A stretch of 64,000 nucleotides of DNA from Candidatus Saccharimonadales bacterium (GTDB lineage Bacteria; Patescibacteriota; Saccharimonadia; Saccharimonadales; 2-12-FULL-41-12), in contig JAYRJB010000002.1 in the NCBI GenBank assembly GCA_041906505.1, forward strand, positions 2,363 through 66,362, in the 5' to 3' direction. Shown in pieces: positions 1-64,000 of the stretch. Within the stretch, counting starts at the first letter, position 1. Each line of letters starts with the position of its first letter. Both the position numbers and the translations under genes were made by a program. The notes under the pieces are model-generated. The model did not search any database and was not told where the DNA came from. It worked only from the letters and a program-made list of their open reading frames with translations.

Positions 1-1
1 G

Positions 2-67
2 ACCATTGCCAGACAAGCAAAAAAGGAAATTGGCCAGGTTGACGAGGTGGTCGTATCGCTGCACTAA
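2..67 (+). CDS. 3' end of an upstream gene (partial, function unknown)
   Basis: Frame 2 is open from the window edge. It reads ...TIARQAKKEIGQVDEVVVSLH and ends at TAA 65-67. Too short to identify. Confidence 0.35.
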   Translation, partial: TIARQAKKEIGQVDEVVVSLH

Positions 68-118
68 GACAAACAATCACCTAGCGATTACTCTGGTGGG
101 AAGTAACGAGTAGACGAC

Positions 119-1096
119 ATGGAACCCAATCAACAAAACCAACAATCTACTTCGCCTCAACCGGCGGCCAATACTTTGCCGCCTCAAGCCGCGCCAGAAC
201 CTTCTCCCTCTGTTGGCGCACAGGGCGCGGTATACATTGATCCAATACAGGCTTCGAAGCCCCAGCCCACACCTTCCCGACCTGGTTTTATCCCAGATAT
301 CCAGCCTGGGGTAGTGATTCCGGGCGACCCAAATAAACCCGCTCAAGGCGGCGTGGCGCGGCCACCAGTAAACCCGAATAGCACTCAAAACAACCTTCAA
401 ATTGCTGAGATCCGCGACGGTATTGTCATTATGAACGACGGCTCTTATCGTTCGGTCCTTATGGTCAAGTCGATTAATTTTGATCTTATGAGTCCCGCGG
501 AGCGCGAGGGGGTAGAGTTTAGTTACCAATCGTTTTTGAACTCTTTGTATTTTCCAGTTCAAATTTTTGTGCGATCACAAAAGGTAGATTTAGGCCCCTA
601 TATAGAAAAGTTGGACAAAATTCGCTCCGAGCACGACAACATGCTACTTGCGGTATTAATGGACGACTACATTGACTATATCGATCAGTTGTCGGCCCAA
701 ACCAATATTATGGACAAGCACTTTTATGTGGTTATCCCGTTCTTTCCAGTAGTGGAGAAGCAACAAGCGCTCACATCGAGCAAGAATTTGCTCGATGGGG
801 TCATGAAGTTGTTTGGGGACAACAAAACACACGTGGTCATCAATGAGGCGCACCTCGAGGAAGCAAAGGCCGAGTTGCGAAATCGCGTCCAGGCTGTGTT
901 GGGAGGCTTGCTGCAATGTGGTGTCCAAGGACTTCCGCTCGACACCCAAGAGCTGATTGAGTTGTATTACGATACCTACAATCCTGACACCGCAACGAGG
1001 CAACAGTTGAAAAATTTCGACGAAATGACAACCCCAGTTGTGACAAAAGGCACTGGTGAGGCTCCTCAGCCAAACCTAGAAAGGGAGCTGGGATAA
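119..1096 (+). CDS. T4SS-operon protein with a Pro/Gln-rich N-terminus; the core resembles the N-terminal domain of VirB4-type ATPases but has no NTPase motifs
   Basis: 325-aa ORF directly upstream of the VirB4-like gene. The low-complexity PQ-rich first ~100 aa are followed by IAEIRDGIVIMNDGSYRSVLMVKSINFDLMS...FPVQIFVRSQKVDL. This mirrors the layout of the N-terminus of the adjacent VirB4 (FIAPSSIEF...RTYYVYGYP...IDLSMYIYP). No Walker motifs. Confidence 0.6.
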   Translation: MEPNQQNQQSTSPQPAANTLPPQAAPEPSPSVGAQGAVYIDPIQASKPQPTPSRPGFIPDIQPGVVIPGDPNKPAQGGVARPPVNPNSTQNNLQIAEIRDGIVIMNDGSYRSVLMVKSINFDLMSPAEREGVEFSYQSFLNSLYFPVQIFVRSQKVDLGPYIEKLDKIRSEHDNMLLAVLMDDYIDYIDQLSAQTNIMDKHFYVVIPFFPVVEKQQALTSSKNLLDGVMKLFGDNKTHVVINEAHLEEAKAELRNRVQAVLGGLLQCGVQGLPLDTQELIELYYDTYNPDTATRQQLKNFDEMTTPVVTKGTGEAPQPNLERELG

Positions 1097-1160
1097 TGCA
1101 ACGGCGCTCATTATTCTTGTCTTTGCCAATAATAAGACCGCGCGGGGGGGACGGTTACTG

Positions 1161-3083
1161 ATGGGCCTCTTTGGGGGCAAAAAAGCCCCACCAACCGATC
1201 CTGCCGCAATCGCCCAAGCGCAGCGTGCGCGTGAAGAGCAAGAGGTTTCTGTTGCGTTTCAAAAGGGTTTGGTGGCGCTTCGAGATTTCATTGCCCCAAG
1301 TTCGATTGAATTTAGTAACACTCATTTTCAGCTCGGCACTCGTTTTGCCAGAACCTACTATGTTTACGGCTACCCACGACAGCTCACGACCGGCTGGTTA
1401 AGTAGCATGGTGAATTTGGATGAAGTAATCGATCTTTCAATGTATATCTACCCGGTTGAGAGTCAAGTTGTGCTGAACAACCTTCGAAAAAAAGTTGCAC
1501 AACTGGAAGCTGGTCTGCAAATCGATTCCGAAAAGGGTAAGGTCAGAGACCCGGCAAAGCAATCGGCAATTATGGACGCCGAGGAAATGCGCGACAAACT
1601 ACAAGTCGGCGAGGAGCGGTTTTTTAGATTTGGTTTGTATTTTACGGTGTATGCGAGTTCCATGGACGAGATGGAATTTATTAGTCACAAGATCGAGTCA
1701 ATCCTGGGCCAACAGTTGGTGTACTCGAAACCAGCGAGTTCACAGCAAGAGCAAGGCCTAAATAGCACTGTGCCGCAATTTACTGACCAACTCCAGATAC
1801 GACGAAACATGAACACCGGAGCAATCAGCACCAGCTTTCCGTTTACCAGTGCCGACTTGACTCAAGAAAATGGAATTCTTTACGGCATCAATATGCACAA
1901 CTCCGGGCTAGTAATTTTTGACCGTTTTACGCTCGAAAATGGTAACGCAGTGGTATTTGCAAAGTCGGGAGCCGGCAAAAGCTTTACTGTAAAACTCGAA
2001 GCTTTGCGAAGCATGATGCTTGGAACCGAAATATTCATCGTCGATCCCGAGAATGAGTATCAGCGAATGTGCGAGGCCGTCGGCGGTGCATACGTGCGAC
2101 TAAGTCTAAATTCGACCACAAGAATCAATCCATTTGACCTCCCACAGGTGGTTGATACCGACGAAGCCGACAACGCGCTGCGCAGTAATCTCATTACTCT
2201 TCACGGACTACTGAGATTGATGATGGGAGGCGCCCAAGCACAGGTGCAGACCAGCGGCGGCGCAATGATGGCCCCAGCTCTAAGTCCGGCGGAAGAGGCC
2301 GATTTGGATGCTGCACTCATCGAAACCTATGCCAAGGCTGGCATTACCAACGACCCACTTACGCACAACGCGACGCCCCCAACCATCAACGACCTTTACG
2401 AAACCTTGCTCCATATGGGTGGTAGCGGGCCACAGCTTGCCCAGCGTCTCAGAAAGTATACTTCTGGAACATTTGCTGGCATTTTTTCTCAACAAAGCAA
2501 CATCAATATCAACAATCCAATGGTTGTATTTAATATTCGTGATCTCGAAGACGAACTTCGACCAGTGGCAATGTACATTGTGCTCAACTACATCTGGAAT
2601 AAGACCAAAAGCGACCAAAAGCGAAGGTTATTAGTGGTTGATGAGGCCTGGCAGCTTATGAAGTACGAAGATAGTGCAAATTTCTTGTTTTCGCTTGCCA
2701 AGCGCGCCCGAAAGTACAACCTGGGAATCACTACTATCACCCAGGACGTGGAAGATTTCATGGGTAGTCGCATGGGGCGAGCGATTGTTGCCAACTCCAG
2801 TATGCAAATTCTTTTAAAGCAATCAGCCTCGGCGGTTGATGTATTGTCTGATGTGTTCAAACTTACCAGCGAAGAGCGAAAGCGCCTAAGTCAATTCCCC
2901 GTCGGACAGGGCCTTTTCTTTGCGGGACAAAACCACGTGCACATCCAAGTTGCCGCCAGTCCAACAGAAACCAACCTTATCACAACCAACCCCCAGCAAG
3001 TGCAGCAGGTTCAGCAGACGGGAGAAATTGCTGGCGGCCAAGGCTCGATTGATCTTGGCAATCGGCTCTACCCAGGAGTGTAG
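1161..3083 (+). CDS. virB4: VirB4/TraE-family type IV secretion ATPase
   Basis: 640 aa. Walker A is AKSGAGKSFTVK and Walker B is RLLVVDEAWQLM. The conserved ITQDVEDF and LLKQ segments are typical of Gram-positive conjugative VirB4 (PrgJ/TcpF-like) proteins. Confidence 0.85.
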   Translation: MGLFGGKKAPPTDPAAIAQAQRAREEQEVSVAFQKGLVALRDFIAPSSIEFSNTHFQLGTRFARTYYVYGYPRQLTTGWLSSMVNLDEVIDLSMYIYPVESQVVLNNLRKKVAQLEAGLQIDSEKGKVRDPAKQSAIMDAEEMRDKLQVGEERFFRFGLYFTVYASSMDEMEFISHKIESILGQQLVYSKPASSQQEQGLNSTVPQFTDQLQIRRNMNTGAISTSFPFTSADLTQENGILYGINMHNSGLVIFDRFTLENGNAVVFAKSGAGKSFTVKLEALRSMMLGTEIFIVDPENEYQRMCEAVGGAYVRLSLNSTTRINPFDLPQVVDTDEADNALRSNLITLHGLLRLMMGGAQAQVQTSGGAMMAPALSPAEEADLDAALIETYAKAGITNDPLTHNATPPTINDLYETLLHMGGSGPQLAQRLRKYTSGTFAGIFSQQSNININNPMVVFNIRDLEDELRPVAMYIVLNYIWNKTKSDQKRRLLVVDEAWQLMKYEDSANFLFSLAKRARKYNLGITTITQDVEDFMGSRMGRAIVANSSMQILLKQSASAVDVLSDVFKLTSEERKRLSQFPVGQGLFFAGQNHVHIQVAASPTETNLITTNPQQVQQVQQTGEIAGGQGSIDLGNRLYPGV

Positions 3084-3117
3084 TTATACTTCGACAAAAA
3101 ATTAAATCCGAACAAAT

Positions 3118-5994
3118 ATGACCACAAAAACACCTTCAAAAAGTCCAGAAGAAAGCGAACACCTAGAATCTCAGCCCGCTCCTAGGTTTCCGATCAATAA
3201 AAACCCTCGGGGCGGCGTAATGGATGACCAAAACCGTCCATCGGGGGATGCTTCTGACCCAAGAGGATCTGGTCCAGACAAAGTTTTCGCACCAAAAGAT
3301 CTCGAGTCTGCCGAGGCTTCGGCTTCGCGGCCATCGATTGGCACTATTGGCGCCGAAGAAAAAGGCCTCATGGGAAAGGCTGGGGATGACACCGTCGGGA
3401 AAGGCTATCTCGGCGATGAGGGCCCTGGTCGTTTTCGGCGCTTTCGAGGACTAGTTACGCGCCGCCGGGCAGCCGCCGGGGGCGGGGTCGTCGGAGTGGT
3501 TGTTGGTGGAGTGATGTTGTTTGGGGTATCTCAAGGACCGTTGCAAGTCATTCACTTGTCACAAACCCTTATGAAAAACTTTCAAGGGCAAGAAAGTGCC
3601 AGCAAAGGTAGAATGCGTCAGATTTATAGATGGGCAAAAACTGGAGACGTTGGCGAAACTCGATTAAGCTTCTTGCAAAGCCGTTCTTTGGCGCGCCTAA
3701 ACGACGCGTTAGATAAGGTTGGTGTTCGTGTTACCAGCACAAATTCAATAACCAACCAGCTCGAAACCGTTCGTATTGACGTTGAGAAAAATCCAAAATA
3801 CCGTGGTTTACCCGAAAAACAAGCCCTGGCTCAAATCCAAAAAGATTATCCCGAAGCAAAAGTTAATAAAATTGGTGGCACTGGTGGGTTGGACGGCAAA
3901 GGCTTAGTGGTTGCAGTGAGAGATCCTGGGGTAAGCGGCTCAAACCGATTGATTGGAGAAAGCATTGGACTTGCAACGGACGAGGGACACCTAAGCAAAA
4001 TACGAGCCGGGATGGGTACACGGACTTTGGAGATATACTATCAAGCTCCCAAATGGTGGCACCCCATTAAGAGGCTTGACGCTATTGTTGATAAAAAAAA
4101 GGCAGCCGCGTATAAAAGCTGGAGCGATAAGAGAAATAAGAAGATTGCCGAACGCTCTGAGAAAGCCAAGGCAAGAACTGCGGAGCTAAGAAATAAGTTT
4201 GGGGAGTCAAAGTCGGTAAAAATAGGTTCGAGTGCTCTTTTGGTGGCCGGTGGTTTGTGTGTTGCAAGGGATGTTGCGACTGAGATACCGGAAATAAACA
4301 GAGAAAGTGTCGTCATTCCCTCAATGGCTTCGGCGGCAGATGCAATATCGTTGGGAGATCAAATAAAGGCGGGCGACGACTTCAGTATTGATCAGATTGG
4401 TGCGGTCGTGAAAGCCTTTACAGACAAGGATGGGAACAATGTTTGGCAGGCAAAGGCCCTTCAATCAGAACTGGGCAACAAAGGCGGGGAAGAGATTGAT
4501 CCAAATATTAAACAAGCTTTTTCCCCAGATAACCCAGCTTCTGAGATAAAGAACACCATCGATAGCTTGGGTGGCGATGCACTTTGTAGCACTCTTGGCC
4601 AAGTCGTGCAAGGAGTTAGTGGGGCAGCACTGTTAGTGCTTGGGCCGGGTGGCTGGATAGCAAAAGGTGTAAATACCGCTGCAGGCGCTGCGGTAGTAGG
4701 TGCAGTGACGGAATTTTTACCAAAACTACTTGCTGAAGATTCCTTGACGGGAATGCCGCACGAAGGGCCAAAGGGCGGCAACGTCGATGCCTACGGCGCG
4801 AGAGAACTCGCAAACACTTCTTTTCGGTCAAGCGGCGGGGCACCTCTCACAAAACAACAAAGCGCAATCCTAAAAAAAGACCTGCGACTGGAAGATGAGC
4901 GTGATTTTCGGTCCAAAAGCTTTGTCGAAAGAGTTTTTGACCTAGAAGATAACAGGTCTCTATTCGGGTCTATGGTTACCAAAACGTCTGTGTACAACAA
5001 ATCCAACATCGTAAAGATAGCCGGCTCGTTGTTTAGTTGGCCAAGCGCCATGGGAGGACTGTTTCCAAAAAGTTTAGCTGCAAATACAGGAGAATCCTAT
5101 GATTATGGCTTCCCCGAATATGGCTTTAGTAAGGAGGATTTAACAAATTCAGATATACAAAACCCCTATGAAAATGCCGAGAAAGTCGCACAACTGTTGA
5201 ATAGTTCTGATGCGGAAGATTATATAAAAAAAGCTGATACCTGTTTTGGGGTTGAACTTAGCAAGGGAGAGAATGGTTGGAATGCGATAGCAAAACGAGA
5301 CGTAAATCCAACAAATGACGCATACAACGACGCTAATTGTGCCGACTCATCGGACCCTATTTGGTTAAGGGTGAGGTTCTTTGTTTTCGACACTAGACTT
5401 GCAGCCATTGATGACTGTTATTATGGCGAGGAGGACTCTTGTAAAGACATCGGAATATCGTCCCCTCAAGAACAGGGGGGCTCAGCTAACACCGACACCG
5501 TTAATGTTGATGGCACTGTACAAGAGCTTGCAAAACGACTGGTTGACTCTGGTAAATTGAGTGATCAAGACGGACGCTATATGTCACAGATAAAGGCGCT
5601 TGCCAATGGTGATGGCAGTTGTAAGGTAAACCCAACTATTCTAAAAATGCTAGTCGGAATAATTGAGGAGGGTCACACCGTTACAATGAGCTCACTAAAC
5701 AGGCGTTGTACGGGTGTTCTTACCGCGTCTGGTACTGCAAGCTATCATTATCGAGAGGGTGGCGGACACGCTGTCGATGTTGTTTCGTTTGATGGACAGG
5801 GAACTAATGGTGGAAACGCTGCTAGCGTTAAGTATCTAAAGCTGGCGCTAAAGTATATTCCCCCCGGCTCGGGCGTCGGACAGTTTCAAGCAGGTGGATG
5901 CGGTACAAGTTTTGACTTTCCGGAAGGTATCTCTAATTTTGCCGACTCCTGTAATCATGTGCACATTCAAGTTCCGGTAGAGGGGGCCAGGTAG
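3118..5994 (+). CDS. Large membrane-anchored protein with a C-terminal LAS/peptidase-M15-like zinc peptidase domain
   Basis: 958 aa. A disordered N-terminus is followed by a TM segment (AAAGGGVVGVVVGGVMLFGV). The C-terminus carries SYHYREGGGHAVDV and NHVHIQV, matching the SxHxxGxAxD and HxH metal-ligand pattern of D-Ala-D-Ala carboxypeptidase-like (M15) enzymes. Confidence 0.6.
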   Translation: MTTKTPSKSPEESEHLESQPAPRFPINKNPRGGVMDDQNRPSGDASDPRGSGPDKVFAPKDLESAEASASRPSIGTIGAEEKGLMGKAGDDTVGKGYLGDEGPGRFRRFRGLVTRRRAAAGGGVVGVVVGGVMLFGVSQGPLQVIHLSQTLMKNFQGQESASKGRMRQIYRWAKTGDVGETRLSFLQSRSLARLNDALDKVGVRVTSTNSITNQLETVRIDVEKNPKYRGLPEKQALAQIQKDYPEAKVNKIGGTGGLDGKGLVVAVRDPGVSGSNRLIGESIGLATDEGHLSKIRAGMGTRTLEIYYQAPKWWHPIKRLDAIVDKKKAAAYKSWSDKRNKKIAERSEKAKARTAELRNKFGESKSVKIGSSALLVAGGLCVARDVATEIPEINRESVVIPSMASAADAISLGDQIKAGDDFSIDQIGAVVKAFTDKDGNNVWQAKALQSELGNKGGEEIDPNIKQAFSPDNPASEIKNTIDSLGGDALCSTLGQVVQGVSGAALLVLGPGGWIAKGVNTAAGAAVVGAVTEFLPKLLAEDSLTGMPHEGPKGGNVDAYGARELANTSFRSSGGAPLTKQQSAILKKDLRLEDERDFRSKSFVERVFDLEDNRSLFGSMVTKTSVYNKSNIVKIAGSLFSWPSAMGGLFPKSLAANTGESYDYGFPEYGFSKEDLTNSDIQNPYENAEKVAQLLNSSDAEDYIKKADTCFGVELSKGENGWNAIAKRDVNPTNDAYNDANCADSSDPIWLRVRFFVFDTRLAAIDDCYYGEEDSCKDIGISSPQEQGGSANTDTVNVDGTVQELAKRLVDSGKLSDQDGRYMSQIKALANGDGSCKVNPTILKMLVGIIEEGHTVTMSSLNRRCTGVLTASGTASYHYREGGGHAVDVVSFDGQGTNGGNAASVKYLKLALKYIPPGSGVGQFQAGGCGTSFDFPEGISNFADSCNHVHIQVPVEGAR

Positions 5995-5998
5995 TTTC

Positions 5999-8900
5999 GT
6001 GTCGTCCAGAATCTTAAAGACTAGCTTGAGACCGTCCAGGATCCAACATGTAGAAGGTGTTGGAAGCCAGGCTTTGACAAAGGTTCCCCGTCAAAAATTC
6101 GTGTTAGGATTTCAAAAAATCTTCTCTTTGACTACATTCTTTCGGGTGATTGTTTTACTTATCGGTTTGGTTTTTTTGTTTTCCAACTTATTTGCTTCTA
6201 CCGCCTTAGCGCTATCAAAAGAACAAAAACGCCTTTATGATAAGGGAGTTTACTACTACGACCTGGCGTGTGACTCTTTGGGCCAACAGAATTCAACCGG
6301 GCAAACTGGGAGCACTTTACAAGAGCTTGCCAAGCAAATGCTTGCAAACGACAAAATTGCTTATGGAGCCTTTCCGCCGGATAGACCAGCAGCAGATTGG
6401 CAAAATAGAGTTCCAGACGGTGGCAACAAAAACTCTATTGACACCAAGGATGTCGTAAGAGCCCTTGCTGATGGTCAAAAAGCCTATACTACAGCAGGCA
6501 ACGCTAGCAATAAAGAGGCCGATCTTAATCCAAATATTCTCAAGTTTATTCTAGAAGTGGCCAAAACAGATAAAATAACGGTTAATGCTTTGACCGACAA
6601 AACGCATAGGGTTGGCTCAGAACACTATAAAGGACTGGCGGTTGATCTAGAGGATGGTTCAGCATCTGCGCCTCTTTCGATCTTAAATCCGGCGGCTAAG
6701 AAGTTTGGTGGTACAAAAAATGGCGAGACTGGCCATCACCATTACGACTTTCCAAATAGACCACCCGCTTCACAAAACACCCCCGCCTCTGGTACAGAAA
6801 ACACAACGACTGGCTACGAATATATTGCAAGAGGGGACATACCAAAAAGTGGGTTAAGGGTAGTTTCTACCTATTTTGGAGGCAGCTGGCGTGACAACAG
6901 TTGGTATATAGAAAACCAATACCAAGTTGGCCTAATTAATAGTGGCAAGAAAAAAGCTTCTGATTACGACGCAAAGGTCGGAAACCCCGGCGACGACAAT
7001 GGCTTGGACAGCTATGGTGGCAACAGTGACAACAAAACTGTCTATGCCGAAATTATGGGAGGGACTTCTCTTGGCGGACTACCAAAGGGTACAAAACTCG
7101 AGATTTCATACAAAGGAAAAAAAATAATCGCGGAAAAAAACCAAGTTGGGGGTGGGGCTCCTGGGGCACGTCTTGATTTATGGTGGGAAGCGGCGAGATT
7201 GCTTGACTTCAAGAGTGGCAAAGACAGTGTTGAAATTCATGTGGTTCCCGACAACACTCCAGTAACTCCAGTTGACGGATCTGCGACAAACCAAGAAGTC
7301 AACAGCGCCACCGCTGCAGATTGTGCCTGTCCCGAGAATAACGATAACAATGGAGCTTCCGGCGCTTTGAACGGACTAGTTGGTGAGGACAACGCCGAGA
7401 AAACCTTTAACTTTTTTCTTGGAAAAGGTCTCAGCGCGGTCCAGGCAGCCGCGATAATTGGAAACCTAGACGCTGAGTCCGGAATTAACCCAAAACGCGT
7501 TCAAAGCGGAAGCGACAGCGAAGAGATGCCAGCTGGAAGAGGTTATGGTATTGCTCAGTGGACTGTGTCCTCACGACAAAACGCACTAAAAAAACATGCT
7601 TCCAAGCTTAATAAGCCGTACTACGATCTTGAAGTGCAGCTGGATTTCCTTTGGTTTGAGCTCACAACCGGCTATAAAAACGTCTTGATAAAACTCAAGA
7701 AGAAAACTGATCTAAGAGAGGCGACTGTTTTTATACGATCAGATTTTGAGGCGCCAAGCATACACCGAGACGAAGAAAGATATACCTCCGCAAAAAAATA
7801 CTTTGATAAGTACGGCGATAATGTCGGGTCGTCTTCATCCTCAGAGAGTGCGGCCGGCGCAAGCTGTGCATGCAAAGACCCTTCTGCCTCTGGGCGTGGG
7901 GTTGTTGTTCTTGATCCCGGCCACGGACCAACCAGCGTGACGAAAAATGATCCCGAAAGTGGTCTGCGGTGGGTGGGCGACGGAGGAGGATATGAGGGTG
8001 AAGCAAAGGATATGTGGGAGGCTGCTCAAAAAGCAAAGAAGGGGCTTGAGGAAAACGGCTACAAAGTTATCCTTACCAAGGACCGTTATGATAAAGTTGC
8101 GACACTCATCGACAGATATAAGTTAGCTGATAGGGTAAATGCTGATATTGCAATCAGTATGCATGGTTATGGTGGACTTTCACACACGGGTGAAATCTAT
8201 GTTCAAAAAAACGGACTCTATCGGGGGTCTGGCAACAATAAGGTTGTGTTTAACAATACTAAGTTGGCAGAACAAAGCCAAAAGTATGCTGAAGCAATTA
8301 AGTCTGGTCGTGAAAAGGCTGAAGGCGGCGACATTGTAATAAAAGATAATAGCTTCGATGGGAGAGATGGCGTAGAGCCTGGAAACATTCCGATAATTTC
8401 GCTCCTCTCAAAAAAGACTCCATGGGTGTATAACGAAAAAAAGATGCCTGGAAGTCTCGACAAGTACGCGGAAGGGATTGTTGAGGGAACAAAAAAAGCT
8501 CTAGGGTCTCCTGGAGCTGAGTCGAGTCAAGCGCAAAGCAACTGCCCTAGTGGCGAAAATGGCGATGCCGCTCAAAAGGCCATGGAGTATGCATGGCCAG
8601 AGTACCACCCACCAAACTATTTCAAAATGAAACCAGAGTATGAAAAGGCTGTTAGAAGAGCACAAGCAGACGGAAGGTACGTTGGTGGTGGCGAGCACCC
8701 TGGTATTGATTGTGGTGGCTTTGTTACCACTGTTATGCACGATAGTGGGGCTGACAAAGACTACAACAATCTTAAACAACAAGAGGGACACGTCGGAATA
8801 CAGAGAGAGTATCTGGATGCCCACCCAGAAAAATATGAAAAGGTTGGCCGCGTCAGCAATACTAGTGAACTCAAGCCTGGGGATATTGCTATTAAATATA

Positions 8901-9067
8901 ACAATCAGCACACCTATATGTATGTGGGGCCAATTTCAGAACATCCAGATTTTAAGGGCATCGCCGCCTCCGCCTCTTACAGCTCCACCGGAAGTTCTTG
9001 GCGAACTCCCATGGCGGATGACGCCAGTGACTTTAAGGACTATGATTGGTATAGGCTTAAAAGATGA
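5999..9067 (+). CDS. Secreted multi-domain peptidoglycan hydrolase (M15-like, DPBB/RlpA-like, phage-tail-lysozyme-like, amidase_3, NlpC/P60-like)
   Basis: 1022 aa with a GTG start and a signal/anchor segment VIVLLIGLVFLFSNLFASTALA. Motifs found:
- SEHYKGLAVD plus HHHYDF (LAS/M15)
- STYFGG...LDLWWEAA (DPBB-like, weak)
- IIGNLDAESGINP...GYGIAQWT (phage tail lysozyme type)
- VVVLDPGHGP...ISMHGYGG (MurNAc-L-Ala amidase_3)
- GIDCGGFV...HTYMYVG (papain-fold NlpC/P60 or CHAP). Confidence 0.75.
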   Translation: MSSRILKTSLRPSRIQHVEGVGSQALTKVPRQKFVLGFQKIFSLTTFFRVIVLLIGLVFLFSNLFASTALALSKEQKRLYDKGVYYYDLACDSLGQQNSTGQTGSTLQELAKQMLANDKIAYGAFPPDRPAADWQNRVPDGGNKNSIDTKDVVRALADGQKAYTTAGNASNKEADLNPNILKFILEVAKTDKITVNALTDKTHRVGSEHYKGLAVDLEDGSASAPLSILNPAAKKFGGTKNGETGHHHYDFPNRPPASQNTPASGTENTTTGYEYIARGDIPKSGLRVVSTYFGGSWRDNSWYIENQYQVGLINSGKKKASDYDAKVGNPGDDNGLDSYGGNSDNKTVYAEIMGGTSLGGLPKGTKLEISYKGKKIIAEKNQVGGGAPGARLDLWWEAARLLDFKSGKDSVEIHVVPDNTPVTPVDGSATNQEVNSATAADCACPENNDNNGASGALNGLVGEDNAEKTFNFFLGKGLSAVQAAAIIGNLDAESGINPKRVQSGSDSEEMPAGRGYGIAQWTVSSRQNALKKHASKLNKPYYDLEVQLDFLWFELTTGYKNVLIKLKKKTDLREATVFIRSDFEAPSIHRDEERYTSAKKYFDKYGDNVGSSSSSESAAGASCACKDPSASGRGVVVLDPGHGPTSVTKNDPESGLRWVGDGGGYEGEAKDMWEAAQKAKKGLEENGYKVILTKDRYDKVATLIDRYKLADRVNADIAISMHGYGGLSHTGEIYVQKNGLYRGSGNNKVVFNNTKLAEQSQKYAEAIKSGREKAEGGDIVIKDNSFDGRDGVEPGNIPIISLLSKKTPWVYNEKKMPGSLDKYAEGIVEGTKKALGSPGAESSQAQSNCPSGENGDAAQKAMEYAWPEYHPPNYFKMKPEYEKAVRRAQADGRYVGGGEHPGIDCGGFVTTVMHDSGADKDYNNLKQQEGHVGIQREYLDAHPEKYEKVGRVSNTSELKPGDIAIKYNNQHTYMYVGPISEHPDFKGIAASASYSSTGSSWRTPMADDASDFKDYDWYRLKR

Positions 9068-9705
9068 GAAACAAGAAACACTTACTAGTAGTCCTCTTGG
9101 TTTTGGGGATTTTGCTTGTGGTCGTGCTTTCCGTAGTTGGACAGCGTGGGCGCGCTGGAAAAGAGCGGGTTGAGCTCTTTGTTGCACCCGACACCGCAAC
9201 CATTCTAATCGACGGGAAAACCGCAAGGAGCAGTGTGGTGTTCTTGTCGCCTGGAAAACACAAAATTGAATATTCGTTAGAGAACTTCAATAGTGGTAGC
9301 AAAGACGTGTCAATCCAAAGGGGTGAGACACAAAAGGTCTTTATTAGTCTGGATCCTGCAAATAGCGAGGGGCAGAAGTATATTGAAGAGAATAACTTAC
9401 AAAAACAGTTGGAAACTGTAGCCTCTGCAAAGTTTGGCTACAAAGGACAAAAACTGTCTGAAAAATATGCATTTCTGCAAGACTTACCAATAAATGGATC
9501 TTCTTTTCAAATCAGTTACGGCGATCCAGTGAAAGCTCCTTCAACTGATCAAGACCCCTCGATAGCACTTTATGTTGAGGCCTATACGCCCGAGGCCAGG
9601 AGGGCGGCGCTGGAAAGATTATTAGCGGTAGGAATCGATCCAACTTCAGTAGAAATAGTTTTTGAGAACGCGGCAAACTCCTTCCAGGGAGATACGGGTG
9701 AATAA
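9064..9705 (+). CDS. Membrane-anchored PEGA-domain-like protein
   Basis: 213 aa. The start forms an ATGA overlap with the upstream stop. N-terminal TM segment (LLVVLLVLGILLVVVLSVV). ATILIDGKTARSS...LSPGKHKIEYS resembles a PEGA beta-sandwich. Confidence 0.55.
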   Translation: MRNKKHLLVVLLVLGILLVVVLSVVGQRGRAGKERVELFVAPDTATILIDGKTARSSVVFLSPGKHKIEYSLENFNSGSKDVSIQRGETQKVFISLDPANSEGQKYIEENNLQKQLETVASAKFGYKGQKLSEKYAFLQDLPINGSSFQISYGDPVKAPSTDQDPSIALYVEAYTPEARRAALERLLAVGIDPTSVEIVFENAANSFQGDTGE

Positions 9706-10345
9706 AAAAAGGCTGATATTGGCATTGGCGATGCTAGTTGTGGCTACTTTTGTGTTTGTTGGTGCACGGAGCTATCAAAATTCATTCGGTATTCTTCGCG
9801 TGTCCTCAGATGATAGTTTTGAGCTTCGTTTGTTTGTGCTTGACAAGACTGGGCAAAGAAAAGAATCAAGCAGTGAAGTTGTTCGTACCATTAGTTCTTC
9901 TGGAAACTATAAACTAAAAAAGGGGGAATACTCCTACAAAATAAGTGGCGGCCCCGAATATGAGCCTCAAGAAGGACAGCTAACACTTGATGGGGCTGAA
10001 GATATAAAAGTTGAACTTTCCCTTACCTCACAGCGATTAGCAGAAATCAAAGAGAAGGAGCAGAGCAAGGTGGTTGCTGTGCTGAACCAAAAGTACCCCA
10101 CACAAATGAGAGATTATGTGTTTAGCGAGGGTCGTGTATTTGGACGAGGAGATTGGTATTTTGGTGTGCTTGCTCCAAAAGCACTGGAAAAGCAGGACGC
10201 CCTGGTTGTAGTTCTTCAAAACAAAAATGGTTCCTGGGAAGTTGTGACCGACCCCCCAAACATAGTGATAAGCAAATCTGTTTATCCAAATATTCCCGAG
10301 GAAGTATTTGGCTACATTTCGAGTCGCTTTACTGGAGAGGAATGA
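9698..10345 (+). CDS. Membrane-anchored hypothetical protein
   Basis: The ORF is open from 9662. I prefer the GTG at 9698 because GGGAG lies 6 nt upstream, giving VNKKRLILALAMLVVATFVFVGA. Last gene of the operon; it overlaps the recF 3' end by 17 nt. Confidence 0.5.
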   Translation: MNKKRLILALAMLVVATFVFVGARSYQNSFGILRVSSDDSFELRLFVLDKTGQRKESSSEVVRTISSSGNYKLKKGEYSYKISGGPEYEPQEGQLTLDGAEDIKVELSLTSQRLAEIKEKEQSKVVAVLNQKYPTQMRDYVFSEGRVFGRGDWYFGVLAPKALEKQDALVVVLQNKNGSWEVVTDPPNIVISKSVYPNIPEEVFGYISSRFTGEE

Positions 10346-11390
10346 TCTTTGTTTGTTGTGTGAAGCTTTTGACCACCACGTCGGCGTCGGTAGTAGTAAT
10401 AAGTGTTTGGTAGCGACTTAGGTGCTCGGTGAGGGCGCGCCGCCGCGCGCCGTCTAGCTCGCTAAAAACGTCATCGAGGAGGAGAAGCGGCCTTTTGGAG
10501 GTGTATTTTTCTAGAAGCTCCAACTCGATCACTTTGAGTGCAAGTAGTATTGTTCTTACTTCGCCGCGTGACGCATGATTTACTGCCAGGTTTTCACCAA
10601 AATAGACCAACACATCATCTCTGTGCGGGCCGCTACCCGTAAACCCTCGAGCAAAATCAATTTCTTGAGTCTTTTGGAGTTGCTTTAGGAGGCTTGTTTC
10701 GTAGTTCTCTATTGGGCTGTTTGTGTAATATTCCAGCCGAATATCCCTTTTTTGGCCAGCAATCTTGTTGTAAGTGCGAGCAATTTCTTGGTTTAGTGCC
10801 GCAACAAACCCGGTGCGTTTTGCAACAATCTGAGACGCTGTCTCGCATAATTTAAGGTCCCAAACAAAAACTTGCTCTTTTGCGGACTCACCTTTTTTTA
10901 GGAGTGCGTTTCTTTGAGCCACAATTCGGCGATATTTTGTGAGCAATCCTTCGTATCCGTCTTCGTATTTTGCTATAACCCGGTCAATATACTCTCTTCT
11001 TTTATTTGGTTCCGTGAGCAATAAAAACAGGTCATTCGGCTCAAACAACACGGTTGGGTGCTTTTGGGATTGGGGTAGTTTTTTGTAAGTTTTGTCATCA
11101 ACTTGATAGGTTTTTTGTGTCTTTTCGTTGCCCGCTGTTTGCAGTTTTACGGTTCTGGTTTGGTTTGTGTCAGTATGTGTGTCGATTCTTGCCCACTTTT
11201 TACCATACATAGTAAGCGCGTCGTCTTTTGCGCGGTAGGAGGGGCTTCCAGCGGAGAGCATTAATGCCTCTAGCAGATTTGTTTTGCCGGCAGCATTTGG
11301 GCCGACAACAATATTAACACCTTCACCCAAATCAAATGATGCGTCCTCATATGATCGGTATTGCTGCACCCGAATATCTGTAAAAATCAT
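10329..11390 (-). CDS. recF: DNA replication and repair protein RecF
   Basis: 353 aa. Starts MIFTDIRVQQYRSY, has Walker A GPNAAGKTNLLEA and a C-terminal LLLLDDVFSELD. Located downstream of dnaN. Confidence 0.9.
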   Translation of the reverse strand: MIFTDIRVQQYRSYEDASFDLGEGVNIVVGPNAAGKTNLLEALMLSAGSPSYRAKDDALTMYGKKWARIDTHTDTNQTRTVKLQTAGNEKTQKTYQVDDKTYKKLPQSQKHPTVLFEPNDLFLLLTEPNKRREYIDRVIAKYEDGYEGLLTKYRRIVAQRNALLKKGESAKEQVFVWDLKLCETASQIVAKRTGFVAALNQEIARTYNKIAGQKRDIRLEYYTNSPIENYETSLLKQLQKTQEIDFARGFTGSGPHRDDVLVYFGENLAVNHASRGEVRTILLALKVIELELLEKYTSKRPLLLLDDVFSELDGARRRALTEHLSRYQTLITTTDADVVVKSFTQQTKIIPLQ

Positions 11391-11414
11391 CTACTGGTAT
11401 TATGCCACGCTCGC

Positions 11415-12506
11415 CTAGCTCTTAAGAGGCATGATAATGTGTGTGTAGTCGGGGTTTTTTGTGCCTTTAATCACGCAGGGCTCTAGTTTGCCATTGAAAG
11501 ATATCGAGACCTCGTTGTCACCGATAACACTGAGTGCGTCCAAAATATATCTTGAGTTAAGAGTAATTACCCCCTCTCCCGAGATTTGCGCATCGGCCGT
11601 TGCAGTGTTTTCGCCGAGTTGTGATGCGACCGCACGTATCCCAATTTGATTTTTTGCGGGGTCCACCTCTAGCGTCACACTGCCAGCACTTTCTCTCGCA
11701 AACAGACTCGATACTTTTGTAATGTTTGCGAGCTCCGCGCGTGGTAGGGTAGCGCTTACCCCGAATTTTGTAGGGATTAGTTTTTTGTAGTCTGGGTATT
11801 TTCCATCAATTAGTCTTGTGACCAACTCAACATCACCCACCTTAAACAACACCTGTTGGTCATCGTGCGTTACCTCTACCTCTTCTTCGTTGTCGCCAAT
11901 AATTCGAAGCAGGTCTTGTAGGGCGGTTGCGGGGATAAGCAGACTTATGTCGTTTTTAAGCGCCGCCACTTTTTTCTCTGCGAGCCGATAACTATCTGTT
12001 GCTACTAAAAATAGGTTTCCTTGGGTGGTGTGTAAAAAAACTGCAGTAAGTACCGGTCTTGCCTCATCACCGCTGGCAGCCACCACCACCTGTTGAATTG
12101 CTTTTTTTAACTTAGATGAGGCTATTTTCCATTTATCCCCGTTATTTATTTTAGGCATAACAGGGTATTCGTCGGGTGGGGTGCCGTTTATTGTGGAGTC
12201 ATATTTTTCGGTTTTTATGTGTAGTTTTGTATCTTCAACCACAACATCAATTACCCCGCTCGGGAGGCTTGCGACAAAGTCTTGCATCAGTCTTGCTGGT
12301 ACAGTTATCGAGCCCTCTTCTTTTACTTTTGACCCAATGTAGTTTGTGATGGCAATATTTAGGTTTGTTGCGGCGACACACACTCTATTGTCTGATGTTT
12401 TGATGAGCACGTTCGAAAGAATTGGTAACGCGTTTCTTCCCGAAGCAACTCTAGCAACATTACTAAGTGCGCGGTTTAGGTTTTCTTGGGTAACTTGTAA
12501 CTTCAC
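11415..12506 (-). CDS. dnaN: DNA polymerase III beta sliding clamp
   Basis: 363 aa. The N-terminus MKLQVTQENLNRALSNVARVA and the overall pattern are typical of DnaN. Synteny is dnaA-dnaN-recF. Confidence 0.92.
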   Translation of the reverse strand: MKLQVTQENLNRALSNVARVASGRNALPILSNVLIKTSDNRVCVAATNLNIAITNYIGSKVKEEGSITVPARLMQDFVASLPSGVIDVVVEDTKLHIKTEKYDSTINGTPPDEYPVMPKINNGDKWKIASSKLKKAIQQVVVAASGDEARPVLTAVFLHTTQGNLFLVATDSYRLAEKKVAALKNDISLLIPATALQDLLRIIGDNEEEVEVTHDDQQVLFKVGDVELVTRLIDGKYPDYKKLIPTKFGVSATLPRAELANITKVSSLFARESAGSVTLEVDPAKNQIGIRAVASQLGENTATADAQISGEGVITLNSRYILDALSVIGDNEVSISFNGKLEPCVIKGTKNPDYTHIIMPLKS

Positions 12507-12771
12507 TTCATATCCCTTCTATATAACTAATAATGTTTTATTTAAAAGAGTAGGTTTAGTAGAAAGGGTTGGGGAAAAGGTGGAAAAAGAAGAAGTGAAA
12601 GAAGAGAAACGTTGTTTTTGGTTGGGTAAAATTAAGTGCACTACCTGTGTGTAAAAAAGCAAAAACAGACACCTTACCCACAACAAACTACTAACAAAAT
12701 AAAAATCAGTGAAAAACCCAAACTTTCTCCACACCTTCTTCTGGCAACTATCCCCAGGAACAACACAATCA
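12507..12771. promoter_or_regulatory. dnaA-dnaN intergenic region with DnaA-box-like 9-mers and an AT-rich tract (possible second oriC module or DUE)
   Basis: TTACCCACA at 12674-12682 and TTCTCCACA at 12725-12733 each have 1 mismatch to TTATCCACA. GGTGGAAAA lies at 12579-12587. An AT-rich stretch (ctatataactaataatgttttatttaaaag) lies around 12517-12548. Confidence 0.4.
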
Positions 12772-14148
12772 CTACACATACAACCGCTCCTTAATATCCG
12801 CAATCGCCATCCGCACCTCTTGGTCAAAAGCCTTTTCTTTCTCGATTTTTTCTACAGAATGAATAGCGGTGGTGTGGTCTTTGCGACCAAGCTCACGTGC
12901 AATTTTAGGGAAACTTAGGTGCAGCTCACTTCTTAGGATATACATAGCAATTTGTCTTGGTACAACAATTTCTTTGTCGCGTTTTGGCCCTAAAATTTCC
13001 TCCATGGAGAGATGAAAGTGTTTTGCGGTTTTTTCTATTACTTGGCGCGCGTTGAGATGTTTGGGGCGGGATTTTGAGTTTCCAAGCAGCGCCGAGGCAA
13101 CCTCGACAGTTGGTTCTAGGCCACGCATTTCACAAAACGCCAACAATTGATTAAGCGCCCCCTCAAGTTCGCGAATATTGTTTTGGACATAGCCCGCCAA
13201 ATGCTCAACAACATCATGTGATAAACGAACTCGATGTACGTGCGCCTTTGCTTGAATAATTGCGCATCTTGTCTCAAAGTCTGGAGCCTGCATATCAATT
13301 GCCATACCCCACTCAAATCGCGATCGAAGGCGATCGGTAAGGGTGGGGATGTCTTTGGGTCGACTATCGCTCGTGATAATAATTTGCTTATTGGCTTGGT
13401 GCAGGGCGTTGAAAGTGTGAAAGAACTCTTCTTGGGTTTTTTCCTTTCCAGCAATAAACTGGATATCGTCGACAATTAATAGGTCGGCGCTCCTATAAAA
13501 CCCCGCAAAATCAGTGTTCTTTTTATACCTAATTGCGTCAAGAAACTCTTGTACAAACTGCTCAGTCGAGACGTACACAACATGAGCGCCTTTCCTGTTT
13601 TCTACCACCATGTTGCCTACCGCTTGAATAAGGTGTGTTTTGCCGATCCCCACGCCACCGTATAAAAACAGAGGGTTGTACTTGGTTCCTGGATTGTTGG
13701 CGATTGCTTGGCACGCGGCGTGTGCCAGCTCGTTGCCAGAGCCCACAATAAATGTTTCAAAGGTGTATTTCTCGTTTAAACCCTGCCGGTACGAGTGTGC
13801 GAGGCTACTGGTTGTATTGTTGGGTTTTTCGCTTTCCTCAGACGGGGAAGGGCTAGAGCGCAAAATTATTGTTTCGTCTTCAACCTTTCTGTGCAAAGAC
13901 GAGGCTGGAAGGATTTTGTACTCTAGTTCAACGGCTTCCACCCCGTTATTTTTTAGGGTTTGAGCCACAAGATCGCTAAATTTCCGTTCGAGCTGCTGTT
14001 TTACGAAAACGTTCGGCGCTCCCACAACTACGTGATTGCCGTCAATTTTTAACAAGCGCGTGTTTTTGAACCATGTCACATAATTGCCGTGTGACACTCC
14101 TAGCTCAATCTCTCCAAGTACTGCTTGCCAAAGGCTTGCTGTATCCAT
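12772..14148 (-). CDS. dnaA: Chromosomal replication initiator protein DnaA
   Basis: Start moved to the ATG at 14148 (MDTASLWQAVLGEIE...). Walker A GGVGIGKTHL, IVDDIQF, and a C-terminal DNA-binding helix region (HTTAIHSVEKIE). The upstream ORF extension covers the DnaA-box region and looks non-coding. Confidence 0.92.
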   Translation of the reverse strand: MDTASLWQAVLGEIELGVSHGNYVTWFKNTRLLKIDGNHVVVGAPNVFVKQQLERKFSDLVAQTLKNNGVEAVELEYKILPASSLHRKVEDETIILRSSPSPSEESEKPNNTTSSLAHSYRQGLNEKYTFETFIVGSGNELAHAACQAIANNPGTKYNPLFLYGGVGIGKTHLIQAVGNMVVENRKGAHVVYVSTEQFVQEFLDAIRYKKNTDFAGFYRSADLLIVDDIQFIAGKEKTQEEFFHTFNALHQANKQIIITSDSRPKDIPTLTDRLRSRFEWGMAIDMQAPDFETRCAIIQAKAHVHRVRLSHDVVEHLAGYVQNNIRELEGALNQLLAFCEMRGLEPTVEVASALLGNSKSRPKHLNARQVIEKTAKHFHLSMEEILGPKRDKEIVVPRQIAMYILRSELHLSFPKIARELGRKDHTTAIHSVEKIEKEKAFDQEVRMAIADIKERLYV

Positions 14149-14466
14149 GTAGTCTTTTGTCTTCCCCTTATGTTTTGAGCACACGTTTTGCTCGTTTCGG
14201 ATACGTCCAACTATAACAAAAAAATCGTAGTTTTCCACAGCCAAGTACAAATTCACTACAAAATTCATCAAAACTCGCCCGAACAGATAGATACTTATAC
14301 ACACAAAGGCAGCACATCTGTTAATGTGTGGAAAAAAGTTGGTGCAAGGTGGAAAACTTGCTAAGATATGGGGGACTAATATTGTTAATTTAACGTAGAT
14401 TCAGCCAAATCTGCGCGGTTTGACGACCGCGACACAAGTGCCCTATAGTCTATAGAGAGAATATTC
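14149..14466. promoter_or_regulatory. Candidate oriC (dnaA-rpmH intergenic region with a DnaA-box cluster)
   Basis: TTTTCCACA at 14231-14239, TTATACACA at 14295-14303, TGTGGAAAA at 14327-14335 (reverse complement of TTTTCCACA), and GGTGGAAAA at 14348-14356. The flanking gene sets are transcribed divergently away from this gap. Confidence 0.6.
14420..14449 (+). promoter_or_regulatory. Putative sigma70-type promoter of rpmH-rnpA
   Basis: TTGACG (14420-14425), an 18-nt spacer, then TATAGT (14444-14449). The rpmH ATG is at 14467. Confidence 0.4.
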
Positions 14467-14604
14467 ATGCCAAAACGAACTCATCAACCCAAAACCAGAA
14501 AACGCTCCAAAGTCCACGGGTTTTTAAAGCGTATGTCGACTAAACCTGGTCGAAACGTTCTTCGACGCCGCCGAAACAAGGGACGCAAAGCCATCTCTGC
14601 ATAA
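14467..14604 (+). CDS. rpmH: 50S ribosomal protein L34
   Basis: Not in the ORF track because it is under 60 aa. My translation is [45 protein letters not shown], a canonical L34 sequence, and it sits upstream of rnpA. Confidence 0.9.
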
Positions 14605-14651
14605 AATCACAAAGCTAGTTACTTTTTTGTAATTCCTATAACCTAAATAAT

Positions 14652-15011
14652 ATGATCGCGCGCGCTTTTCGGTTTCACGGCTATAACTCGTTGCGTCACG
14701 TATACAAAACCGGATCTGTTCAGCGCACCGAACTGATGTCACTTCGGCATTCACCGTCAAAAAAAGCCAACTATCGACTCGCGGTAGTTGTGAGCAAGAA
14801 GGTTAGCAAAAAAGCAGTGGTGCGCAATCGAATCCGCCGGCGAATTTATGAAGCAATAAGACGTCTGCACAACGAAACGGGCCAAAACTGGTCCCAAGAC
14901 ATGGTGCTGACAGTGTTTGACGAAAAAGTGGCAACCGTTACAGCAGCCAAACTGCAAGAAGCGATAGAAAAACTTCTACAAAAAGCCGACATACTATCCC
15001 GCTCACGCTAG
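14652..15011 (+). CDS. rnpA: Ribonuclease P protein component
   Basis: 119 aa, basic. Contains the RNR-type motif VVRNRIRRRIYEA. Synteny is rpmH-rnpA-yidC. Confidence 0.85.
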   Translation: MIARAFRFHGYNSLRHVYKTGSVQRTELMSLRHSPSKKANYRLAVVVSKKVSKKAVVRNRIRRRIYEAIRRLHNETGQNWSQDMVLTVFDEKVATVTAAKLQEAIEKLLQKADILSRSR

Positions 15012-15135
15012 TGCCAGCCACCAGTGACGTGTTAGGCTATATACATAACACCAACACGCAAGCGCCGAGCATACTTCGGGGCGAGGGGAGCGCAATTGTG
15101 CTTTCATTACGGTGGTCGTGTGAGAAGGAGAGTTT

Positions 15136-16056
15136 ATGTTTCAAACCTATGTCGAACAACCAGTTTTTAATCTCTTAGTGTCCATTTATGCACTAGTGCC
15201 TGGGTATGACTTAGGGTTGGCAATAATCCTGTTCACGATTGCGATCCGATTGGCACTATGGCCCTTGGTTCGCAAGCAACTTCATCATGCCCGAGCGATG
15301 CGTAAGCTCCAGCCAGAGTTAAAAAAGATTAAGAAAGCTGCCAAGGGGGATCGACAAAAAGAGGCTCGCCTCCAAATGGAGCTATATAAAGAGCACGAAA
15401 TACGGCCATTTGCCACTATCGGTACTCTCATTGTGCAGATTCCAATCTTTATTGCTCTCTATCAATCAGTGCTCAAGCTTATTAACAATTCCGACACACT
15501 GTACTCGTTTACTTATAGTTGGGTAAAAAACCTTCCTCATATTCAAGATTTGGCCAATGGAGTTGCACAGTTTGATCCCTATTTTTTGGGTCTTGTTGAC
15601 TTGACCAAGTACGGTTTTCAAAGAGGCGGTGGAATTTATTTTGGAGCGCTCGTGCTTGCTGCCATCGCTGGGTTTACACAGTACAAACAAAGCAAATTAA
15701 TGCTGCACGACCAAAAAGATGCTCGAAAACTATCGGTAATTCTCAAGGAGGCCTCATCTGGTAAGCAAACTGACCAAACTGAGATCGCGGGGGCCGTTGG
15801 GCGGGGTATGGTGTACTTTTTGCCGTTTATTACCTTCATTTTTGCCATGAATGTGCCTTCGGCCTTGTCGCTGTACCTCATCACCAGCTCGGGGGTTGGC
15901 TACCTGCAGCAATGGTTGGTGCTTCGCCAAGACCAAGAGGAGCTTCAAGAAATTGCTGACGAGCCGACCGAAGAAGAAACGAAAGTCGTGAAGCCGAAAA
16001 AACCAAAAAGCAAAGCCAAAAAATCTTCTCAATCGAAAAAGAGGAGGAAAAAATAA
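15136..16056 (+). CDS. yidC: Membrane protein insertase YidC (short Gram-positive/Oxa1-like type) with a Lys-rich C-terminal tail
   Basis: 306 aa and multi-TM. The segment RKLQPELKKIKKAAKGDRQKEARLQMELYKEH is typical of YidC. A strong SD (GAAGGAGAG) precedes the ATG. The tail reads KPKKPKSKAKKSSQSKKRRKK. Confidence 0.85.
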   Translation: MFQTYVEQPVFNLLVSIYALVPGYDLGLAIILFTIAIRLALWPLVRKQLHHARAMRKLQPELKKIKKAAKGDRQKEARLQMELYKEHEIRPFATIGTLIVQIPIFIALYQSVLKLINNSDTLYSFTYSWVKNLPHIQDLANGVAQFDPYFLGLVDLTKYGFQRGGGIYFGALVLAAIAGFTQYKQSKLMLHDQKDARKLSVILKEASSGKQTDQTEIAGAVGRGMVYFLPFITFIFAMNVPSALSLYLITSSGVGYLQQWLVLRQDQEELQEIADEPTEEETKVVKPKKPKSKAKKSSQSKKRRKK

Positions 16057-16550
16057 TGAGCACAAACGACAAAGGCATCGAAGCTTCAATTCTATTTGCC
16101 AAGAAGTACCTCGAAGACCTACTATCATTTTTTGGCCTCAATACAGACGTTCGGGCATCAAACAGCGAAGACGAGGTCATAGAACTCCACGTGCCCTCAA
16201 CGCACCTTAATGGCTTCTTGATCGGCCAAAGGGGCGAAACCATGCACGCCTTGCAGTTCTTGGTTGGTAGCGCTTTAAAAAGCTCTGAATACGAAATAAC
16301 GAGGGTAAATGTCGACGTTGCTGAATATAAAAAGCAACGTGCCGAACGTCTCGCCCAAAAAGCCCAAGAATGGATTAAGCAAGTCAAAGACTCGAACGAA
16401 AAGCTCGAACTAGAGCCAATGAATGCCGCAGACCGCAGAACCGTTCACAAAGTTGCTGGCGAACATGGTATAGAAACAGAATCTGTTGGAGAGGGACGAG
16501 ACCGCCACATTGTTCTAAAGCCTGCCGAAGACTCATCAGAAAAAGACTAG
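16056..16550 (+). CDS. jag: Jag/KhpB-like RNA-binding protein (KH plus R3H domains)
   Basis: 164 aa. The R3H region is MNAADRRTVHKVAGEHGIETESVGEGRDRHIVL. TAATG overlap with yidC. Conserved yidC-jag synteny. Confidence 0.8.
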   Translation: MSTNDKGIEASILFAKKYLEDLLSFFGLNTDVRASNSEDEVIELHVPSTHLNGFLIGQRGETMHALQFLVGSALKSSEYEITRVNVDVAEYKKQRAERLAQKAQEWIKQVKDSNEKLELEPMNAADRRTVHKVAGEHGIETESVGEGRDRHIVLKPAEDSSEKD

Positions 16551-16618
16551 ACACCAGAATTTCGTGTTATTGAAGTAGTAGGCTATACTTTGCCCACAAC
16601 TACAACGAGGCACGCCTT

Positions 16619-19600
16619 ATGCGCAGACTGTTTTTGAGAACGGCAGCCATTACGATTATTGCAATTGTGGGGTGTTTCGTTTTTCATACATCACAGACCA
16701 AAATATCAGCCGAAACCGCGACCTGGACCACTGGAGCCATGCCAACATTAGCGGTCGGCCCAGCCGTATCTGGTCCTCTGCCCCCGCAATGCTCACCAAC
16801 AGACATCACCTATCAATCATTTACAACTACGGCAGGCGCTTTTTCTGCTGTCCCAAGAGATGTAGCCGTTTCGATGTGCTCGACATCAAATTTTATTGCT
16901 GACTACGCCTCTCCGAGTGCTGGAGTCACAAGCTATGGCTACATAAAACCGAAAACCAACTACGCCTACAGAGTCGTAGACGAGCTCGAACGCCCAACAG
17001 GACTTCTGCCAATTCCCAACAGCGGAAGAGCAATTTTTACTCAATCAGACGGCAATGTGAATGGCGGAAGATCTCTTCGTATTCTTTCCAACTTTGCGAG
17101 CACCGGAACGTTTGGTCCAGTGTATGGCTCTCTCAACGAAATGGCCTACAAACTAACAAATCCAGGGCAGCCGCTTAAAGATGGCGCGGGAAATATTATT
17201 CATATGATGGACGGATATGCTTTTTCTGCCAACGGACGGTGGATGATTATTGAAGCTGATAACATCGGGCTTCTCAGAATAGACACCGAAACGAAGCAAA
17301 TGCAGCTCATTAGCACAGAATATTACACATACGGAGGCGGGTTCCGTCCAGTGCTTACGCTGGCAATTAGCGACGACGGCGAAAGTGCGATTCGCAGCGG
17401 AGTTAGCCTCAATAACACAACCGTTTTCGATCTTTCAAACTGCCAAACTACCCCGTTTATTAAAGGATCAAGCACCAATCAAGCCACGGGTTGTGTAAAA
17501 AGGAATGTTCAAGATAACATCGTTGCCCAATTTAGTGGTTTTCGAGCGATGTATGGAATGAAATATAGCGCCGATGGCAAGAATGTAAGTGGCAGAATCC
17601 AACGAACAGGTGCTCTTGGGGTTATTGAGAATTTTTCGATGACATACTCGGTTGCGGGTTATCAAGTTCCACAAACAAGTTATCTTGCGCTGGGAGACAG
17701 CTTTAGTAGCGGGGAAGGGGCATATGATTATGAATCTGAAACAGACCAAAAAACTCCCCCCAACTTCTGTCACACCAGCAAGAATAGCTACCCATATCTC
17801 GCCGCAGCCTCATTGGGTATAACAAATTTTCACAGCGTGGCGTGTAGCGGAGCAAAAAGTACAAACTATCATGAGAAAAGCCAGGCAACCAGTTTACTGT
17901 CTGAAGAAGACTTTACTAAAAGTTGGACACCAGGCATCAAGCCACAGGCGGAGTATTTGAAAAGAGTTAGAGCCAGCGACGCAATAACTATTTCTATGAT
18001 CGGTAACGATATAGGGTTCGGCAACAAGCTAAGAAGATGTATTTTGGCGTCGGACGCCTGCTTTCATTTTCGAGAAGACAGAGAAGCGATCGCGAAAGAA
18101 ATCAACTTGAAGTTTGACAGCCTCGTTAATATGTACGTAGACATAAAAACACAAGCAAGCTCTGCAAAAGTTTATGTGTTGGGCTACCCAAATCTTTTTA
18201 GCGAGGCGGAGGCCTGCGAACCGAATGCGTTGACGGAGTATGAGGAGCGGATTTTTTCCAGGGCAATGGTGCGCTACCTAAACACAACCATAAAGTCAGC
18301 TACCGAAAAAGCTGGTGTGCAATATATTGATGTCGAGCAGGCTTTTACTGGACAGCAACTGTGCGACCCGGGCCGGCAAAAAGCAGTCAACGGCTTTACT
18401 TGGGGTGACAGTGGGCCCATAACAATCGGCCCCTACAGTGGCCCGGTTGGAAACGAAAGCTATCATCCGAACAAGCTCGGACAACAGCTTTTTTCACAGG
18501 CACTCCTTGCACAATCGCAGAGTTTTACAAAACAAATGCCCACGCCAAACTCGTCGGCAAAACCACCAACTATCACATCCACCGCATACACCAATTTGGT
18601 CGATGGAGCACCCAGCGGAAACACAATAAATAGGGGCATTTATTCCGAGCTCGAAGGGCTTGAGGTGTTGATAAAGAACAAGACTACCCCAATTCGACAG
18701 ACCGAAAAAGCGCTAAAAGCTAACAGTGTATATGAGGTTTGGATTAACTCAACCCCAATCAAACTAGGAGATGTCAACACAAATTCCTCCGGTGAACTCG
18801 CGGGAGAAATAGCAGTGCCGCAGAACATTTCTCCGGGGTTTCACACACTTCATGTGTATGGACAAGATATTGCCGGCGAAAACATTGATCTATACAAAAC
18901 TCTGTATGTTGCCGAAACACAAGAAGACATCGATGGTGACGGCGCTCCAAATAATCAAGAGAAGTGTTTGGTAGTTGAGCCAATCAATATCGACGTAGAT
19001 AGGGACGGCAGAGATGATGCTTGTGACGCAGAAATCAGTGACCCGCCAGCGGATAGCACGCCTCCGCAAGTAAGCGGCGCGCTCAACACACAGCCAAATG
19101 CTTTGGGTTGGCTTAATGCTTCAACTACGATTAGTTGGTCGTCTATTGATCCCGAGCCGAGCAGTGGAATACCCACTCAACCCACAAGCACTGAAGTAAA
19201 CAACGAAGGAGAATATGTTGTGACGAGCGATCCAAGCTGTGACCCTCTGAATAACTGTGCAACCGGCAGCATGAATGTAAAGCTTGACAGCACTGCCCCC
19301 ACCCTTGGCACTCCAGAGTGGACCCAGAACCCAAAAAGCATAACTGGCTCAACCAAGATTTCGATACCGGTTTTAGACTTATATTCCGGGGTAAGCTCGG
19401 CGGAATACTTTATTGGTGATAATGATCCAGGATTGGGCAATGGTGCAACAATGCAAATTGATCCTGACCACGCAAGCACTGAGTTTGGGAGCGACTTCCC
19501 AAGTGGTGTATTTAGGATCACCGTGCGAGCAAAAGATTTTGCGGGAAACTGGAGCGAGAATGTCAGCGATTTTCTAGTTGTATATGGGCCCAAAGACTCG

Positions 19601-20083
19601 CGAATTAGCGGCAGACGAGCAGTTATTCCGTCTACTGCACTCGGGGACCGACTTCCAGGGCTCGTAACCGAACTGCAACAAAATAAATTGCGATTTGGTT
19701 TGCACGTTATGTACAACAAACAAAATCAGATTCATCCAAACAGCAACTTCTTTATTAGTTATAAAACTGGCACAAAATGTGCAAATCTTCAAAAAGCCCA
19801 AAATTGTCACACCACATACCTGGACTCTCAAGAAATCAACTGGCTTGCATTTCAATCCACCACAGGCATATTTGAGGGCAAGGCCATGCTGAGTGTGGAC
19901 GGCATACAGACACCCGTGAAGTACAGGGTGCATGCCACAGATGCACAGAAAAATTTTGGAAGCGGCAAAGACAGGATAAAAATCGAAATTTTTGACGAAC
20001 ACGCCAACAGCAATGTTGACCAGGTCATATACCAAGTCAATGCTGAGCTCGCAAAAGGTGATATAGTTATCAAGACGAAGTAA
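16619..20083 (+). CDS. Large secreted SGNH/GDSL hydrolase-domain protein with thrombospondin-type-3-like Ca-binding repeats
   Basis: 1154 aa with an N-terminal signal/anchor (AAITIIAIVGCFVF). GDSL block I is YLALGDSFSSGEGAY. D-rich repeats DIDGDGAPNNQEKC and DVDRDGRDDACD. The remainder is beta-rich. Confidence 0.65.
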   Translation: MRRLFLRTAAITIIAIVGCFVFHTSQTKISAETATWTTGAMPTLAVGPAVSGPLPPQCSPTDITYQSFTTTAGAFSAVPRDVAVSMCSTSNFIADYASPSAGVTSYGYIKPKTNYAYRVVDELERPTGLLPIPNSGRAIFTQSDGNVNGGRSLRILSNFASTGTFGPVYGSLNEMAYKLTNPGQPLKDGAGNIIHMMDGYAFSANGRWMIIEADNIGLLRIDTETKQMQLISTEYYTYGGGFRPVLTLAISDDGESAIRSGVSLNNTTVFDLSNCQTTPFIKGSSTNQATGCVKRNVQDNIVAQFSGFRAMYGMKYSADGKNVSGRIQRTGALGVIENFSMTYSVAGYQVPQTSYLALGDSFSSGEGAYDYESETDQKTPPNFCHTSKNSYPYLAAASLGITNFHSVACSGAKSTNYHEKSQATSLLSEEDFTKSWTPGIKPQAEYLKRVRASDAITISMIGNDIGFGNKLRRCILASDACFHFREDREAIAKEINLKFDSLVNMYVDIKTQASSAKVYVLGYPNLFSEAEACEPNALTEYEERIFSRAMVRYLNTTIKSATEKAGVQYIDVEQAFTGQQLCDPGRQKAVNGFTWGDSGPITIGPYSGPVGNESYHPNKLGQQLFSQALLAQSQSFTKQMPTPNSSAKPPTITSTAYTNLVDGAPSGNTINRGIYSELEGLEVLIKNKTTPIRQTEKALKANSVYEVWINSTPIKLGDVNTNSSGELAGEIAVPQNISPGFHTLHVYGQDIAGENIDLYKTLYVAETQEDIDGDGAPNNQEKCLVVEPINIDVDRDGRDDACDAEISDPPADSTPPQVSGALNTQPNALGWLNASTTISWSSIDPEPSSGIPTQPTSTEVNNEGEYVVTSDPSCDPLNNCATGSMNVKLDSTAPTLGTPEWTQNPKSITGSTKISIPVLDLYSGVSSAEYFIGDNDPGLGNGATMQIDPDHASTEFGSDFPSGVFRITVRAKDFAGNWSENVSDFLVVYGPKDSRISGRRAVIPSTALGDRLPGLVTELQQNKLRFGLHVMYNKQNQIHPNSNFFISYKTGTKCANLQKAQNCHTTYLDSQEINWLAFQSTTGIFEGKAMLSVDGIQTPVKYRVHATDAQKNFGSGKDRIKIEIFDEHANSNVDQVIYQVNAELAKGDIVIKTK

Positions 20084-20098
20084 AGGGGGTGGATTAGT

Positions 20099-20689
20099 AT
20101 GGTGCGCAAGAACGCTCTCAAGAAAAAACCAAAACAAAAAACAAGAAAACCAACATTATTCTCAAAAAAAGCAACTGCAATAGTGCTGTTAGGCATTGTG
20201 CTCACAACAACTACACTGTTGGCATATTCAAGGTATGCTCAACACCAAGATGCAGAAAAATTTCAACAAGCACAGGGCCAAAAAACACAAGTGTTCAGCG
20301 CAATAGTTGATAGTCTTGGGGATGTTTACAAAAAAGAAGAAAAGAATGTTTGTTTTCAGTCTGAACAAGGACCCTACGATAACGGAAAGTTATGGTGCCA
20401 AGTGTCCTCCGCAGCATACTTTAAGCGACCAATATCAGAATCAGAAATAAAAGATATCTACGAAAAAACTGTTAGACAAGATCCAATGAATCAGAAATAT
20501 TTTCAATTGAGTACTTTTCAAGAAAAGGCTCAGAAAAATCAAAAGAAAATCTGCGGCATGGAAACTTGGAGTGGCGAGGATGCTTCAACAACGCCGTATT
20601 TTTTTTCAGACATTGACAGTTCAAAAACAACAATAATCATCAAATGTGCGGATAGGGCAAAAGCGAAACACTACCCCTTTGTTGATTAG
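20099..20689 (+). CDS. Membrane-anchored hypothetical protein
   Basis: 196 aa. A basic N-terminus is followed by a TM segment (AIVLLGIVLTTTTLLAY). No recognisable motifs. Confidence 0.45.
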   Translation: MVRKNALKKKPKQKTRKPTLFSKKATAIVLLGIVLTTTTLLAYSRYAQHQDAEKFQQAQGQKTQVFSAIVDSLGDVYKKEEKNVCFQSEQGPYDNGKLWCQVSSAAYFKRPISESEIKDIYEKTVRQDPMNQKYFQLSTFQEKAQKNQKKICGMETWSGEDASTTPYFFSDIDSSKTTIIIKCADRAKAKHYPFVD

Positions 20690-20719
20690 CCAAAACGCCA
20701 GACTATTCGATGAAAAAAT

Positions 20720-20753
20720 GTGACAAAAATACGCGATCGCGCAAAATAGTATC
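20720..20753 (+). repeat. 34-bp dyad repeat, copy 1 (GTGAC-N7-CGCGATCGCG-N7-GTATC), abutting the start codon of the PaaX-like gene
   Basis: Reads GTGACaaaaataCGCGATCGCGcaaaataGTATC and ends 1 nt before ATG 20754. Confidence 0.8.
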
Positions 20754-21311
20754 ATGACTAAAGAAGTAAATACATCAAAAATATTGGATTCGATACTAAA
20801 CTTGTTTGTTGGTAGTGGGGTTGTAGTAACGACTATTGTTGCACCAAACGCAATTCAAGCGCTGGACAAACCACTAAACGGCTATTTTAGAGCTATGAAT
20901 GGTCGGGCTAGAGAAAGAGAGCTTAAAAAACACGTACGTTATCTAAGGACAAGAGGCTATCTAAAAGAATATGCTCACGGACTGCAGTTGACAGAAAAAG
21001 GAAGGACGCGCTTACAAAGAGCCGAGATTGAAGACCTAAAAATCACTCAACCCAAAAAGTGGGATCACAAGTGGAGAATTGTCTTGTTTGATATCCCCGA
21101 AGCCAAGAAAACGGGCAGGGATGGACTAACCAGAAAGCTGAAGGAAATCGGCTTTTTTACTCTACAAAAAAGCGTTTGGCTGCACCCGTTTCCGTGTCGC
21201 GAAGAGATTGAGCAAGTCGCCTCTTATTACGAGATAGATCGGTACGTGACCTTTATCGAAACAAACTATATAGACAAACAAGACTTGTTGATAAAACAAT
21301 TCAAAGTATAA
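20754..21311 (+). CDS. PaaX-like transcriptional regulator (Cas2-like fold C-terminal domain)
   Basis: 185 aa. KKWDHKWRIVLFDIPEAKKTGRDGLTRKLKEIGFFTLQKSVWLHPFP matches the PaaX-family core pattern (W..W..V.F.IPE..R..R..L...GF..L...VW..P). Confidence 0.65.
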   Translation: MTKEVNTSKILDSILNLFVGSGVVVTTIVAPNAIQALDKPLNGYFRAMNGRARERELKKHVRYLRTRGYLKEYAHGLQLTEKGRTRLQRAEIEDLKITQPKKWDHKWRIVLFDIPEAKKTGRDGLTRKLKEIGFFTLQKSVWLHPFPCREEIEQVASYYEIDRYVTFIETNYIDKQDLLIKQFKV

Positions 21312-21315
21312 AAAC

Positions 21316-21349
21316 GTTACTTATTTACGCGATCGCGTATTATTGTCAC
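21316..21349 (-). repeat. 34-bp dyad repeat, copy 2 (inverted relative to copy 1)
   Basis: The reverse complement reads GTGACaataataCGCGATCGCGtaaataaGTAAC. It lies between the convergent stops of the PaaX-like gene and the GT4 gene. Confidence 0.8.
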
Positions 21350-21362
21350 ACATTTCAAGGAG

Positions 21363-22484
21363 TTAACTTTTTGTTTTGAGGAGCGAGGTGTAAATATCGA
21401 GGGTTTCGTGAGCCGTCTTTTCCCAGGAATAATGCCGAAGTTGGTCAAACCCCTTGTTTTTCAGAGAACTTCTTAGGTCAGCAGACTCAAGTACCTCCCC
21501 AATTTTCTTTGCCATGTCTTGAGCATCTAAGGGATCAAAAAACAGGGCAGCGTCTCCATAAATCTCGGGCAGACACGTTGCGCTACTGCTCACAAGAGGA
21601 CAGCCATGCGCCATCGCCTCTAGCCCAGGCAGGCCGAAGCCTTCACTCAAAGAAGGAAGAACATAGCCTTCAGCATTTTCATAAAGCCATCGAAGCTGCG
21701 TGTCGGGAACAAATCCGGCATATATGGTCGCTCGATAAGAAGACCGTTGTTTGTGCCAATCTTCTAGCTGTTCAAAATAATATTCTTTTTTTCCTGCAAG
21801 CACCAAGAGCAACTTTGAGTTAGTTTGCCGAAGCACCTCGAACGCTTCTATGAGGCGCTGTATGTTTTTGTGCGGAAAAGGGCTGCCAACATGGAAAATA
21901 AACGGTTTCTCAACACCTGGCACGGCTTGAGAGGTTTCGTGTATTGGTGGCTCGCTGGCTTCGTAGGTTACAGCAATTTTTTGCTGAATTGATGGCTGAT
22001 AGTTCGACAGGTCATCTTTCACAAATTGTGAAGGCACAATAATGGCTTTGGACTTACGGTGTGCGTGTCGAAAAAGCAGCCGATAGGCGAGTCGCTTAAT
22101 CCAAAAAACAGGCAGAAATGTACCTTTTCTGCGCACAAAACGAAGCATTGTGAGGTCGTGGGTGGTGGTTACGATGTTGCCAAAATAAAATAATGGTTGT
22201 TGTGTCATTGTAAAGTGGACAAGGCCAGGTCTCAATCTGTAAAGTAGCAACGAGAACCCAATTTGCTCGAGCGGATTTAGAGAAAACTGCTTATATCGAC
22301 ACATATTGGTAGAAAAATTTTTGGCGGATGGCTGCCAGGGGTCATCTCTCTCAAGAAGCACCGTATAACGATTGTCGGAGTCGATTTTTTGTAAATGCTC
22401 GAGAAGGCGATCCGCATAACGCCCCGTGCTGGCACGACGGATGCGCGCATCAATAACGATATGTCTAGAAGGTAAGTCGCTCAT
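21363..22484 (-). CDS. Glycosyltransferase family 4
   Basis: 373 aa. Contains the GT-B/GT4 signature EGFGLPGLEAMAHGCPLVSS. Confidence 0.8.
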   Translation of the reverse strand: MSDLPSRHIVIDARIRRASTGRYADRLLEHLQKIDSDNRYTVLLERDDPWQPSAKNFSTNMCRYKQFSLNPLEQIGFSLLLYRLRPGLVHFTMTQQPLFYFGNIVTTTHDLTMLRFVRRKGTFLPVFWIKRLAYRLLFRHAHRKSKAIIVPSQFVKDDLSNYQPSIQQKIAVTYEASEPPIHETSQAVPGVEKPFIFHVGSPFPHKNIQRLIEAFEVLRQTNSKLLLVLAGKKEYYFEQLEDWHKQRSSYRATIYAGFVPDTQLRWLYENAEGYVLPSLSEGFGLPGLEAMAHGCPLVSSSATCLPEIYGDAALFFDPLDAQDMAKKIGEVLESADLRSSLKNKGFDQLRHYSWEKTAHETLDIYTSLLKTKS

Positions 22485-22508
22485 ACTACTGGTACAATTG
22501 TACTAACA

Positions 22509-23807
22509 ATGCAGACAGTTCAGAAATATCTTGTGTACGCAGCACTGGCACTGTTTATTTATATGCCGTTTCATATATTTTTGGCGCTTTGGCTCAGCAC
22601 GTTCACAGGCGGGTTGGATGCGTGGAAGATAGCGAAAGATGTACTTACTGCTGCACTTACCGTAGCTAGTGTTGCGCTAGTTTTTGGCACGCGAAAGCAC
22701 ACGAGGTTATACGTGTGGCTAGTGGGACTCACGGCGCTCTATGGGCTTCATCACTTGGGAATTATGTTTTTTACTGATCAGCCTCTGGACACTGGCCTGC
22801 TTGCAACAACCTACAACGTTCGTTTGTTTTGTTTTCTTTTGATTGGCTACAGCGCGGCGCTGCTTGTACCAAGACAATTCAACACTCGATTGCTCGCGCG
22901 AGTATTGATCATAGCTAGCACAACTGTTTGCTTAATTGGCATAGCGCAGTACGTACTGCCGAAAGATATAATGACGCACTTTGGCTACAGCCTTGAGAGA
23001 GGGGTAAAACCCATGTTCTTTATCGATGACAAGCCCGATTTGCCACGAATAATGTCCACGATTCGCGACCCTAACTCACTTGGAGCGTTTCTGATCCTAC
23101 CGATCACGATATTGGCCCAAGCATTGGTGCGCAGTTGGAAAACCCAGCGGCGAATGCTGCTTGCAGGCCTTTTGTTGCTTCATGTCTGGGCACTGTTTTT
23201 GACATTTTCAAGGAGTGCCCTAGGGGCGACTGTCTTGTCGCTTGGCGTAGCTTTTGCGCTTGGCTACCAAAAGCAGATCCGCGCTTTTGGCAAAAGATAC
23301 AGCTACCTAATTGTCGCAGGAGTCGTGATTTTATTTGTCGGGGCGTTTGCGCTTAGGGATCAATATTTTGTTCAGAATGTAATCTTTCACGCAGACGAAT
23401 CAACCCAGCTTGATGACCCGCAAGAGCTTCGTGTCTCGCTGGTTCAGCGGGGAATTGATGGCATCGTAGACAAGCCTCTTGGGAATGGACCTGGGACGGC
23501 TGGGCTAGTGTCAGTTCACAACGAAAACGGTGGGTTATTGCCAGAAAATTACTTTGTGCAGGTCGGATATGAGGTGGGGGTATTTGGGCTGATGCTATTT
23601 CTGGCACTGCTTGGCTACGTGCTCTGGCAGTTGTGGCAGAGGAGGCAAGACCAGATTGTGCAGGCACTAATTGCGAGCTTTGTAGGATTGTTTTTGATGA
23701 ATTTGGTGCTCATGACCTGGGCGAACGAAGCCGTGGCTTGCGCTTGGTTTATGCTTGCTGGAGCAGCTCTCGTTTTGAAAATAAACAAACAAAAAAGTTC
23801 AAAATAA
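22509..23807 (+). CDS. O-antigen ligase/polymerase-like (Wzy_C family) polytopic membrane protein
   Basis: 432 aa with about 10-12 TM segments. A periplasmic-loop region with ...FSRSALGATV... is typical of the O-antigen ligase family. Confidence 0.6.
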   Translation: MQTVQKYLVYAALALFIYMPFHIFLALWLSTFTGGLDAWKIAKDVLTAALTVASVALVFGTRKHTRLYVWLVGLTALYGLHHLGIMFFTDQPLDTGLLATTYNVRLFCFLLIGYSAALLVPRQFNTRLLARVLIIASTTVCLIGIAQYVLPKDIMTHFGYSLERGVKPMFFIDDKPDLPRIMSTIRDPNSLGAFLILPITILAQALVRSWKTQRRMLLAGLLLLHVWALFLTFSRSALGATVLSLGVAFALGYQKQIRAFGKRYSYLIVAGVVILFVGAFALRDQYFVQNVIFHADESTQLDDPQELRVSLVQRGIDGIVDKPLGNGPGTAGLVSVHNENGGLLPENYFVQVGYEVGVFGLMLFLALLGYVLWQLWQRRQDQIVQALIASFVGLFLMNLVLMTWANEAVACAWFMLAGAALVLKINKQKSSK

Positions 23808-23810
23808 AGT

Positions 23811-23844
23811 GTGACAAAAATACGCGATCGCGTAAAAAAGTAAC
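23811..23844 (+). repeat. 34-bp dyad repeat, copy 3
   Basis: Reads GTGACaaaaataCGCGATCGCGtaaaaaaGTAAC. It lies between the convergent stops at 23807 and 23865. Confidence 0.8.
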
Positions 23845-23864
23845 ACTTTTTGATCCGTTGGTTA

Positions 23865-24830
23865 CTATATTTTAGGGATTTTTGGCGGGCGGTTTTTGTA
23901 GAGGATGGAGTCGATGTGTTTTGTGCTAACTTTTCGGGATTTTTGGATTTGGTGCCTATCTTTTAAAACTGCTGGAAGGTGGAGAATGAAATAGCTGAGC
24001 CCTCTTAAATATGCCCATATGCCGCCGCGGAGGAGGCTTGTGCCGCACATACGAAACATCGTGTAGGCGAAAAGCGGGAGGTACTTCCAAAATAACCAAC
24101 CAGGCATATTTTTTACGTAAAGCATGAAGAGATTTTTTACCGAATGGTATCGCGTGAATGATCCCAATTTGGAGCTTGTGGATCCGATACGATGATAGGC
24201 GATCGCCTTGGGCTGGTACCATACTTTCCAGCCAGCTAGTTGCGCACGGAACGATATGTCCACATCTTCGAAATAGGCGAAGAAGCTCTCGTCGAATGGG
24301 CCGATTTCTTTCAGCAGCTCTGTTCTATATAGACTTGCTCCACCAGAAGCGCCGAAGACTTCTTCGCTTGCATCGTACTGGTCGGCATCTTCTTGGTTTC
24401 GGCCTCTCGGGAAGGCGATCCCATATCTCGAGTAAAAGTCCCCCGTGCTGTCGATGTATTTCTTGTCACTTCGGAGCAGTTTGCCGGTAACTATTCCTAG
24501 TTCTGGATTCCCTTTGATTGATTCGACGAGGTTCTTTAACCAATCTTTGTCGGCAACGGCGTCGTTGTTGAAGAGTGCCACAGCATCAGCGCCGTTCCCC
24601 ATTGCGTATCGAATACCAACATTTACACCTCCTGCAAAGCCAAGATTTGTGGGATTTTCAAGCAAAGTGACGCCAGGAAACTGACCATTGACAAGCTCGG
24701 CGGAATTATCAGTCGACGCATTATCTACTACAACAACAGAGGTGCTATACGACTGCATTTCGATTGATTTGAGACTCTCGCCAAGCCACTCTGCCCCGTT
24801 CCAGTTGGGTATGACAACAAAGACCTTCAT
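23865..24830 (-). CDS. Glycosyltransferase family 2 (WbbL-like rhamnosyltransferase type)
   Basis: 321 aa. MKVFVVIPNWNGAEWLGESLKSIEMQSYSTSVVVVDNASTDNS, NLGFAGGVN and LFNNDAV are typical of the GT2 rhamnosyltransferase subgroup. Confidence 0.7.
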   Translation of the reverse strand: MKVFVVIPNWNGAEWLGESLKSIEMQSYSTSVVVVDNASTDNSAELVNGQFPGVTLLENPTNLGFAGGVNVGIRYAMGNGADAVALFNNDAVADKDWLKNLVESIKGNPELGIVTGKLLRSDKKYIDSTGDFYSRYGIAFPRGRNQEDADQYDASEEVFGASGGASLYRTELLKEIGPFDESFFAYFEDVDISFRAQLAGWKVWYQPKAIAYHRIGSTSSKLGSFTRYHSVKNLFMLYVKNMPGWLFWKYLPLFAYTMFRMCGTSLLRGGIWAYLRGLSYFILHLPAVLKDRHQIQKSRKVSTKHIDSILYKNRPPKIPKI

Positions 24831-24891
24831 TATTTACCCATCTTATCACTACAATAGTCCTAACTGAGGTATAATTGTAATCAAGACTTTC

Positions 24892-25692
24892 ATGAAACAA
24901 GCCTTTTCTAAGCAAAACAGAGCTTTGTTGGCCGAACTTGTTCGGACAGATTTTAAATTGCGCTATCAAGGTTCGGTTCTCGGCTACGCATGGTCTTTGC
25001 TGCGGCCACTTTTTCTGTTTGCCATCCTTTACGTTGTATTTGTAAAATTTTTAAAACTCGGCACAGGTATAGAGCACTTTCCAATCTATTTACTCCTGGG
25101 AATAGTTCTTTGGACTTTTTTTGCTGACTTAACGAGCCAGGGACTAGGATCAATCGTGGGCAGGGGAGACTTAATTCGTAAAATTAGGATACCGCGTTGG
25201 ATTATTGTGCTTTCCACGAGTTTTTCTGCCGTTATCAATCTTGCACTAAACATGATTGTTGTGGTTGTTTTTATGGTTCTGAACAAGGTGAATCTTCTAG
25301 GGACAAGCCTCTGGTTGCCGTTAGTTATTTTTGAGATATTCATTCTTGGGTTCGGGCTCGCACTCTATTTATCTGCCGCTTTTGTAAAGTACAGAGACAT
25401 TAGTTACATTTGGGAGATTATTTTGCAGGCAGGATTTTATGTCACACCGATTTTGTATCCTCTAACGCTGATCACAAATGTTGATTATCAGAAGATACTC
25501 CTACTTAATCCCATGGCCCAAGCAATACAAGATGCAAGATATGCGCTGGTCACACACCAAGCAATCACCATGGATCAAATTTTTTCTCAAGAATGGGTAC
25601 GACTACTGCCACTTGGTTTATGCGTATTCATTTTTGTTTTTGGGGTGTGGTACTTCAAGCGAGAAGCCAGAAGCTTTGCGGAGAATCTGTAG
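24892..25692 (+). CDS. wzm: ABC-2 type polysaccharide exporter permease (Wzm/TagG-like)
   Basis: 266 aa with 6 TM segments. The N-terminus LVRTDFKLRYQGSVLGYAWSLLRPL is the ABC-2 permease signature. Confidence 0.85.
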   Translation: MKQAFSKQNRALLAELVRTDFKLRYQGSVLGYAWSLLRPLFLFAILYVVFVKFLKLGTGIEHFPIYLLLGIVLWTFFADLTSQGLGSIVGRGDLIRKIRIPRWIIVLSTSFSAVINLALNMIVVVVFMVLNKVNLLGTSLWLPLVIFEIFILGFGLALYLSAAFVKYRDISYIWEIILQAGFYVTPILYPLTLITNVDYQKILLLNPMAQAIQDARYALVTHQAITMDQIFSQEWVRLLPLGLCVFIFVFGVWYFKREARSFAENL

Positions 25693-26892
25693 ATGAGCGA
25701 CGTTGCCATAAAAGTAGACAATGTCAGTAAGTCTTTTAGACTTCCACACGAAAAAGTGACATCTATAAAGAGTGCGTTCACAGGTCTTTTTAGCGGCAAG
25801 CGAACGTTTGAAAAACAGGAAGTGCTGAAAAATATATCGTTAGAAATAAAAAAGGGAGAATTTTTTGGCATCGTTGGGAGAAACGGCAGCGGCAAAAGCA
25901 CACTATTAAAACTTCTTGCCGGTATCTATAGCCCGGACGAAGGGCGCATTCAAGTTAATGGCAAATTGACCCCGTTTATTGAATTAGGTGTTGGATTTAA
26001 CCCAGAGCTAACGGGTCGAGAAAATGTTTTTCTCAACGGCTCCCTACTTGGCTTTAATCGCAAAGAAATGGATTCAATGTACGATGAAATTGTTGAGTTT
26101 GCGGAGTTAGAAAAATTTATGGATCAAAAGTTAAAAAACTACTCTTCTGGTATGCAGGTAAGGCTGGCTTTTTCTATAGCAATTAGGGCAAAAACAGGGA
26201 TACTTTTAATCGACGAGGTTTTAGCGGTTGGAGATACAGCTTTTCAAAAAAAATGCTATGAACATTTTCTATTTCTGAAAAAACAAGGAAAGACGGTAGT
26301 GTTAGTAACTCACGACATGACAGCCGTAGAAAGGTTTTGCACAAAAGTGTTAGTGCTTCATCAAGGAGTAAGAAAAGGGATATTTACACCCAGAGAAGCA
26401 GCTAGTTTTTACGATGAACTAAACTCTGAAAGCGTAGATAATAAAAAAACAAACAAAATTCAGAAAGAAAAAGGAAGATGGGGAACCAAAGAAGTCGAGA
26501 TCACTAACATCTATGTCGAAGGAGCGCTAGAGAACATAGCCAAAACGTTCACGGTAAAACAAGGCAAAGACATAGCCTTAAATATCGAGACGAAGTCCAG
26601 CACGAAGAGAACAAAACAAATTGTAATTGGCCTTGCGTTTTTTAACCAATATGGCGTCAATTTATCGGGTCCAAATAGTATGAAGGAAAAGCTAAGTTCC
26701 GATAAAATAATTAAGTACATAATACCAAGGCTTTCATTTAATCCTGGAGAGTATGAGATTACGGTTGTTGTTTTTGATCCCCAGGCTATCAACGAGTACG
26801 ATCATATCGAAAAAGCAATCAAATTAAATGTGGTTGCTGAGGATCACCAGAAACATGGGGCAATAGAACTTTTCGGGGGGTGGGTTCAATAA
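25693..26892 (+). CDS. wzt: Polysaccharide ABC exporter ATP-binding protein (Wzt/TagH-like) with a C-terminal beta-sandwich extension
   Basis: 399 aa. Walker A GRNGSGKSTLLK, signature YSSGMQVRLAF, Walker B ILLIDEVL. An extra C-terminal region of about 150 aa (GRWGTKEVEITNIYVEG...YEITVVVFD) resembles Wzt carbohydrate-binding domains. Confidence 0.85.
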   Translation: MSDVAIKVDNVSKSFRLPHEKVTSIKSAFTGLFSGKRTFEKQEVLKNISLEIKKGEFFGIVGRNGSGKSTLLKLLAGIYSPDEGRIQVNGKLTPFIELGVGFNPELTGRENVFLNGSLLGFNRKEMDSMYDEIVEFAELEKFMDQKLKNYSSGMQVRLAFSIAIRAKTGILLIDEVLAVGDTAFQKKCYEHFLFLKKQGKTVVLVTHDMTAVERFCTKVLVLHQGVRKGIFTPREAASFYDELNSESVDNKKTNKIQKEKGRWGTKEVEITNIYVEGALENIAKTFTVKQGKDIALNIETKSSTKRTKQIVIGLAFFNQYGVNLSGPNSMKEKLSSDKIIKYIIPRLSFNPGEYEITVVVFDPQAINEYDHIEKAIKLNVVAEDHQKHGAIELFGGWVQ

Positions 26893-27912
26893 ATGAGTAA
26901 ATTTAACGCCCAAAATCTACCGTTCGATCAGTATAGTCGCCAGATGCGTGTACTTGGTGTGGTTAATTCGCTTAGAAAACAAAAACAATCTTTTAAGATT
27001 CTCGACGTAGGCGGGTACAAAGGCGCAACTTCAAAGTTACACACCCTAGATGACGTTACAGTATTGGACCTTTTTGATGTAAAGGAAAAAAATTACATAA
27101 AAGGTAGCGCTCTGAAAATGCCTTTCAGTAATGATGAGTTTGATTTTGTAGTCAGCTTTGATGTATTTGAGCACATTGAGAATAAAGACCGTGAAAAGTT
27201 TTTATCAGAAAGCGCGAGGGTTGCCAAGATTGGAGTAATTACTGCCGCTCCAGTGCTAACGCCCGCCAATGCTAAAGCTGAACAGACCTTAAATGACCTA
27301 TATAAGGGTCTTCATGGCGAGAGCCATCCGTGGCTTAAGGAGCACATAGAGTATGGGCTTCCTAGAGTAGGGCAGGTTGAAGAAGTAATGACAAGTCTGG
27401 GCATGAGAGTAATAACTTTCTTAAGTAATGATGTATTGCTTTGGGCACTAATGCAGGGTGCTATTTTTATTAATTCAAAACTTACATATGACGAACCTAG
27501 TCTATTAGAGCTGAATGTTTTTTATAATTCAACTGCAAAAAATGACGGTACTACTAATAAAGAAGACAGCTACAGGCATATTGTATGTGGATTTAAAAAT
27601 GCCAACGACTATGAAAGTGTAAAAAAGTATGATAAAAAAAACCCACACCTAAGCTCTACTCAAAAAATTGAAATAATTGAAATGCTTCACGAACATTATA
27701 TTGGCGCCCTTATGCAATGTTCTAAGAAATATAAGCCTATCGAGCAAGAACTCTTTAAAAAAATCAAGGAAAAAGACTTATTAGTGCAGACAATTCATAA
27801 TATTGAGCTCGAGCGTGACGAATACAAGAGGGAACTAGAGCACATAAAAGGAACCAAATCTTTTAAGGCGTATAGTAAACTTGCGTCTGCCAAAAGGAGA
27901 CTAAAAAACTAA
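26893..27912 (+). CDS. Class I SAM-dependent methyltransferase with a C-terminal coiled coil
   Basis: 339 aa. SAM motif ILDVGGYKG, then FDFVVSFDVFEHI. The C-terminal ~70 aa are heptad-like (IEQELFKKIKEKDLLVQTIHNIELERDEYKRELEHIK). Confidence 0.7.
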   Translation: MSKFNAQNLPFDQYSRQMRVLGVVNSLRKQKQSFKILDVGGYKGATSKLHTLDDVTVLDLFDVKEKNYIKGSALKMPFSNDEFDFVVSFDVFEHIENKDREKFLSESARVAKIGVITAAPVLTPANAKAEQTLNDLYKGLHGESHPWLKEHIEYGLPRVGQVEEVMTSLGMRVITFLSNDVLLWALMQGAIFINSKLTYDEPSLLELNVFYNSTAKNDGTTNKEDSYRHIVCGFKNANDYESVKKYDKKNPHLSSTQKIEIIEMLHEHYIGALMQCSKKYKPIEQELFKKIKEKDLLVQTIHNIELERDEYKRELEHIKGTKSFKAYSKLASAKRRLKN

Positions 27913-27917
27913 AGCGT

Positions 27918-29555
27918 ATGATTAACAAAAATAAGGTGAAGAGACTAATAAAAAAGAACAAATACACGCATGCGGTTGCTAGAAAAGCAAAAGTTATACT
28001 TAGCCCACAATCTTTTATCAATCATGAAATTTATGAATTTGAGAGGTATTATCCTAGCGTCTCAGAGCTAGAATTACAGGTCCGAGGGTACAAAAATTTT
28101 AAATATTGCCCAACCATCAGCGTAGTGGTTCCTACATATAACACAAATGAAAAATTTTTAAGAGAGTGTATAGAAAGTGTGGTAAAACAGAGTTACCCTA
28201 ACTGGGAGCTTTCAATCGCAGATGATGCATCACCTAATAAAAATGTAATTCAAATTATCAAAGAGTACCAGAAAGTCGATAGGAGGATAAAACTAACTGC
28301 CCGGGGATCTAATGGCCATATTAGCGTTGCTTCAAATAGCGCCATCAATAATGCATCTGGCGAATTTATTGCCTTATTAGATCATGATGATGTTCTGTGG
28401 CCGAATGCTTTATTTGAAATAGTAAAAAAAATTAATGAGAACCCGGATGCAGACTTAATATATACCGACGAAGATAAGATAGACACCAATAGTAGAGTAC
28501 ACTCTTACCCCTTTTTTAAGCCTAACTGGAGTCCTGAATTTTTGGAAAGCTGTAACTATATAACTCACTTTTCATGTATCCGTAGAGAGATAGTAGAGAA
28601 AATAGGTGGTTTTAGGAAAGGTTATGAAGGCGCTCAAGACTGGGACATGTTTATAAGAGTGGCAGAGATCACTGAGCATATATACCACATCCCTAAAGTC
28701 CTATATAGTTGGAGGGTTCATGAAGCTTCTACAGCCCAAGATACCGACGCAAAACCATACGTGTATGAAGCTCAAAAAAAATTATTGGAGGACCATATTC
28801 AGCGAATGGGCAAAAAGGGTGAAGTAAACGTAGGTCTGATTTGGCAACATAGCGTAATTGAGTATGAAGTAGAGGGTGATCCTAAAGTAGGAATACTCTT
28901 TGACGGCGATAAACCAACTAAAGAAATCGTCAACCGCTTAAAAAATGCAGGTTACGATAGATTTGAAATAATTTGTGTAGGTAAAAATTATAAAAATATT
29001 AAAGCAGTACTTAATAACCCCAAAGCTGATTATTATTTGATTTATCCATCCGGCTTCGAAATTGTTTCCAAGAACTGGTTAAACCTGCTGCTGGCAGATG
29101 CGCAAATAGAAGGAGTGGGGGTGGTAGGAGGCAGGATTGTGGATGAGAGAAAAGAAGAGATTATATCTGCGGGAGTCGCGTTTGGTTTAGGCAAAGGTCA
29201 AGCTACTTTACTGCAAGGCTACCCTATAGACGACAATCACTACATGAGAGCTTTATATGGTAAAAGCAGAAGGAACATTAGCGCTGTGAATGGGCCCATT
29301 ATTCTGAAATCAGAAGTATTAAGCAAAATAAACAACCTCCAACTAGACTTTTCCAACTCTGTCGAAGTATGTTTAGCTGTATTGAGCGAAGGCTTCAGAA
29401 ATATATATAGCCCATATGTAAGCAGCATAATAATGCCAAATAACAATAGATCTGTATTACAAAAGCTTACTGCAAGAAATTGGAGTATGTATTTAAAAAA
29501 CGACCCTTATATTAACCCAAATTATAATAAAGCAAGTGGTAATTTAGAAATCTAG
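27918..29555 (+). CDS. Glycosyltransferase family 2 (extended, two-lobed)
   Basis: 545 aa. ISVVVPTYNTNEKFLRECIESVVKQSYPNWELSIADDAS and LLDHDDVL (the DXD motif). Confidence 0.8.
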   Translation: MINKNKVKRLIKKNKYTHAVARKAKVILSPQSFINHEIYEFERYYPSVSELELQVRGYKNFKYCPTISVVVPTYNTNEKFLRECIESVVKQSYPNWELSIADDASPNKNVIQIIKEYQKVDRRIKLTARGSNGHISVASNSAINNASGEFIALLDHDDVLWPNALFEIVKKINENPDADLIYTDEDKIDTNSRVHSYPFFKPNWSPEFLESCNYITHFSCIRREIVEKIGGFRKGYEGAQDWDMFIRVAEITEHIYHIPKVLYSWRVHEASTAQDTDAKPYVYEAQKKLLEDHIQRMGKKGEVNVGLIWQHSVIEYEVEGDPKVGILFDGDKPTKEIVNRLKNAGYDRFEIICVGKNYKNIKAVLNNPKADYYLIYPSGFEIVSKNWLNLLLADAQIEGVGVVGGRIVDERKEEIISAGVAFGLGKGQATLLQGYPIDDNHYMRALYGKSRRNISAVNGPIILKSEVLSKINNLQLDFSNSVEVCLAVLSEGFRNIYSPYVSSIIMPNNNRSVLQKLTARNWSMYLKNDPYINPNYNKASGNLEI

Positions 29556-29565
29556 AGAAGTAAGG

Positions 29566-31995
29566 ATGAAGCGAGAAATCAGATCCAAGTTAAAGCATGT
29601 TGTGAGAAAATCTGCCCGCAAGGCCAAGAGTCTTATTGCGGATAGGGCAGACTATATTTATCACATCGACAGTCCAAAAAGTAGTACTGTGCCAAAAAAA
29701 CTTACGACAGTAGACGGGTGGATTATCCCCAAGAAGTCTGGCTTAAGCATTCAAGGCGTGAGAGTCGTGAACGGGGAAAATATTTATCAAGCAAAATACG
29801 GATTCAAACGAGCTGACGTAGCTAGTTCAAATTTCAGACTTGATCCCAAAAAAGCATTGCATAGCGGCTTCTCAGTTGAATTTGAGCTAGAAGACGACAG
29901 AACCTTCTTGGAAGTTGATTTTGGTAAGGGCTACAAAAGAATAAAAAGCTGGGAATTAATTTATTCACAAGAAAAACTAGTAAGAGATTATTATAATCCT
30001 AACTTGGCGATTAATTATGCGGAACACCAGAATTTAATTGAAAACAAGAAAGCATATTTTTATGAAGAGGCTTCAGAACACAGCTATGCTAGAGGAAAGA
30101 ATGATCCTAAACTGCTTGCGTTTTATCTACCGCAATTTCACGCTATAAAAGAGAATAACGAGGTATGGGGAGAGGGCTTTACAGAATGGACTAACGTTGC
30201 GACTGCAACACCGAGATTTGTAGGTCACCAACAGCCTTTACTGCCAAAAGATTTAGGGTTTTATGACTTAAATTTAGAACAGAATATAAAAAACCAAATT
30301 GATCTAGCAAAAAAATATGGAATTTATGGGTTTTGTTTTTACTACTATTGGTTTAGTGGCTATCGATTGTTAGAAAAGCCACTGAATAGTTTTTTAAAGC
30401 ATAAAGAGTGGGATTTTAATTTTGCCATTTGTTGGGCCAATGAGAACTGGACAAAACGTTGGGATGGTCGTGACAACGAGATTATCGTAGCGCAACAGTA
30501 TCGAGATGAAGACCCACTTGAGTTTATTAAAGATGTTGAACATATTCTTACCGACAGCCGTTATATCAACGAAAACAGTAAGCCAGTTCTACTTGTGTAT
30601 AGAGCCTCTGAGCTAAAAGACCCTGCTAGATACGCCAGAGTGTGGCGGGAGTATTTCAAAGACAACTATGCCAAAGAGCTCCAGCTAGTGTCAGTTCTCA
30701 GTTTTGACGACCAAGACCCTCGCGAGTATGGGTTTGATGCTGGGTTGGATTTTGCCCCACTAACGACTTTTTTTAAGCATAGAGTATTTGAAGGCAATAA
30801 GCTGCCTTTTATTGATGTTGGTAAAAAATTGATAGACCCTAACTTTGAGGGGGTGGTAGCTGACTACAGAGAAGTTGCACTGAATAATAGGTTGTATGAG
30901 GCTTTCGACTTCCCGACATATAAGTCAGTCATGCCTTCTTGGGATAATGATGCGCGCAAAAAAGGAAAAGGCTTTGTGTATTATGGTGCCAACACTGACA
31001 TTTATTCAACTTGGCTAGATAGGGTGATTAATATGGAAAAACAAAAATCAAAAAGTCCACTAATTTTTATAAATGCATGGAACGAATGGGCAGAAGGTAC
31101 AGTGGTTGAACCAAGCGACAGTCTTGGTCACAGTACATTAAAGCGTACGGCCGAAGTACTAGCATTGCATAGTAGCAACCCGGAAAATACAGAGAAATTC
31201 CCGCTGTTCGAAATCAAAAAAAATTCTGATCTTGCTGTTGTTATTCATCTTTACTATCCTGAGCGCTGGAAACAGATCAACAATAAACTAAAGGTTCTTG
31301 ATAGACATGGATATGATTTATTTATTACCTTAAATGAAAAAGACAAGGATTTAAAAAATAATCTTGAGGATGCTCACCCTAACTGCAAAGTGATTATTGT
31401 GCCCAATCGAGGAAGAGATGTACTGCCTTTTGTCATATTAGGAAAGAGGCTCAAACTGCATCGGTATAAATATGTGCTAAAACTACACTCTAAAAAATCC
31501 AAACATCGTGATGATGGGGATGAATGGTTTGACGACCTCATTGGCAAGTTACTGCCAGAATCGTCACAAATTATTGATGATATTTTAAAAACCCTAGACC
31601 GAGAAAAAACACTGATTGGACCTTCGGGGCATATCATTAATTTAAGAACATTTATGGGGAGCAATGAGACGCATATGCATCACGTGCTCTCAAAGACGAG
31701 AGACAAAAGATTTGCCAACAATGTAATTAATAATAGCAAGAACCATGCTTACATAGCGGGCACTATGTTTTGGGCGAGTTTTGGTGCCCTTGAGGGTCTG
31801 TTTGATCTTCACCTTAAGCCCGAAGATTTCGAATATGAAAAAGGACAGATAGACGGTACTTTAGCCCATGCAATAGAAAGAACTTTATCAATTTTACCTT
31901 TGATGAACAAGAGCAAGCTTTACCAATCAGACGGTAAAGTAATAAGAGAGGTGACGGGCTTGGATGTCGCAAAAAATTACAAATTTACTAAATAA
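29566..31995 (+). CDS. Fusion protein: WbsX-like glycosyl hydrolase/transferase domain plus an RgpF-like (rhamnan synthesis protein F) domain
   Basis: 809 aa. LLAFYLPQFHAIKENNEVWGEGFTEWTNV and AICWANENWTKRWDG are typical of the WbsX family. The C-terminal DLAVVIHLYYPERW...VPNRGRDVLPF is typical of RgpF. Confidence 0.65.
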   Translation: MKREIRSKLKHVVRKSARKAKSLIADRADYIYHIDSPKSSTVPKKLTTVDGWIIPKKSGLSIQGVRVVNGENIYQAKYGFKRADVASSNFRLDPKKALHSGFSVEFELEDDRTFLEVDFGKGYKRIKSWELIYSQEKLVRDYYNPNLAINYAEHQNLIENKKAYFYEEASEHSYARGKNDPKLLAFYLPQFHAIKENNEVWGEGFTEWTNVATATPRFVGHQQPLLPKDLGFYDLNLEQNIKNQIDLAKKYGIYGFCFYYYWFSGYRLLEKPLNSFLKHKEWDFNFAICWANENWTKRWDGRDNEIIVAQQYRDEDPLEFIKDVEHILTDSRYINENSKPVLLVYRASELKDPARYARVWREYFKDNYAKELQLVSVLSFDDQDPREYGFDAGLDFAPLTTFFKHRVFEGNKLPFIDVGKKLIDPNFEGVVADYREVALNNRLYEAFDFPTYKSVMPSWDNDARKKGKGFVYYGANTDIYSTWLDRVINMEKQKSKSPLIFINAWNEWAEGTVVEPSDSLGHSTLKRTAEVLALHSSNPENTEKFPLFEIKKNSDLAVVIHLYYPERWKQINNKLKVLDRHGYDLFITLNEKDKDLKNNLEDAHPNCKVIIVPNRGRDVLPFVILGKRLKLHRYKYVLKLHSKKSKHRDDGDEWFDDLIGKLLPESSQIIDDILKTLDREKTLIGPSGHIINLRTFMGSNETHMHHVLSKTRDKRFANNVINNSKNHAYIAGTMFWASFGALEGLFDLHLKPEDFEYEKGQIDGTLAHAIERTLSILPLMNKSKLYQSDGKVIREVTGLDVAKNYKFTK

Positions 31996-33931
31996 AATAA
32001 AGACCTTTATCCAACCGAATACAGTACAAGTCGATTTTTTCTTGCTCATAGGAACCATTTTTTTGAGTCTCTTATTTACGTTATCCCCAACACTCCTAGG
32101 GTTATCGTACGGGAACCTTGACCCATCATTTAATTACGGAGTAAATAGAGCGGAGATAGAAGGGAAGTCATTTGGCACAGAATATATATCCACTTACGGG
32201 CCTCTTGGCTACATATTTGCTAATTATCTTCCCGAAAATCTTTTAAAAGTTAGTATTTTCAATCTAATCTATTCTGTATTACTAGGTTTAGGGGTCTATT
32301 TACTGGTTAGGTTTTATCAGAGAGGGTTGAAACGACGCATACTTTATATCATCGGGGTGTTGTATGTGATGTCGATGACCGTTGGCGTATTTATTAACGA
32401 ATGGAACCTTTTGGCTTTGTTTATCATCTATGCATTGGTTTATCAGAAAATGAACAGAAATATATATAGGAAACTACTGTATATATCATTATTTATCGTG
32501 GCGGGGATCTTTTCTTTTATTAAGTTTACACTTGGGTTCGGCGCTCTAGCGACAGTACTAATTTTAGCTGCTACCCACGATCTCAAAAGTATTAAAAAAC
32601 GGACCTACATTCTTCAAATTTTAGTTGGTCTAGCATGTTATGCAATAACTATTGTTATCGCGGCAAATATTCTGCAAATTGATAGTGTTACTGAGTACTT
32701 TAAAACCGCAGTGATTATAACTTCGGAGTTTAGTGCTGCCATGGCTCAGTTTGATCCTCAAACGCTGCCAGCGACTATATTTATTGGGGCATCATTACTT
32801 ACGTTATTTGCGTGGCCTATGCTAAGAGAGCCTATTCATAAGAAGGCTCTTTATCTCATGTTATTACCAGGGCTATACTTAATTTGGAAATACGCAGTTG
32901 CAAGACAAGATGGACACTTACTTTATGCATTGCAGTTTACAATTCCGCTAGCGGCAATCATCCTAACTACCTTATCTCGTATTAGGCCCAGAGACTATCT
33001 AGTCGTTGCCAGCATATGTGTGGGTAGCAGCTTTGCTGTCATAGCTAATAAGCTTCCATTTTATGACTACCCTAGTCTAAGTTCCACAATACTTTCCCCT
33101 ATAAGCAATATACGAAATAAAGATTTCGTAAACTTCTTTAAGCTAGATTCTCAAAAAATAATACAAGCTGCCAATACGGAAGTATATTTAAGAGATGCCC
33201 AATTGCCCGAATCAATGAAGAAAATTATTATTAATAATACGGTCGATATCTACCCTTGGGAAACGGCAATAATAGAAGCAAATAATTTACGGTGGGCGAA
33301 CAGACCCTCTCCATATTCGTTTGAAACATATAGTCCGTATTTTGATAATTTGAATGCTGATTTTATAAAATCAGATAGATCTCCTAACTACATAATTTGG
33401 CACCATACTGGGGATAACGGGATAACAGGAGTAGACTTTAGAAACGTCGTCTGGGATGAACCAAAATTTATGCGCGAACTATTGGGGAGATATTCATACT
33501 TAGAGAGTAATGAAAAGTTTATTCTTCTGAAGAAAAAAGATAGCCCAACCCCAAAGCAATCTAAGAATGAACCCGAAACAATTCGTCTTGGGTCTGATGG
33601 ATGGTTCCGTATATCATCAACTGGCTATGATTTACAATATATTAGCTTTAAAGACGTTGCAGATAATCTATCAGATAATTTATCCACTATGCTTATAAGG
33701 CAAGAGCCGTACTTCATCCAAATAAAGAGAAGCAATGGAAACTTGGAGACTTACAGATTTGTGACAAAAAATAGTGAACATGGCTTTTTGATAGACGAGG
33801 TTCCTAAGGACTGGGAGAGCCTCAATCAATTGCTAAGGGATGAAGAACTAAGTAGTGTGACGCAATTCCGAGTAGTTAATAAAAAGCATGAAAATATTAT
33901 TAATGAAGTTCAATTATCAAAGCTCTACTAA
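31964..33931 (+). CDS. Polytopic membrane protein with a C-terminal soluble domain (GT-C-like architecture, function unknown)
   Basis: 655 aa. About 11 TM segments in the first ~400 aa are followed by a ~230-aa hydrophilic domain. Overlaps the upstream gene by 32 nt. No motif recognised. Confidence 0.5.
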   Translation: MSQKITNLLNKIKTFIQPNTVQVDFFLLIGTIFLSLLFTLSPTLLGLSYGNLDPSFNYGVNRAEIEGKSFGTEYISTYGPLGYIFANYLPENLLKVSIFNLIYSVLLGLGVYLLVRFYQRGLKRRILYIIGVLYVMSMTVGVFINEWNLLALFIIYALVYQKMNRNIYRKLLYISLFIVAGIFSFIKFTLGFGALATVLILAATHDLKSIKKRTYILQILVGLACYAITIVIAANILQIDSVTEYFKTAVIITSEFSAAMAQFDPQTLPATIFIGASLLTLFAWPMLREPIHKKALYLMLLPGLYLIWKYAVARQDGHLLYALQFTIPLAAIILTTLSRIRPRDYLVVASICVGSSFAVIANKLPFYDYPSLSSTILSPISNIRNKDFVNFFKLDSQKIIQAANTEVYLRDAQLPESMKKIIINNTVDIYPWETAIIEANNLRWANRPSPYSFETYSPYFDNLNADFIKSDRSPNYIIWHHTGDNGITGVDFRNVVWDEPKFMRELLGRYSYLESNEKFILLKKKDSPTPKQSKNEPETIRLGSDGWFRISSTGYDLQYISFKDVADNLSDNLSTMLIRQEPYFIQIKRSNGNLETYRFVTKNSEHGFLIDEVPKDWESLNQLLRDEELSSVTQFRVVNKKHENIINEVQLSKLY

Positions 33932-33944
33932 ATAAACGTATATT

Positions 33945-35600
33945 CTAAGGCCCAACACGAGGTACAACCGCACCGTCTGGCGTTACGGAAGGGTAAGCTG
34001 TTAGTCGATAGTCAACTAATTGCTGAAATCCACTTTCAGCGCTGTAAGTTATTGATTCTGTCTTGCCAGAAGCATGATTCATGCGAAGGAAACTTAAGCC
34101 ACCATCCAGTTTGAAAACAGGTATTACTGACCCATTAGGCGCAGTGGCTGGATACGGGACTAAGCGATAGTTTGCTATCGCTTGATAGTTCCAAGCAGCG
34201 CTATACGACACCAACTCTGTCTTGCCAGAAGCATGGTTTAATCGGATAAACACGAGGTCACCATTTGGCCAGAACATCGGGATCACTGATCCATCTGGTG
34301 TAGTGGCTGGATATGGAAGTAGCTGATAATTTACCATTTGCTGAAATCCACTGCTAGCGCTATACGACACCAACTCTGTCTTGCCAGAAGCATGGTTTAA
34401 TCGGATAAACACGAGGTCACCATTTGGCCAGAACATCGGGATCACTCCATTGTCATTAGGTGTGGCTGGATACGGGACTAAGCGATAGTTTGCTATCGCT
34501 TGATAGTTCCAAGCAGCGCTATACGACACCAACTCTGTCTTGCCAGAAGCATGGTTTTTGCGAATAAATACGGCATCGCCATTTGGCCATAGCACAGGAA
34601 CAACATTACCGTCTGCTGACACAGCTGGGTAAGCCGTAAGGACATTCTTAGATATATAGCTGTACAAGCCAATTGACGGTGTAGCCACGAGTTCAGCTTT
34701 GCCCGATACATGATTTAGGCGAATGAAATTGAGTTGATCTAATCTATCGTTGCCGCTTAAAGTCGGCCCAAACCAATCACGATATAGCCGCCAAAAATTA
34801 CGGTTTCCGTAAGCACCACAACCGTCACCTGTTCCATAAAGATTGGCTAAGGCTGAAGCGTTTGGCTGGTAAGGGGTGTAGTTGTATAGACCAGCAGTAG
34901 CTTGATTCTCAATAAAAACATTAGTGCCACCACACCCAGCGTTAGGATTGTATTGTATATAATTGACTCTTCCGCTTCGGTACCTAAAAAGACTATCGTC
35001 GCGTGCATACTTTTTGAATTGTCTAGCAGCATAGTACACTTGATCAAAAAATGCACCGTATTGTGCATCACACGGAGCAGTATCAGGGCAGCCAAAACCA
35101 GTGGCACTATTATATTGAATACTCCATGGCCAATCATCTGTAACAAGGGATTGCTCCTTTTCTAGAAGCACAATCAAAACTTTCGGATTAACCCCGCACG
35201 CTTTACCCACATCGTAAATAATTTGTGAGGCAGACTTATAACCTCCACTATAAGTATTGCAAAGTGCTGTTTCGCTTGGTCTAGTTGAGGTGTTTTGCGA
35301 ATAATCCTTGAGACAAGTGAAGGGTGCTGAGTATCCTCTGGATGCAGCGTATGCTGCTCTAGTAGTTCCTCCGTAAGGCTGAGATCCGTTAGTATCGCAG
35401 TTTGGAACTTTACTGTTGAGAAAAGCTTGGATTCCAGCTGCGTCCACTGTGTTAGGGTTGAAAAATACACCGTCGTCTATAATTCGACTTGCTTGAAACT
35501 CAGATCCTGATAATGCTGAGACTCTTTGGAGGCTTAGGCCAACTGTTAAGCAAATGGAAGATAGGGCTAGAAAAGTGGCTAGAGCGATTAGTCGTTTCAT
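33945..35600 (-). CDS. Secreted protein: N-terminal putative cell-wall glycosidase-like domain plus five 53-aa tandem repeats
   Basis: 551 aa with a signal peptide (MKRLIALATFLALSSICLTVGLS). The N-domain contains VLIVLLEKEQSLV and GFGCPD, which I recall weakly as lysozyme/glucosaminidase-like. The C-terminal repeats read FIR(L/K)NHASGKTELVSYSA...PMFWPNGDLV. Confidence 0.55.
   Translation of the reverse strand: MKRLIALATFLALSSICLTVGLSLQRVSALSGSEFQASRIIDDGVFFNPNTVDAAGIQAFLNSKVPNCDTNGSQPYGGTTRAAYAASRGYSAPFTCLKDYSQNTSTRPSETALCNTYSGGYKSASQIIYDVGKACGVNPKVLIVLLEKEQSLVTDDWPWSIQYNSATGFGCPDTAPCDAQYGAFFDQVYYAARQFKKYARDDSLFRYRSGRVNYIQYNPNAGCGGTNVFIENQATAGLYNYTPYQPNASALANLYGTGDGCGAYGNRNFWRLYRDWFGPTLSGNDRLDQLNFIRLNHVSGKAELVATPSIGLYSYISKNVLTAYPAVSADGNVVPVLWPNGDAVFIRKNHASGKTELVSYSAAWNYQAIANYRLVPYPATPNDNGVIPMFWPNGDLVFIRLNHASGKTELVSYSASSGFQQMVNYQLLPYPATTPDGSVIPMFWPNGDLVFIRLNHASGKTELVSYSAAWNYQAIANYRLVPYPATAPNGSVIPVFKLDGGLSFLRMNHASGKTESITYSAESGFQQLVDYRLTAYPSVTPDGAVVPRVGP
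33948..34727 (-). repeat. In-frame tandem repeats (159-nt unit, 318-nt super-unit) with 90-96-nt perfectly identical DNA blocks
   Basis: 34144-34239 is identical to 34462-34557 (96 nt). 34198-34287 matches 34357-34446 (about 90 nt). At protein level R2 resembles R4 and R3 resembles R5. Confidence 0.85.
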
Positions 35601-35605
35601 AACAC

Positions 35606-36172
35606 CTATTTTACCTCCACTTGCCTCTTCTCAGATACGCCGAAAGCAGTTGGTGAATCATAACTTACTTCAACTAACCAAGATCCTTTAGGATTAAAAT
35701 CACTAGCATTAGCGGACATAACAGGACAGTCTACAGAACTAACATTTTTATTGGCAGTCACCGATTTACTGAATGCAGAACTTCCTAGCTTGAATGTCGC
35801 AGTGCATTTGCCGCCGTCTTCAAAAATACCGGATACGTAGGCACCTATTTCTACTGACTGACCGTATTGTTGTGCGTATGTGATCGTAGGTTTAATTGAT
35901 TTTTTTGATCCGCTTGTATTGACTTGTTGGCTTTTAGATAAATCTTGTTGTTCAATAATCCTTTTTTTATTATCTTCAACTCGCTGTCTGTCCTCGTTAG
36001 TTGGAGGTGCTAGATTCAGTGGCTCAGTCTCATTTGTTTGGGCCGTGACTGGTTGGGCTGTTTTTTTTGGTTCGCGATTTAAATAGTAAACACTAAACAT
36101 AGTGCCTATTAGTAATGTAAAGATAGCGCAACAAACAATTATTTTTTTATTTATTTTTGTATTTTTGACCAT
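35606..36172 (-). CDS. Membrane-anchored hypothetical protein
   Basis: Start placed at ATG 36172 (MVKNTKINKKIIVCCAIFTLLIGTMF..., a signal anchor). The extracellular part has two Cys. No motif recognised. Confidence 0.45.
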   Translation of the reverse strand: MVKNTKINKKIIVCCAIFTLLIGTMFSVYYLNREPKKTAQPVTAQTNETEPLNLAPPTNEDRQRVEDNKKRIIEQQDLSKSQQVNTSGSKKSIKPTITYAQQYGQSVEIGAYVSGIFEDGGKCTATFKLGSSAFSKSVTANKNVSSVDCPVMSANASDFNPKGSWLVEVSYDSPTAFGVSEKRQVEVK

Positions 36173-36243
36173 ACTTTCTATAATATAGCAAAAAAAATGT
36201 ATTTTGTCTAGCAATCATCAAGAAATTGATACTATTTTCAGAT

Positions 36244-37533
36244 ATGTTGGTGAAAAGCTATAATCAATGGATGCGACTGAAAAACAGAAAATTAATAAAT
36301 GCTATTCTTGATCATAAAACCCAAGTTGTCATATTTTTCACAGGTTTCTTGATATTTTTTTCAAGGAATCCCGACAATATATTAAATGCACAATTTTGGG
36401 CTGAAGATGGAGTATCTTGGTTCGCCGACGCTCTAAATACCAACTATTCTATATCTACCTTATTCTACACATATACTGGGTACCTTACGGTTGTCCAGAG
36501 ACTCACAGCACTGATCTCGGGCATTTTTAGTTTATATTGGCAACCGTATGTATATAGCGTGATAGCTCTGTGTATACAATGTCTGCCTCTGGTGTACCTG
36601 TGGAGTACAAGAACAAACTTCATAACACAGAATATGAAGATATATATCTCTATTGTTTACGTATTGCTCCCGTTTACACAAGAAATTCATGGAAATATTA
36701 CAAACTCACAATGGTATCTCGCTGTATTGCTATTCATGTTGTTGTTTATAAAAGAATCCAAAAAACGCTCAACACGATTAGTCGACTGTTCTTTGATTAT
36801 AATTGCTAGTCTGTCTGGGCCATTTTCAATTTTTTTAACGCCGGTGGTGCTTTTTGAAATATATAGAAAAAAATCTATAGAGTTTAGGCACAAAATACTA
36901 ATCATCTGTGCGATTGTTCAAGCTGCATGCATGCTGTTCACCAGAAGCCCAAGCGAGAACATAAATATGGGGTATAGTATTACGAAACTTTTTAATATAA
37001 TTGCTGGACAGATTTTTGGTGCAGGATTGTATGGTACTGAAGCTTTAACTTCATTCACTTCCAAGCCTTGGGTAGGGCCGACAGTATCAATTCTGGGTAT
37101 ACAATTATTTATTTATATATTCATTAAATCAAACAAGTACCTAAGGTACTATTTAGTTTATTCTAGTTCTATTTTTTTAGCATCGCTTATCTCAGTGATA
37201 AAAATAGATCCAGGGTACAACTGGTGGTATTATTTTGGAACAGTAGGTTTTGGTGGTAGGTATTATTACTTATTACATTTAGGGGTATATATTGGACTTG
37301 GTTGGTTGGTCTTATCAACTAAAAAAATCAATAGCTTATTACGAGTAGTTGCCGCCATTATCATAATCTCATCACTACTGATAGGCGTACCGAGGGACTA
37401 CATGTATGAAAAAGCGGTAGACAGAAACTACAAAGGGTTTATTGACCAGTATTATGGGCTAGATAGTGGTCAATCAATGAGTATTCCTATTAACCCTGGA
37501 GGAGTGTGGCAGGCTATATTAATCAAAAAATAA
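36244..37533 (+). CDS. Polytopic membrane protein (GT-C/GtrC-like candidate, function unknown)
   Basis: The ORF is open from TTG 36226; ATG 36244 (MLVKSYNQWM) is preferred. More than 10 TM segments. Sits beside a GT2 polyprenol-phosphate glycosyltransferase and a methyltransferase. Confidence 0.5.
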   Translation: MLVKSYNQWMRLKNRKLINAILDHKTQVVIFFTGFLIFFSRNPDNILNAQFWAEDGVSWFADALNTNYSISTLFYTYTGYLTVVQRLTALISGIFSLYWQPYVYSVIALCIQCLPLVYLWSTRTNFITQNMKIYISIVYVLLPFTQEIHGNITNSQWYLAVLLFMLLFIKESKKRSTRLVDCSLIIIASLSGPFSIFLTPVVLFEIYRKKSIEFRHKILIICAIVQAACMLFTRSPSENINMGYSITKLFNIIAGQIFGAGLYGTEALTSFTSKPWVGPTVSILGIQLFIYIFIKSNKYLRYYLVYSSSIFLASLISVIKIDPGYNWWYYFGTVGFGGRYYYLLHLGVYIGLGWLVLSTKKINSLLRVVAAIIIISSLLIGVPRDYMYEKAVDRNYKGFIDQYYGLDSGQSMSIPINPGGVWQAILIKK

Positions 37534-37542
37534 CCTATAATT

Positions 37543-38220
37543 TCACATATTTTTTTGACTAGTCTTATTTTTTTTAGCTATTGCAAAAGTTTGCTTGCCC
37601 ATAATGTACTGGACGATCGGTAGTTTGAGGTAAAGCTTAATTAATAGTGGATGAGCGGGTATCTTGGAATTGGCAGTATATGGCAGAAACCTAGTTTTAT
37701 TATATGTTGTTTTGAAATCAGTAAGCAGGAAAGCCTCACGTAAGCTTTTTTCGGTCATAGGTAGTGTATGATCCACATAATCCCAATATTGGTTACCTAC
37801 AAGACGGATATTTGGCTGCAAGACCATCAGCCTACCACCGGGTTTAAGGACTCGGTGAATTTCTTTGAGTGTATCAATCAGCTCGTTCTTGCTATCGAGA
37901 TGCTCAAAAAAATTACTAGTGAATACCACATCTACTTTACCCGAAAGTTCTTTAGGTAGGCTTGTACTCAAAGCTTGATATACTTTCACGCCTTTGTTGG
38001 CTTTTTCCTTCACTCTTTCATTTAGATCAACTGCAATTTTCTTCTTGCACTCGATATTATTAATAAATTCACAATATCCTGCTGCAAGATCTAAGACAAC
38101 GTCATCTTTACTTATAAATTTTTGGAAGTAATCCTTGCATAATACTTTCCACATTATGTCTCTTTTTGTAGCATCTTTGTCAAAACGGTCGGCGTATATT
38201 GATAAAACATAGTCTTTCAT
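37543..38220 (-). CDS. Class I SAM-dependent methyltransferase
   Basis: 225 aa. VVLDLAAGYCEF (motif I), VDVVFTSNFFEHL and LKPGGRLMV. Confidence 0.75.
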   Translation of the reverse strand: MKDYVLSIYADRFDKDATKRDIMWKVLCKDYFQKFISKDDVVLDLAAGYCEFINNIECKKKIAVDLNERVKEKANKGVKVYQALSTSLPKELSGKVDVVFTSNFFEHLDSKNELIDTLKEIHRVLKPGGRLMVLQPNIRLVGNQYWDYVDHTLPMTEKSLREAFLLTDFKTTYNKTRFLPYTANSKIPAHPLLIKLYLKLPIVQYIMGKQTFAIAKKNKTSQKNM

Positions 38221-38228
38221 GGATAGCC

Positions 38229-38984
38229 TTACTTAGTTTCTTTCTTTATGTAATCTCCGCGGGAAAGCCACTTCTCTAATAAACAGTATAAGATAATATA
38301 AAAATATCTGCTTCCCATCTCTTTGAGCTTGAGCTTAGACTCGCCCGCTGCTCGATTCGTCCAGTGGTTGGGGACTATGCCGTAGCTGTATCTTCGAACA
38401 ACTACTTTTAGTGGTAACTCAACGGTGAGATTAAAATGGTGGCTTAGAAAGGGCTTTAGTCCATCCATCGTGGAGCGTTTGTATAGCTTGAAGGCATTGG
38501 TGGTGTCGTTGTATCTGATGCCAAATAGTATACTGATGACGGTGTTTGTAAATCTGTTGAGTAGGAGTTTTGTGCGCGGATAGGCATGTGTTTTGCCTCC
38601 CTTGATGAAGCGAGAGCCGAATACGGCGTCGAGATCTTCGTTTACCATTTTTCTATAATAGGTAACCAGATCAACAGGACGGTCTGACATATCTGCCATA
38701 ACAATTGCCACGCAATCACCCTTGAATTCATTTAAACCTTTTCTGACGGCGAACCCGAAACCGTTCGGTGGAGTATTGTTGATGTAGCGAACTTCTTTGA
38801 TCTTTTTGCTTAAGTCTTTGAGGATCGTTTCGGTAGCGTCTTTGCTGTTGTCGTTGATGACTAATATCTCGTGAGGGATTTTCTCTATGCGGAGCTCTTC
38901 GTGAAAGGCGAGCACAGTCTCGCGAATAGACCCTTCTTCGTTATGAGCGGGAATAACAACAGATAGAACGAATTTCCTAGGCAA
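38229..38984 (-). CDS. GT2 polyprenol-phosphate glycosyltransferase (GtrB/DPM1/ArnC-like)
   Basis: 251 aa. LSVVIPAHNEEGSIRETV, VINDNSKDAT, and a C-terminal amphipathic/TM tail (YFYIILYCLLEKW). Confidence 0.75.
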   Translation of the reverse strand: MPRKFVLSVVIPAHNEEGSIRETVLAFHEELRIEKIPHEILVINDNSKDATETILKDLSKKIKEVRYINNTPPNGFGFAVRKGLNEFKGDCVAIVMADMSDRPVDLVTYYRKMVNEDLDAVFGSRFIKGGKTHAYPRTKLLLNRFTNTVISILFGIRYNDTTNAFKLYKRSTMDGLKPFLSHHFNLTVELPLKVVVRRYSYGIVPNHWTNRAAGESKLKLKEMGSRYFYIILYCLLEKWLSRGDYIKKETK

Positions 38985-40047
38985 GGATAGGCTCCAGCTG
39001 TGATTCGTTGGCTTTTATCCAATCATAGATTTCCTGTACGGTTATGTGGGCGTCTTTTTGCCAAGCTAGACCAGATTTATCTAAAAATTTAGTACTGTCG
39101 GTGATGAAGAAGCGCAAGTCTGCTGGACGGTTTTCTAAAACTGATTCTATGGGGATCTTGTTGCCAGTGATTTCTTCGCAAAGCGTAGTGAGCTCTTGGA
39201 GCGAAATGCTATTCTCTAGACCCCCGCCGATGTTATACACCCCATCTGTATAATCTGAGAATCTATTGAGCTGTTTATCTATCGCAGCAAAGAGGTCATC
39301 AATATGAATAAAATCTCTTACTTGTTTGCCCTTCCCGCCGTAGCCAATATAAGAAAGTTGTTTTTTGAAATAGTGCTTGGCAACCCAAAGGACAAAGACG
39401 CCTTGGTCGACCTTTCCCATTTGCCAGGGGCCAGTAATAACTCCACATCGATCAATTATTGCTTGAAGATCATACGTGTCAGCGTACTCTTGGATAACCA
39501 GCTCTGATGCGAGCTTGGTTACACCATAGAGCGAACGGGGTTTGTCGAGTGGAAAATTCTCCGCGATGCCGTTGGTTGATGCACCAACCATTTTTTGATT
39601 GTTCGTAATTGTGAATCGGGTTTTTTCTTCAGTAAAATCAAGCCGGTTTATGTACTCGATTGGATAGACTCGACTGGTAGACAGAAAAACAAATTTTGCA
39701 TTATGTTTACGAGCGAGCTCCAGGCAATTAATGGTAGCGACCAAGTTGGTGTTAAGCAGATACTCGGGAGATGAGTTGATGCCAGCAAGCACCGATGGCT
39801 CTGCTGAACACTCCAGGAGAAGATCAAGTTTGTCTACAACAAAGTCCTCTCGGTTTCGAATATCTCCATGAACGAACTCTATACCTGCCAATTTTAGGCG
39901 TGGGATAGCTAGCTCAGAGCCACGACGCTTGAGATTATCCATACAGACTATGTTAGTGTTAGGATATTTCTCTTTGAGCTTCAGCGCGAGATTTGAACCA
40001 ACAAACCCTGCACCTCCAGTAACGAGAATATTTTTTGATTCCATCAA
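38977..40047 (-). CDS. NAD-dependent sugar epimerase/dehydratase (extended SDR, CDP-paratose-2-epimerase-like)
   Basis: 356 aa. [14 protein letters not shown] (Rossmann fold) and YGVTKLASE (YxxxK). Confidence 0.75.
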
Positions 40048-41090
40048 TTTTTTACTGCTTCACACATTTCTTTGAGGATTGCATCAATACCGTACTCGAA
40101 ATTCCAATCTGGATAGTGTGCTTTGAACTTAGAAACATCGGAGATGTACCAAATGTGATCGCCGATGCGGTTTTCTTCGGATAGTTCATAGTGAGCTTTT
40201 TTTCCAAGAAGCTTCTCGATTTTCTCGATGGCTTCGATTATGGAGATATTAGAATTTCGTGCTCCTCCAATGTTGTAGATCTCGCCAGAACGAGGGTTAT
40301 TGTAGAAATGATAAAAGGCATTCACGAGATCATGTGAGTGAATGTTGTCACGGACTTGCTTGCCCTTATAGCCAAAGATTGTGTACTTCTTGCCACTGTA
40401 AATGCATTTGATGAGATAGGCGAGAAAGCCATGAAGCTCTGCTCCAGAGTGGGAGGGACCGGTGAGACACCCCCCGCGAAACACTGCTGTTTTGAAGCCA
40501 AAATATTTACCATATTCTTGCACCATCACGTCAGCAGCTACCTTTGACGCGCCGAATATAGAATGCTTTGTATTGTCGATGCTCATTGATTCATCAATAC
40601 CTTCGTAATATTCATGATCAGCTGGGAGTTCCCAGCGCTTTTCGAGTTCGACTAGCGGCAATCGATTCGGCGTGTCCCCGTAAACCTTGTTGGTTGAGGT
40701 AAAAATAAATACTGCCTCTGGACAGTGTTTTCGCATAGCTTCGAGCATGACCAGGGTACCATTGGCATTGACGGTAAAGTCTGTAATTGGCTCACGAGCT
40801 GCCCAGTCATGAGAAGGTTGAGCAGCGGTGTGGATAATAAGGTCAAATTTGTGTTTTTTGAATATATCACCGATGGCTTTTTCATCGCGGATATCGGCCT
40901 TGTAGTGGGTATATTGTGCTTTGAGCTGAGCCTCTATTTTTTTGCGATTCCAGTTGGTGCTGGCCTCTGTACCGAAAAAATAGCTTCGCATATCGTTATC
41001 AACGCCAACAATATCAAAGCCTTTTTCTGCGAAAAACTTGGCCGCCTCCGAGCCAATAAGACCACCTGAGCCTGTTACCAGCGCTTTCAT
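40044..41090 (-). CDS. NAD-dependent sugar epimerase/dehydratase (extended SDR, paralogue of the adjacent gene)
   Basis: 348 aa. [23 protein letters not shown] (YxxxK position; F replaces Y in my reading of SIFGASK), and [13 protein letters not shown], which is shared in pattern with its neighbour ([14 protein letters not shown]). Confidence 0.7.
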
Positions 41091-41202
41091 TGCACCCCTT
41101 TCTAAGAAATCCTGTTACTACAATTATAAGGAGTTGTGTGTTCTTTAGTCAAACACTCAACAGATTGAAATAGACAACAATCTACCTTACTATTATGAGA
41201 AC

Positions 41203-42528
41203 ATGAATATAGCAGTTGTTGGGACAGGCTATGTGGGTCTGGTGAGTGGCACTTGCTTTGCTGAGCTTGGCAACAATGTTACCTGTGTTGACGTAGACAG
41301 AAGCAAGGTTGCTCGGCTAAAAAGGGGCGAGGTACCGATATATGAACCGGGGCTAAAAGAGCTTTTTGATAGAAATACTTCCGAAGGAAGACTACATTTT
41401 ACGGCAAAATTAAACGTGGGCATAAAAGACGCTGAAGTAATATTTTTGGCTCTTCCAACTCCGCCACAAGAAGATGGGGGTGCAGATCTCAAATATATTC
41501 TCAAAGTTGCGGAAGATCTAGGTAAAGAACTTGACCACTATGCTGTAATTGTTGACAAGAGCACGGTTCCCGTTGGTACAGCCAAGAAAGTTCGCCAAAA
41601 GATAATGGAGAATGCTAAAACAGAATTCGATGTTGTTTCGAATCCAGAGTTTTTGAAGGAAGGTTACGCAATTGAGGATTTTCTAAATCCCGATCGCATT
41701 GTTGTAGGCGCAAGTTCTAAGCGGGCTAGACTGATTATGCAACGACTCTATGCTCCTTTAGAGCAAAAAGCTGGAAGTATTATGTTTATGGATGAGCGAT
41801 CTGCCGAAATGACGAAGTATGCTGCGAATGCATTTCTCGCCACAAAGATATCTTTTATTAATGAAATCGCGAATCTTTGTGAGGCTGTGGGTTCTGACGT
41901 TGATGCTGTGCGAGAAGGAATCGGTAGCGACCAAAGAATCGGTAAGCGATTCTTAAACGCAGGTATTGGCTACGGAGGAAGCTGTTTCCCAAAAGACGTC
42001 CAAGCATTGGCGAAAACTGGTTCTGATCATGACTATGATTTTCAAATACTACAGTCAGTAATGGTTGTGAATAACGCTCAAAAAAAGAGGATACTTAAAA
42101 AAATTCAAACTCACTATGAAGATAGTTTGCGGGGCAGAACTTTTGCGTTGTGGGGTTTGGCGTTCAAGCCAAATACAGATGATATTAGGGAAGCGCCAGC
42201 GCTCGATATCATAGAATATTTGCTGGCGAGAGGTGCACGAATAAAGGCATTTGATCCAGAAGCTAAAGAAAACATCCGAAAAAAATTCCCTACAGAAAAA
42301 GGACTGAAGTTATTTGACGATCAATATGCTGCCCTTAAAGGCGGCGACGCTCTCATAATCGCGACCGAGTGGAATGAATTTAAAAGCCCAGACTTTGAGC
42401 GCATGAAAAAACTGCTCAAGCACCCCACAATATTCGATGGACGCAATCTTTATCCAGTCGAAGATATGGAACGAAAGGGTTTTATGTATGAAAGTATTGG
42501 ACGCAGAAAGATAGGAAAAAAAGCGTGA
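41203..42528 (+). CDS. ugd: UDP-glucose 6-dehydrogenase
   Basis: 441 aa. MNIAVVGTGYVGLVSGTCFAELG and the catalytic-Cys motif GYGGSCFPKD. Confidence 0.9.
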   Translation: MNIAVVGTGYVGLVSGTCFAELGNNVTCVDVDRSKVARLKRGEVPIYEPGLKELFDRNTSEGRLHFTAKLNVGIKDAEVIFLALPTPPQEDGGADLKYILKVAEDLGKELDHYAVIVDKSTVPVGTAKKVRQKIMENAKTEFDVVSNPEFLKEGYAIEDFLNPDRIVVGASSKRARLIMQRLYAPLEQKAGSIMFMDERSAEMTKYAANAFLATKISFINEIANLCEAVGSDVDAVREGIGSDQRIGKRFLNAGIGYGGSCFPKDVQALAKTGSDHDYDFQILQSVMVVNNAQKKRILKKIQTHYEDSLRGRTFALWGLAFKPNTDDIREAPALDIIEYLLARGARIKAFDPEAKENIRKKFPTEKGLKLFDDQYAALKGGDALIIATEWNEFKSPDFERMKKLLKHPTIFDGRNLYPVEDMERKGFMYESIGRRKIGKKA

Positions 42529-43484
42529 GCAGGGTACTAATAGCGGGAGGAGCGGGATTCCTTGGCTCATATTTATGTGATTATTACCTAGAAAAGGGAT
42601 ACAAAGTTGATGCTGTTGATAATCTTTCTACTGGATCAGTAAAGAACATTTTGCACATAGAAAACAAGAAAAACTTCACCTTCTACAACGCAGATATCGT
42701 AGAGAAGCTGCCAAAGCAAATACAAGATGTTAACTATGCGTTTATTTTGAATATGGCATCACCAGCCAGTCCACCACATTATCAACGACTTGCACTTGAA
42801 ACGCTTCAAGTAGGATCGGTAGGTAGTAAGAACTTACTCGATCTCTCGACGAAAAATGATGCCGTGTACTTCTTTGCATCAACAAGTGAGGTGTATGGTG
42901 ATCCAGAAATTCATCCCCAACCAGAGACGTATAAAGGTAGTGTAAATTGTTATGGTCCAAGGAGTATGTATGATGAGTCAAAACGATACGGTGAGTCATT
43001 GACGTATGTTTATAGGTACTCATATGGTGCAAAAACAAGGATTGCTCGTTTCTTCAACACGTATGGACCGCGAATGGACGCAAATGATGGACGTGTGGTT
43101 TCAAACTTTATTGTCCAAGCTTTGGCCGGAAAAGATCTCACGGTATATGGTGATGGCAGTCAAACTCGAAGTTTTTGTTATGTTGATGATCTGATACGGG
43201 GGATTGTGGCTCTGATTGAATCGGATTACGAAGAGCCTATGAACTTGGGAAATCCAATGGAGTTTACAGTTAATGAGCTGGCAGAGAAGGTGCTAGAGCT
43301 TACGAAAAGTAAGTCCAGAGTCACCCACCATCCTTTACCAGGGGATGATCCGCTGCAACGGAAACCAATAATTCGCCTTGCACAAGAAGAACTAAACTGG
43401 TCTCCCACAATAGACCTGGAAACGGGCCTAAAGAAAACAATCGATTATTTTGCAAATGAGCAACAACTAAAGCTTGTCAGCTAA
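42525..43484 (+). CDS. uxs: UDP-glucuronate decarboxylase (UDP-xylose synthase)
   Basis: 319 aa. LIAGGAGFLGSYL, ASTSEVYGDP, YDESKR, RFFNTYGPRM..DGRVVSNF, YGDGSQTRSFCYV and LGNPMEFT match the UXS family almost block by block. Confidence 0.85.
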   Translation: MSRVLIAGGAGFLGSYLCDYYLEKGYKVDAVDNLSTGSVKNILHIENKKNFTFYNADIVEKLPKQIQDVNYAFILNMASPASPPHYQRLALETLQVGSVGSKNLLDLSTKNDAVYFFASTSEVYGDPEIHPQPETYKGSVNCYGPRSMYDESKRYGESLTYVYRYSYGAKTRIARFFNTYGPRMDANDGRVVSNFIVQALAGKDLTVYGDGSQTRSFCYVDDLIRGIVALIESDYEEPMNLGNPMEFTVNELAEKVLELTKSKSRVTHHPLPGDDPLQRKPIIRLAQEELNWSPTIDLETGLKKTIDYFANEQQLKLVS

Positions 43485-43881
43485 CAAATATTTTTGTTTT
43501 ATACAGATAATATGTCCAAGATATCTGTACCGTTACGGCGATAACCTTCGCAATCGCATAGTTTATAAAATGGCTCGCAATGCTAACAAAAGTGACGGTG
43601 AATAGGTAGTTAAAGCCAAGTAGTAGTAGATAAAGAGCGAGGTGTTTGCTTAAGTTTGCTTTGTCTGTTGCGCTAAATGTCCACAGGCGGTTAAGAGTGA
43701 AATTGTAGGCAATTGCAGTCCAATACGAAATACTGGCCGCAACAGGAATGATGATACCCATATAATCATGTAGAACTACGAGTAGCCCGAGATCAATTGC
43801 AAAGGTTGAACCTCCAACAAATACATAACGGACAAACGAATGCCTATAAAAAAATCCCGCAGTATCTTTAACTCGATCCAT
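43477..43881 (-). CDS. GtrA-family membrane protein
   Basis: 134 aa with 4 TM segments. FVRYVFVGGSTFAIDLGLL and LNRLWTF are typical of GtrA. Confidence 0.75.
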   Translation of the reverse strand: MDRVKDTAGFFYRHSFVRYVFVGGSTFAIDLGLLVVLHDYMGIIIPVAASISYWTAIAYNFTLNRLWTFSATDKANLSKHLALYLLLLGFNYLFTVTFVSIASHFINYAIAKVIAVTVQISWTYYLYKTKIFVS

Positions 43882-43884
43882 ATA

Positions 43885-44745
43885 CTATTCAATGAGGCCC
43901 AGCAAATATTCGCCGTAGCCGGATTTCTTAAGGGGCTCGGCAATTTCAAGTAATCTTTGTTTATCAATAAACCCTTGCTCGTAGGCTACTTCTTCTGGAC
44001 AGCCGATTTTAATGCCTTGGCGTGCTTCGACGACTTCTACAAACTGTGATGCTTGGTTCATGCTTTCGAATGTTCCAGTGTCGAGCCAGGCTGTACCGCG
44101 ATCGAGTAAACAAACCTTTAGCTTGCCCATTTTTAGGTAGGCATCGAGCACAGAAGTAATTTCAACTTCTCCTCTGGCGCTAGGCTGAACATTTTTTGCA
44201 ATTTCTACCACCTGGTTGTCGCAAAAGTATAGGCCAGCGTTTGCATAATTTGACTTAGGATTTTCGGGTTTTTCCTCGATAGAAAGTACGTTCATGTCTT
44301 GGTCAAATTCGTAGACACCATAGCGCTCTGGGTCTGTGACTTGGGCAGCAAAGCCAACTGCGCCATCAACGTCTGTAAATTCTTTTAATTGCTTGTCCAT
44401 CTGAGAACCGTAAAAGATGTTGTCCCCAAGAATCATTGCTACCTTTTGGTCTCCAATAAACTCGGCACCAATGATGAAGGCATCGGCGAGGCCTCGTGGT
44501 TCAGCTTGAACTTTATAGCTAAGACGTATGCCCCAATCCGAGCCGTCTCCAAGTAATTTCTGAAACTGCTCTTGGTCGTGGGGGGTGGTGATGATGAGTA
44601 TTTCTCTGATCCCTGCACTCATGAGTGTGCTAAGAGGATAATAAACCATTGGCTTATCATAGATTGGTACGAGCTGTTTGCTGATTGCCCGTGTAATTGG
44701 ATACAATCTTGTGCCGCTGCCACCGGCCAATATGATCCCTTTCAT
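43885..44745 (-). CDS. rmlA: Glucose-1-phosphate thymidylyltransferase
   Basis: 286 aa. [39 protein letters not shown] is near-canonical RmlA. Confidence 0.93.
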
Positions 44746-44993
44746 GCGAAACTCCTCAACACTTCAGACTGTTTTGTGGCAGAGCTACAAACTCTTCTGA
44801 AGTTGTTGGCACTTAGCTGTGTTACAAATTGTGATGCTCGTTCGATGTATCTATAATACACCTCCCTGCGCTTCTCATTTGTGCGTTGCTCAGTGCTCAA
44901 CTGAGAAGTTTGCAAAAAACCAGAATGCAAGAAGTGCAAAATACAATTAACAGTGAGCGAGGAGGCAATGTCTTTACTGGGATTGGATGTCAT
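44742..44993 (-). CDS. Small hypothetical protein (83 aa) translationally coupled between rmlD and rmlA
   Basis: ATG 44993-44991 overlaps the rmlD stop (ATGA). Its TGA at 44744-44742 overlaps the rmlA ATG (ATGA). The frame is open across the whole 244-nt gap. No recognisable motif. Confidence 0.4.
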
Positions 44994-45853
44994 TTGGTTT
45001 GCTCCTTTTCTAAGTATGATTTTAAGTCTTCTACCCAATCTTTGGGCACAAAGCCGGTTGATTGGATCTTTGTCAAATCAAGAGAGCTTTGTAATGGTCT
45101 TGGTGCGATGCCTTCTTTTCCTGCGAAGTAGTCAACCGTAGAAGCATCTGTTACTGATAGATCAGTTCGTCCAAGGAATTCAAATATCTGTCGAGTAATG
45201 TCTGCCCAACTGGCGGGCGAGCCGCCGTTGCTGACGTTATAGGTGCCAGAGAGTTGCGAAGAAGAAAGCAAGTGATCAATTGTCCGAACAAGTTCGCTTG
45301 TAAAGGTAAGCCGACCAATTTGATCGGCAACTACCGTGGGTGAGATATTTTTTTCAGCGACTCCGACCATAGTACGAACAAAATTTTTGCCTTCGCCAAT
45401 TACCCAAGAAGTACGGAGAATATAGTGCTTTGGGGTAGTTGCACAGGCTATATCGCCAGCGGCCTTACTGGCACCGTACACAGATAATGGACTGAAGGCT
45501 TCGTTCTCTGTATGACTGTCCTTTGTGCCATCAAAAACATAGTCCGAAGATATGTGTAGAAGAACTAGGTCGTGGACTGTTGCAACTCGTGCAAGATTTG
45601 AAACAGCCAAGGCATTCACCGCCCATGCTGCTACTCGGCCTTCTGCTGATTCAGCTCCGTCAACGTTGGTGTATGCGGCTGCATTCAAGATGTGTGTAAT
45701 GTTTGACCAATCAAAGCTCTCTACGGCTTCTTGATCGGTAATATCGAGCTCGTCGCTATCGACGGCTTTTGCATCTGGGTACTGGGATTGCAAAGCCAAA
45801 CCCAGCTGACCACGAGAACCTATAATTAAAAACTTTGAACTATCCATGTTCAA
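44990..45853 (-). CDS. rmlD: dTDP-4-dehydrorhamnose reductase
   Basis: 287 aa. LIIGSRGQLG, YGASKAAGD and operon context. Confidence 0.88.
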   Translation of the reverse strand: MNMDSSKFLIIGSRGQLGLALQSQYPDAKAVDSDELDITDQEAVESFDWSNITHILNAAAYTNVDGAESAEGRVAAWAVNALAVSNLARVATVHDLVLLHISSDYVFDGTKDSHTENEAFSPLSVYGASKAAGDIACATTPKHYILRTSWVIGEGKNFVRTMVGVAEKNISPTVVADQIGRLTFTSELVRTIDHLLSSSQLSGTYNVSNGGSPASWADITRQIFEFLGRTDLSVTDASTVDYFAGKEGIAPRPLQSSLDLTKIQSTGFVPKDWVEDLKSYLEKEQTK

Positions 45854-46397
45854 ACTTCCATTGGAATTACGTCCTTAAGCAAAGGATGGTGTTTATCTTT
45901 TTCGGAAAGCAACAAAGGATCAATTGGGATTGGCCATTTAATGCCAAGTGTTGGATCTTGGAGATTTACAAAAGTATATCGAGATTCTGGCGACCAATGT
46001 TCGTTGACTAAGTAGGTATATGCCACGTTTTCATCCAGAGTTTGGTAGCCATTGGCAACTCCCCTCGGAACAAAAACGGCCTTCTCTGGAGTGATTTCTG
46101 TCGTCAAAACTGTGCCAAAGGAATCACCTTTGCGCAAGTCTACCCACGCACCAAACACCCGGCCAGTCGCAACAGAAATAAATTTTTCCCAAGGTTCCGC
46201 ATGGAGGCCTCGAGCAACACCCTTTTCTGAATTAAATGAGATGTTATTTTGAACTATTTCAAACCGAGGTAGTCCGAGAGCTTCCAATTTTTCTCGTTGA
46301 TAGTTTTCCTTAAACCAACCACGATTGTCGCCATGTAGCACAAGGTCTACCTCATAAAATCCTGGGATAATTGTTTCTTTGACCGAAAGATCGCTCA

Positions 46398-46398
<1 letters not shown>
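45850..46398 (-). CDS. rmlC: dTDP-4-dehydrorhamnose 3,5-epimerase
   Basis: Start placed at ATG 46398 (MSDLSVKETIIPGFYEVDL), which forms TGATG with the rmlB stop. Cupin motifs RGWFKENY and RGLHAEPW. Confidence 0.88.
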
Positions 46399-47977
<1,579 letters not shown>

Positions 47978-47986
47978 AGGAGATAT

Positions 47987-48760
47987 ATGAAAAAATTAAT
48001 TGCATTTGATTTGGACGGAACGCTTGCACCAAGTAAATCTCCGCTACCGGATAGAATGAGTGTATTGCTTGGAGAACTTCTTGAGAGATACGAAGTGTGT
48101 ATAATATCCGGTGGAAAATATAAGCTTTTTCAGACGCAAGTCCTAACTAACTTACAGTGTGAGCCAGAACAATTGTGTCGTTTACATTTAATGCCAACCA
48201 GCGGCACACGCTACTATTTTTATGACGAAACGAAAAATGACTGGCAGCTTGCGTACGCAGAAGACATAGAGCCAGCGGATAAAAAGAGGATCATCCAAGC
48301 ACTAAATGATGGTCTTGACGAAGCTGGCTATCGGCCGGACAAAACCTACGGAGAGATAATCGAAGATCGGGACAGCCAGATTACACTTTCTATTCTTGGG
48401 CAGGAAATTGTCGCAGAGCTTGGTCTCAAAGGTGTGGATATCAAAGAAGCGTGGGATCCAGATGGAACTAAAAAGATGCAACTCCGAAATATCATCGCGC
48501 CAAAGATTCCAGAATTTGAAGTACGAGCTGCTGGAGCTACATCGATTGATGTGACGAGACCAGGGATAGACAAGGCCTACGGCATGCGAAAACTTATGGA
48601 GCACACTGGATTAGAAAAAAAAGACATATTCTTCATGGGAGATAAAATTCTTGAGGGCGGCAATGACTACCCAGTTAAAACAATGGGCATAGATTGCATC
48701 GAGGTTCGTAACTGGGAAGATACTAGTTACGCGATTGAGGCAATTATTAAACTTGAATAA
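47987..48760 (+). CDS. HAD-IIB family hydrolase/phosphomutase (eukaryotic-type phosphomannomutase-like)
   Basis: 257 aa. IAFDLDGTLAPSKSPL (the DxDxT motif), VCIISGGKY, and the late motif FFMGDKILEGGNDYP. Confidence 0.65.
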   Translation: MKKLIAFDLDGTLAPSKSPLPDRMSVLLGELLERYEVCIISGGKYKLFQTQVLTNLQCEPEQLCRLHLMPTSGTRYYFYDETKNDWQLAYAEDIEPADKKRIIQALNDGLDEAGYRPDKTYGEIIEDRDSQITLSILGQEIVAELGLKGVDIKEAWDPDGTKKMQLRNIIAPKIPEFEVRAAGATSIDVTRPGIDKAYGMRKLMEHTGLEKKDIFFMGDKILEGGNDYPVKTMGIDCIEVRNWEDTSYAIEAIIKLE

Positions 48761-48762
48761 AC

Positions 48763-50589
48763 CTATTCGACGGTGACGGACTTGGCGAGGTTTCGCGGCC
48801 GATCAACGTTCATACCTTTTTCTACAGCCACGTAGTATGCAAACAATTGCACCACAGTGGCAATAATAATTGGTTGTAACTGAGAAATTGCCGAAGGCAC
48901 AAACAGCACATCATCAGTGAGATGCTTGATTTGCCTATTGCCTTTGGTGGCAATGGCTAGAACTGGTCCTTTTCGAGCCCGAATCTCCTCAATATTTGAT
49001 ACGCTTTTGTCTAAAAATGGTCCGTCGCAGGCCAGGGCAACCGTTGCAAACTTTGGGTCGATCATGGCAAGGGGGCCGTGCTTCATCTCGCCGGATGCAT
49101 AGCCTTCGGCGTGAATATAACTTATCTCCTTGAGCTTTAAGGCTCCCTCGAGAGCGCACGGGAACAGATAACCCCGCCCAATAAACAGCATGTTTTTGTA
49201 GTGTGAATATTTTTTTGCCATCTTTTTTATATCTTTTGAGTCCTTTAACACTTCCCGAACAAGGTCTGGCAGTTCGACCATTCCCTGGATAATCGACCGA
49301 TAGGACTTGTAGTTGTCCTTGGCAAGGAGCAGCGCAAGCTCTGTAAGCACGGTTACTTGGGCCACGAACGCCTTGGTGCTGGCAACTGATTTTTCGGGGC
49401 CCGCGTGGCAGTACACCCCCGCGTCAGTAATTCGTGAAATTGTTGAGCCAACTACATTCACGATCCCCAACGTCAGTACGCCGTACTCCCGAACTTTCTC
49501 AAGCCCAGCGATGGTGTCTGCGGTTTCACCAGACTGGGATATTGCAATAATTGCGGTCGATCTTGAAAACGGTTCGTCCCGATACTTAAACTCACTCGCG
49601 AGCTGAACCTCTACGGGGATACCGGCAATTTCCTCGATCAAATATTCGCCAACCATGCCGGCATAGTAGGAGGTTCCACAGGCAATGATGACGATGCGGT
49701 CGATGTGTTCGAGCTGCGATTTTACCGCCTCGAGACCACCCAGTTTAATAGGGTTGATGGGTGAGCGGAGTCGTCCACTTATTGCAGACTCGATGGTTTG
49801 CGGAATGTCGTGGATCTCCTTGAGCATGTAATGAGGAAAGTCTTGCAGGGCATCGGCGTCTTCCTCGCGCTCGATCTCTGCAGCCAGGGGGGTGACGTCT
49901 GTTTTTTCTTGAACATTACGCACAGATAAACTGTCTTTGCCAACTTTTGCGATTTCATAGTCGCCCAAGAAAATGACTTTTTGAACATTATGATCAAGTG
50001 TTGTTTGATCCGAAGCAATATAGTGTTCGTTGGTGCCTGTTCCAATTACGAGCGGGCTTGAGAGGCGGGCTACATACACGTGCTCTGGGTCATAAGAAGT
50101 GGTGGCGGCGATGGCAAAAGCGCCGTCTAATTCCTTGATTGTCTCTTCGAAAGCCGTTTGAAAATCGTTCGTTTGCTTAAAATGGAAATCGAGCAAGTGG
50201 GGGATCACCTCTGTATCGGTTTGTGATTTGAATACATAGCCCTTGGACTGTAGGGTTTTTCGAATTGCGTGATGATTTTCGATAATGCCGTTATGCACGA
50301 CAAAAATGGTCTGATCGTGGTTGCTGTGGGGGTGCGCATTGGCTTCGCTTGGTTGACCGTGAGTAGCCCAGCGTGTATGTCCGATTCCACAGGAAAGGCG
50401 CGACATTTTTTGTAGTTTTTTCTCCAGTTGTTGGACCTCACCGGTCGCGCGTTTGTGTACAAATGCCCCTTGAGAGCCAACAAGCGCGACGCCCGCAGAA
50501 TCGTAGCCGCGATATTCGAGCTTCTTAAGATTATCAAGTAGAATTGTTTGCGCTGGTTTTTGGCCGATATAGCCGACGATGCCGCACAT
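48763..50589 (-). CDS. glmS: Glutamine--fructose-6-phosphate aminotransferase
   Basis: 608 aa. N-terminal nucleophile MCGIVGYIG, two SIS domains, and the C-terminus ...NLAKSVTVE. Confidence 0.95.
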   Translation of the reverse strand: MCGIVGYIGQKPAQTILLDNLKKLEYRGYDSAGVALVGSQGAFVHKRATGEVQQLEKKLQKMSRLSCGIGHTRWATHGQPSEANAHPHSNHDQTIFVVHNGIIENHHAIRKTLQSKGYVFKSQTDTEVIPHLLDFHFKQTNDFQTAFEETIKELDGAFAIAATTSYDPEHVYVARLSSPLVIGTGTNEHYIASDQTTLDHNVQKVIFLGDYEIAKVGKDSLSVRNVQEKTDVTPLAAEIEREEDADALQDFPHYMLKEIHDIPQTIESAISGRLRSPINPIKLGGLEAVKSQLEHIDRIVIIACGTSYYAGMVGEYLIEEIAGIPVEVQLASEFKYRDEPFSRSTAIIAISQSGETADTIAGLEKVREYGVLTLGIVNVVGSTISRITDAGVYCHAGPEKSVASTKAFVAQVTVLTELALLLAKDNYKSYRSIIQGMVELPDLVREVLKDSKDIKKMAKKYSHYKNMLFIGRGYLFPCALEGALKLKEISYIHAEGYASGEMKHGPLAMIDPKFATVALACDGPFLDKSVSNIEEIRARKGPVLAIATKGNRQIKHLTDDVLFVPSAISQLQPIIIATVVQLFAYYVAVEKGMNVDRPRNLAKSVTVE

Positions 50590-50622
50590 GAAAACCTTTC
50601 TTAAGTTTATCAGTGAGGACTA

Positions 50623-51762
50623 TTATAGTTTTTCTTGCAGATACGTGATTAGTTTTGAATCAAATTTCTCATTTGAAAACGTTTTGGCAATGTTTTTTAT
50701 ATCATCAGCCGAATATTTTTTTTGATCGAAGCGACGAAGTGCGTTAACAAGGCTATCGATAGCTTGGTTGTCAAAAAAGTCTCCAGATTTGCCTGGTATA
50801 ACATAGTCAAGCGCGCCACCTCCCTTATAGGCAAGCACTGGAGTTCCAGATGCCAGTGCTTCGACGGGCGCGATGCCAAAATCGTCCAGCCCAGGGAAAA
50901 TAAAACCTTTCGCCGAGCAGAGGGCGTGCGCGATATCTTCTCTTGACGCATCTTTTTTAAAAAATACCGTTGGCCCTGCGAGGGAACGAAGCGTTTTGTG
51001 TTGTGGTCCGTCGCCAATAACAAGTAGTGGAAGTTTTAGTTGTGTGCAGGCTTGGATCGCCAGGTCGATGCGCTTGTAGGCGGTTTGACGACCCACAACT
51101 ACGTAGCCATGTCGTGTACAATTTTCGTTTTTCTTATGCCATTTTGTGTTTTGCGACATAAAAAAATCAGTATCCACCGGGGGGTGAATCACCTCACTTT
51201 TGCGTTGATAGTACTTTAAAATTTCCGACTGGATATGAGAAGAGTTTGCGATCAAATACTGAGGTCGCTGAGCAGCCGCAAAATCCCATTTTCTTCGTTT
51301 TTTCACCAACATTTTTAGTCCAACACGCGCTAAGGGGTCGGCAAACCCAAAACCAGGAGTCGATAGATAATCTTGATACCGAGACCAATAATAGTGAGTC
51401 GGCGCATGGATGTATGAAAAGTGGACCGGCTTGGTAACTCGGACACCCTTAGCTTCTGCACCCGAGCTGCTGATCACGACATCAAACTCCTCTAAATTGA
51501 GTCTTTCAAACCACCGACCGCGCACACCTGGAATAAATTTACGGAGTTGCGGAAAGGGCCAGTACTGTAAGTAGCCGGTAATAACCTTGTTGTCGAGACG
51601 CTTGCGCCACTTAGGGGTGCAGTAGGAAGTGTAGATGGGGGCGTCTGGAAACAAGCGATGTAGTTCAAGGACAACGCGTTCTGCGCCACCACCAATAATC
51701 CAGTCAGCCACAATGGCCACCTTTAGATTATTGACGTTATTGCTGTTTCTTGGTATACTCAT
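50623..51762 (-). CDS. Glycosyltransferase family 4
   Basis: 379 aa. GT-B C-lobe motif DDFGIAPVEALASGTPVLAYKGGGALDYV. Confidence 0.75.
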   Translation of the reverse strand: MSIPRNSNNVNNLKVAIVADWIIGGGAERVVLELHRLFPDAPIYTSYCTPKWRKRLDNKVITGYLQYWPFPQLRKFIPGVRGRWFERLNLEEFDVVISSSGAEAKGVRVTKPVHFSYIHAPTHYYWSRYQDYLSTPGFGFADPLARVGLKMLVKKRRKWDFAAAQRPQYLIANSSHIQSEILKYYQRKSEVIHPPVDTDFFMSQNTKWHKKNENCTRHGYVVVGRQTAYKRIDLAIQACTQLKLPLLVIGDGPQHKTLRSLAGPTVFFKKDASREDIAHALCSAKGFIFPGLDDFGIAPVEALASGTPVLAYKGGGALDYVIPGKSGDFFDNQAIDSLVNALRRFDQKKYSADDIKNIAKTFSNEKFDSKLITYLQEKL

Positions 51763-51792
51763 ATTCGGATCACCATGGCCAAGCTAAGTCGC

Positions 51793-52311
51793 CTAAGGTT
51801 TCGACCGACCGCGGATCTTGGTCTTTTTTAATGTTAAATTTTCTTTTAGTAAATCAACACGAACAATGTGATTATTGTACTCTCTGAGTAAACCCGAGTA
51901 GTGCTTGTTGGGTGTCATAAGTTTGAGTAACTTACCTTTTTCAAGAAGATATTCGACCAAACAACGGAAATCACCATCTCCGCTTACAATGATGGCTTTG
52001 TGATAGTTTGGATACTCGATAGCGGCGGCATGAAGGACTAGTTCGGCATCGACATTGCCCTTTACCGTTGTTTTTCCGTCTACCAAATACTCGGTTGTGG
52101 GCTTGAATACGATAATGTAGCCGGCTTTTTGTAGGCTGGTATATAGCCTCTGGTTCGTATCAACCATACCGATGAATATAAATGCTTTATCAACCCGGTA
52201 TTTATTATTGAGATATAATCGAAACCTCTTATAATCCACTCGCCAACCCAAAGACCTTACTCCGAGATTGAGATTTTGGCTGTCGATAAATGCATAATTT
52301 TTCTTGGACAT
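51793..52311 (-). CDS. NYN/LabA-like domain protein
   Basis: 172 aa. YAFIDSQNLNLG and IIVSGDGDF (acidic NYN/PIN-like catalytic pattern). Confidence 0.7.
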   Translation of the reverse strand: MSKKNYAFIDSQNLNLGVRSLGWRVDYKRFRLYLNNKYRVDKAFIFIGMVDTNQRLYTSLQKAGYIIVFKPTTEYLVDGKTTVKGNVDAELVLHAAAIEYPNYHKAIIVSGDGDFRCLVEYLLEKGKLLKLMTPNKHYSGLLREYNNHIVRVDLLKENLTLKKTKIRGRSKP

Positions 52312-53736
52312 TTATTTGGCTCCCGAGCCACCAAAGACAGCCCTCAGAGTTTTGAGCAGAATGATTACATCGAGCCAAAATGTCCAATTTTGAACATAGA
52401 AAGTGTCCAGTTTTCGCCGTTGTTCGAAACTGAGATCTCGTCGTCCCGAGACTTGTGCCAGGCCAGTGACGCCGGATTTCACACTCAGAATATGTTGTTT
52501 GTGACGATAATTTTCGAGCTCTTGTGGCACCAAGGCCCGTGGCCCGACAAGGCTGATATCGCCTTTAAGAACGTTAAACAACTGAGGTAATTCATCAAGG
52601 CTCGTTGATCGTAGTAGCCGCCCGAACGTCCCGTAACGTGGATCATTTTTTAAGTAATCACCGTTTTCTCGATATTTCTTGCTGAGTTCTGGCTTACCCA
52701 TTTTAGCGAAGGCTTCCTCGGGAGTGAGGCCGTTATATTTTGTTTTGGAAGTCCGAAATTTGTACGTGTCAAAAGGCTTATCAAACTGAGTTAAGCGTGT
52801 CTGTCGAAAGAAAATAGCCCCCGTAGGTTCAAAGATTTTTTGCAATATACAAAGCACGATAAACACCGGTGAGAGCAAAATGATGAGCAACAGCGAGAGC
52901 ACAAGATCAAATATGCGTTTGACGATTCGCCCCCAGCCCACCAGTGCGGTCTGATGCACGGTGACCAGTGGTGTACCGCGAAACAGCTCGACTTCAATAT
53001 TGCCAACAAACAGTGCATCGTTGCCCGGGATAAATCTATACGAAATATGATGTCCCTGGGCATATTCCATAATGACGTCATTTTTGTCTGCACTATGGTA
53101 CAGCTCGGTTTGTATGACACTATGAATCGGAATTTTCTCGAGTGCTTTCGTAGCCGTGTCGAAATCTTCGAACACACGGAAATTTTTGTACGGCTTGCCA
53201 ACTAGTCCGACTATTTTGTGCCCAGAATGACGAGTGTCTTCGAGCTCTTCGATAATTGTTGATCGTGCGGTACCGTCACCGATGATGAGGACATTGTTGA
53301 TGCCAACACCGTAGGAAAACAGCTCTGAACGGGTGGCTCGGGCAAGCCATCGAAAGAGCACCAAGAAGCTAAAACCGAGCAAAAATCCATATACTGCAAC
53401 CAAGCGTGCCGGGAAGAGGTTATCAGGGCTCACAAAGTCATAGCCGATTACAAATAGCATTCCCAGAACCGAGCCTATTGCCAGTTTGCCGAGCTCTGCA
53501 AACCGGTTATCATACGTTTCTCGCCGGTATAATCCTAGAAAAGCAAGAACGATGATCCACAAAGGCAGCACGGTCAAAAACGCCTGTATGTATGTTTCTG
53601 CCGGAATTTGCTGGAGTAGTGGACGATCATCGAGCTTAACGCGCAGCACATAGGCAACGGTAAATGCAGCGATGAGTGCGATAAAATCACCAACAACTAA
53701 GATGACGCTATATATGACGGATGAATTGTTCTTCAT
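52312..53736 (-). CDS. Polyprenyl-phosphate hexose-1-phosphate transferase (WbaP/CpsE-type initiating sugar transferase)
   Basis: 474 aa. An N-terminal TM bundle is followed by the C-terminal catalytic domain KRIFDLVLSLLLIILLSPVF...DELPQLFNVLKGDISLVGPRA. Confidence 0.88.
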   Translation of the reverse strand: MKNNSSVIYSVILVVGDFIALIAAFTVAYVLRVKLDDRPLLQQIPAETYIQAFLTVLPLWIIVLAFLGLYRRETYDNRFAELGKLAIGSVLGMLFVIGYDFVSPDNLFPARLVAVYGFLLGFSFLVLFRWLARATRSELFSYGVGINNVLIIGDGTARSTIIEELEDTRHSGHKIVGLVGKPYKNFRVFEDFDTATKALEKIPIHSVIQTELYHSADKNDVIMEYAQGHHISYRFIPGNDALFVGNIEVELFRGTPLVTVHQTALVGWGRIVKRIFDLVLSLLLIILLSPVFIVLCILQKIFEPTGAIFFRQTRLTQFDKPFDTYKFRTSKTKYNGLTPEEAFAKMGKPELSKKYRENGDYLKNDPRYGTFGRLLRSTSLDELPQLFNVLKGDISLVGPRALVPQELENYRHKQHILSVKSGVTGLAQVSGRRDLSFEQRRKLDTFYVQNWTFWLDVIILLKTLRAVFGGSGAK

Positions 53737-53823
53737 AGGTTGTCTGTAACAGATTATAACACCGTATCTTTCTGGTATTTGCTATACTACAATCTAAAGA
53801 GAACAAAATATAAACAACAACCC

Positions 53824-54306
53824 ATGAAAAAAAGAAATAAAAAAGAACTACTGCGCATTACCGAGTATATGATAAGCGGCGGTGCCTATTTCTGGTCGGG
53901 ATATGCGACTTTCTTCTTTATTGATAAAGTGCTTGGTTTAAGCTTCTTTTGGGCAAAATCCGTTTCCACGCTCACCGGCTGGACGGTGAATTATCTGCTG
54001 CAACGTTATTGGGTGTTCAAAAACCCCAAACTTAAGAAACACCAAACAGAGGTAACTACCCGGTATGTAATTATTACCTTGGTTGATTTTGTGCTGGATT
54101 ACCTCATTGTGTTTGGATTAAAATCAATCGGAATTACCCCATATATTGGACAATTTGCGTCGGCAGCGTTCTTTACCGGCTGGAATTATTTTTGGTATAA
54201 GTTCTGGGTGTTTCCAGACAAGTTTAAGGTTGCAAAAAAAGCCAAGCAAACACCGGCGAGGGTCATTGCGCATCGAGCACACGGACACAGTGCCTACAGA
54301 AAGTAA
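53824..54306 (+). CDS. GtrA-family membrane protein
   Basis: Start placed at ATG 53824 (MKKRNKKELLRITEYMISGGAYFW). 4 TM segments. YLLQRYWVF is the GtrA motif. Confidence 0.7.
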   Translation: MKKRNKKELLRITEYMISGGAYFWSGYATFFFIDKVLGLSFFWAKSVSTLTGWTVNYLLQRYWVFKNPKLKKHQTEVTTRYVIITLVDFVLDYLIVFGLKSIGITPYIGQFASAAFFTGWNYFWYKFWVFPDKFKVAKKAKQTPARVIAHRAHGHSAYRK

Positions 54307-54327
54307 TAAACCAATTTGTTTTTAGAT

Positions 54328-54783
54328 ATGGACGCAAAACAAACCAGGCCAACAAAAAAGCAATATGAGCTACTACTATTTATTGAAAAGTTTGTAAGCC
54401 AACATGGCTACGGACCAAGCTATCGGGAAATTATGAAAGGTTGTGGCTACAATTCGGTGGCAACTGTTGCGCTGCACGTGAACAACCTTATTTCTAGAGG
54501 TCATTTACAGAAAAAAGGCCGCCTCGCTCGGTCGCTTGAAGTCGTAAAACTATCCGCCACAACTACCAAGGTTCAAACCAACATTATCAATCCGTCGGAA
54601 GAGAAGTGGCTGATTGAAAAAATAGACTACCAGTTTCAGCAGCTTGAGGGTTCGAATACACGTACTCAAGATGATGTTGATAAGCTGTATGTATTGGTGG
54701 GTGCGCTGAGGGTGTTAGGGTTGGACGGTGCCGCACAGTCATTCCTAGCCCGCCTCCAGACGCTAAAAAAAGACGTATACTAA
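54328..54783 (+). CDS. LexA-type winged-helix DNA-binding domain protein lacking the S24 peptidase domain
   Basis: TKKQYELLLFIEKFVSQHGYGPSYREIMKGCGYNSVATVALHVNNLISRGHLQKKG matches the LexA N-terminal DBD. The remaining ~80 aa have no Ala-Gly cleavage site or Ser/Lys dyad. Confidence 0.65.
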   Translation: MDAKQTRPTKKQYELLLFIEKFVSQHGYGPSYREIMKGCGYNSVATVALHVNNLISRGHLQKKGRLARSLEVVKLSATTTKVQTNIINPSEEKWLIEKIDYQFQQLEGSNTRTQDDVDKLYVLVGALRVLGLDGAAQSFLARLQTLKKDVY

Positions 54784-54787
54784 GACG

Positions 54788-55597
54788 ATGGATATATTGC
54801 AAGCAATTGCGCTCGGGGTGCTTGAGGGCTTCACTGAGTTTCTGCCAATCTCTAGTACAGGTCATCTTATTGTTGCCCAAGACCTTATTGGCTTCCGTGA
54901 TAGCGCTAAAATATTTACTGTCGTAATTCAGCTGGGCGCTATATTGGCAATTGTATGGAATTATCGAAGAGATCTTATCGCCAAAGTTACAGGATTGTTC
55001 CAAGGTGATAAAAAAACCATCAATTTCTGGATAGTATGGATGTTGGCGACTATTCCTGGCGGTGCTGTCGGGTTTTTGCTAAAAGACAAAGTCAGCGTGT
55101 ACGCGGTGAGCTTAACCGTGGCGATTGCGTTGGTTGTTGGCGGCATAATTATTTGGTTGATAGAGACATATCATAAAGCAACACCAAACAAAACCGGCAA
55201 GGCTCATCTTGATAGAATCACGAAAAAACAAGCCTTCGCCGTTGGCTGCTATCAAGCGCTTGCTCTTATTCCTGGCGTTTCTAGGTCTGGCTCTACCATA
55301 ATGGGTGGGTTACTTTCTGGTTTTGACCGCGTGACCGCGGCGGCCTTCTCGTTTTATATCAGCATACCCATCTTAATTCTTGCTGGCCTATATCAGCTGC
55401 TGGGCAATGAGAATGATTTTTCAACTGTCCAGGGCGGGGGTTGGGCAATTATTGTGGGGACTCTTGCCGCTTTCGTTACCGCGCTTTTGACGATTCGCTG
55501 GCTGCTTGCATATGTGTCGCGTCATAGTTTCAAGATATTTGCCTACTATCGCATAGCTCTCGGTATCATCATCTTGGCTGTTCTGTCGTTTAGCTAA
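54788..55597 (+). CDS. uppP: Undecaprenyl-diphosphate phosphatase
   Basis: 269 aa. EGFTEFLPISSTGHL and PGVSRSGSTI are the BacA/UppP signature motifs. Confidence 0.92.
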   Translation: MDILQAIALGVLEGFTEFLPISSTGHLIVAQDLIGFRDSAKIFTVVIQLGAILAIVWNYRRDLIAKVTGLFQGDKKTINFWIVWMLATIPGGAVGFLLKDKVSVYAVSLTVAIALVVGGIIIWLIETYHKATPNKTGKAHLDRITKKQAFAVGCYQALALIPGVSRSGSTIMGGLLSGFDRVTAAAFSFYISIPILILAGLYQLLGNENDFSTVQGGGWAIIVGTLAAFVTALLTIRWLLAYVSRHSFKIFAYYRIALGIIILAVLSFS

Positions 55598-55758
55598 ATC
55601 TATAAAATTTGAATAAACGGTAGCAAATAGCTGACGATCGTCACAAAAGTGCTACGGTTTTGGGCAATGGTGGCGATGCCCGAAGGGGGCGCTAGGGATG
55701 GTGTAGATTTTACGGCTTACACCCCACAGCTAGCGTGATATAGTGAAAACAAATTAAA

Positions 55759-55860
55759 AATTTGGTCAACAAGCTGGAATCCTGTGCAATTCAGGAACTG
55801 TGCCGCAACGGTGATCGCAAAATACGCGAAAAGTCCGATACAGCAAACAAGAGACAAATT
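55759..55860 (+). promoter_or_regulatory. Candidate cobalamin riboswitch aptamer (compact, class-II-like)
   Basis: GGAAUCCUGUGCAAUUCAGGAACUGUGCCGCAACGGUGA (55776-55814) matches the conserved Cbl core. A B12-box-like AAGUCCGAUACAGC lies at 55831-55844. Helices can be drawn by eye (see finding). No covariance-model search was run. Confidence 0.5.
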
Positions 55861-55890
55861 CCCGAGCAGGAAGTCGATCAATCATCCGAC

Positions 55891-55922
55891 AAAACACCTG
55901 CTCGCAAAGAAGCAGGTGTTTT
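55891..55922 (+). terminator. Intrinsic terminator / RBS-sequestering hairpin of the leader
   Basis: AAAACACCUGCU (55891-55902) pairs perfectly with AGCAGGUGUUUU (55911-55922) around an 8-nt loop. A U-run follows. SD-like AGGUG sits in the 3' arm, 5 nt before ATG 55924. Confidence 0.65.
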
Positions 55923-55923
55923 A

Positions 55924-57219
55924 ATGGAAACCCTAGAACATACTCAAGAGACTAGAACAAACAAGGAAATATTTGATCCCTGTGCCGCTGTTCGAATGGC
56001 ACGCGAGGACATTGAGGCATATGGGGATGTACAAGCAGGAACTTGGCAGCAGATCTACAACGAGGAGCTTACCTACATTGCCGAAAGTCTCGATGCTCCG
56101 CACAAAACTGTCATCAACTACAGCTATCAACCTGGCATTGGGCTTCGCGACGAGCGCAACGTAGCCTTTGCAAAGATGCTTCAAAATGGCAGAGAAGCTG
56201 CCGAAGAACGGTTTCATCAAGACCCACGCGCAGAGTTTCATCTCGTGCGAACACACCATCATCAACAAGAGGGCTTTGCGCTTGAGGCCATGATGGAAGG
56301 TCGCGCAGGTTTTAATACGTTGATCAGTTTTTCGCCGTTTCCAGAAGAAGCCTACTTAGAGCACGGTGCTGAATTTGTAAAGGATATCGGCTATAATCCA
56401 GATCGAAAAATCGGCTTTATCTATGTATTTACGAAACAGAGCGAAACCCAGATGCAGTGTACTGCCGCAACCGTTGACAACAGCGACCTTGAAGTTTTTA
56501 GGAATGTTGCCGCGACCTTAGGAAAAGAAGTTTCAAACACCCAAAATAGTGATGATTTTCTTGGAGAACGCATTACCCTAGAGCTTGATGCAGTGGCGCA
56601 AGCAAGACTGGTGGACCAAATTGTTGACTCGTATGATGCCCATATGGGCTTGTGTTACGAAGGGCAAGGCGTATTCCGAAACGGCAGAAATAAAAACTTC
56701 CAAGAAGTTGATGGTTGGGATTTTGCCACCGCGCAACATGATCTTATTGAATATTATCTCCGTGAAATCGAGACGCTTGCCAAAAGTAATTGGGACGAGC
56801 AGAGCATTCTCCAAGCCAAGAAAATTCTCACCGTCAGCGTATGGACCGAGATGAGTGATCGATTACACAATGTGCAAAGAAAAGACGTTCAGCTTTCGGA
56901 CATTGCTGAGTATTCCTCGAATGCCCACCTATCTATTGATAATCAGATTAATCTGGCGTTTCACCGAGCGCTTGGCAGAAGGGCTGGCATGGTTGGTTGT
57001 GGAGGCAGCATTAGTCTTGATGTTACGGCAATTACCACCAAAGATGACCTCGAAACCCTTACGGATATTGGATTTGGTCCCGACAAAACAAAACTCATTT
57101 GGAAAAAGGGTAAGTGCCGAGTGCCAGACTGCAAGAATAAAGAAGAATTAACTGAAGTCGCGCAGTGTAATGTCTGTAGGAGTTGCCAGGCGGAGTTTGA
57201 TAAAGGTATTCGTAAGTAG
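55924..57219 (+). CDS. Hypothetical protein (431 aa) with a C-terminal Cys4 zinc-ribbon-like motif
   Basis: The ORF is open from TTG 55762, but ATG 55924 has an SD-like AGGUG and lies downstream of the leader structures. The C-terminus reads CRVPDC...CNVCRSC. I recognise no family. Confidence 0.6.
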   Translation: METLEHTQETRTNKEIFDPCAAVRMAREDIEAYGDVQAGTWQQIYNEELTYIAESLDAPHKTVINYSYQPGIGLRDERNVAFAKMLQNGREAAEERFHQDPRAEFHLVRTHHHQQEGFALEAMMEGRAGFNTLISFSPFPEEAYLEHGAEFVKDIGYNPDRKIGFIYVFTKQSETQMQCTAATVDNSDLEVFRNVAATLGKEVSNTQNSDDFLGERITLELDAVAQARLVDQIVDSYDAHMGLCYEGQGVFRNGRNKNFQEVDGWDFATAQHDLIEYYLREIETLAKSNWDEQSILQAKKILTVSVWTEMSDRLHNVQRKDVQLSDIAEYSSNAHLSIDNQINLAFHRALGRRAGMVGCGGSISLDVTAITTKDDLETLTDIGFGPDKTKLIWKKGKCRVPDCKNKEELTEVAQCNVCRSCQAEFDKGIRK

Positions 57220-58953
57220 CTATTCAGTTCCGTCGGAAAAGTGTTCGGTAAGATAGTCGAGGTGTTTTTCGCGGAACTTTTTGAATTCACTTTTTTTCAG
57301 ACCAGAGTGTTTAATGAAGGTACCGATTTTCTCGCTACCGATATAGTGTGGCATCATGACGTAGCTGGCACCAAGCTCGTACAGTTCTGCTGCCTGTGCG
57401 ACGTTGTCGGCGTGGCAAATTACAACTGAGTGGGGGTTGATGCGCTCCATTAGTTTCACTAAGAAGATGTTGGTGTCGTGATCTGAGATTGTTGAAACCA
57501 ACAGTTTACTTTTTTCAATTCCAGCTTCGTGTAACAGTTCAATGTCAGTGGCATCACCGTAAAGATATTCAATTTTTTGATGTTCCAAAAGGTCTATTAT
57601 TTCGGGGTCATAATCAATGACAATATAACGCTTTTTTAGGCTTTTAAAGACCCGCAAAAACTCATGGCCGCCCTTGTGATAGCCAAAAAGCACGAGGTCG
57701 TAATGGTGTTTGGTGATCTGCTGCTCATATTGAGTCTTTCGTCGTTCAAATAGGCCAAGGTGTCTTTGAAAATAACCAAAGAGTTGTTCGCTGTACATAA
57801 TGACGTAGGTCGAGTAGGCAATCGAAAGAAGAGTCACCAGAGTAAGGGTGGTTACGAGCTCGGCACTTACTTGTCCTTGTTTGTAAGCGAGTGTGATAAA
57901 AACCAGTGAGAATTCGCTGGTCTGGGCAAGTGCAGTTGAGGCCTTAAAGCTAGTTTGTTTTGTGTAGCCCATAAGTCCCATAATCGCGAGGACAACAAAG
58001 GGTTTAATCAGAATTACGACAATCAAGAAGGCAAAAATGTCGCCTAGGTAGTTATATATATTGTCGAAACGAAGCTGAGTTCCGAGCGCGATGAAGAATA
58101 CCACTATGAAAAAATCACGCAGTGGTCGAAGGCGCGCACTAATCTCTTGAGAATAGGGCAGCGACGCCAGGCTCACACCTGCCACTAAGGCGCCCATTTC
58201 GAGGCTAAAGCCGGCGAGTTCAAATAACGCTGAGCTTCCAAAACCCCAGCCAATGGCAAACAAGAACAAGAACTCTTGGCTCCCGGCGATAAGGTTGTGC
58301 ATTTTTGGAAGAACCTTGCCCCCAATAAGAAACAAAGGAATCGCCACCAGTATGCCCTTGCCAACTAGGCTAGCGAGTTGCGTAACGGAAAATCCAGTAC
58401 CATCGCCTTGAGCGGCCAAAAGCAACAGTGCTGTTGCGGCAACGATATCTTGAATAATAAGTATTCCGATAACAATCTTGCCGTAGAGACGGCCCTGCTG
58501 TTTTTTATCGGAAAGCAGTTTGAGGATAATAATTGTACTACTAAAGGCGGTCGCAACACCTGCAAAGAGTGATTCGGTATCACCAAGGCCCAATAATTTT
58601 CCAACGGCGTAACCCGCAAACGTAGTAATTGCAACTTGCAGAACACCAACAGTGCCCGCAACCTTTCCAACCTCCTTGATTACGCCCGGATTAAGTCCGA
58701 GGCCAATAATAAACAGCAGGAGGGCAATACCAATACTAGAAAAGGTTTCTATAGTTTCCGAAGATTGAACCAAGTGCAAAAACGACGGACCCACCAAAAT
58801 TCCAGTAATAATGTGGCCAATAATTAGAGGTTGGTGTATCAACCTCATACAGAATGCAATAAATGCACCAAGGGCAATAATAAGGCTTAGTTCTGTGAAG
58901 ACGGAGTGCATTTTTGTATAATTTGGAGTACCGTTAGTAGTGAGCTCTAACAA
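57220..58953 (-). CDS. Cation:proton antiporter (CPA2/Kef-type) with a C-terminal TrkA-N/RCK domain
   Basis: 577 aa. About 12 TM segments of the Na_H_exchanger type are followed by a Rossmann-like DLVLFGYHKGGHEF region. Confidence 0.8.
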   Translation of the reverse strand: MLELTTNGTPNYTKMHSVFTELSLIIALGAFIAFCMRLIHQPLIIGHIITGILVGPSFLHLVQSSETIETFSSIGIALLLFIIGLGLNPGVIKEVGKVAGTVGVLQVAITTFAGYAVGKLLGLGDTESLFAGVATAFSSTIIILKLLSDKKQQGRLYGKIVIGILIIQDIVAATALLLLAAQGDGTGFSVTQLASLVGKGILVAIPLFLIGGKVLPKMHNLIAGSQEFLFLFAIGWGFGSSALFELAGFSLEMGALVAGVSLASLPYSQEISARLRPLRDFFIVVFFIALGTQLRFDNIYNYLGDIFAFLIVVILIKPFVVLAIMGLMGYTKQTSFKASTALAQTSEFSLVFITLAYKQGQVSAELVTTLTLVTLLSIAYSTYVIMYSEQLFGYFQRHLGLFERRKTQYEQQITKHHYDLVLFGYHKGGHEFLRVFKSLKKRYIVIDYDPEIIDLLEHQKIEYLYGDATDIELLHEAGIEKSKLLVSTISDHDTNIFLVKLMERINPHSVVICHADNVAQAAELYELGASYVMMPHYIGSEKIGTFIKHSGLKKSEFKKFREKHLDYLTEHFSDGTE

Positions 58954-58974
58954 ACCACTTACGCTTAATTATAG

Positions 58975-59442
58975 ATGAAAGATATATTTCGCAAAGTTTC
59001 AAACCGCGTGTCACATATTGCTGGCAATGCCTCGACGTTTCTTTTTGCGTTCCTCATTATTGTAATTTGGGCAACCACCGGTCCACTCTTCGACTTCTCT
59101 GATACTTGGCAACTGGTAATAAATACAGGCACCACAATTGTCACTTTTCTAATGGTGTTTCTAATTCAGAACACCCAAAATCGAGACAGTAAGGCCATGC
59201 AGTTAAAACTTGATGAGTTGATTTTAGCAACCCGGGCAAGAAACGCATTTGTAAACCTGGAAGATTTGACTGATGAGGAGTTGGCGCAACTAAATACCCA
59301 GTTTAAGGACGTACACGATCGAGCTGAGGGCAGCAAACTTATGGTACAACTTCATGAAAGCATAGAAGCTGAGCACGAAAGAAGAAAACACCGGGGCGTA
59401 ACGCCGACGCACCTTAACGAGATACTACACAAGAAGATCTAA
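58975..59442 (+). CDS. Low-affinity iron permease (Fet4-like) family protein
   Basis: 155 aa. SDTWQLVINTGTTIVTFLMVFLIQNTQNRDSKAMQLKLDELI matches the family core as I recall it. Confidence 0.65.
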   Translation: MKDIFRKVSNRVSHIAGNASTFLFAFLIIVIWATTGPLFDFSDTWQLVINTGTTIVTFLMVFLIQNTQNRDSKAMQLKLDELILATRARNAFVNLEDLTDEELAQLNTQFKDVHDRAEGSKLMVQLHESIEAEHERRKHRGVTPTHLNEILHKKI

Positions 59443-59464
59443 CCGTCTATCTAGGCGGATAAAT

Positions 59465-60112
59465 TTATGATCGGTTCGACTGCGCGATCGCTTCATCAAT
59501 CAGCTGCTTGAATTCGTCGAGAGATTTTGGATTAGACTCCACTTTTTTGCCATTGATGACAAATGTTGGTGTTGAGTTAACGCCAAGTGCCTGCCCAGCC
59601 TTTTGATCGGCGTTTATTATGGCGAGCGTGTTTGCATCGGCTAAGTCTTTTTTGAACTGATCCATATTTAGACCAAGCTGACTTGCGAATCCTTCCAGCA
59701 CTGAAGAGGGGTTATCAAGTCGTGCCCAACTATCTTGGTTTTCGTAGAGCAAATCATGCATTTCAAAAAACTTTCCTTGTTTGCCTGCTGCTTCTGCCGC
59801 TCGGGCCGAAATAGTTGCATTTGGATGGATTTGGGTGAGCGGAAAGTGACGGAACTGAAACGTGATATCGTCACCGTAATTTGCCTTTAGCTGTTTGACA
59901 ATTGGCGCATAACTTTTACAGGCCGGACACTGAAAGTCACCAAATTCAACCAAAGTCACCTTTTTCTTACCGGCTCCTACGGTGTGATTACTTCCTTGGG
60001 ACTGAGAGGTCTGACTGTTTGTGGCCGTCTGATCAGACTTCTTTGTAAGCATTAAGACGCCAAATAAACCAAGTACGACCACTACAATTATTGCGATAAA
60101 CTGTTTGTTCAT
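59465..60112 (-). CDS. DsbA-family thiol:disulfide oxidoreductase (membrane-anchored)
   Basis: 215 aa. N-terminal TM segment, FGDFQCPACK (CxxC) and a thioredoxin-like layout. Confidence 0.8.
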   Translation of the reverse strand: MNKQFIAIIVVVVLGLFGVLMLTKKSDQTATNSQTSQSQGSNHTVGAGKKKVTLVEFGDFQCPACKSYAPIVKQLKANYGDDITFQFRHFPLTQIHPNATISARAAEAAGKQGKFFEMHDLLYENQDSWARLDNPSSVLEGFASQLGLNMDQFKKDLADANTLAIINADQKAGQALGVNSTPTFVINGKKVESNPKSLDEFKQLIDEAIAQSNRS

Positions 60113-60188
60113 AATTTTCCTCTTTTACCCATCTATGATAACAAGAACCTCTATAAATTTATAATGAGTATGGGATACTATTAGCAAT

Positions 60189-61196
60189 ATGCTCGAACTT
60201 ATCACGCTCCTCATTTTCTTGGGCATTGCTCTTTTGAGCGCTGGGTTAAGACCAGTGTACGCAGGCGTTCCCATCAAAGAACTCAGAAGGCGCGCAAGTC
60301 GTGGAGATCAAGCGGCTCATCTACTCTACCAGGTTGCCCATCATGGCATGACTGCCGAGGCTGTTTTAGTACTCATTTCTTTAGTATCGGTTTCGGTGTG
60401 TTGCGTTATCTTCGTGGGCACGCTTGGGGCGCCACTCGCCATACTGTTTGTTATGGCGACAATATTTCTAGTTTTTTTCTTAATCCCAACAAAGCAATAT
60501 CGATTTGCACATAAGGTCGCGAGACCCATTTCGCCGTATTTTGCTCGTGTTCTGATTAATATTCGTCCCATTACAAACCAAGTTGCGCGAGTTGTAAGAA
60601 AATATCGACCACATGCGGTCCAAACAGGTGTCTACACAAAGCAAGATATTGTTCAGTTATTCGAGGATCAGAAAATTTCCACAGGCAACCAAATTGACCA
60701 GGTTGAGCTTGACATTGCCCTGCACGCACTCACGTTTGGTGATAAGAAAGTATCAGAGGTGATGACGCCAAGAAGGGTCGTTCATTTTGTGCAGGCAGAG
60801 GAGCCGATTGGTCCAGTACTTATTAACGAACTACATGAAAGTGGCTTTTCAAGGTTTCCGGTGCGCAAAGAAGACGACAACAATATTGTCGGCACCTTAT
60901 TCCTAAGAGATCTTGTCGAGCGAAAACATGGTGGAATTGTGAGCAACGCCATGAGCTCCAAAGTGTACTATGTAAATGATCAAGAAACACTCACACACGT
61001 GCTCAAGGCCTTTATTCGCACGAAGCACCACTTGTTTATGGTAGTGAATGAGTTTGAAGATATTGTTGGGATTATCACTATAGAAGACGTACTTGAGCAG
61101 ATTCTTGGACGGAAAATTGTTGACGAGTTTGATAGATATGCCGACCTGCGGGCTGTTGCCAAGAAGCTCAGTCCCAACGAGGGCGAACATGTTTAA
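60189..61196 (+). CDS. CNNM/DUF21 plus CBS-pair domain membrane protein (CorB/HlyC-like, no CorC_HlyC domain)
   Basis: 335 aa. N-terminal TM segments of the DUF21 type are followed by tandem CBS motifs (VSEVMTPRRVV... and IVGIITIEDVLEQILG). Confidence 0.75.
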   Translation: MLELITLLIFLGIALLSAGLRPVYAGVPIKELRRRASRGDQAAHLLYQVAHHGMTAEAVLVLISLVSVSVCCVIFVGTLGAPLAILFVMATIFLVFFLIPTKQYRFAHKVARPISPYFARVLINIRPITNQVARVVRKYRPHAVQTGVYTKQDIVQLFEDQKISTGNQIDQVELDIALHALTFGDKKVSEVMTPRRVVHFVQAEEPIGPVLINELHESGFSRFPVRKEDDNNIVGTLFLRDLVERKHGGIVSNAMSSKVYYVNDQETLTHVLKAFIRTKHHLFMVVNEFEDIVGIITIEDVLEQILGRKIVDEFDRYADLRAVAKKLSPNEGEHV

Positions 61197-61199
61197 GCG

Positions 61200-61406
61200 C
61201 TAAGGTTTTTGGGAGGACTCGTTCGTATGTTCTACCCAGCTGCTGTTGTAGGAGACCTTAGGGATAGATTTGGTGGTCGGACCAAGCCGCGCGTTTGTGC
61301 GCTGTACCACGCCCAGTACAATACATGCAAGAATTGTTGATAACAAAAGTGCGATATAGCTAAGTGTAAGTTGATTTTTCATTTTTATTTTTGTAACCGT
61401 GTACAT
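61200..61406 (-). CDS. Small membrane protein (hypothetical)
   Basis: 68 aa with a single TM segment (LTLSYIALLLSTILACIVLGVV). Coding status is uncertain. Confidence 0.3.
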   Translation of the reverse strand: MYTVTKIKMKNQLTLSYIALLLSTILACIVLGVVQRTNARLGPTTKSIPKVSYNSSWVEHTNESSQKP

Positions 61407-61481
61407 ATAATACCAAAAAAAGCATAAAAAGTCAATATTATCAGTCTATGTTTTGCTTCTCCTCTGCTATAATTACCTCCT

Positions 61482-62792
61482 ATGCGAGTATTGAGTGCGG
61501 ATATCAAAAAACACGTGGGGAAAAAGGTTAAAATCCAGGGCTGGCTTCATAAAAAGCGAGCCATGGGCGGACTTACCTTTATTAATGTGCGGGATCGAAA
61601 AGGCCTGGTGCAGGTTTTGATCGAAGATAAGGCCGAGGCCAACAAACTTCACGGATTACATATTGGTACTGTTTTAACGGTTGAGGGTGAGGTAGTAGAA
61701 GAGTCAAGGGCCCCCAATGGCGCTGAGATTCACCATCCAACACTTACGGTAATTACGCCAGTTGAGGAGCCGCCAGCAATAGAGATTGACAAGCCTATTG
61801 ATCACAAGCCGGAAAACCAAGACACACTGTTCGAACACCGGGTACTAAATTTACGTAATACCCAGGAACAGAAAATATTTCGAGTACGAGCCATGATGAA
61901 TCGATACATTCGAGAGTTTTTATACGAACATGATTTTATTGAAATACAAACACCAAAGTTGATTGCGGGAGCGACTGAGGGTGGGGCTGAAGTGTTCAAA
62001 ACGGATTATTTTGGTCAAGAAGCAACACTTGCCCAAAGCCCCCAGCTTTACAAACAAATAATGGTTGGAGTTTTTGAGAGAGTTTTTGAAATTGGACCTG
62101 CCTTTCGAGCCGAACCAAGTATGACAACGCGGCACGTAAGTGAGACCACGATGCTTGATATCGAGATGGGTTTTATAGATTCCCACGATGATGTCTTAAA
62201 GCTCACTGAGCAGCTAGTGGTTTATGTGCTCAAAAAGCTCTATCAACACCACCAAGAACTGCTTACGAGCTTAAATGCACCACCACTTGTTATTGCTGAT
62301 GCATTTCCTCGATATACGGTGGATGAGATCCACCAGCTTTACACCAAGGCTACGGGTGAGGACACAACCAAAGAGAAAGATCTAATCCCGGCCGAGGAGC
62401 GATGGATTTGTGAGTATGCAAAAAAGAAACATGGTAGCGAAGCGGTGTTTGCAACTCATTTTCCAATTGAAGCGATGAAGTTTTATCACATGATTGACCC
62501 AGAGGACCCCACAAAAGTGCTGTGGGCCGACTTACTCTTCCGCGGACTTGAGATTGCGACTGTGCCAATGCGTGAGCACCGCTATGAGGTGCTCGTAGAA
62601 CAAATAGTACGCGCAGGCATTGACCCGGAGCACCCTGGGTTTCGTTATTACCTACAGGCATTTAAAGCTGGACTCCCACCACACGGGGGGTTTGGGTTTG
62701 GAGTTGATAGATTTGTACAAAAAACACTCGGTCTAAATAGCGTAAAAGAGGCAATTTTATTCCCCCGAGATATGCATAGACTTGCGCCGTAA
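61482..62792 (+). CDS. aspS: Aspartate--tRNA ligase, archaeal/type-2 (possibly non-discriminating)
   Basis: 436 aa, class IIb. OB-fold N-terminus, motif 2 FRAEPSMTTRH, motif 3 GGFGFGVDRFV, and a C-terminus FPRDMHRLAP typical of type-2 AspRS rather than AsnRS. Confidence 0.8.
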   Translation: MRVLSADIKKHVGKKVKIQGWLHKKRAMGGLTFINVRDRKGLVQVLIEDKAEANKLHGLHIGTVLTVEGEVVEESRAPNGAEIHHPTLTVITPVEEPPAIEIDKPIDHKPENQDTLFEHRVLNLRNTQEQKIFRVRAMMNRYIREFLYEHDFIEIQTPKLIAGATEGGAEVFKTDYFGQEATLAQSPQLYKQIMVGVFERVFEIGPAFRAEPSMTTRHVSETTMLDIEMGFIDSHDDVLKLTEQLVVYVLKKLYQHHQELLTSLNAPPLVIADAFPRYTVDEIHQLYTKATGEDTTKEKDLIPAEERWICEYAKKKHGSEAVFATHFPIEAMKFYHMIDPEDPTKVLWADLLFRGLEIATVPMREHRYEVLVEQIVRAGIDPEHPGFRYYLQAFKAGLPPHGGFGFGVDRFVQKTLGLNSVKEAILFPRDMHRLAP

Positions 62793-62835
62793 GATTTTTT
62801 GCATGCGCAAGTATGATTGTCTACACTAAGCATTA

Positions 62836-63420
62836 GTGCGTAAAATGAATAAAAAGGTCATAGGAATTCTCTTCGGAATTTGTCTGCCAGCGGCGATAGT
62901 GGCTTTTGTTTTGATTCAATCAAAAGAGGTACAAAATACTCCAGTACAACCCCAGACCAATAAAGCTGACACCTCAAAGTATATAGTTAAAAAAGCTTGT
63001 GATATCCTTTCGCTTGAAGACGCAAAAAAATTATTTAGTGACGACAGCGTCACAATTACTCCCGAAGATAACACTGGTGCACAGTCAAGTGATATTGGTG
63101 TGAGCTCTTGCAGCTACATAGATAAATCGATGAAGACAGCAACAATACTGGTGCGTTCGGCTAAAACAGATGCCGGCCAAGAGAGTAACAAAATCCAATT
63201 CACCCAAAAAAGACCACCAAACACTCAAGATGTAAGTGGCTACGGGGAAGGAGCATATTGGAACTTGCAGCTGGCCCAACTAAACATTCTAAAGGGCAAC
63301 ACATGGTACATTCTCAGTTACGGAGCACCAAATATAAATCAACGCACACTGGGCGAAACCGAACAAATGGCCAAGCTTATTAGTGGCAAATTTGACTATG
63401 CCCCTGGTGAGAACTACTAG
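62836..63420 (+). CDS. Membrane-anchored hypothetical protein
   Basis: 194 aa. N-terminal anchor (VIGILFGICLPAAIVAFVLI). No motif recognised. Confidence 0.45.
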   Translation: MRKMNKKVIGILFGICLPAAIVAFVLIQSKEVQNTPVQPQTNKADTSKYIVKKACDILSLEDAKKLFSDDSVTITPEDNTGAQSSDIGVSSCSYIDKSMKTATILVRSAKTDAGQESNKIQFTQKRPPNTQDVSGYGEGAYWNLQLAQLNILKGNTWYILSYGAPNINQRTLGETEQMAKLISGKFDYAPGENY

Positions 63421-64000
63421 TCTTTATTATCAAGGTTTTTCCAGAGGTACCAGCACGCCACCGACTCATAGGGAGGCCAACCTTTTTCGTCGGACAGCGC
63501 TTCGAGCCCCAGCTGATCTGGCAGTTTCGGTAGGTTATAGAGTTGCATTGCACTCTTCTTGATTCCGAGATCTCCCCAAGCTAGCACATCGAGACGCCCC
63601 AAACTAAATATCATAAACATGTGAGCCGACCAAGTGCCAATTCCTCGAACCGAAGTGAGCTCAGAGATTAGCTGGTCGTTGCTCAGTGACTTGATTGTAT
63701 CCAGCTCGAGACGTCCATCGATGACGTGAGCAGAGAGATCTTTGATATAGCTTACTTTTTGGTAACTCAAACCAACTGCCCGCAGCGAATCATCATCTGC
63801 TACACGGATTTGCTCTGGAGAGGGCATTGAATTATCAAAAAGCTGTAAAAAGCGCTCCCAAATTTTTTGGGCGGCCCGTACCGATAGTTGCTGGCTGACG
63901 ATACTACTGACAAGCTCTTCGAAGTGCCGATCGTGAGGTTGTAGGTCAAAATTTCCATATATGCCAATGAGCCTGTTCATAACGGGGTCGCTTGTGCGCA
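63417..64000 (-). CDS. DNA-3-methyladenine glycosylase II-like (HhH-GPD family), 5' end probably outside the window
   Basis: SSIVSQQLSVRAAQKIWERF and VRGIGTWSAHMFMIF (HhH). The frame stays open upstream of the Met at 63980 to the window edge (..TSDPVMNRLIG resembles the usual DP.L..LI start region). Confidence 0.75.
   Translation of the reverse strand, partial: RTSDPVMNRLIGIYGNFDLQPHDRHFEELVSSIVSQQLSVRAAQKIWERFLQLFDNSMPSPEQIRVADDDSLRAVGLSYQKVSYIKDLSAHVIDGRLELDTIKSLSNDQLISELTSVRGIGTWSAHMFMIFSLGRLDVLAWGDLGIKKSAMQLYNLPKLPDQLGLEALSDEKGWPPYESVACWYLWKNLDNKD

Follow-up and report, generated by a model that had tools for sequence, protein, structure and literature searches.

The transcriptional repressor PaaX of Escherichia coli recognises inverted half-sites that are set far apart, TGATTC-N27-GAATCA, and its own promoter is repressed through steric hindrance, the bound protein occluding RNA polymerase (PMC9493321). 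This operator resembles the outer arms, GTGAC-N24-GTAAC, of a repeated element found around the gene of a PaaX-like protein in the 64-kb stretch of Candidatus Saccharimonadales DNA that was analysed here (the window). In comparison with the PaaX operators, the sites of the window have an additional GC-rich central palindrome, and a second site is located downstream of the gene, an arrangement shared by 70 of 79 homologous loci. The PaaX proteins of E. coli and Pseudomonas share two domains with the protein of the window, the winged helix at the N-terminus and the Cas2-like domain in the centre. However, the PaaX chain in structure 8a39 comprises 305 residues, compared with 185 here, and the window protein lacks the C-terminal helical domain. 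The C-terminal domain of PaaX has been reported to bind phenylacetyl-CoA.

Several other systems show a partial likeness to this locus. With regard to looping repressors, lambda CI (OL/OR), coliphage 186 CI (flanking sites), lac (O1/O2) and deo all feature one repressor that recognises sites flanking a gene or block. By analogy, cooperative looping would explain the keeping of two matched sites, although the bracket observed here encloses only the regulator's own coding sequence, throughout the family and in unrelated genomic contexts. REP elements flank RAYT genes and have a sequence that is specific to the gene lineage. The present system is similar in having a single-copy gene, flanking palindromes specific to the lineage and paralog, and occasional intergenic copies elsewhere. 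It differs in showing few copies per region rather than hundreds per genome, in the absence of a HUH tyrosine transposase, and in the location of the upstream copy within a promoter.

The C proteins of restriction-modification systems are small dimeric autoregulators whose specificity diversifies quickly and whose palindromic C-boxes lie over a leaderless promoter. The arrangement that we propose, a small dimeric autoregulator with a palindrome over the promoter of a leaderless transcript, would be comparable. Nevertheless, C proteins have an Xre-type HTH, whereas the window protein combines a winged helix with a Cas2-like domain; no restriction-modification system is present beside the window gene, and C-boxes are not known to have a downstream counterpart. 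Finally, the octamer of the cyanobacterial HIP1 element (GCGATCGC) also sits inside the core of the window element. HIP1 is distributed genome-wide at very high density, whereas GCGATCGC occurs six times in the 64 kb, three of these within the elements, and other lineages have unrelated cores.

Three copies of the element in the window

The element, of pattern GTGAC-N7-CGCGATCGCG-N7-GTAWC, occurs at positions 20720 to 20753 on the forward strand (copy 1), at 21316 to 21349 on the reverse strand (copy 2), and at 23811 to 23844 on the forward strand (copy 3). The coordinates and sequences of these 34-bp copies, as given in a preliminary description of this DNA, were borne out in the window. The same family was found again by a repeat search, with spacings of 596 and 2495 bp. 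The core CGCGATCGCG is present three times in the window, against an expected 0.03, and the full pattern had no match in 100 shuffled sequences. No fourth copy with up to nine mismatches was detected in the 64 kb searched: all three copies are confined to 3.1 kb, and the other 60 kb are devoid of them. Copies 1 and 2 are inverted with respect to each other, whereas copies 1 and 3 are direct repeats. The element had been presented as a 34-bp dyad, which is correct for the 10-bp core, a perfect palindrome, and approximately so for the outer pentamers, which are near-inverted (GTGAC/GTAAC). It does not apply to the 7-nt spacers: the same strand is rich in A in both of them, and their symmetry is that of a mirror and not of a dyad. 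In copy 3, the dyad is longer, reaching AAAGTGTGAC...GTAACACTTT.

Copy 1 directly abuts the regulator gene (20754 to 21311, forward strand): the last nucleotide of the copy is 20753 and the first of the ATG is 20754, with none of the single-nucleotide gap previously placed between them. It exhibits a -35-like GTGACA (20720 to 20725), a 16-nt spacer that contains the CGCGATCGCG core (20732 to 20741), and a -10-like CAAAAT (20742 to 20747), and scores 9 of 12 matches in a promoter scan. The dyad symmetry of the perfect 10-bp core, located between the two hexamers, overlaps the regulator promoter. As the ATG lies 7 nt past the -10, a leaderless mRNA is implied. The promoter scan also revealed a second promoter-like site, TTGACA-16-AATCAT (20613 to 20640), from which a leadered transcript of the regulator could alternatively be made.

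The two other copies are located at convergent gene ends. Copy 2 lies 4 nt past the stop codon of the regulator and 13 nt from the end of the GT4 gene (21363 to 22484, reverse strand). Copy 3 lies 3 nt past the stop codon of the Wzy_C gene (22509 to 23807, forward strand) and 20 nt from the end of the GT2 glycosyltransferase gene (23865 to 24830, reverse strand). Between copies 2 and 3, the divergent GT4/Wzy_C pair (21363 to 23807) shares an intergenic region of 24 bp, in which the palindrome GTACAATTGTAC (22492 to 22503) provides a TACAAT on each strand. This pair is a candidate regulated or insulated unit that the elements may control. Simple occlusion is impossible there, as copies 2 and 3 are more than 1.1 kb away from the GT4/Wzy promoter region.

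The PaaX-like protein

The genes had been described as encoding a 185-aa PaaX-like protein, a GT4, an O-antigen-ligase-like protein and a GT2, and domain searches showed these calls to be right (PaaX_M, GT4, Wzy_C and GT2). In the 185-aa protein, the presumed binder of the elements, residues 101 to 177 correspond to the Cas2-like PaaX_M domain (PF20803, E = 4.4e-25). The protein does not reach the PaaX equivalog level, with a TIGR02277 score of 39.5 bits for a cutoff of 264.55. No PaaX C-terminal domain was found in the Pfam search, the protein stopping at residue 185. The AlphaFold2 model has a pLDDT of 79 overall and above 90 in the Cas2-like domain, and exhibits the helix, beta-hairpin and helix of an N-terminal winged helix at residues 50 to 93. 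Weak sequence matches to the winged helices of CggR_N and TubR were also observed. The best Foldseek match in the PDB was E. coli PaaX (8a39, 198 columns in the structural alignment), followed by Rv0674, Cas2 and VapD, while a PDB sequence search with the single protein returned only noise. We considered the N-terminal hydrophobic segment as a possible membrane anchor. This reading is countered by the weak TubR match, which covers residues 8 to 91 and includes the segment, a rejection limited by the low confidence of the model at residues 20 to 33. The residues Asp113, Arg122, Gln138, and Ser140 are invariant and line up with those of the Cas2 signature; an enzymatic role is therefore conceivable.

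The neighbours of the regulator in the window are genes for a GDSL protein, GT4, Wzy_C, GT2, and ABC transporters, as well as dnaA and dnaN. No paa gene is present among the window genes examined, and no association with phenylacetate catabolic genes was observed.

Conservation of the bracket in relatives

Homologs were collected from 79 loci of Saccharimonadales and other Patescibacteria, with protein identities of 31 to 79%. A bracket was scored when the closest pair of 16-mers, one from each flank, had at most two mismatches. The same 30- to 45-bp dyad was present both upstream and downstream of the wHTH and Cas2-like (PaaX_M) gene in 70 of these loci. Under this 16-mer criterion, matches were obtained in 14 of 400 cross-locus pairs and in only 3 of 329 control windows taken within the same loci. 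Both the arms and the GC-rich core vary between lineages but agree within a locus; the cores include CGCGATCGCG, CGCTATAGCG, GACGGCCGTC, ACCGATCGGT, and AACAGGTGTT. Many other lineages exhibit a perfect palindrome of 30 to 36 bp, and the two paralogs of contig L086 each have their own 36-bp palindrome. Across about 75 lineages, the sequence of the site co-varies with the regulator lineage, as that of an operator would.

The positions of the copies are also conserved. The upstream copy lies 0 to 3 nt before the ATG in Saccharimonadales-type loci, and the downstream copy about 0 to 115 nt past the stop codon across the family. In 16 of 17 Saccharimonadales-type loci, the centre of the upstream dyad is found 15 to 20 nt before the ATG (for L018, L019, and L020, whose downstream copies were misplaced by the automatic dyad-centre finder, as was the upstream copy in L019, the alignments were used instead). 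A TAnnnT hexamer is present 6 to 9 nt before the ATG in 15 of the 17, which points to a transcript with little or no leader. In L011, the upstream copy alone has a C-to-A change, by which the palindromic half GTCTAAT becomes GTATAAT. The position and geometry of copy 1 are kept in L003 and L004, where the -10 is TAAAAT. In the species with proteins 79% and 72% identical to that of the window, neither flanking copy has been lost, although the intergenic DNA beside them has diverged; for copy 2, this was observed in L003 and L004. Orthologous copies differ by 2 to 4 bases, whereas the two copies within one genome differ by 5. As orthologs are more alike than the copies within a genome, each copy is under its own purifying selection, with no homogenisation.

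In contrast to the bracket, synteny is lost beyond the closest clade. The adjacent genes vary, and the bracket is therefore a property of the regulator cassette. The next gene downstream converges on the regulator in 39 loci and runs in the same direction in 26, which led us to reject the downstream copy as the promoter or operator of that gene. The tie to glycan genes implied by the preliminary description is valid for the closest clade only, as the bracketed regulator adjoins unrelated housekeeping genes in other lineages. Glycan-gene synteny, observed only in L005 to L007, was therefore discarded as an explanation. The syntenic L005 and L007 have no site corresponding to copy 3, because the Wzy and GT2 genes overlap there. 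The glycan link and copy 3 are specific to the lineage of the window.

Relatives seldom carry additional copies: across 623 kb, these occur in 9 of 75 loci, and most are adjacent tandem copies. Dispersed copies tend to pair around genes, as in L051 (mreB-proS), L086 (NYN-domain gene), and L057. A scan for ACAANNNNNCGCGATCGCGNAAANNNGTA in 185,579 species genomes, a collection that excludes the genome of the window, gave matches in a single other Patescibacteria MAG, at two sites, and once in a cyanobacterium, by chance. Viral contigs showed no match to the DNA pattern and a single relative of the protein, so the cassette is not typical of phages.

Probable function of the elements

Based on these observations, we consider the three elements to be the probable cognate operators of the 185-aa protein, with a probability of about 0.7, copy 1 being an autorepressed promoter and copies 2 and 3 auxiliary looping or roadblock sites. 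Copy 1 would be the regulator's own promoter, in which the GC-rich palindrome fills the -35/-10 spacer and transcription starts at or beside the ATG. As the copy overlaps the promoter, the bound protein would exclude RNA polymerase and thereby keep its own level constant. Copy 2 would be a second operator at the 3' end, the two-site bracket being the conserved unit of the protein family. Two dimers probably bind cooperatively and loop the gene of about 600 bp, and/or form a roadblock at copy 2, which would stop transcription into or out of the cassette. Copy 3 may be a lineage-specific extra operator at the second convergent junction. Copies 2 and 3 bracket the divergent GT4/Wzy pair, and this looping or roadblock action could extend to the first glycan genes. 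Autoregulation combined with roadblocks had been suggested before. The covariation of site and regulator over about 75 lineages and the location of the upstream site over a conserved promoter argue for the autoregulatory part, whereas the roadblock role of copies 2 and 3 is one that we infer.

Several observations fit less well with cognate operators. The 34-bp site is long for a single dimer. With the ligand-binding C-terminal domain of PaaX missing from the protein, there is no evident signal to which it would respond. In addition, almost no sites are found in the 623 kb of relatives beyond those around the gene itself, an unusual set of targets if the protein were a classical regulator. We could not find a description of this family-wide bracket of lineage-specific sites in the literature. 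It is conceivable, though rather improbable, that the regulator gene and its two matched palindromes constitute a self-contained, previously undescribed Patescibacteria cassette, the protein of which does more than repress itself. Such a protein may be a sequence-specific insulator or roadblock terminator, walling off transcription units where few other terminators are present. Alternatively, it may be a Cas2-type nuclease that maintains and occasionally seeds its own palindromes, in a functional parallel to RAYT-REP. DNA specificity may then diversify fast, with a private site for each lineage and paralog.

The elements are unlikely to be protein-independent cis signals, with copy 1 as a promoter and copies 2 and 3 as intrinsic terminators at convergent gene ends. 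The T-rich strand of each copy does fit a minimal terminator pattern, with UACGCGAUCGCGUA preceding a U-run, and matches the regulator gene at copy 2 and the GT2 gene at copy 3, but that of copy 1 faces no gene, which is left unexplained. Copy 3 with its flanks folds better than shuffled sequences (z = -3.1), whereas copies 1 and 2 do not (z = -0.5 and -0.9). The perfect 30- to 36-bp palindromes of many other lineages would give a long RNA hairpin. In the clade of the window, however, the mirror-symmetric spacers preclude a long hairpin, yet the element is conserved. Nor would such signals explain why one lineage-specific sequence is common to promoter and terminator in 70 of 79 loci.

We also consider it doubtful that the system behaves as REP elements and RAYT genes do. 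The Cas2-like domain would then be an active nuclease that recognises the flanking palindromes and occasionally spreads or maintains them, copy 3 being a dispersed copy with no regulatory role. The specificity of the palindromes for gene lineage and paralog is indeed that of REP elements around RAYT genes, and the four invariant residues line up with the Cas2 signature. Dispersed copies are intergenic, including at convergent junctions (copy 3 of the window, position 5010 of L051), and MAG122 harbours two perfect 30-bp palindromes with the same core that adjoin no PaaX-like gene. However, the copy number is very low, with one extra copy in 64 kb and extras in only 9 of 75 loci. A high-copy REP-like element unlinked to PaaX-like genes, which would have spoken against the preliminary description, is at odds with three copies in 64 kb and a bracket in 70 of 79 loci. 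Moreover, searches by Pfam and by fold point to PaaX and Cas2 and not to a HUH/Y1 transposase, the upstream copy forms part of a promoter in fixed register, and orthologous copies evolve independently.

It is very improbable that copies 2 and 3 are promoters from which antisense RNAs run into the regulator and GT2 genes, as had also been proposed. All copies keep GTGACA-16-TAAAWW on the A-rich strand, and this asymmetry is conserved in L003 and L004. Nevertheless, the -7 T of copy 1 (CAAAAT) is missing from copies 2 (TAAATA) and 3 (TAAAAA), neither of which was flagged by the promoter scan on that strand. The downstream copy loses the -10 in other lineages, with for example TCTAAT in L011 and CAGAAT in L012. 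As copies 2 and 3 and most downstream copies in relatives are devoid of the -7 T or the -11 A of a -10 box, antisense promoters are unsupported as a general feature.

The least credible proposal, site-specific recombination in which copies 1 and 2 invert the regulator gene and copies 1 and 3 delete the 3.1-kb segment, resulting in glycan phase variation, agrees with the relative orientations of the copies and with a dyad-with-core layout like that of recombinase sites, but is disfavoured by the variable orientation of asymmetric cores (direct in L006, L014, and L037; inverted in the window, L013, and L016), by the lack of homogenisation between copies, by the absence of a recognised recombinase domain in the adjacent genes searched, by an identical arrangement in the window and two independent assemblies of the same species, L001 and L002 (n = 3, a number compatible with rare variants), and by the equivalent promoter that an inverted gene would receive, leaving no switch.

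Implications for Patescibacteria

Patescibacteria (CPR) have tiny genomes with few recognisable regulators, and our literature search found no paper tying PaaX-like proteins to this group. The comparison of sequences presented here points to a concrete pairing of protein and DNA site, with about 75 natural specificity variants, and the matched site pairs could be used as orthogonal repressor-operator parts. If the second site loops or roadblocks, the cassette would illustrate the way in which very compact genomes, where many transcripts have little or no leader, insulate their gene units. In the lineage of the window, surface-glycan genes would then be linked to this mechanism, with possible relevance to the epibiotic lifestyle.

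Results

The three 34-bp elements, each a 10-bp core separated by 7-nt spacers from two outer pentamers, lie exactly where the preliminary description placed them: copy 1 at 20720-20753 (+, GTGACAAAAATACGCGATCGCGCAAAATAGTATC), copy 2 at 21316-21349 (-, GTGACAATAATACGCGATCGCGTAAATAAGTAAC) and copy 3 at 23811-23844 (+, GTGACAAAAATACGCGATCGCGTAAAAAAGTAAC). Successive copies are spaced by 596 bp and 2495 bp. The true palindrome is restricted to the core, the outer pentamers are near-inverted, and both spacers have their A-rich sequence on one and the same strand. Three occurrences of this core, CGCGATCGCG, were counted in the window, compared with 0.03 expected, and no other 34-mer within nine mismatches of the consensus was found in the whole 64 kb. 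A 46-bp dyad at 55615-55660 (AAACGGTAGCA-AATAGC-TGACGATCGTCA-CAAAAG-TGCTACGGTTT) has the same layout of arms, spacer and GC-rich core; here the core has CGATCG at its centre and is similar to the cores of two other loci, L015 and L022. It is located 17 nt past the bacA/uppP stop codon, with no adjoining PaaX-like gene, and may be just a terminator, as its right arm ends in a U-run.

With regard to gene context, the replication-origin set recF, dnaN and dnaA (10329-14304) is followed by yidC and a KH/R3H gene, a 1154-aa GDSL-domain protein, a 196-aa protein without family match, copy 1, the gene for the 185-aa PaaX-like regulator (20754..21311, +), whose ATG copy 1 directly abuts, and copy 2. 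Beyond it lie GT4 (21363-22484, -), Wzy_C (22509-23807, +), copy 3, GT2 (23865-24830, -), ABC-2 and ABC ATPase genes, and more glycan genes. Judged by the source names of its homologs, the organism belongs to Saccharimonadales in the Patescibacteria. Copies 2 and 3 are both located at convergent gene ends and jointly enclose the GT4/Wzy pair. About 6.5 kb separate the regulator from dnaA/dnaN, which puts it beside the likely origin region. The GDSL gene and the gene of about 200 aa are on the regulator's strand in the window (10329-20689) and on the opposite strand in the related locus L007 (1-9888), which indicates a local inversion between lineages; the GDSL gene of L006 is likewise opposite to the regulator. 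Further along, the minus-strand ORF 33945-35600 contains four tandem repeats with a 159-nt period (33985-34631; 62-84% identity to the reference copy), which suggests a repeat-domain protein.

The 185-aa protein matches the Pfam PaaX_M (Cas2-like) family with E = 4e-25, and its score against the NCBIfam PaaX equivalog model is far below the cutoff. Its AlphaFold2 model (pLDDT 79 overall, >90 in the C-terminal domain) comprises a helical N-terminus, a winged helix and a ferredoxin-like domain. The PDB structure that matches the model best is that of E. coli PaaX (8a39); Rv0674 comes next, and Cas2 and VapD proteins after it. As the closest fold is that of PaaX, while the PaaX C-terminal domain is absent and the equivalog score is below the cutoff, the protein is PaaX-like in fold and not a PaaX orthologue.

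In two close relatives (contigs L003 and L004), the regulators are 79% and 72% identical to that of the window. There too, copy 1 abuts the ATG, its -10 (TAAAAT) being better than that of the window, and copy 2 lies just past the stop codon; outside the elements, the adjacent intergenic DNA has diverged. There are 2-4 differences between orthologous copies and 5 between the two copies of a single genome, among them a conserved AT/TA difference at positions 27-28. The two copies have thus been separate since before the species split, each being kept. Such a pattern speaks for selection acting on the two sites individually, and against gene conversion or recombination between copies 1 and 2. Both relatives are represented by short Logan contigs, whose first nucleotide is exactly position 2 of copy 1 (TGACAAAATT...). 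If the assembly graph branches at this base, that would be compatible with one more identical copy elsewhere in those genomes, or with strain variation upstream.

In three more distant loci (L005-L007, 52-55% identity), the elements occupy the same two positions with altered sequence, different arms and the cores CGCTATAGCG, CGCTATCGCG and GCGATCGC. A metagenome scan with the alignment of the regulator proteins yielded 80 more loci. In the 79 loci with enough flank, 110 nt upstream of the gene were compared with 125 nt downstream: the best 16-mer pair had at most two mismatches in 70 loci and at most one in 59. The former threshold was reached in only 3/329 control windows from the same loci and in 14 of 400 cross-locus pairs. 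Across the family, the element takes the form of a dyad of 30-45 bp, whose arms are AT-rich and whose GC-rich core varies by lineage yet is always common to both copies of a locus; other cores found include GACGGCCGTC, ACCGATCGGT, GCGATAGC, AACAGGTGTT and ACGCAGGTGCGT. On one contig, L086, two paralogs each have their own 36-bp palindrome. Three unrelated loci (L037, at about 10620-10690, L021 and L023) carry tandem 8-mers directly past the downstream element: GGGCGTTT x7, GGTGCGAA x3 and GGTTATTA x3.

The association with glycan genes in the preliminary description proved to be local, as glycan-gene synteny is confined to L005-L007. In other lineages the neighbours, judged from ORF N-terminal sequences, are of housekeeping type (ychF, glyS, gap, ndk, lepA and similar), and of the downstream neighbours 39 are convergent and 26 co-directional with the regulator. 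These comparisons indicate that the bracket goes with the regulator gene and not with its neighbours.

In 16 of 17 Saccharimonadales-type loci, a distance of 15-20 nt separates the centre of the upstream dyad from the ATG, and 15 of the 17 have a TAnnnT hexamer 6-9 nt before the ATG; the GC-rich core falls within the promoter spacer. The upstream copy of L011 is one base off the perfectly palindromic downstream copy, and the change creates TATAAT. A hexamer this close to the ATG leaves no space for a ribosome-binding site, which implies a leaderless or nearly leaderless regulator mRNA. A crude motif test detected no Shine-Dalgarno-like motif in 30 of the 50 long ORFs of the window, and in several ORFs (e.g. 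61482, 24892, 52312-53736, 57220-58953) a TATAAT-like hexamer precedes the start by about 8-17 nt; mRNAs with short leaders or none thus seem to be frequent in this genome. GT4 and Wzy_C, which are divergent, are separated by just 24 bp (22485-22508), and their gap contains a perfect palindrome, GTACAATTGTAC (22492-22503), but no Shine-Dalgarno motif. Each strand of this palindrome reads TACAAT, at distances of 10 nt and 12 nt from the start codons of the two genes. The arrangement resembles a pair of promoters placed back to back, with very short leaders and a single palindromic -10 region in common.

A scan of all 623 kb of loci revealed extra copies of a locus's own element in 9/75 loci, mostly in tandem just upstream. 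The dispersed ones are copy 3 of the window, one site in L057, two in L051, which flank mreB-proS (one at a convergent junction), and a variant pair in L086. This last pair is a variant of the neighbouring regulator's palindrome and flanks a NYN-domain gene (2796-3308, -). On both sides of that gene lies a direct repeat of about 100 bp (2560-2660 and 3355-3455), comprising a GC-rich terminator-like hairpin (CCCCGACTTCGGTCGGGG) and the palindrome variant, with core CGACCG instead of CGATCG. In L057 (9946, 10580, 12219), the repeated unit runs past the palindrome into the start and first codons (ATG/GTG GAA CAA), so the extra copies may be duplications of the 5' end of the regulator gene. In Patescibacteria MAG122, a perfect 30-bp palindrome, TACAAATTTGCGCGATCGCGCAAATTTGTA, has at least two intergenic occurrences (L008 1824-1853 and L010 4387-4416), with no PaaX-like gene in the fetched 7-8 kb. 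One of the two precedes, by 17 nt, the start codon of a 354-aa ORF; after this ORF comes a long multi-pass membrane protein resembling an O-antigen ligase.

Discussion

The simplest account is that the regulator protein binds its own flanking sites. E. coli PaaX blocks RNA polymerase at its own promoter through widely spaced inverted half-sites, TGATTC-N27-GAATCA (PMC9493321), a layout comparable to that of the arms here, GTGAC-N24-GTAAC. Protein bound at copy 1 would likewise block RNA polymerase. The downstream site is kept in about 90% of lineages, whatever gene lies downstream, and must therefore serve the cassette itself. For the two sites together, we favour cooperative binding that would loop the gene, an insulating roadblock against neighbouring transcription, or both; the placement of copies 2 and 3 would be compatible with either.

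The main unconventional possibility is a REP/RAYT-like system, to which the invariance of the residues matching the Cas2 signature and the unlinked palindromes with the same core in another MAG would point; however, the copy number is low and the regulator protein is not a transposase. If the elements were terminators, copies 1 and 2 would be expected to fold well, but they fold no better than shuffles, and the lineage-specific match between upstream and downstream sequences is left without explanation. The preliminary description also proposed that copies 2 and 3 act as antisense promoters, which is difficult to reconcile with the missing -7 T in both and with the loss of the -10 from downstream copies in other lineages. 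Its suggestion of recombination sites is disfavoured by a relative site orientation that differs between lineages, by the same arrangement in three assemblies of the window's species, and by the lack of a recognised recombinase domain among adjacent genes.

Our literature search, whose coverage was incomplete, found no link between PaaX-like proteins and Saccharibacteria or Patescibacteria and no description of such site bracketing, a result that amounts to no more than absence of evidence. There is nothing unusual in a repressor that regulates itself through an operator in its own promoter. The novelty lies in a pair of sites that tightly brackets a winged-helix and Cas2-like gene in CPR bacteria, is found family-wide and diversifies fast.
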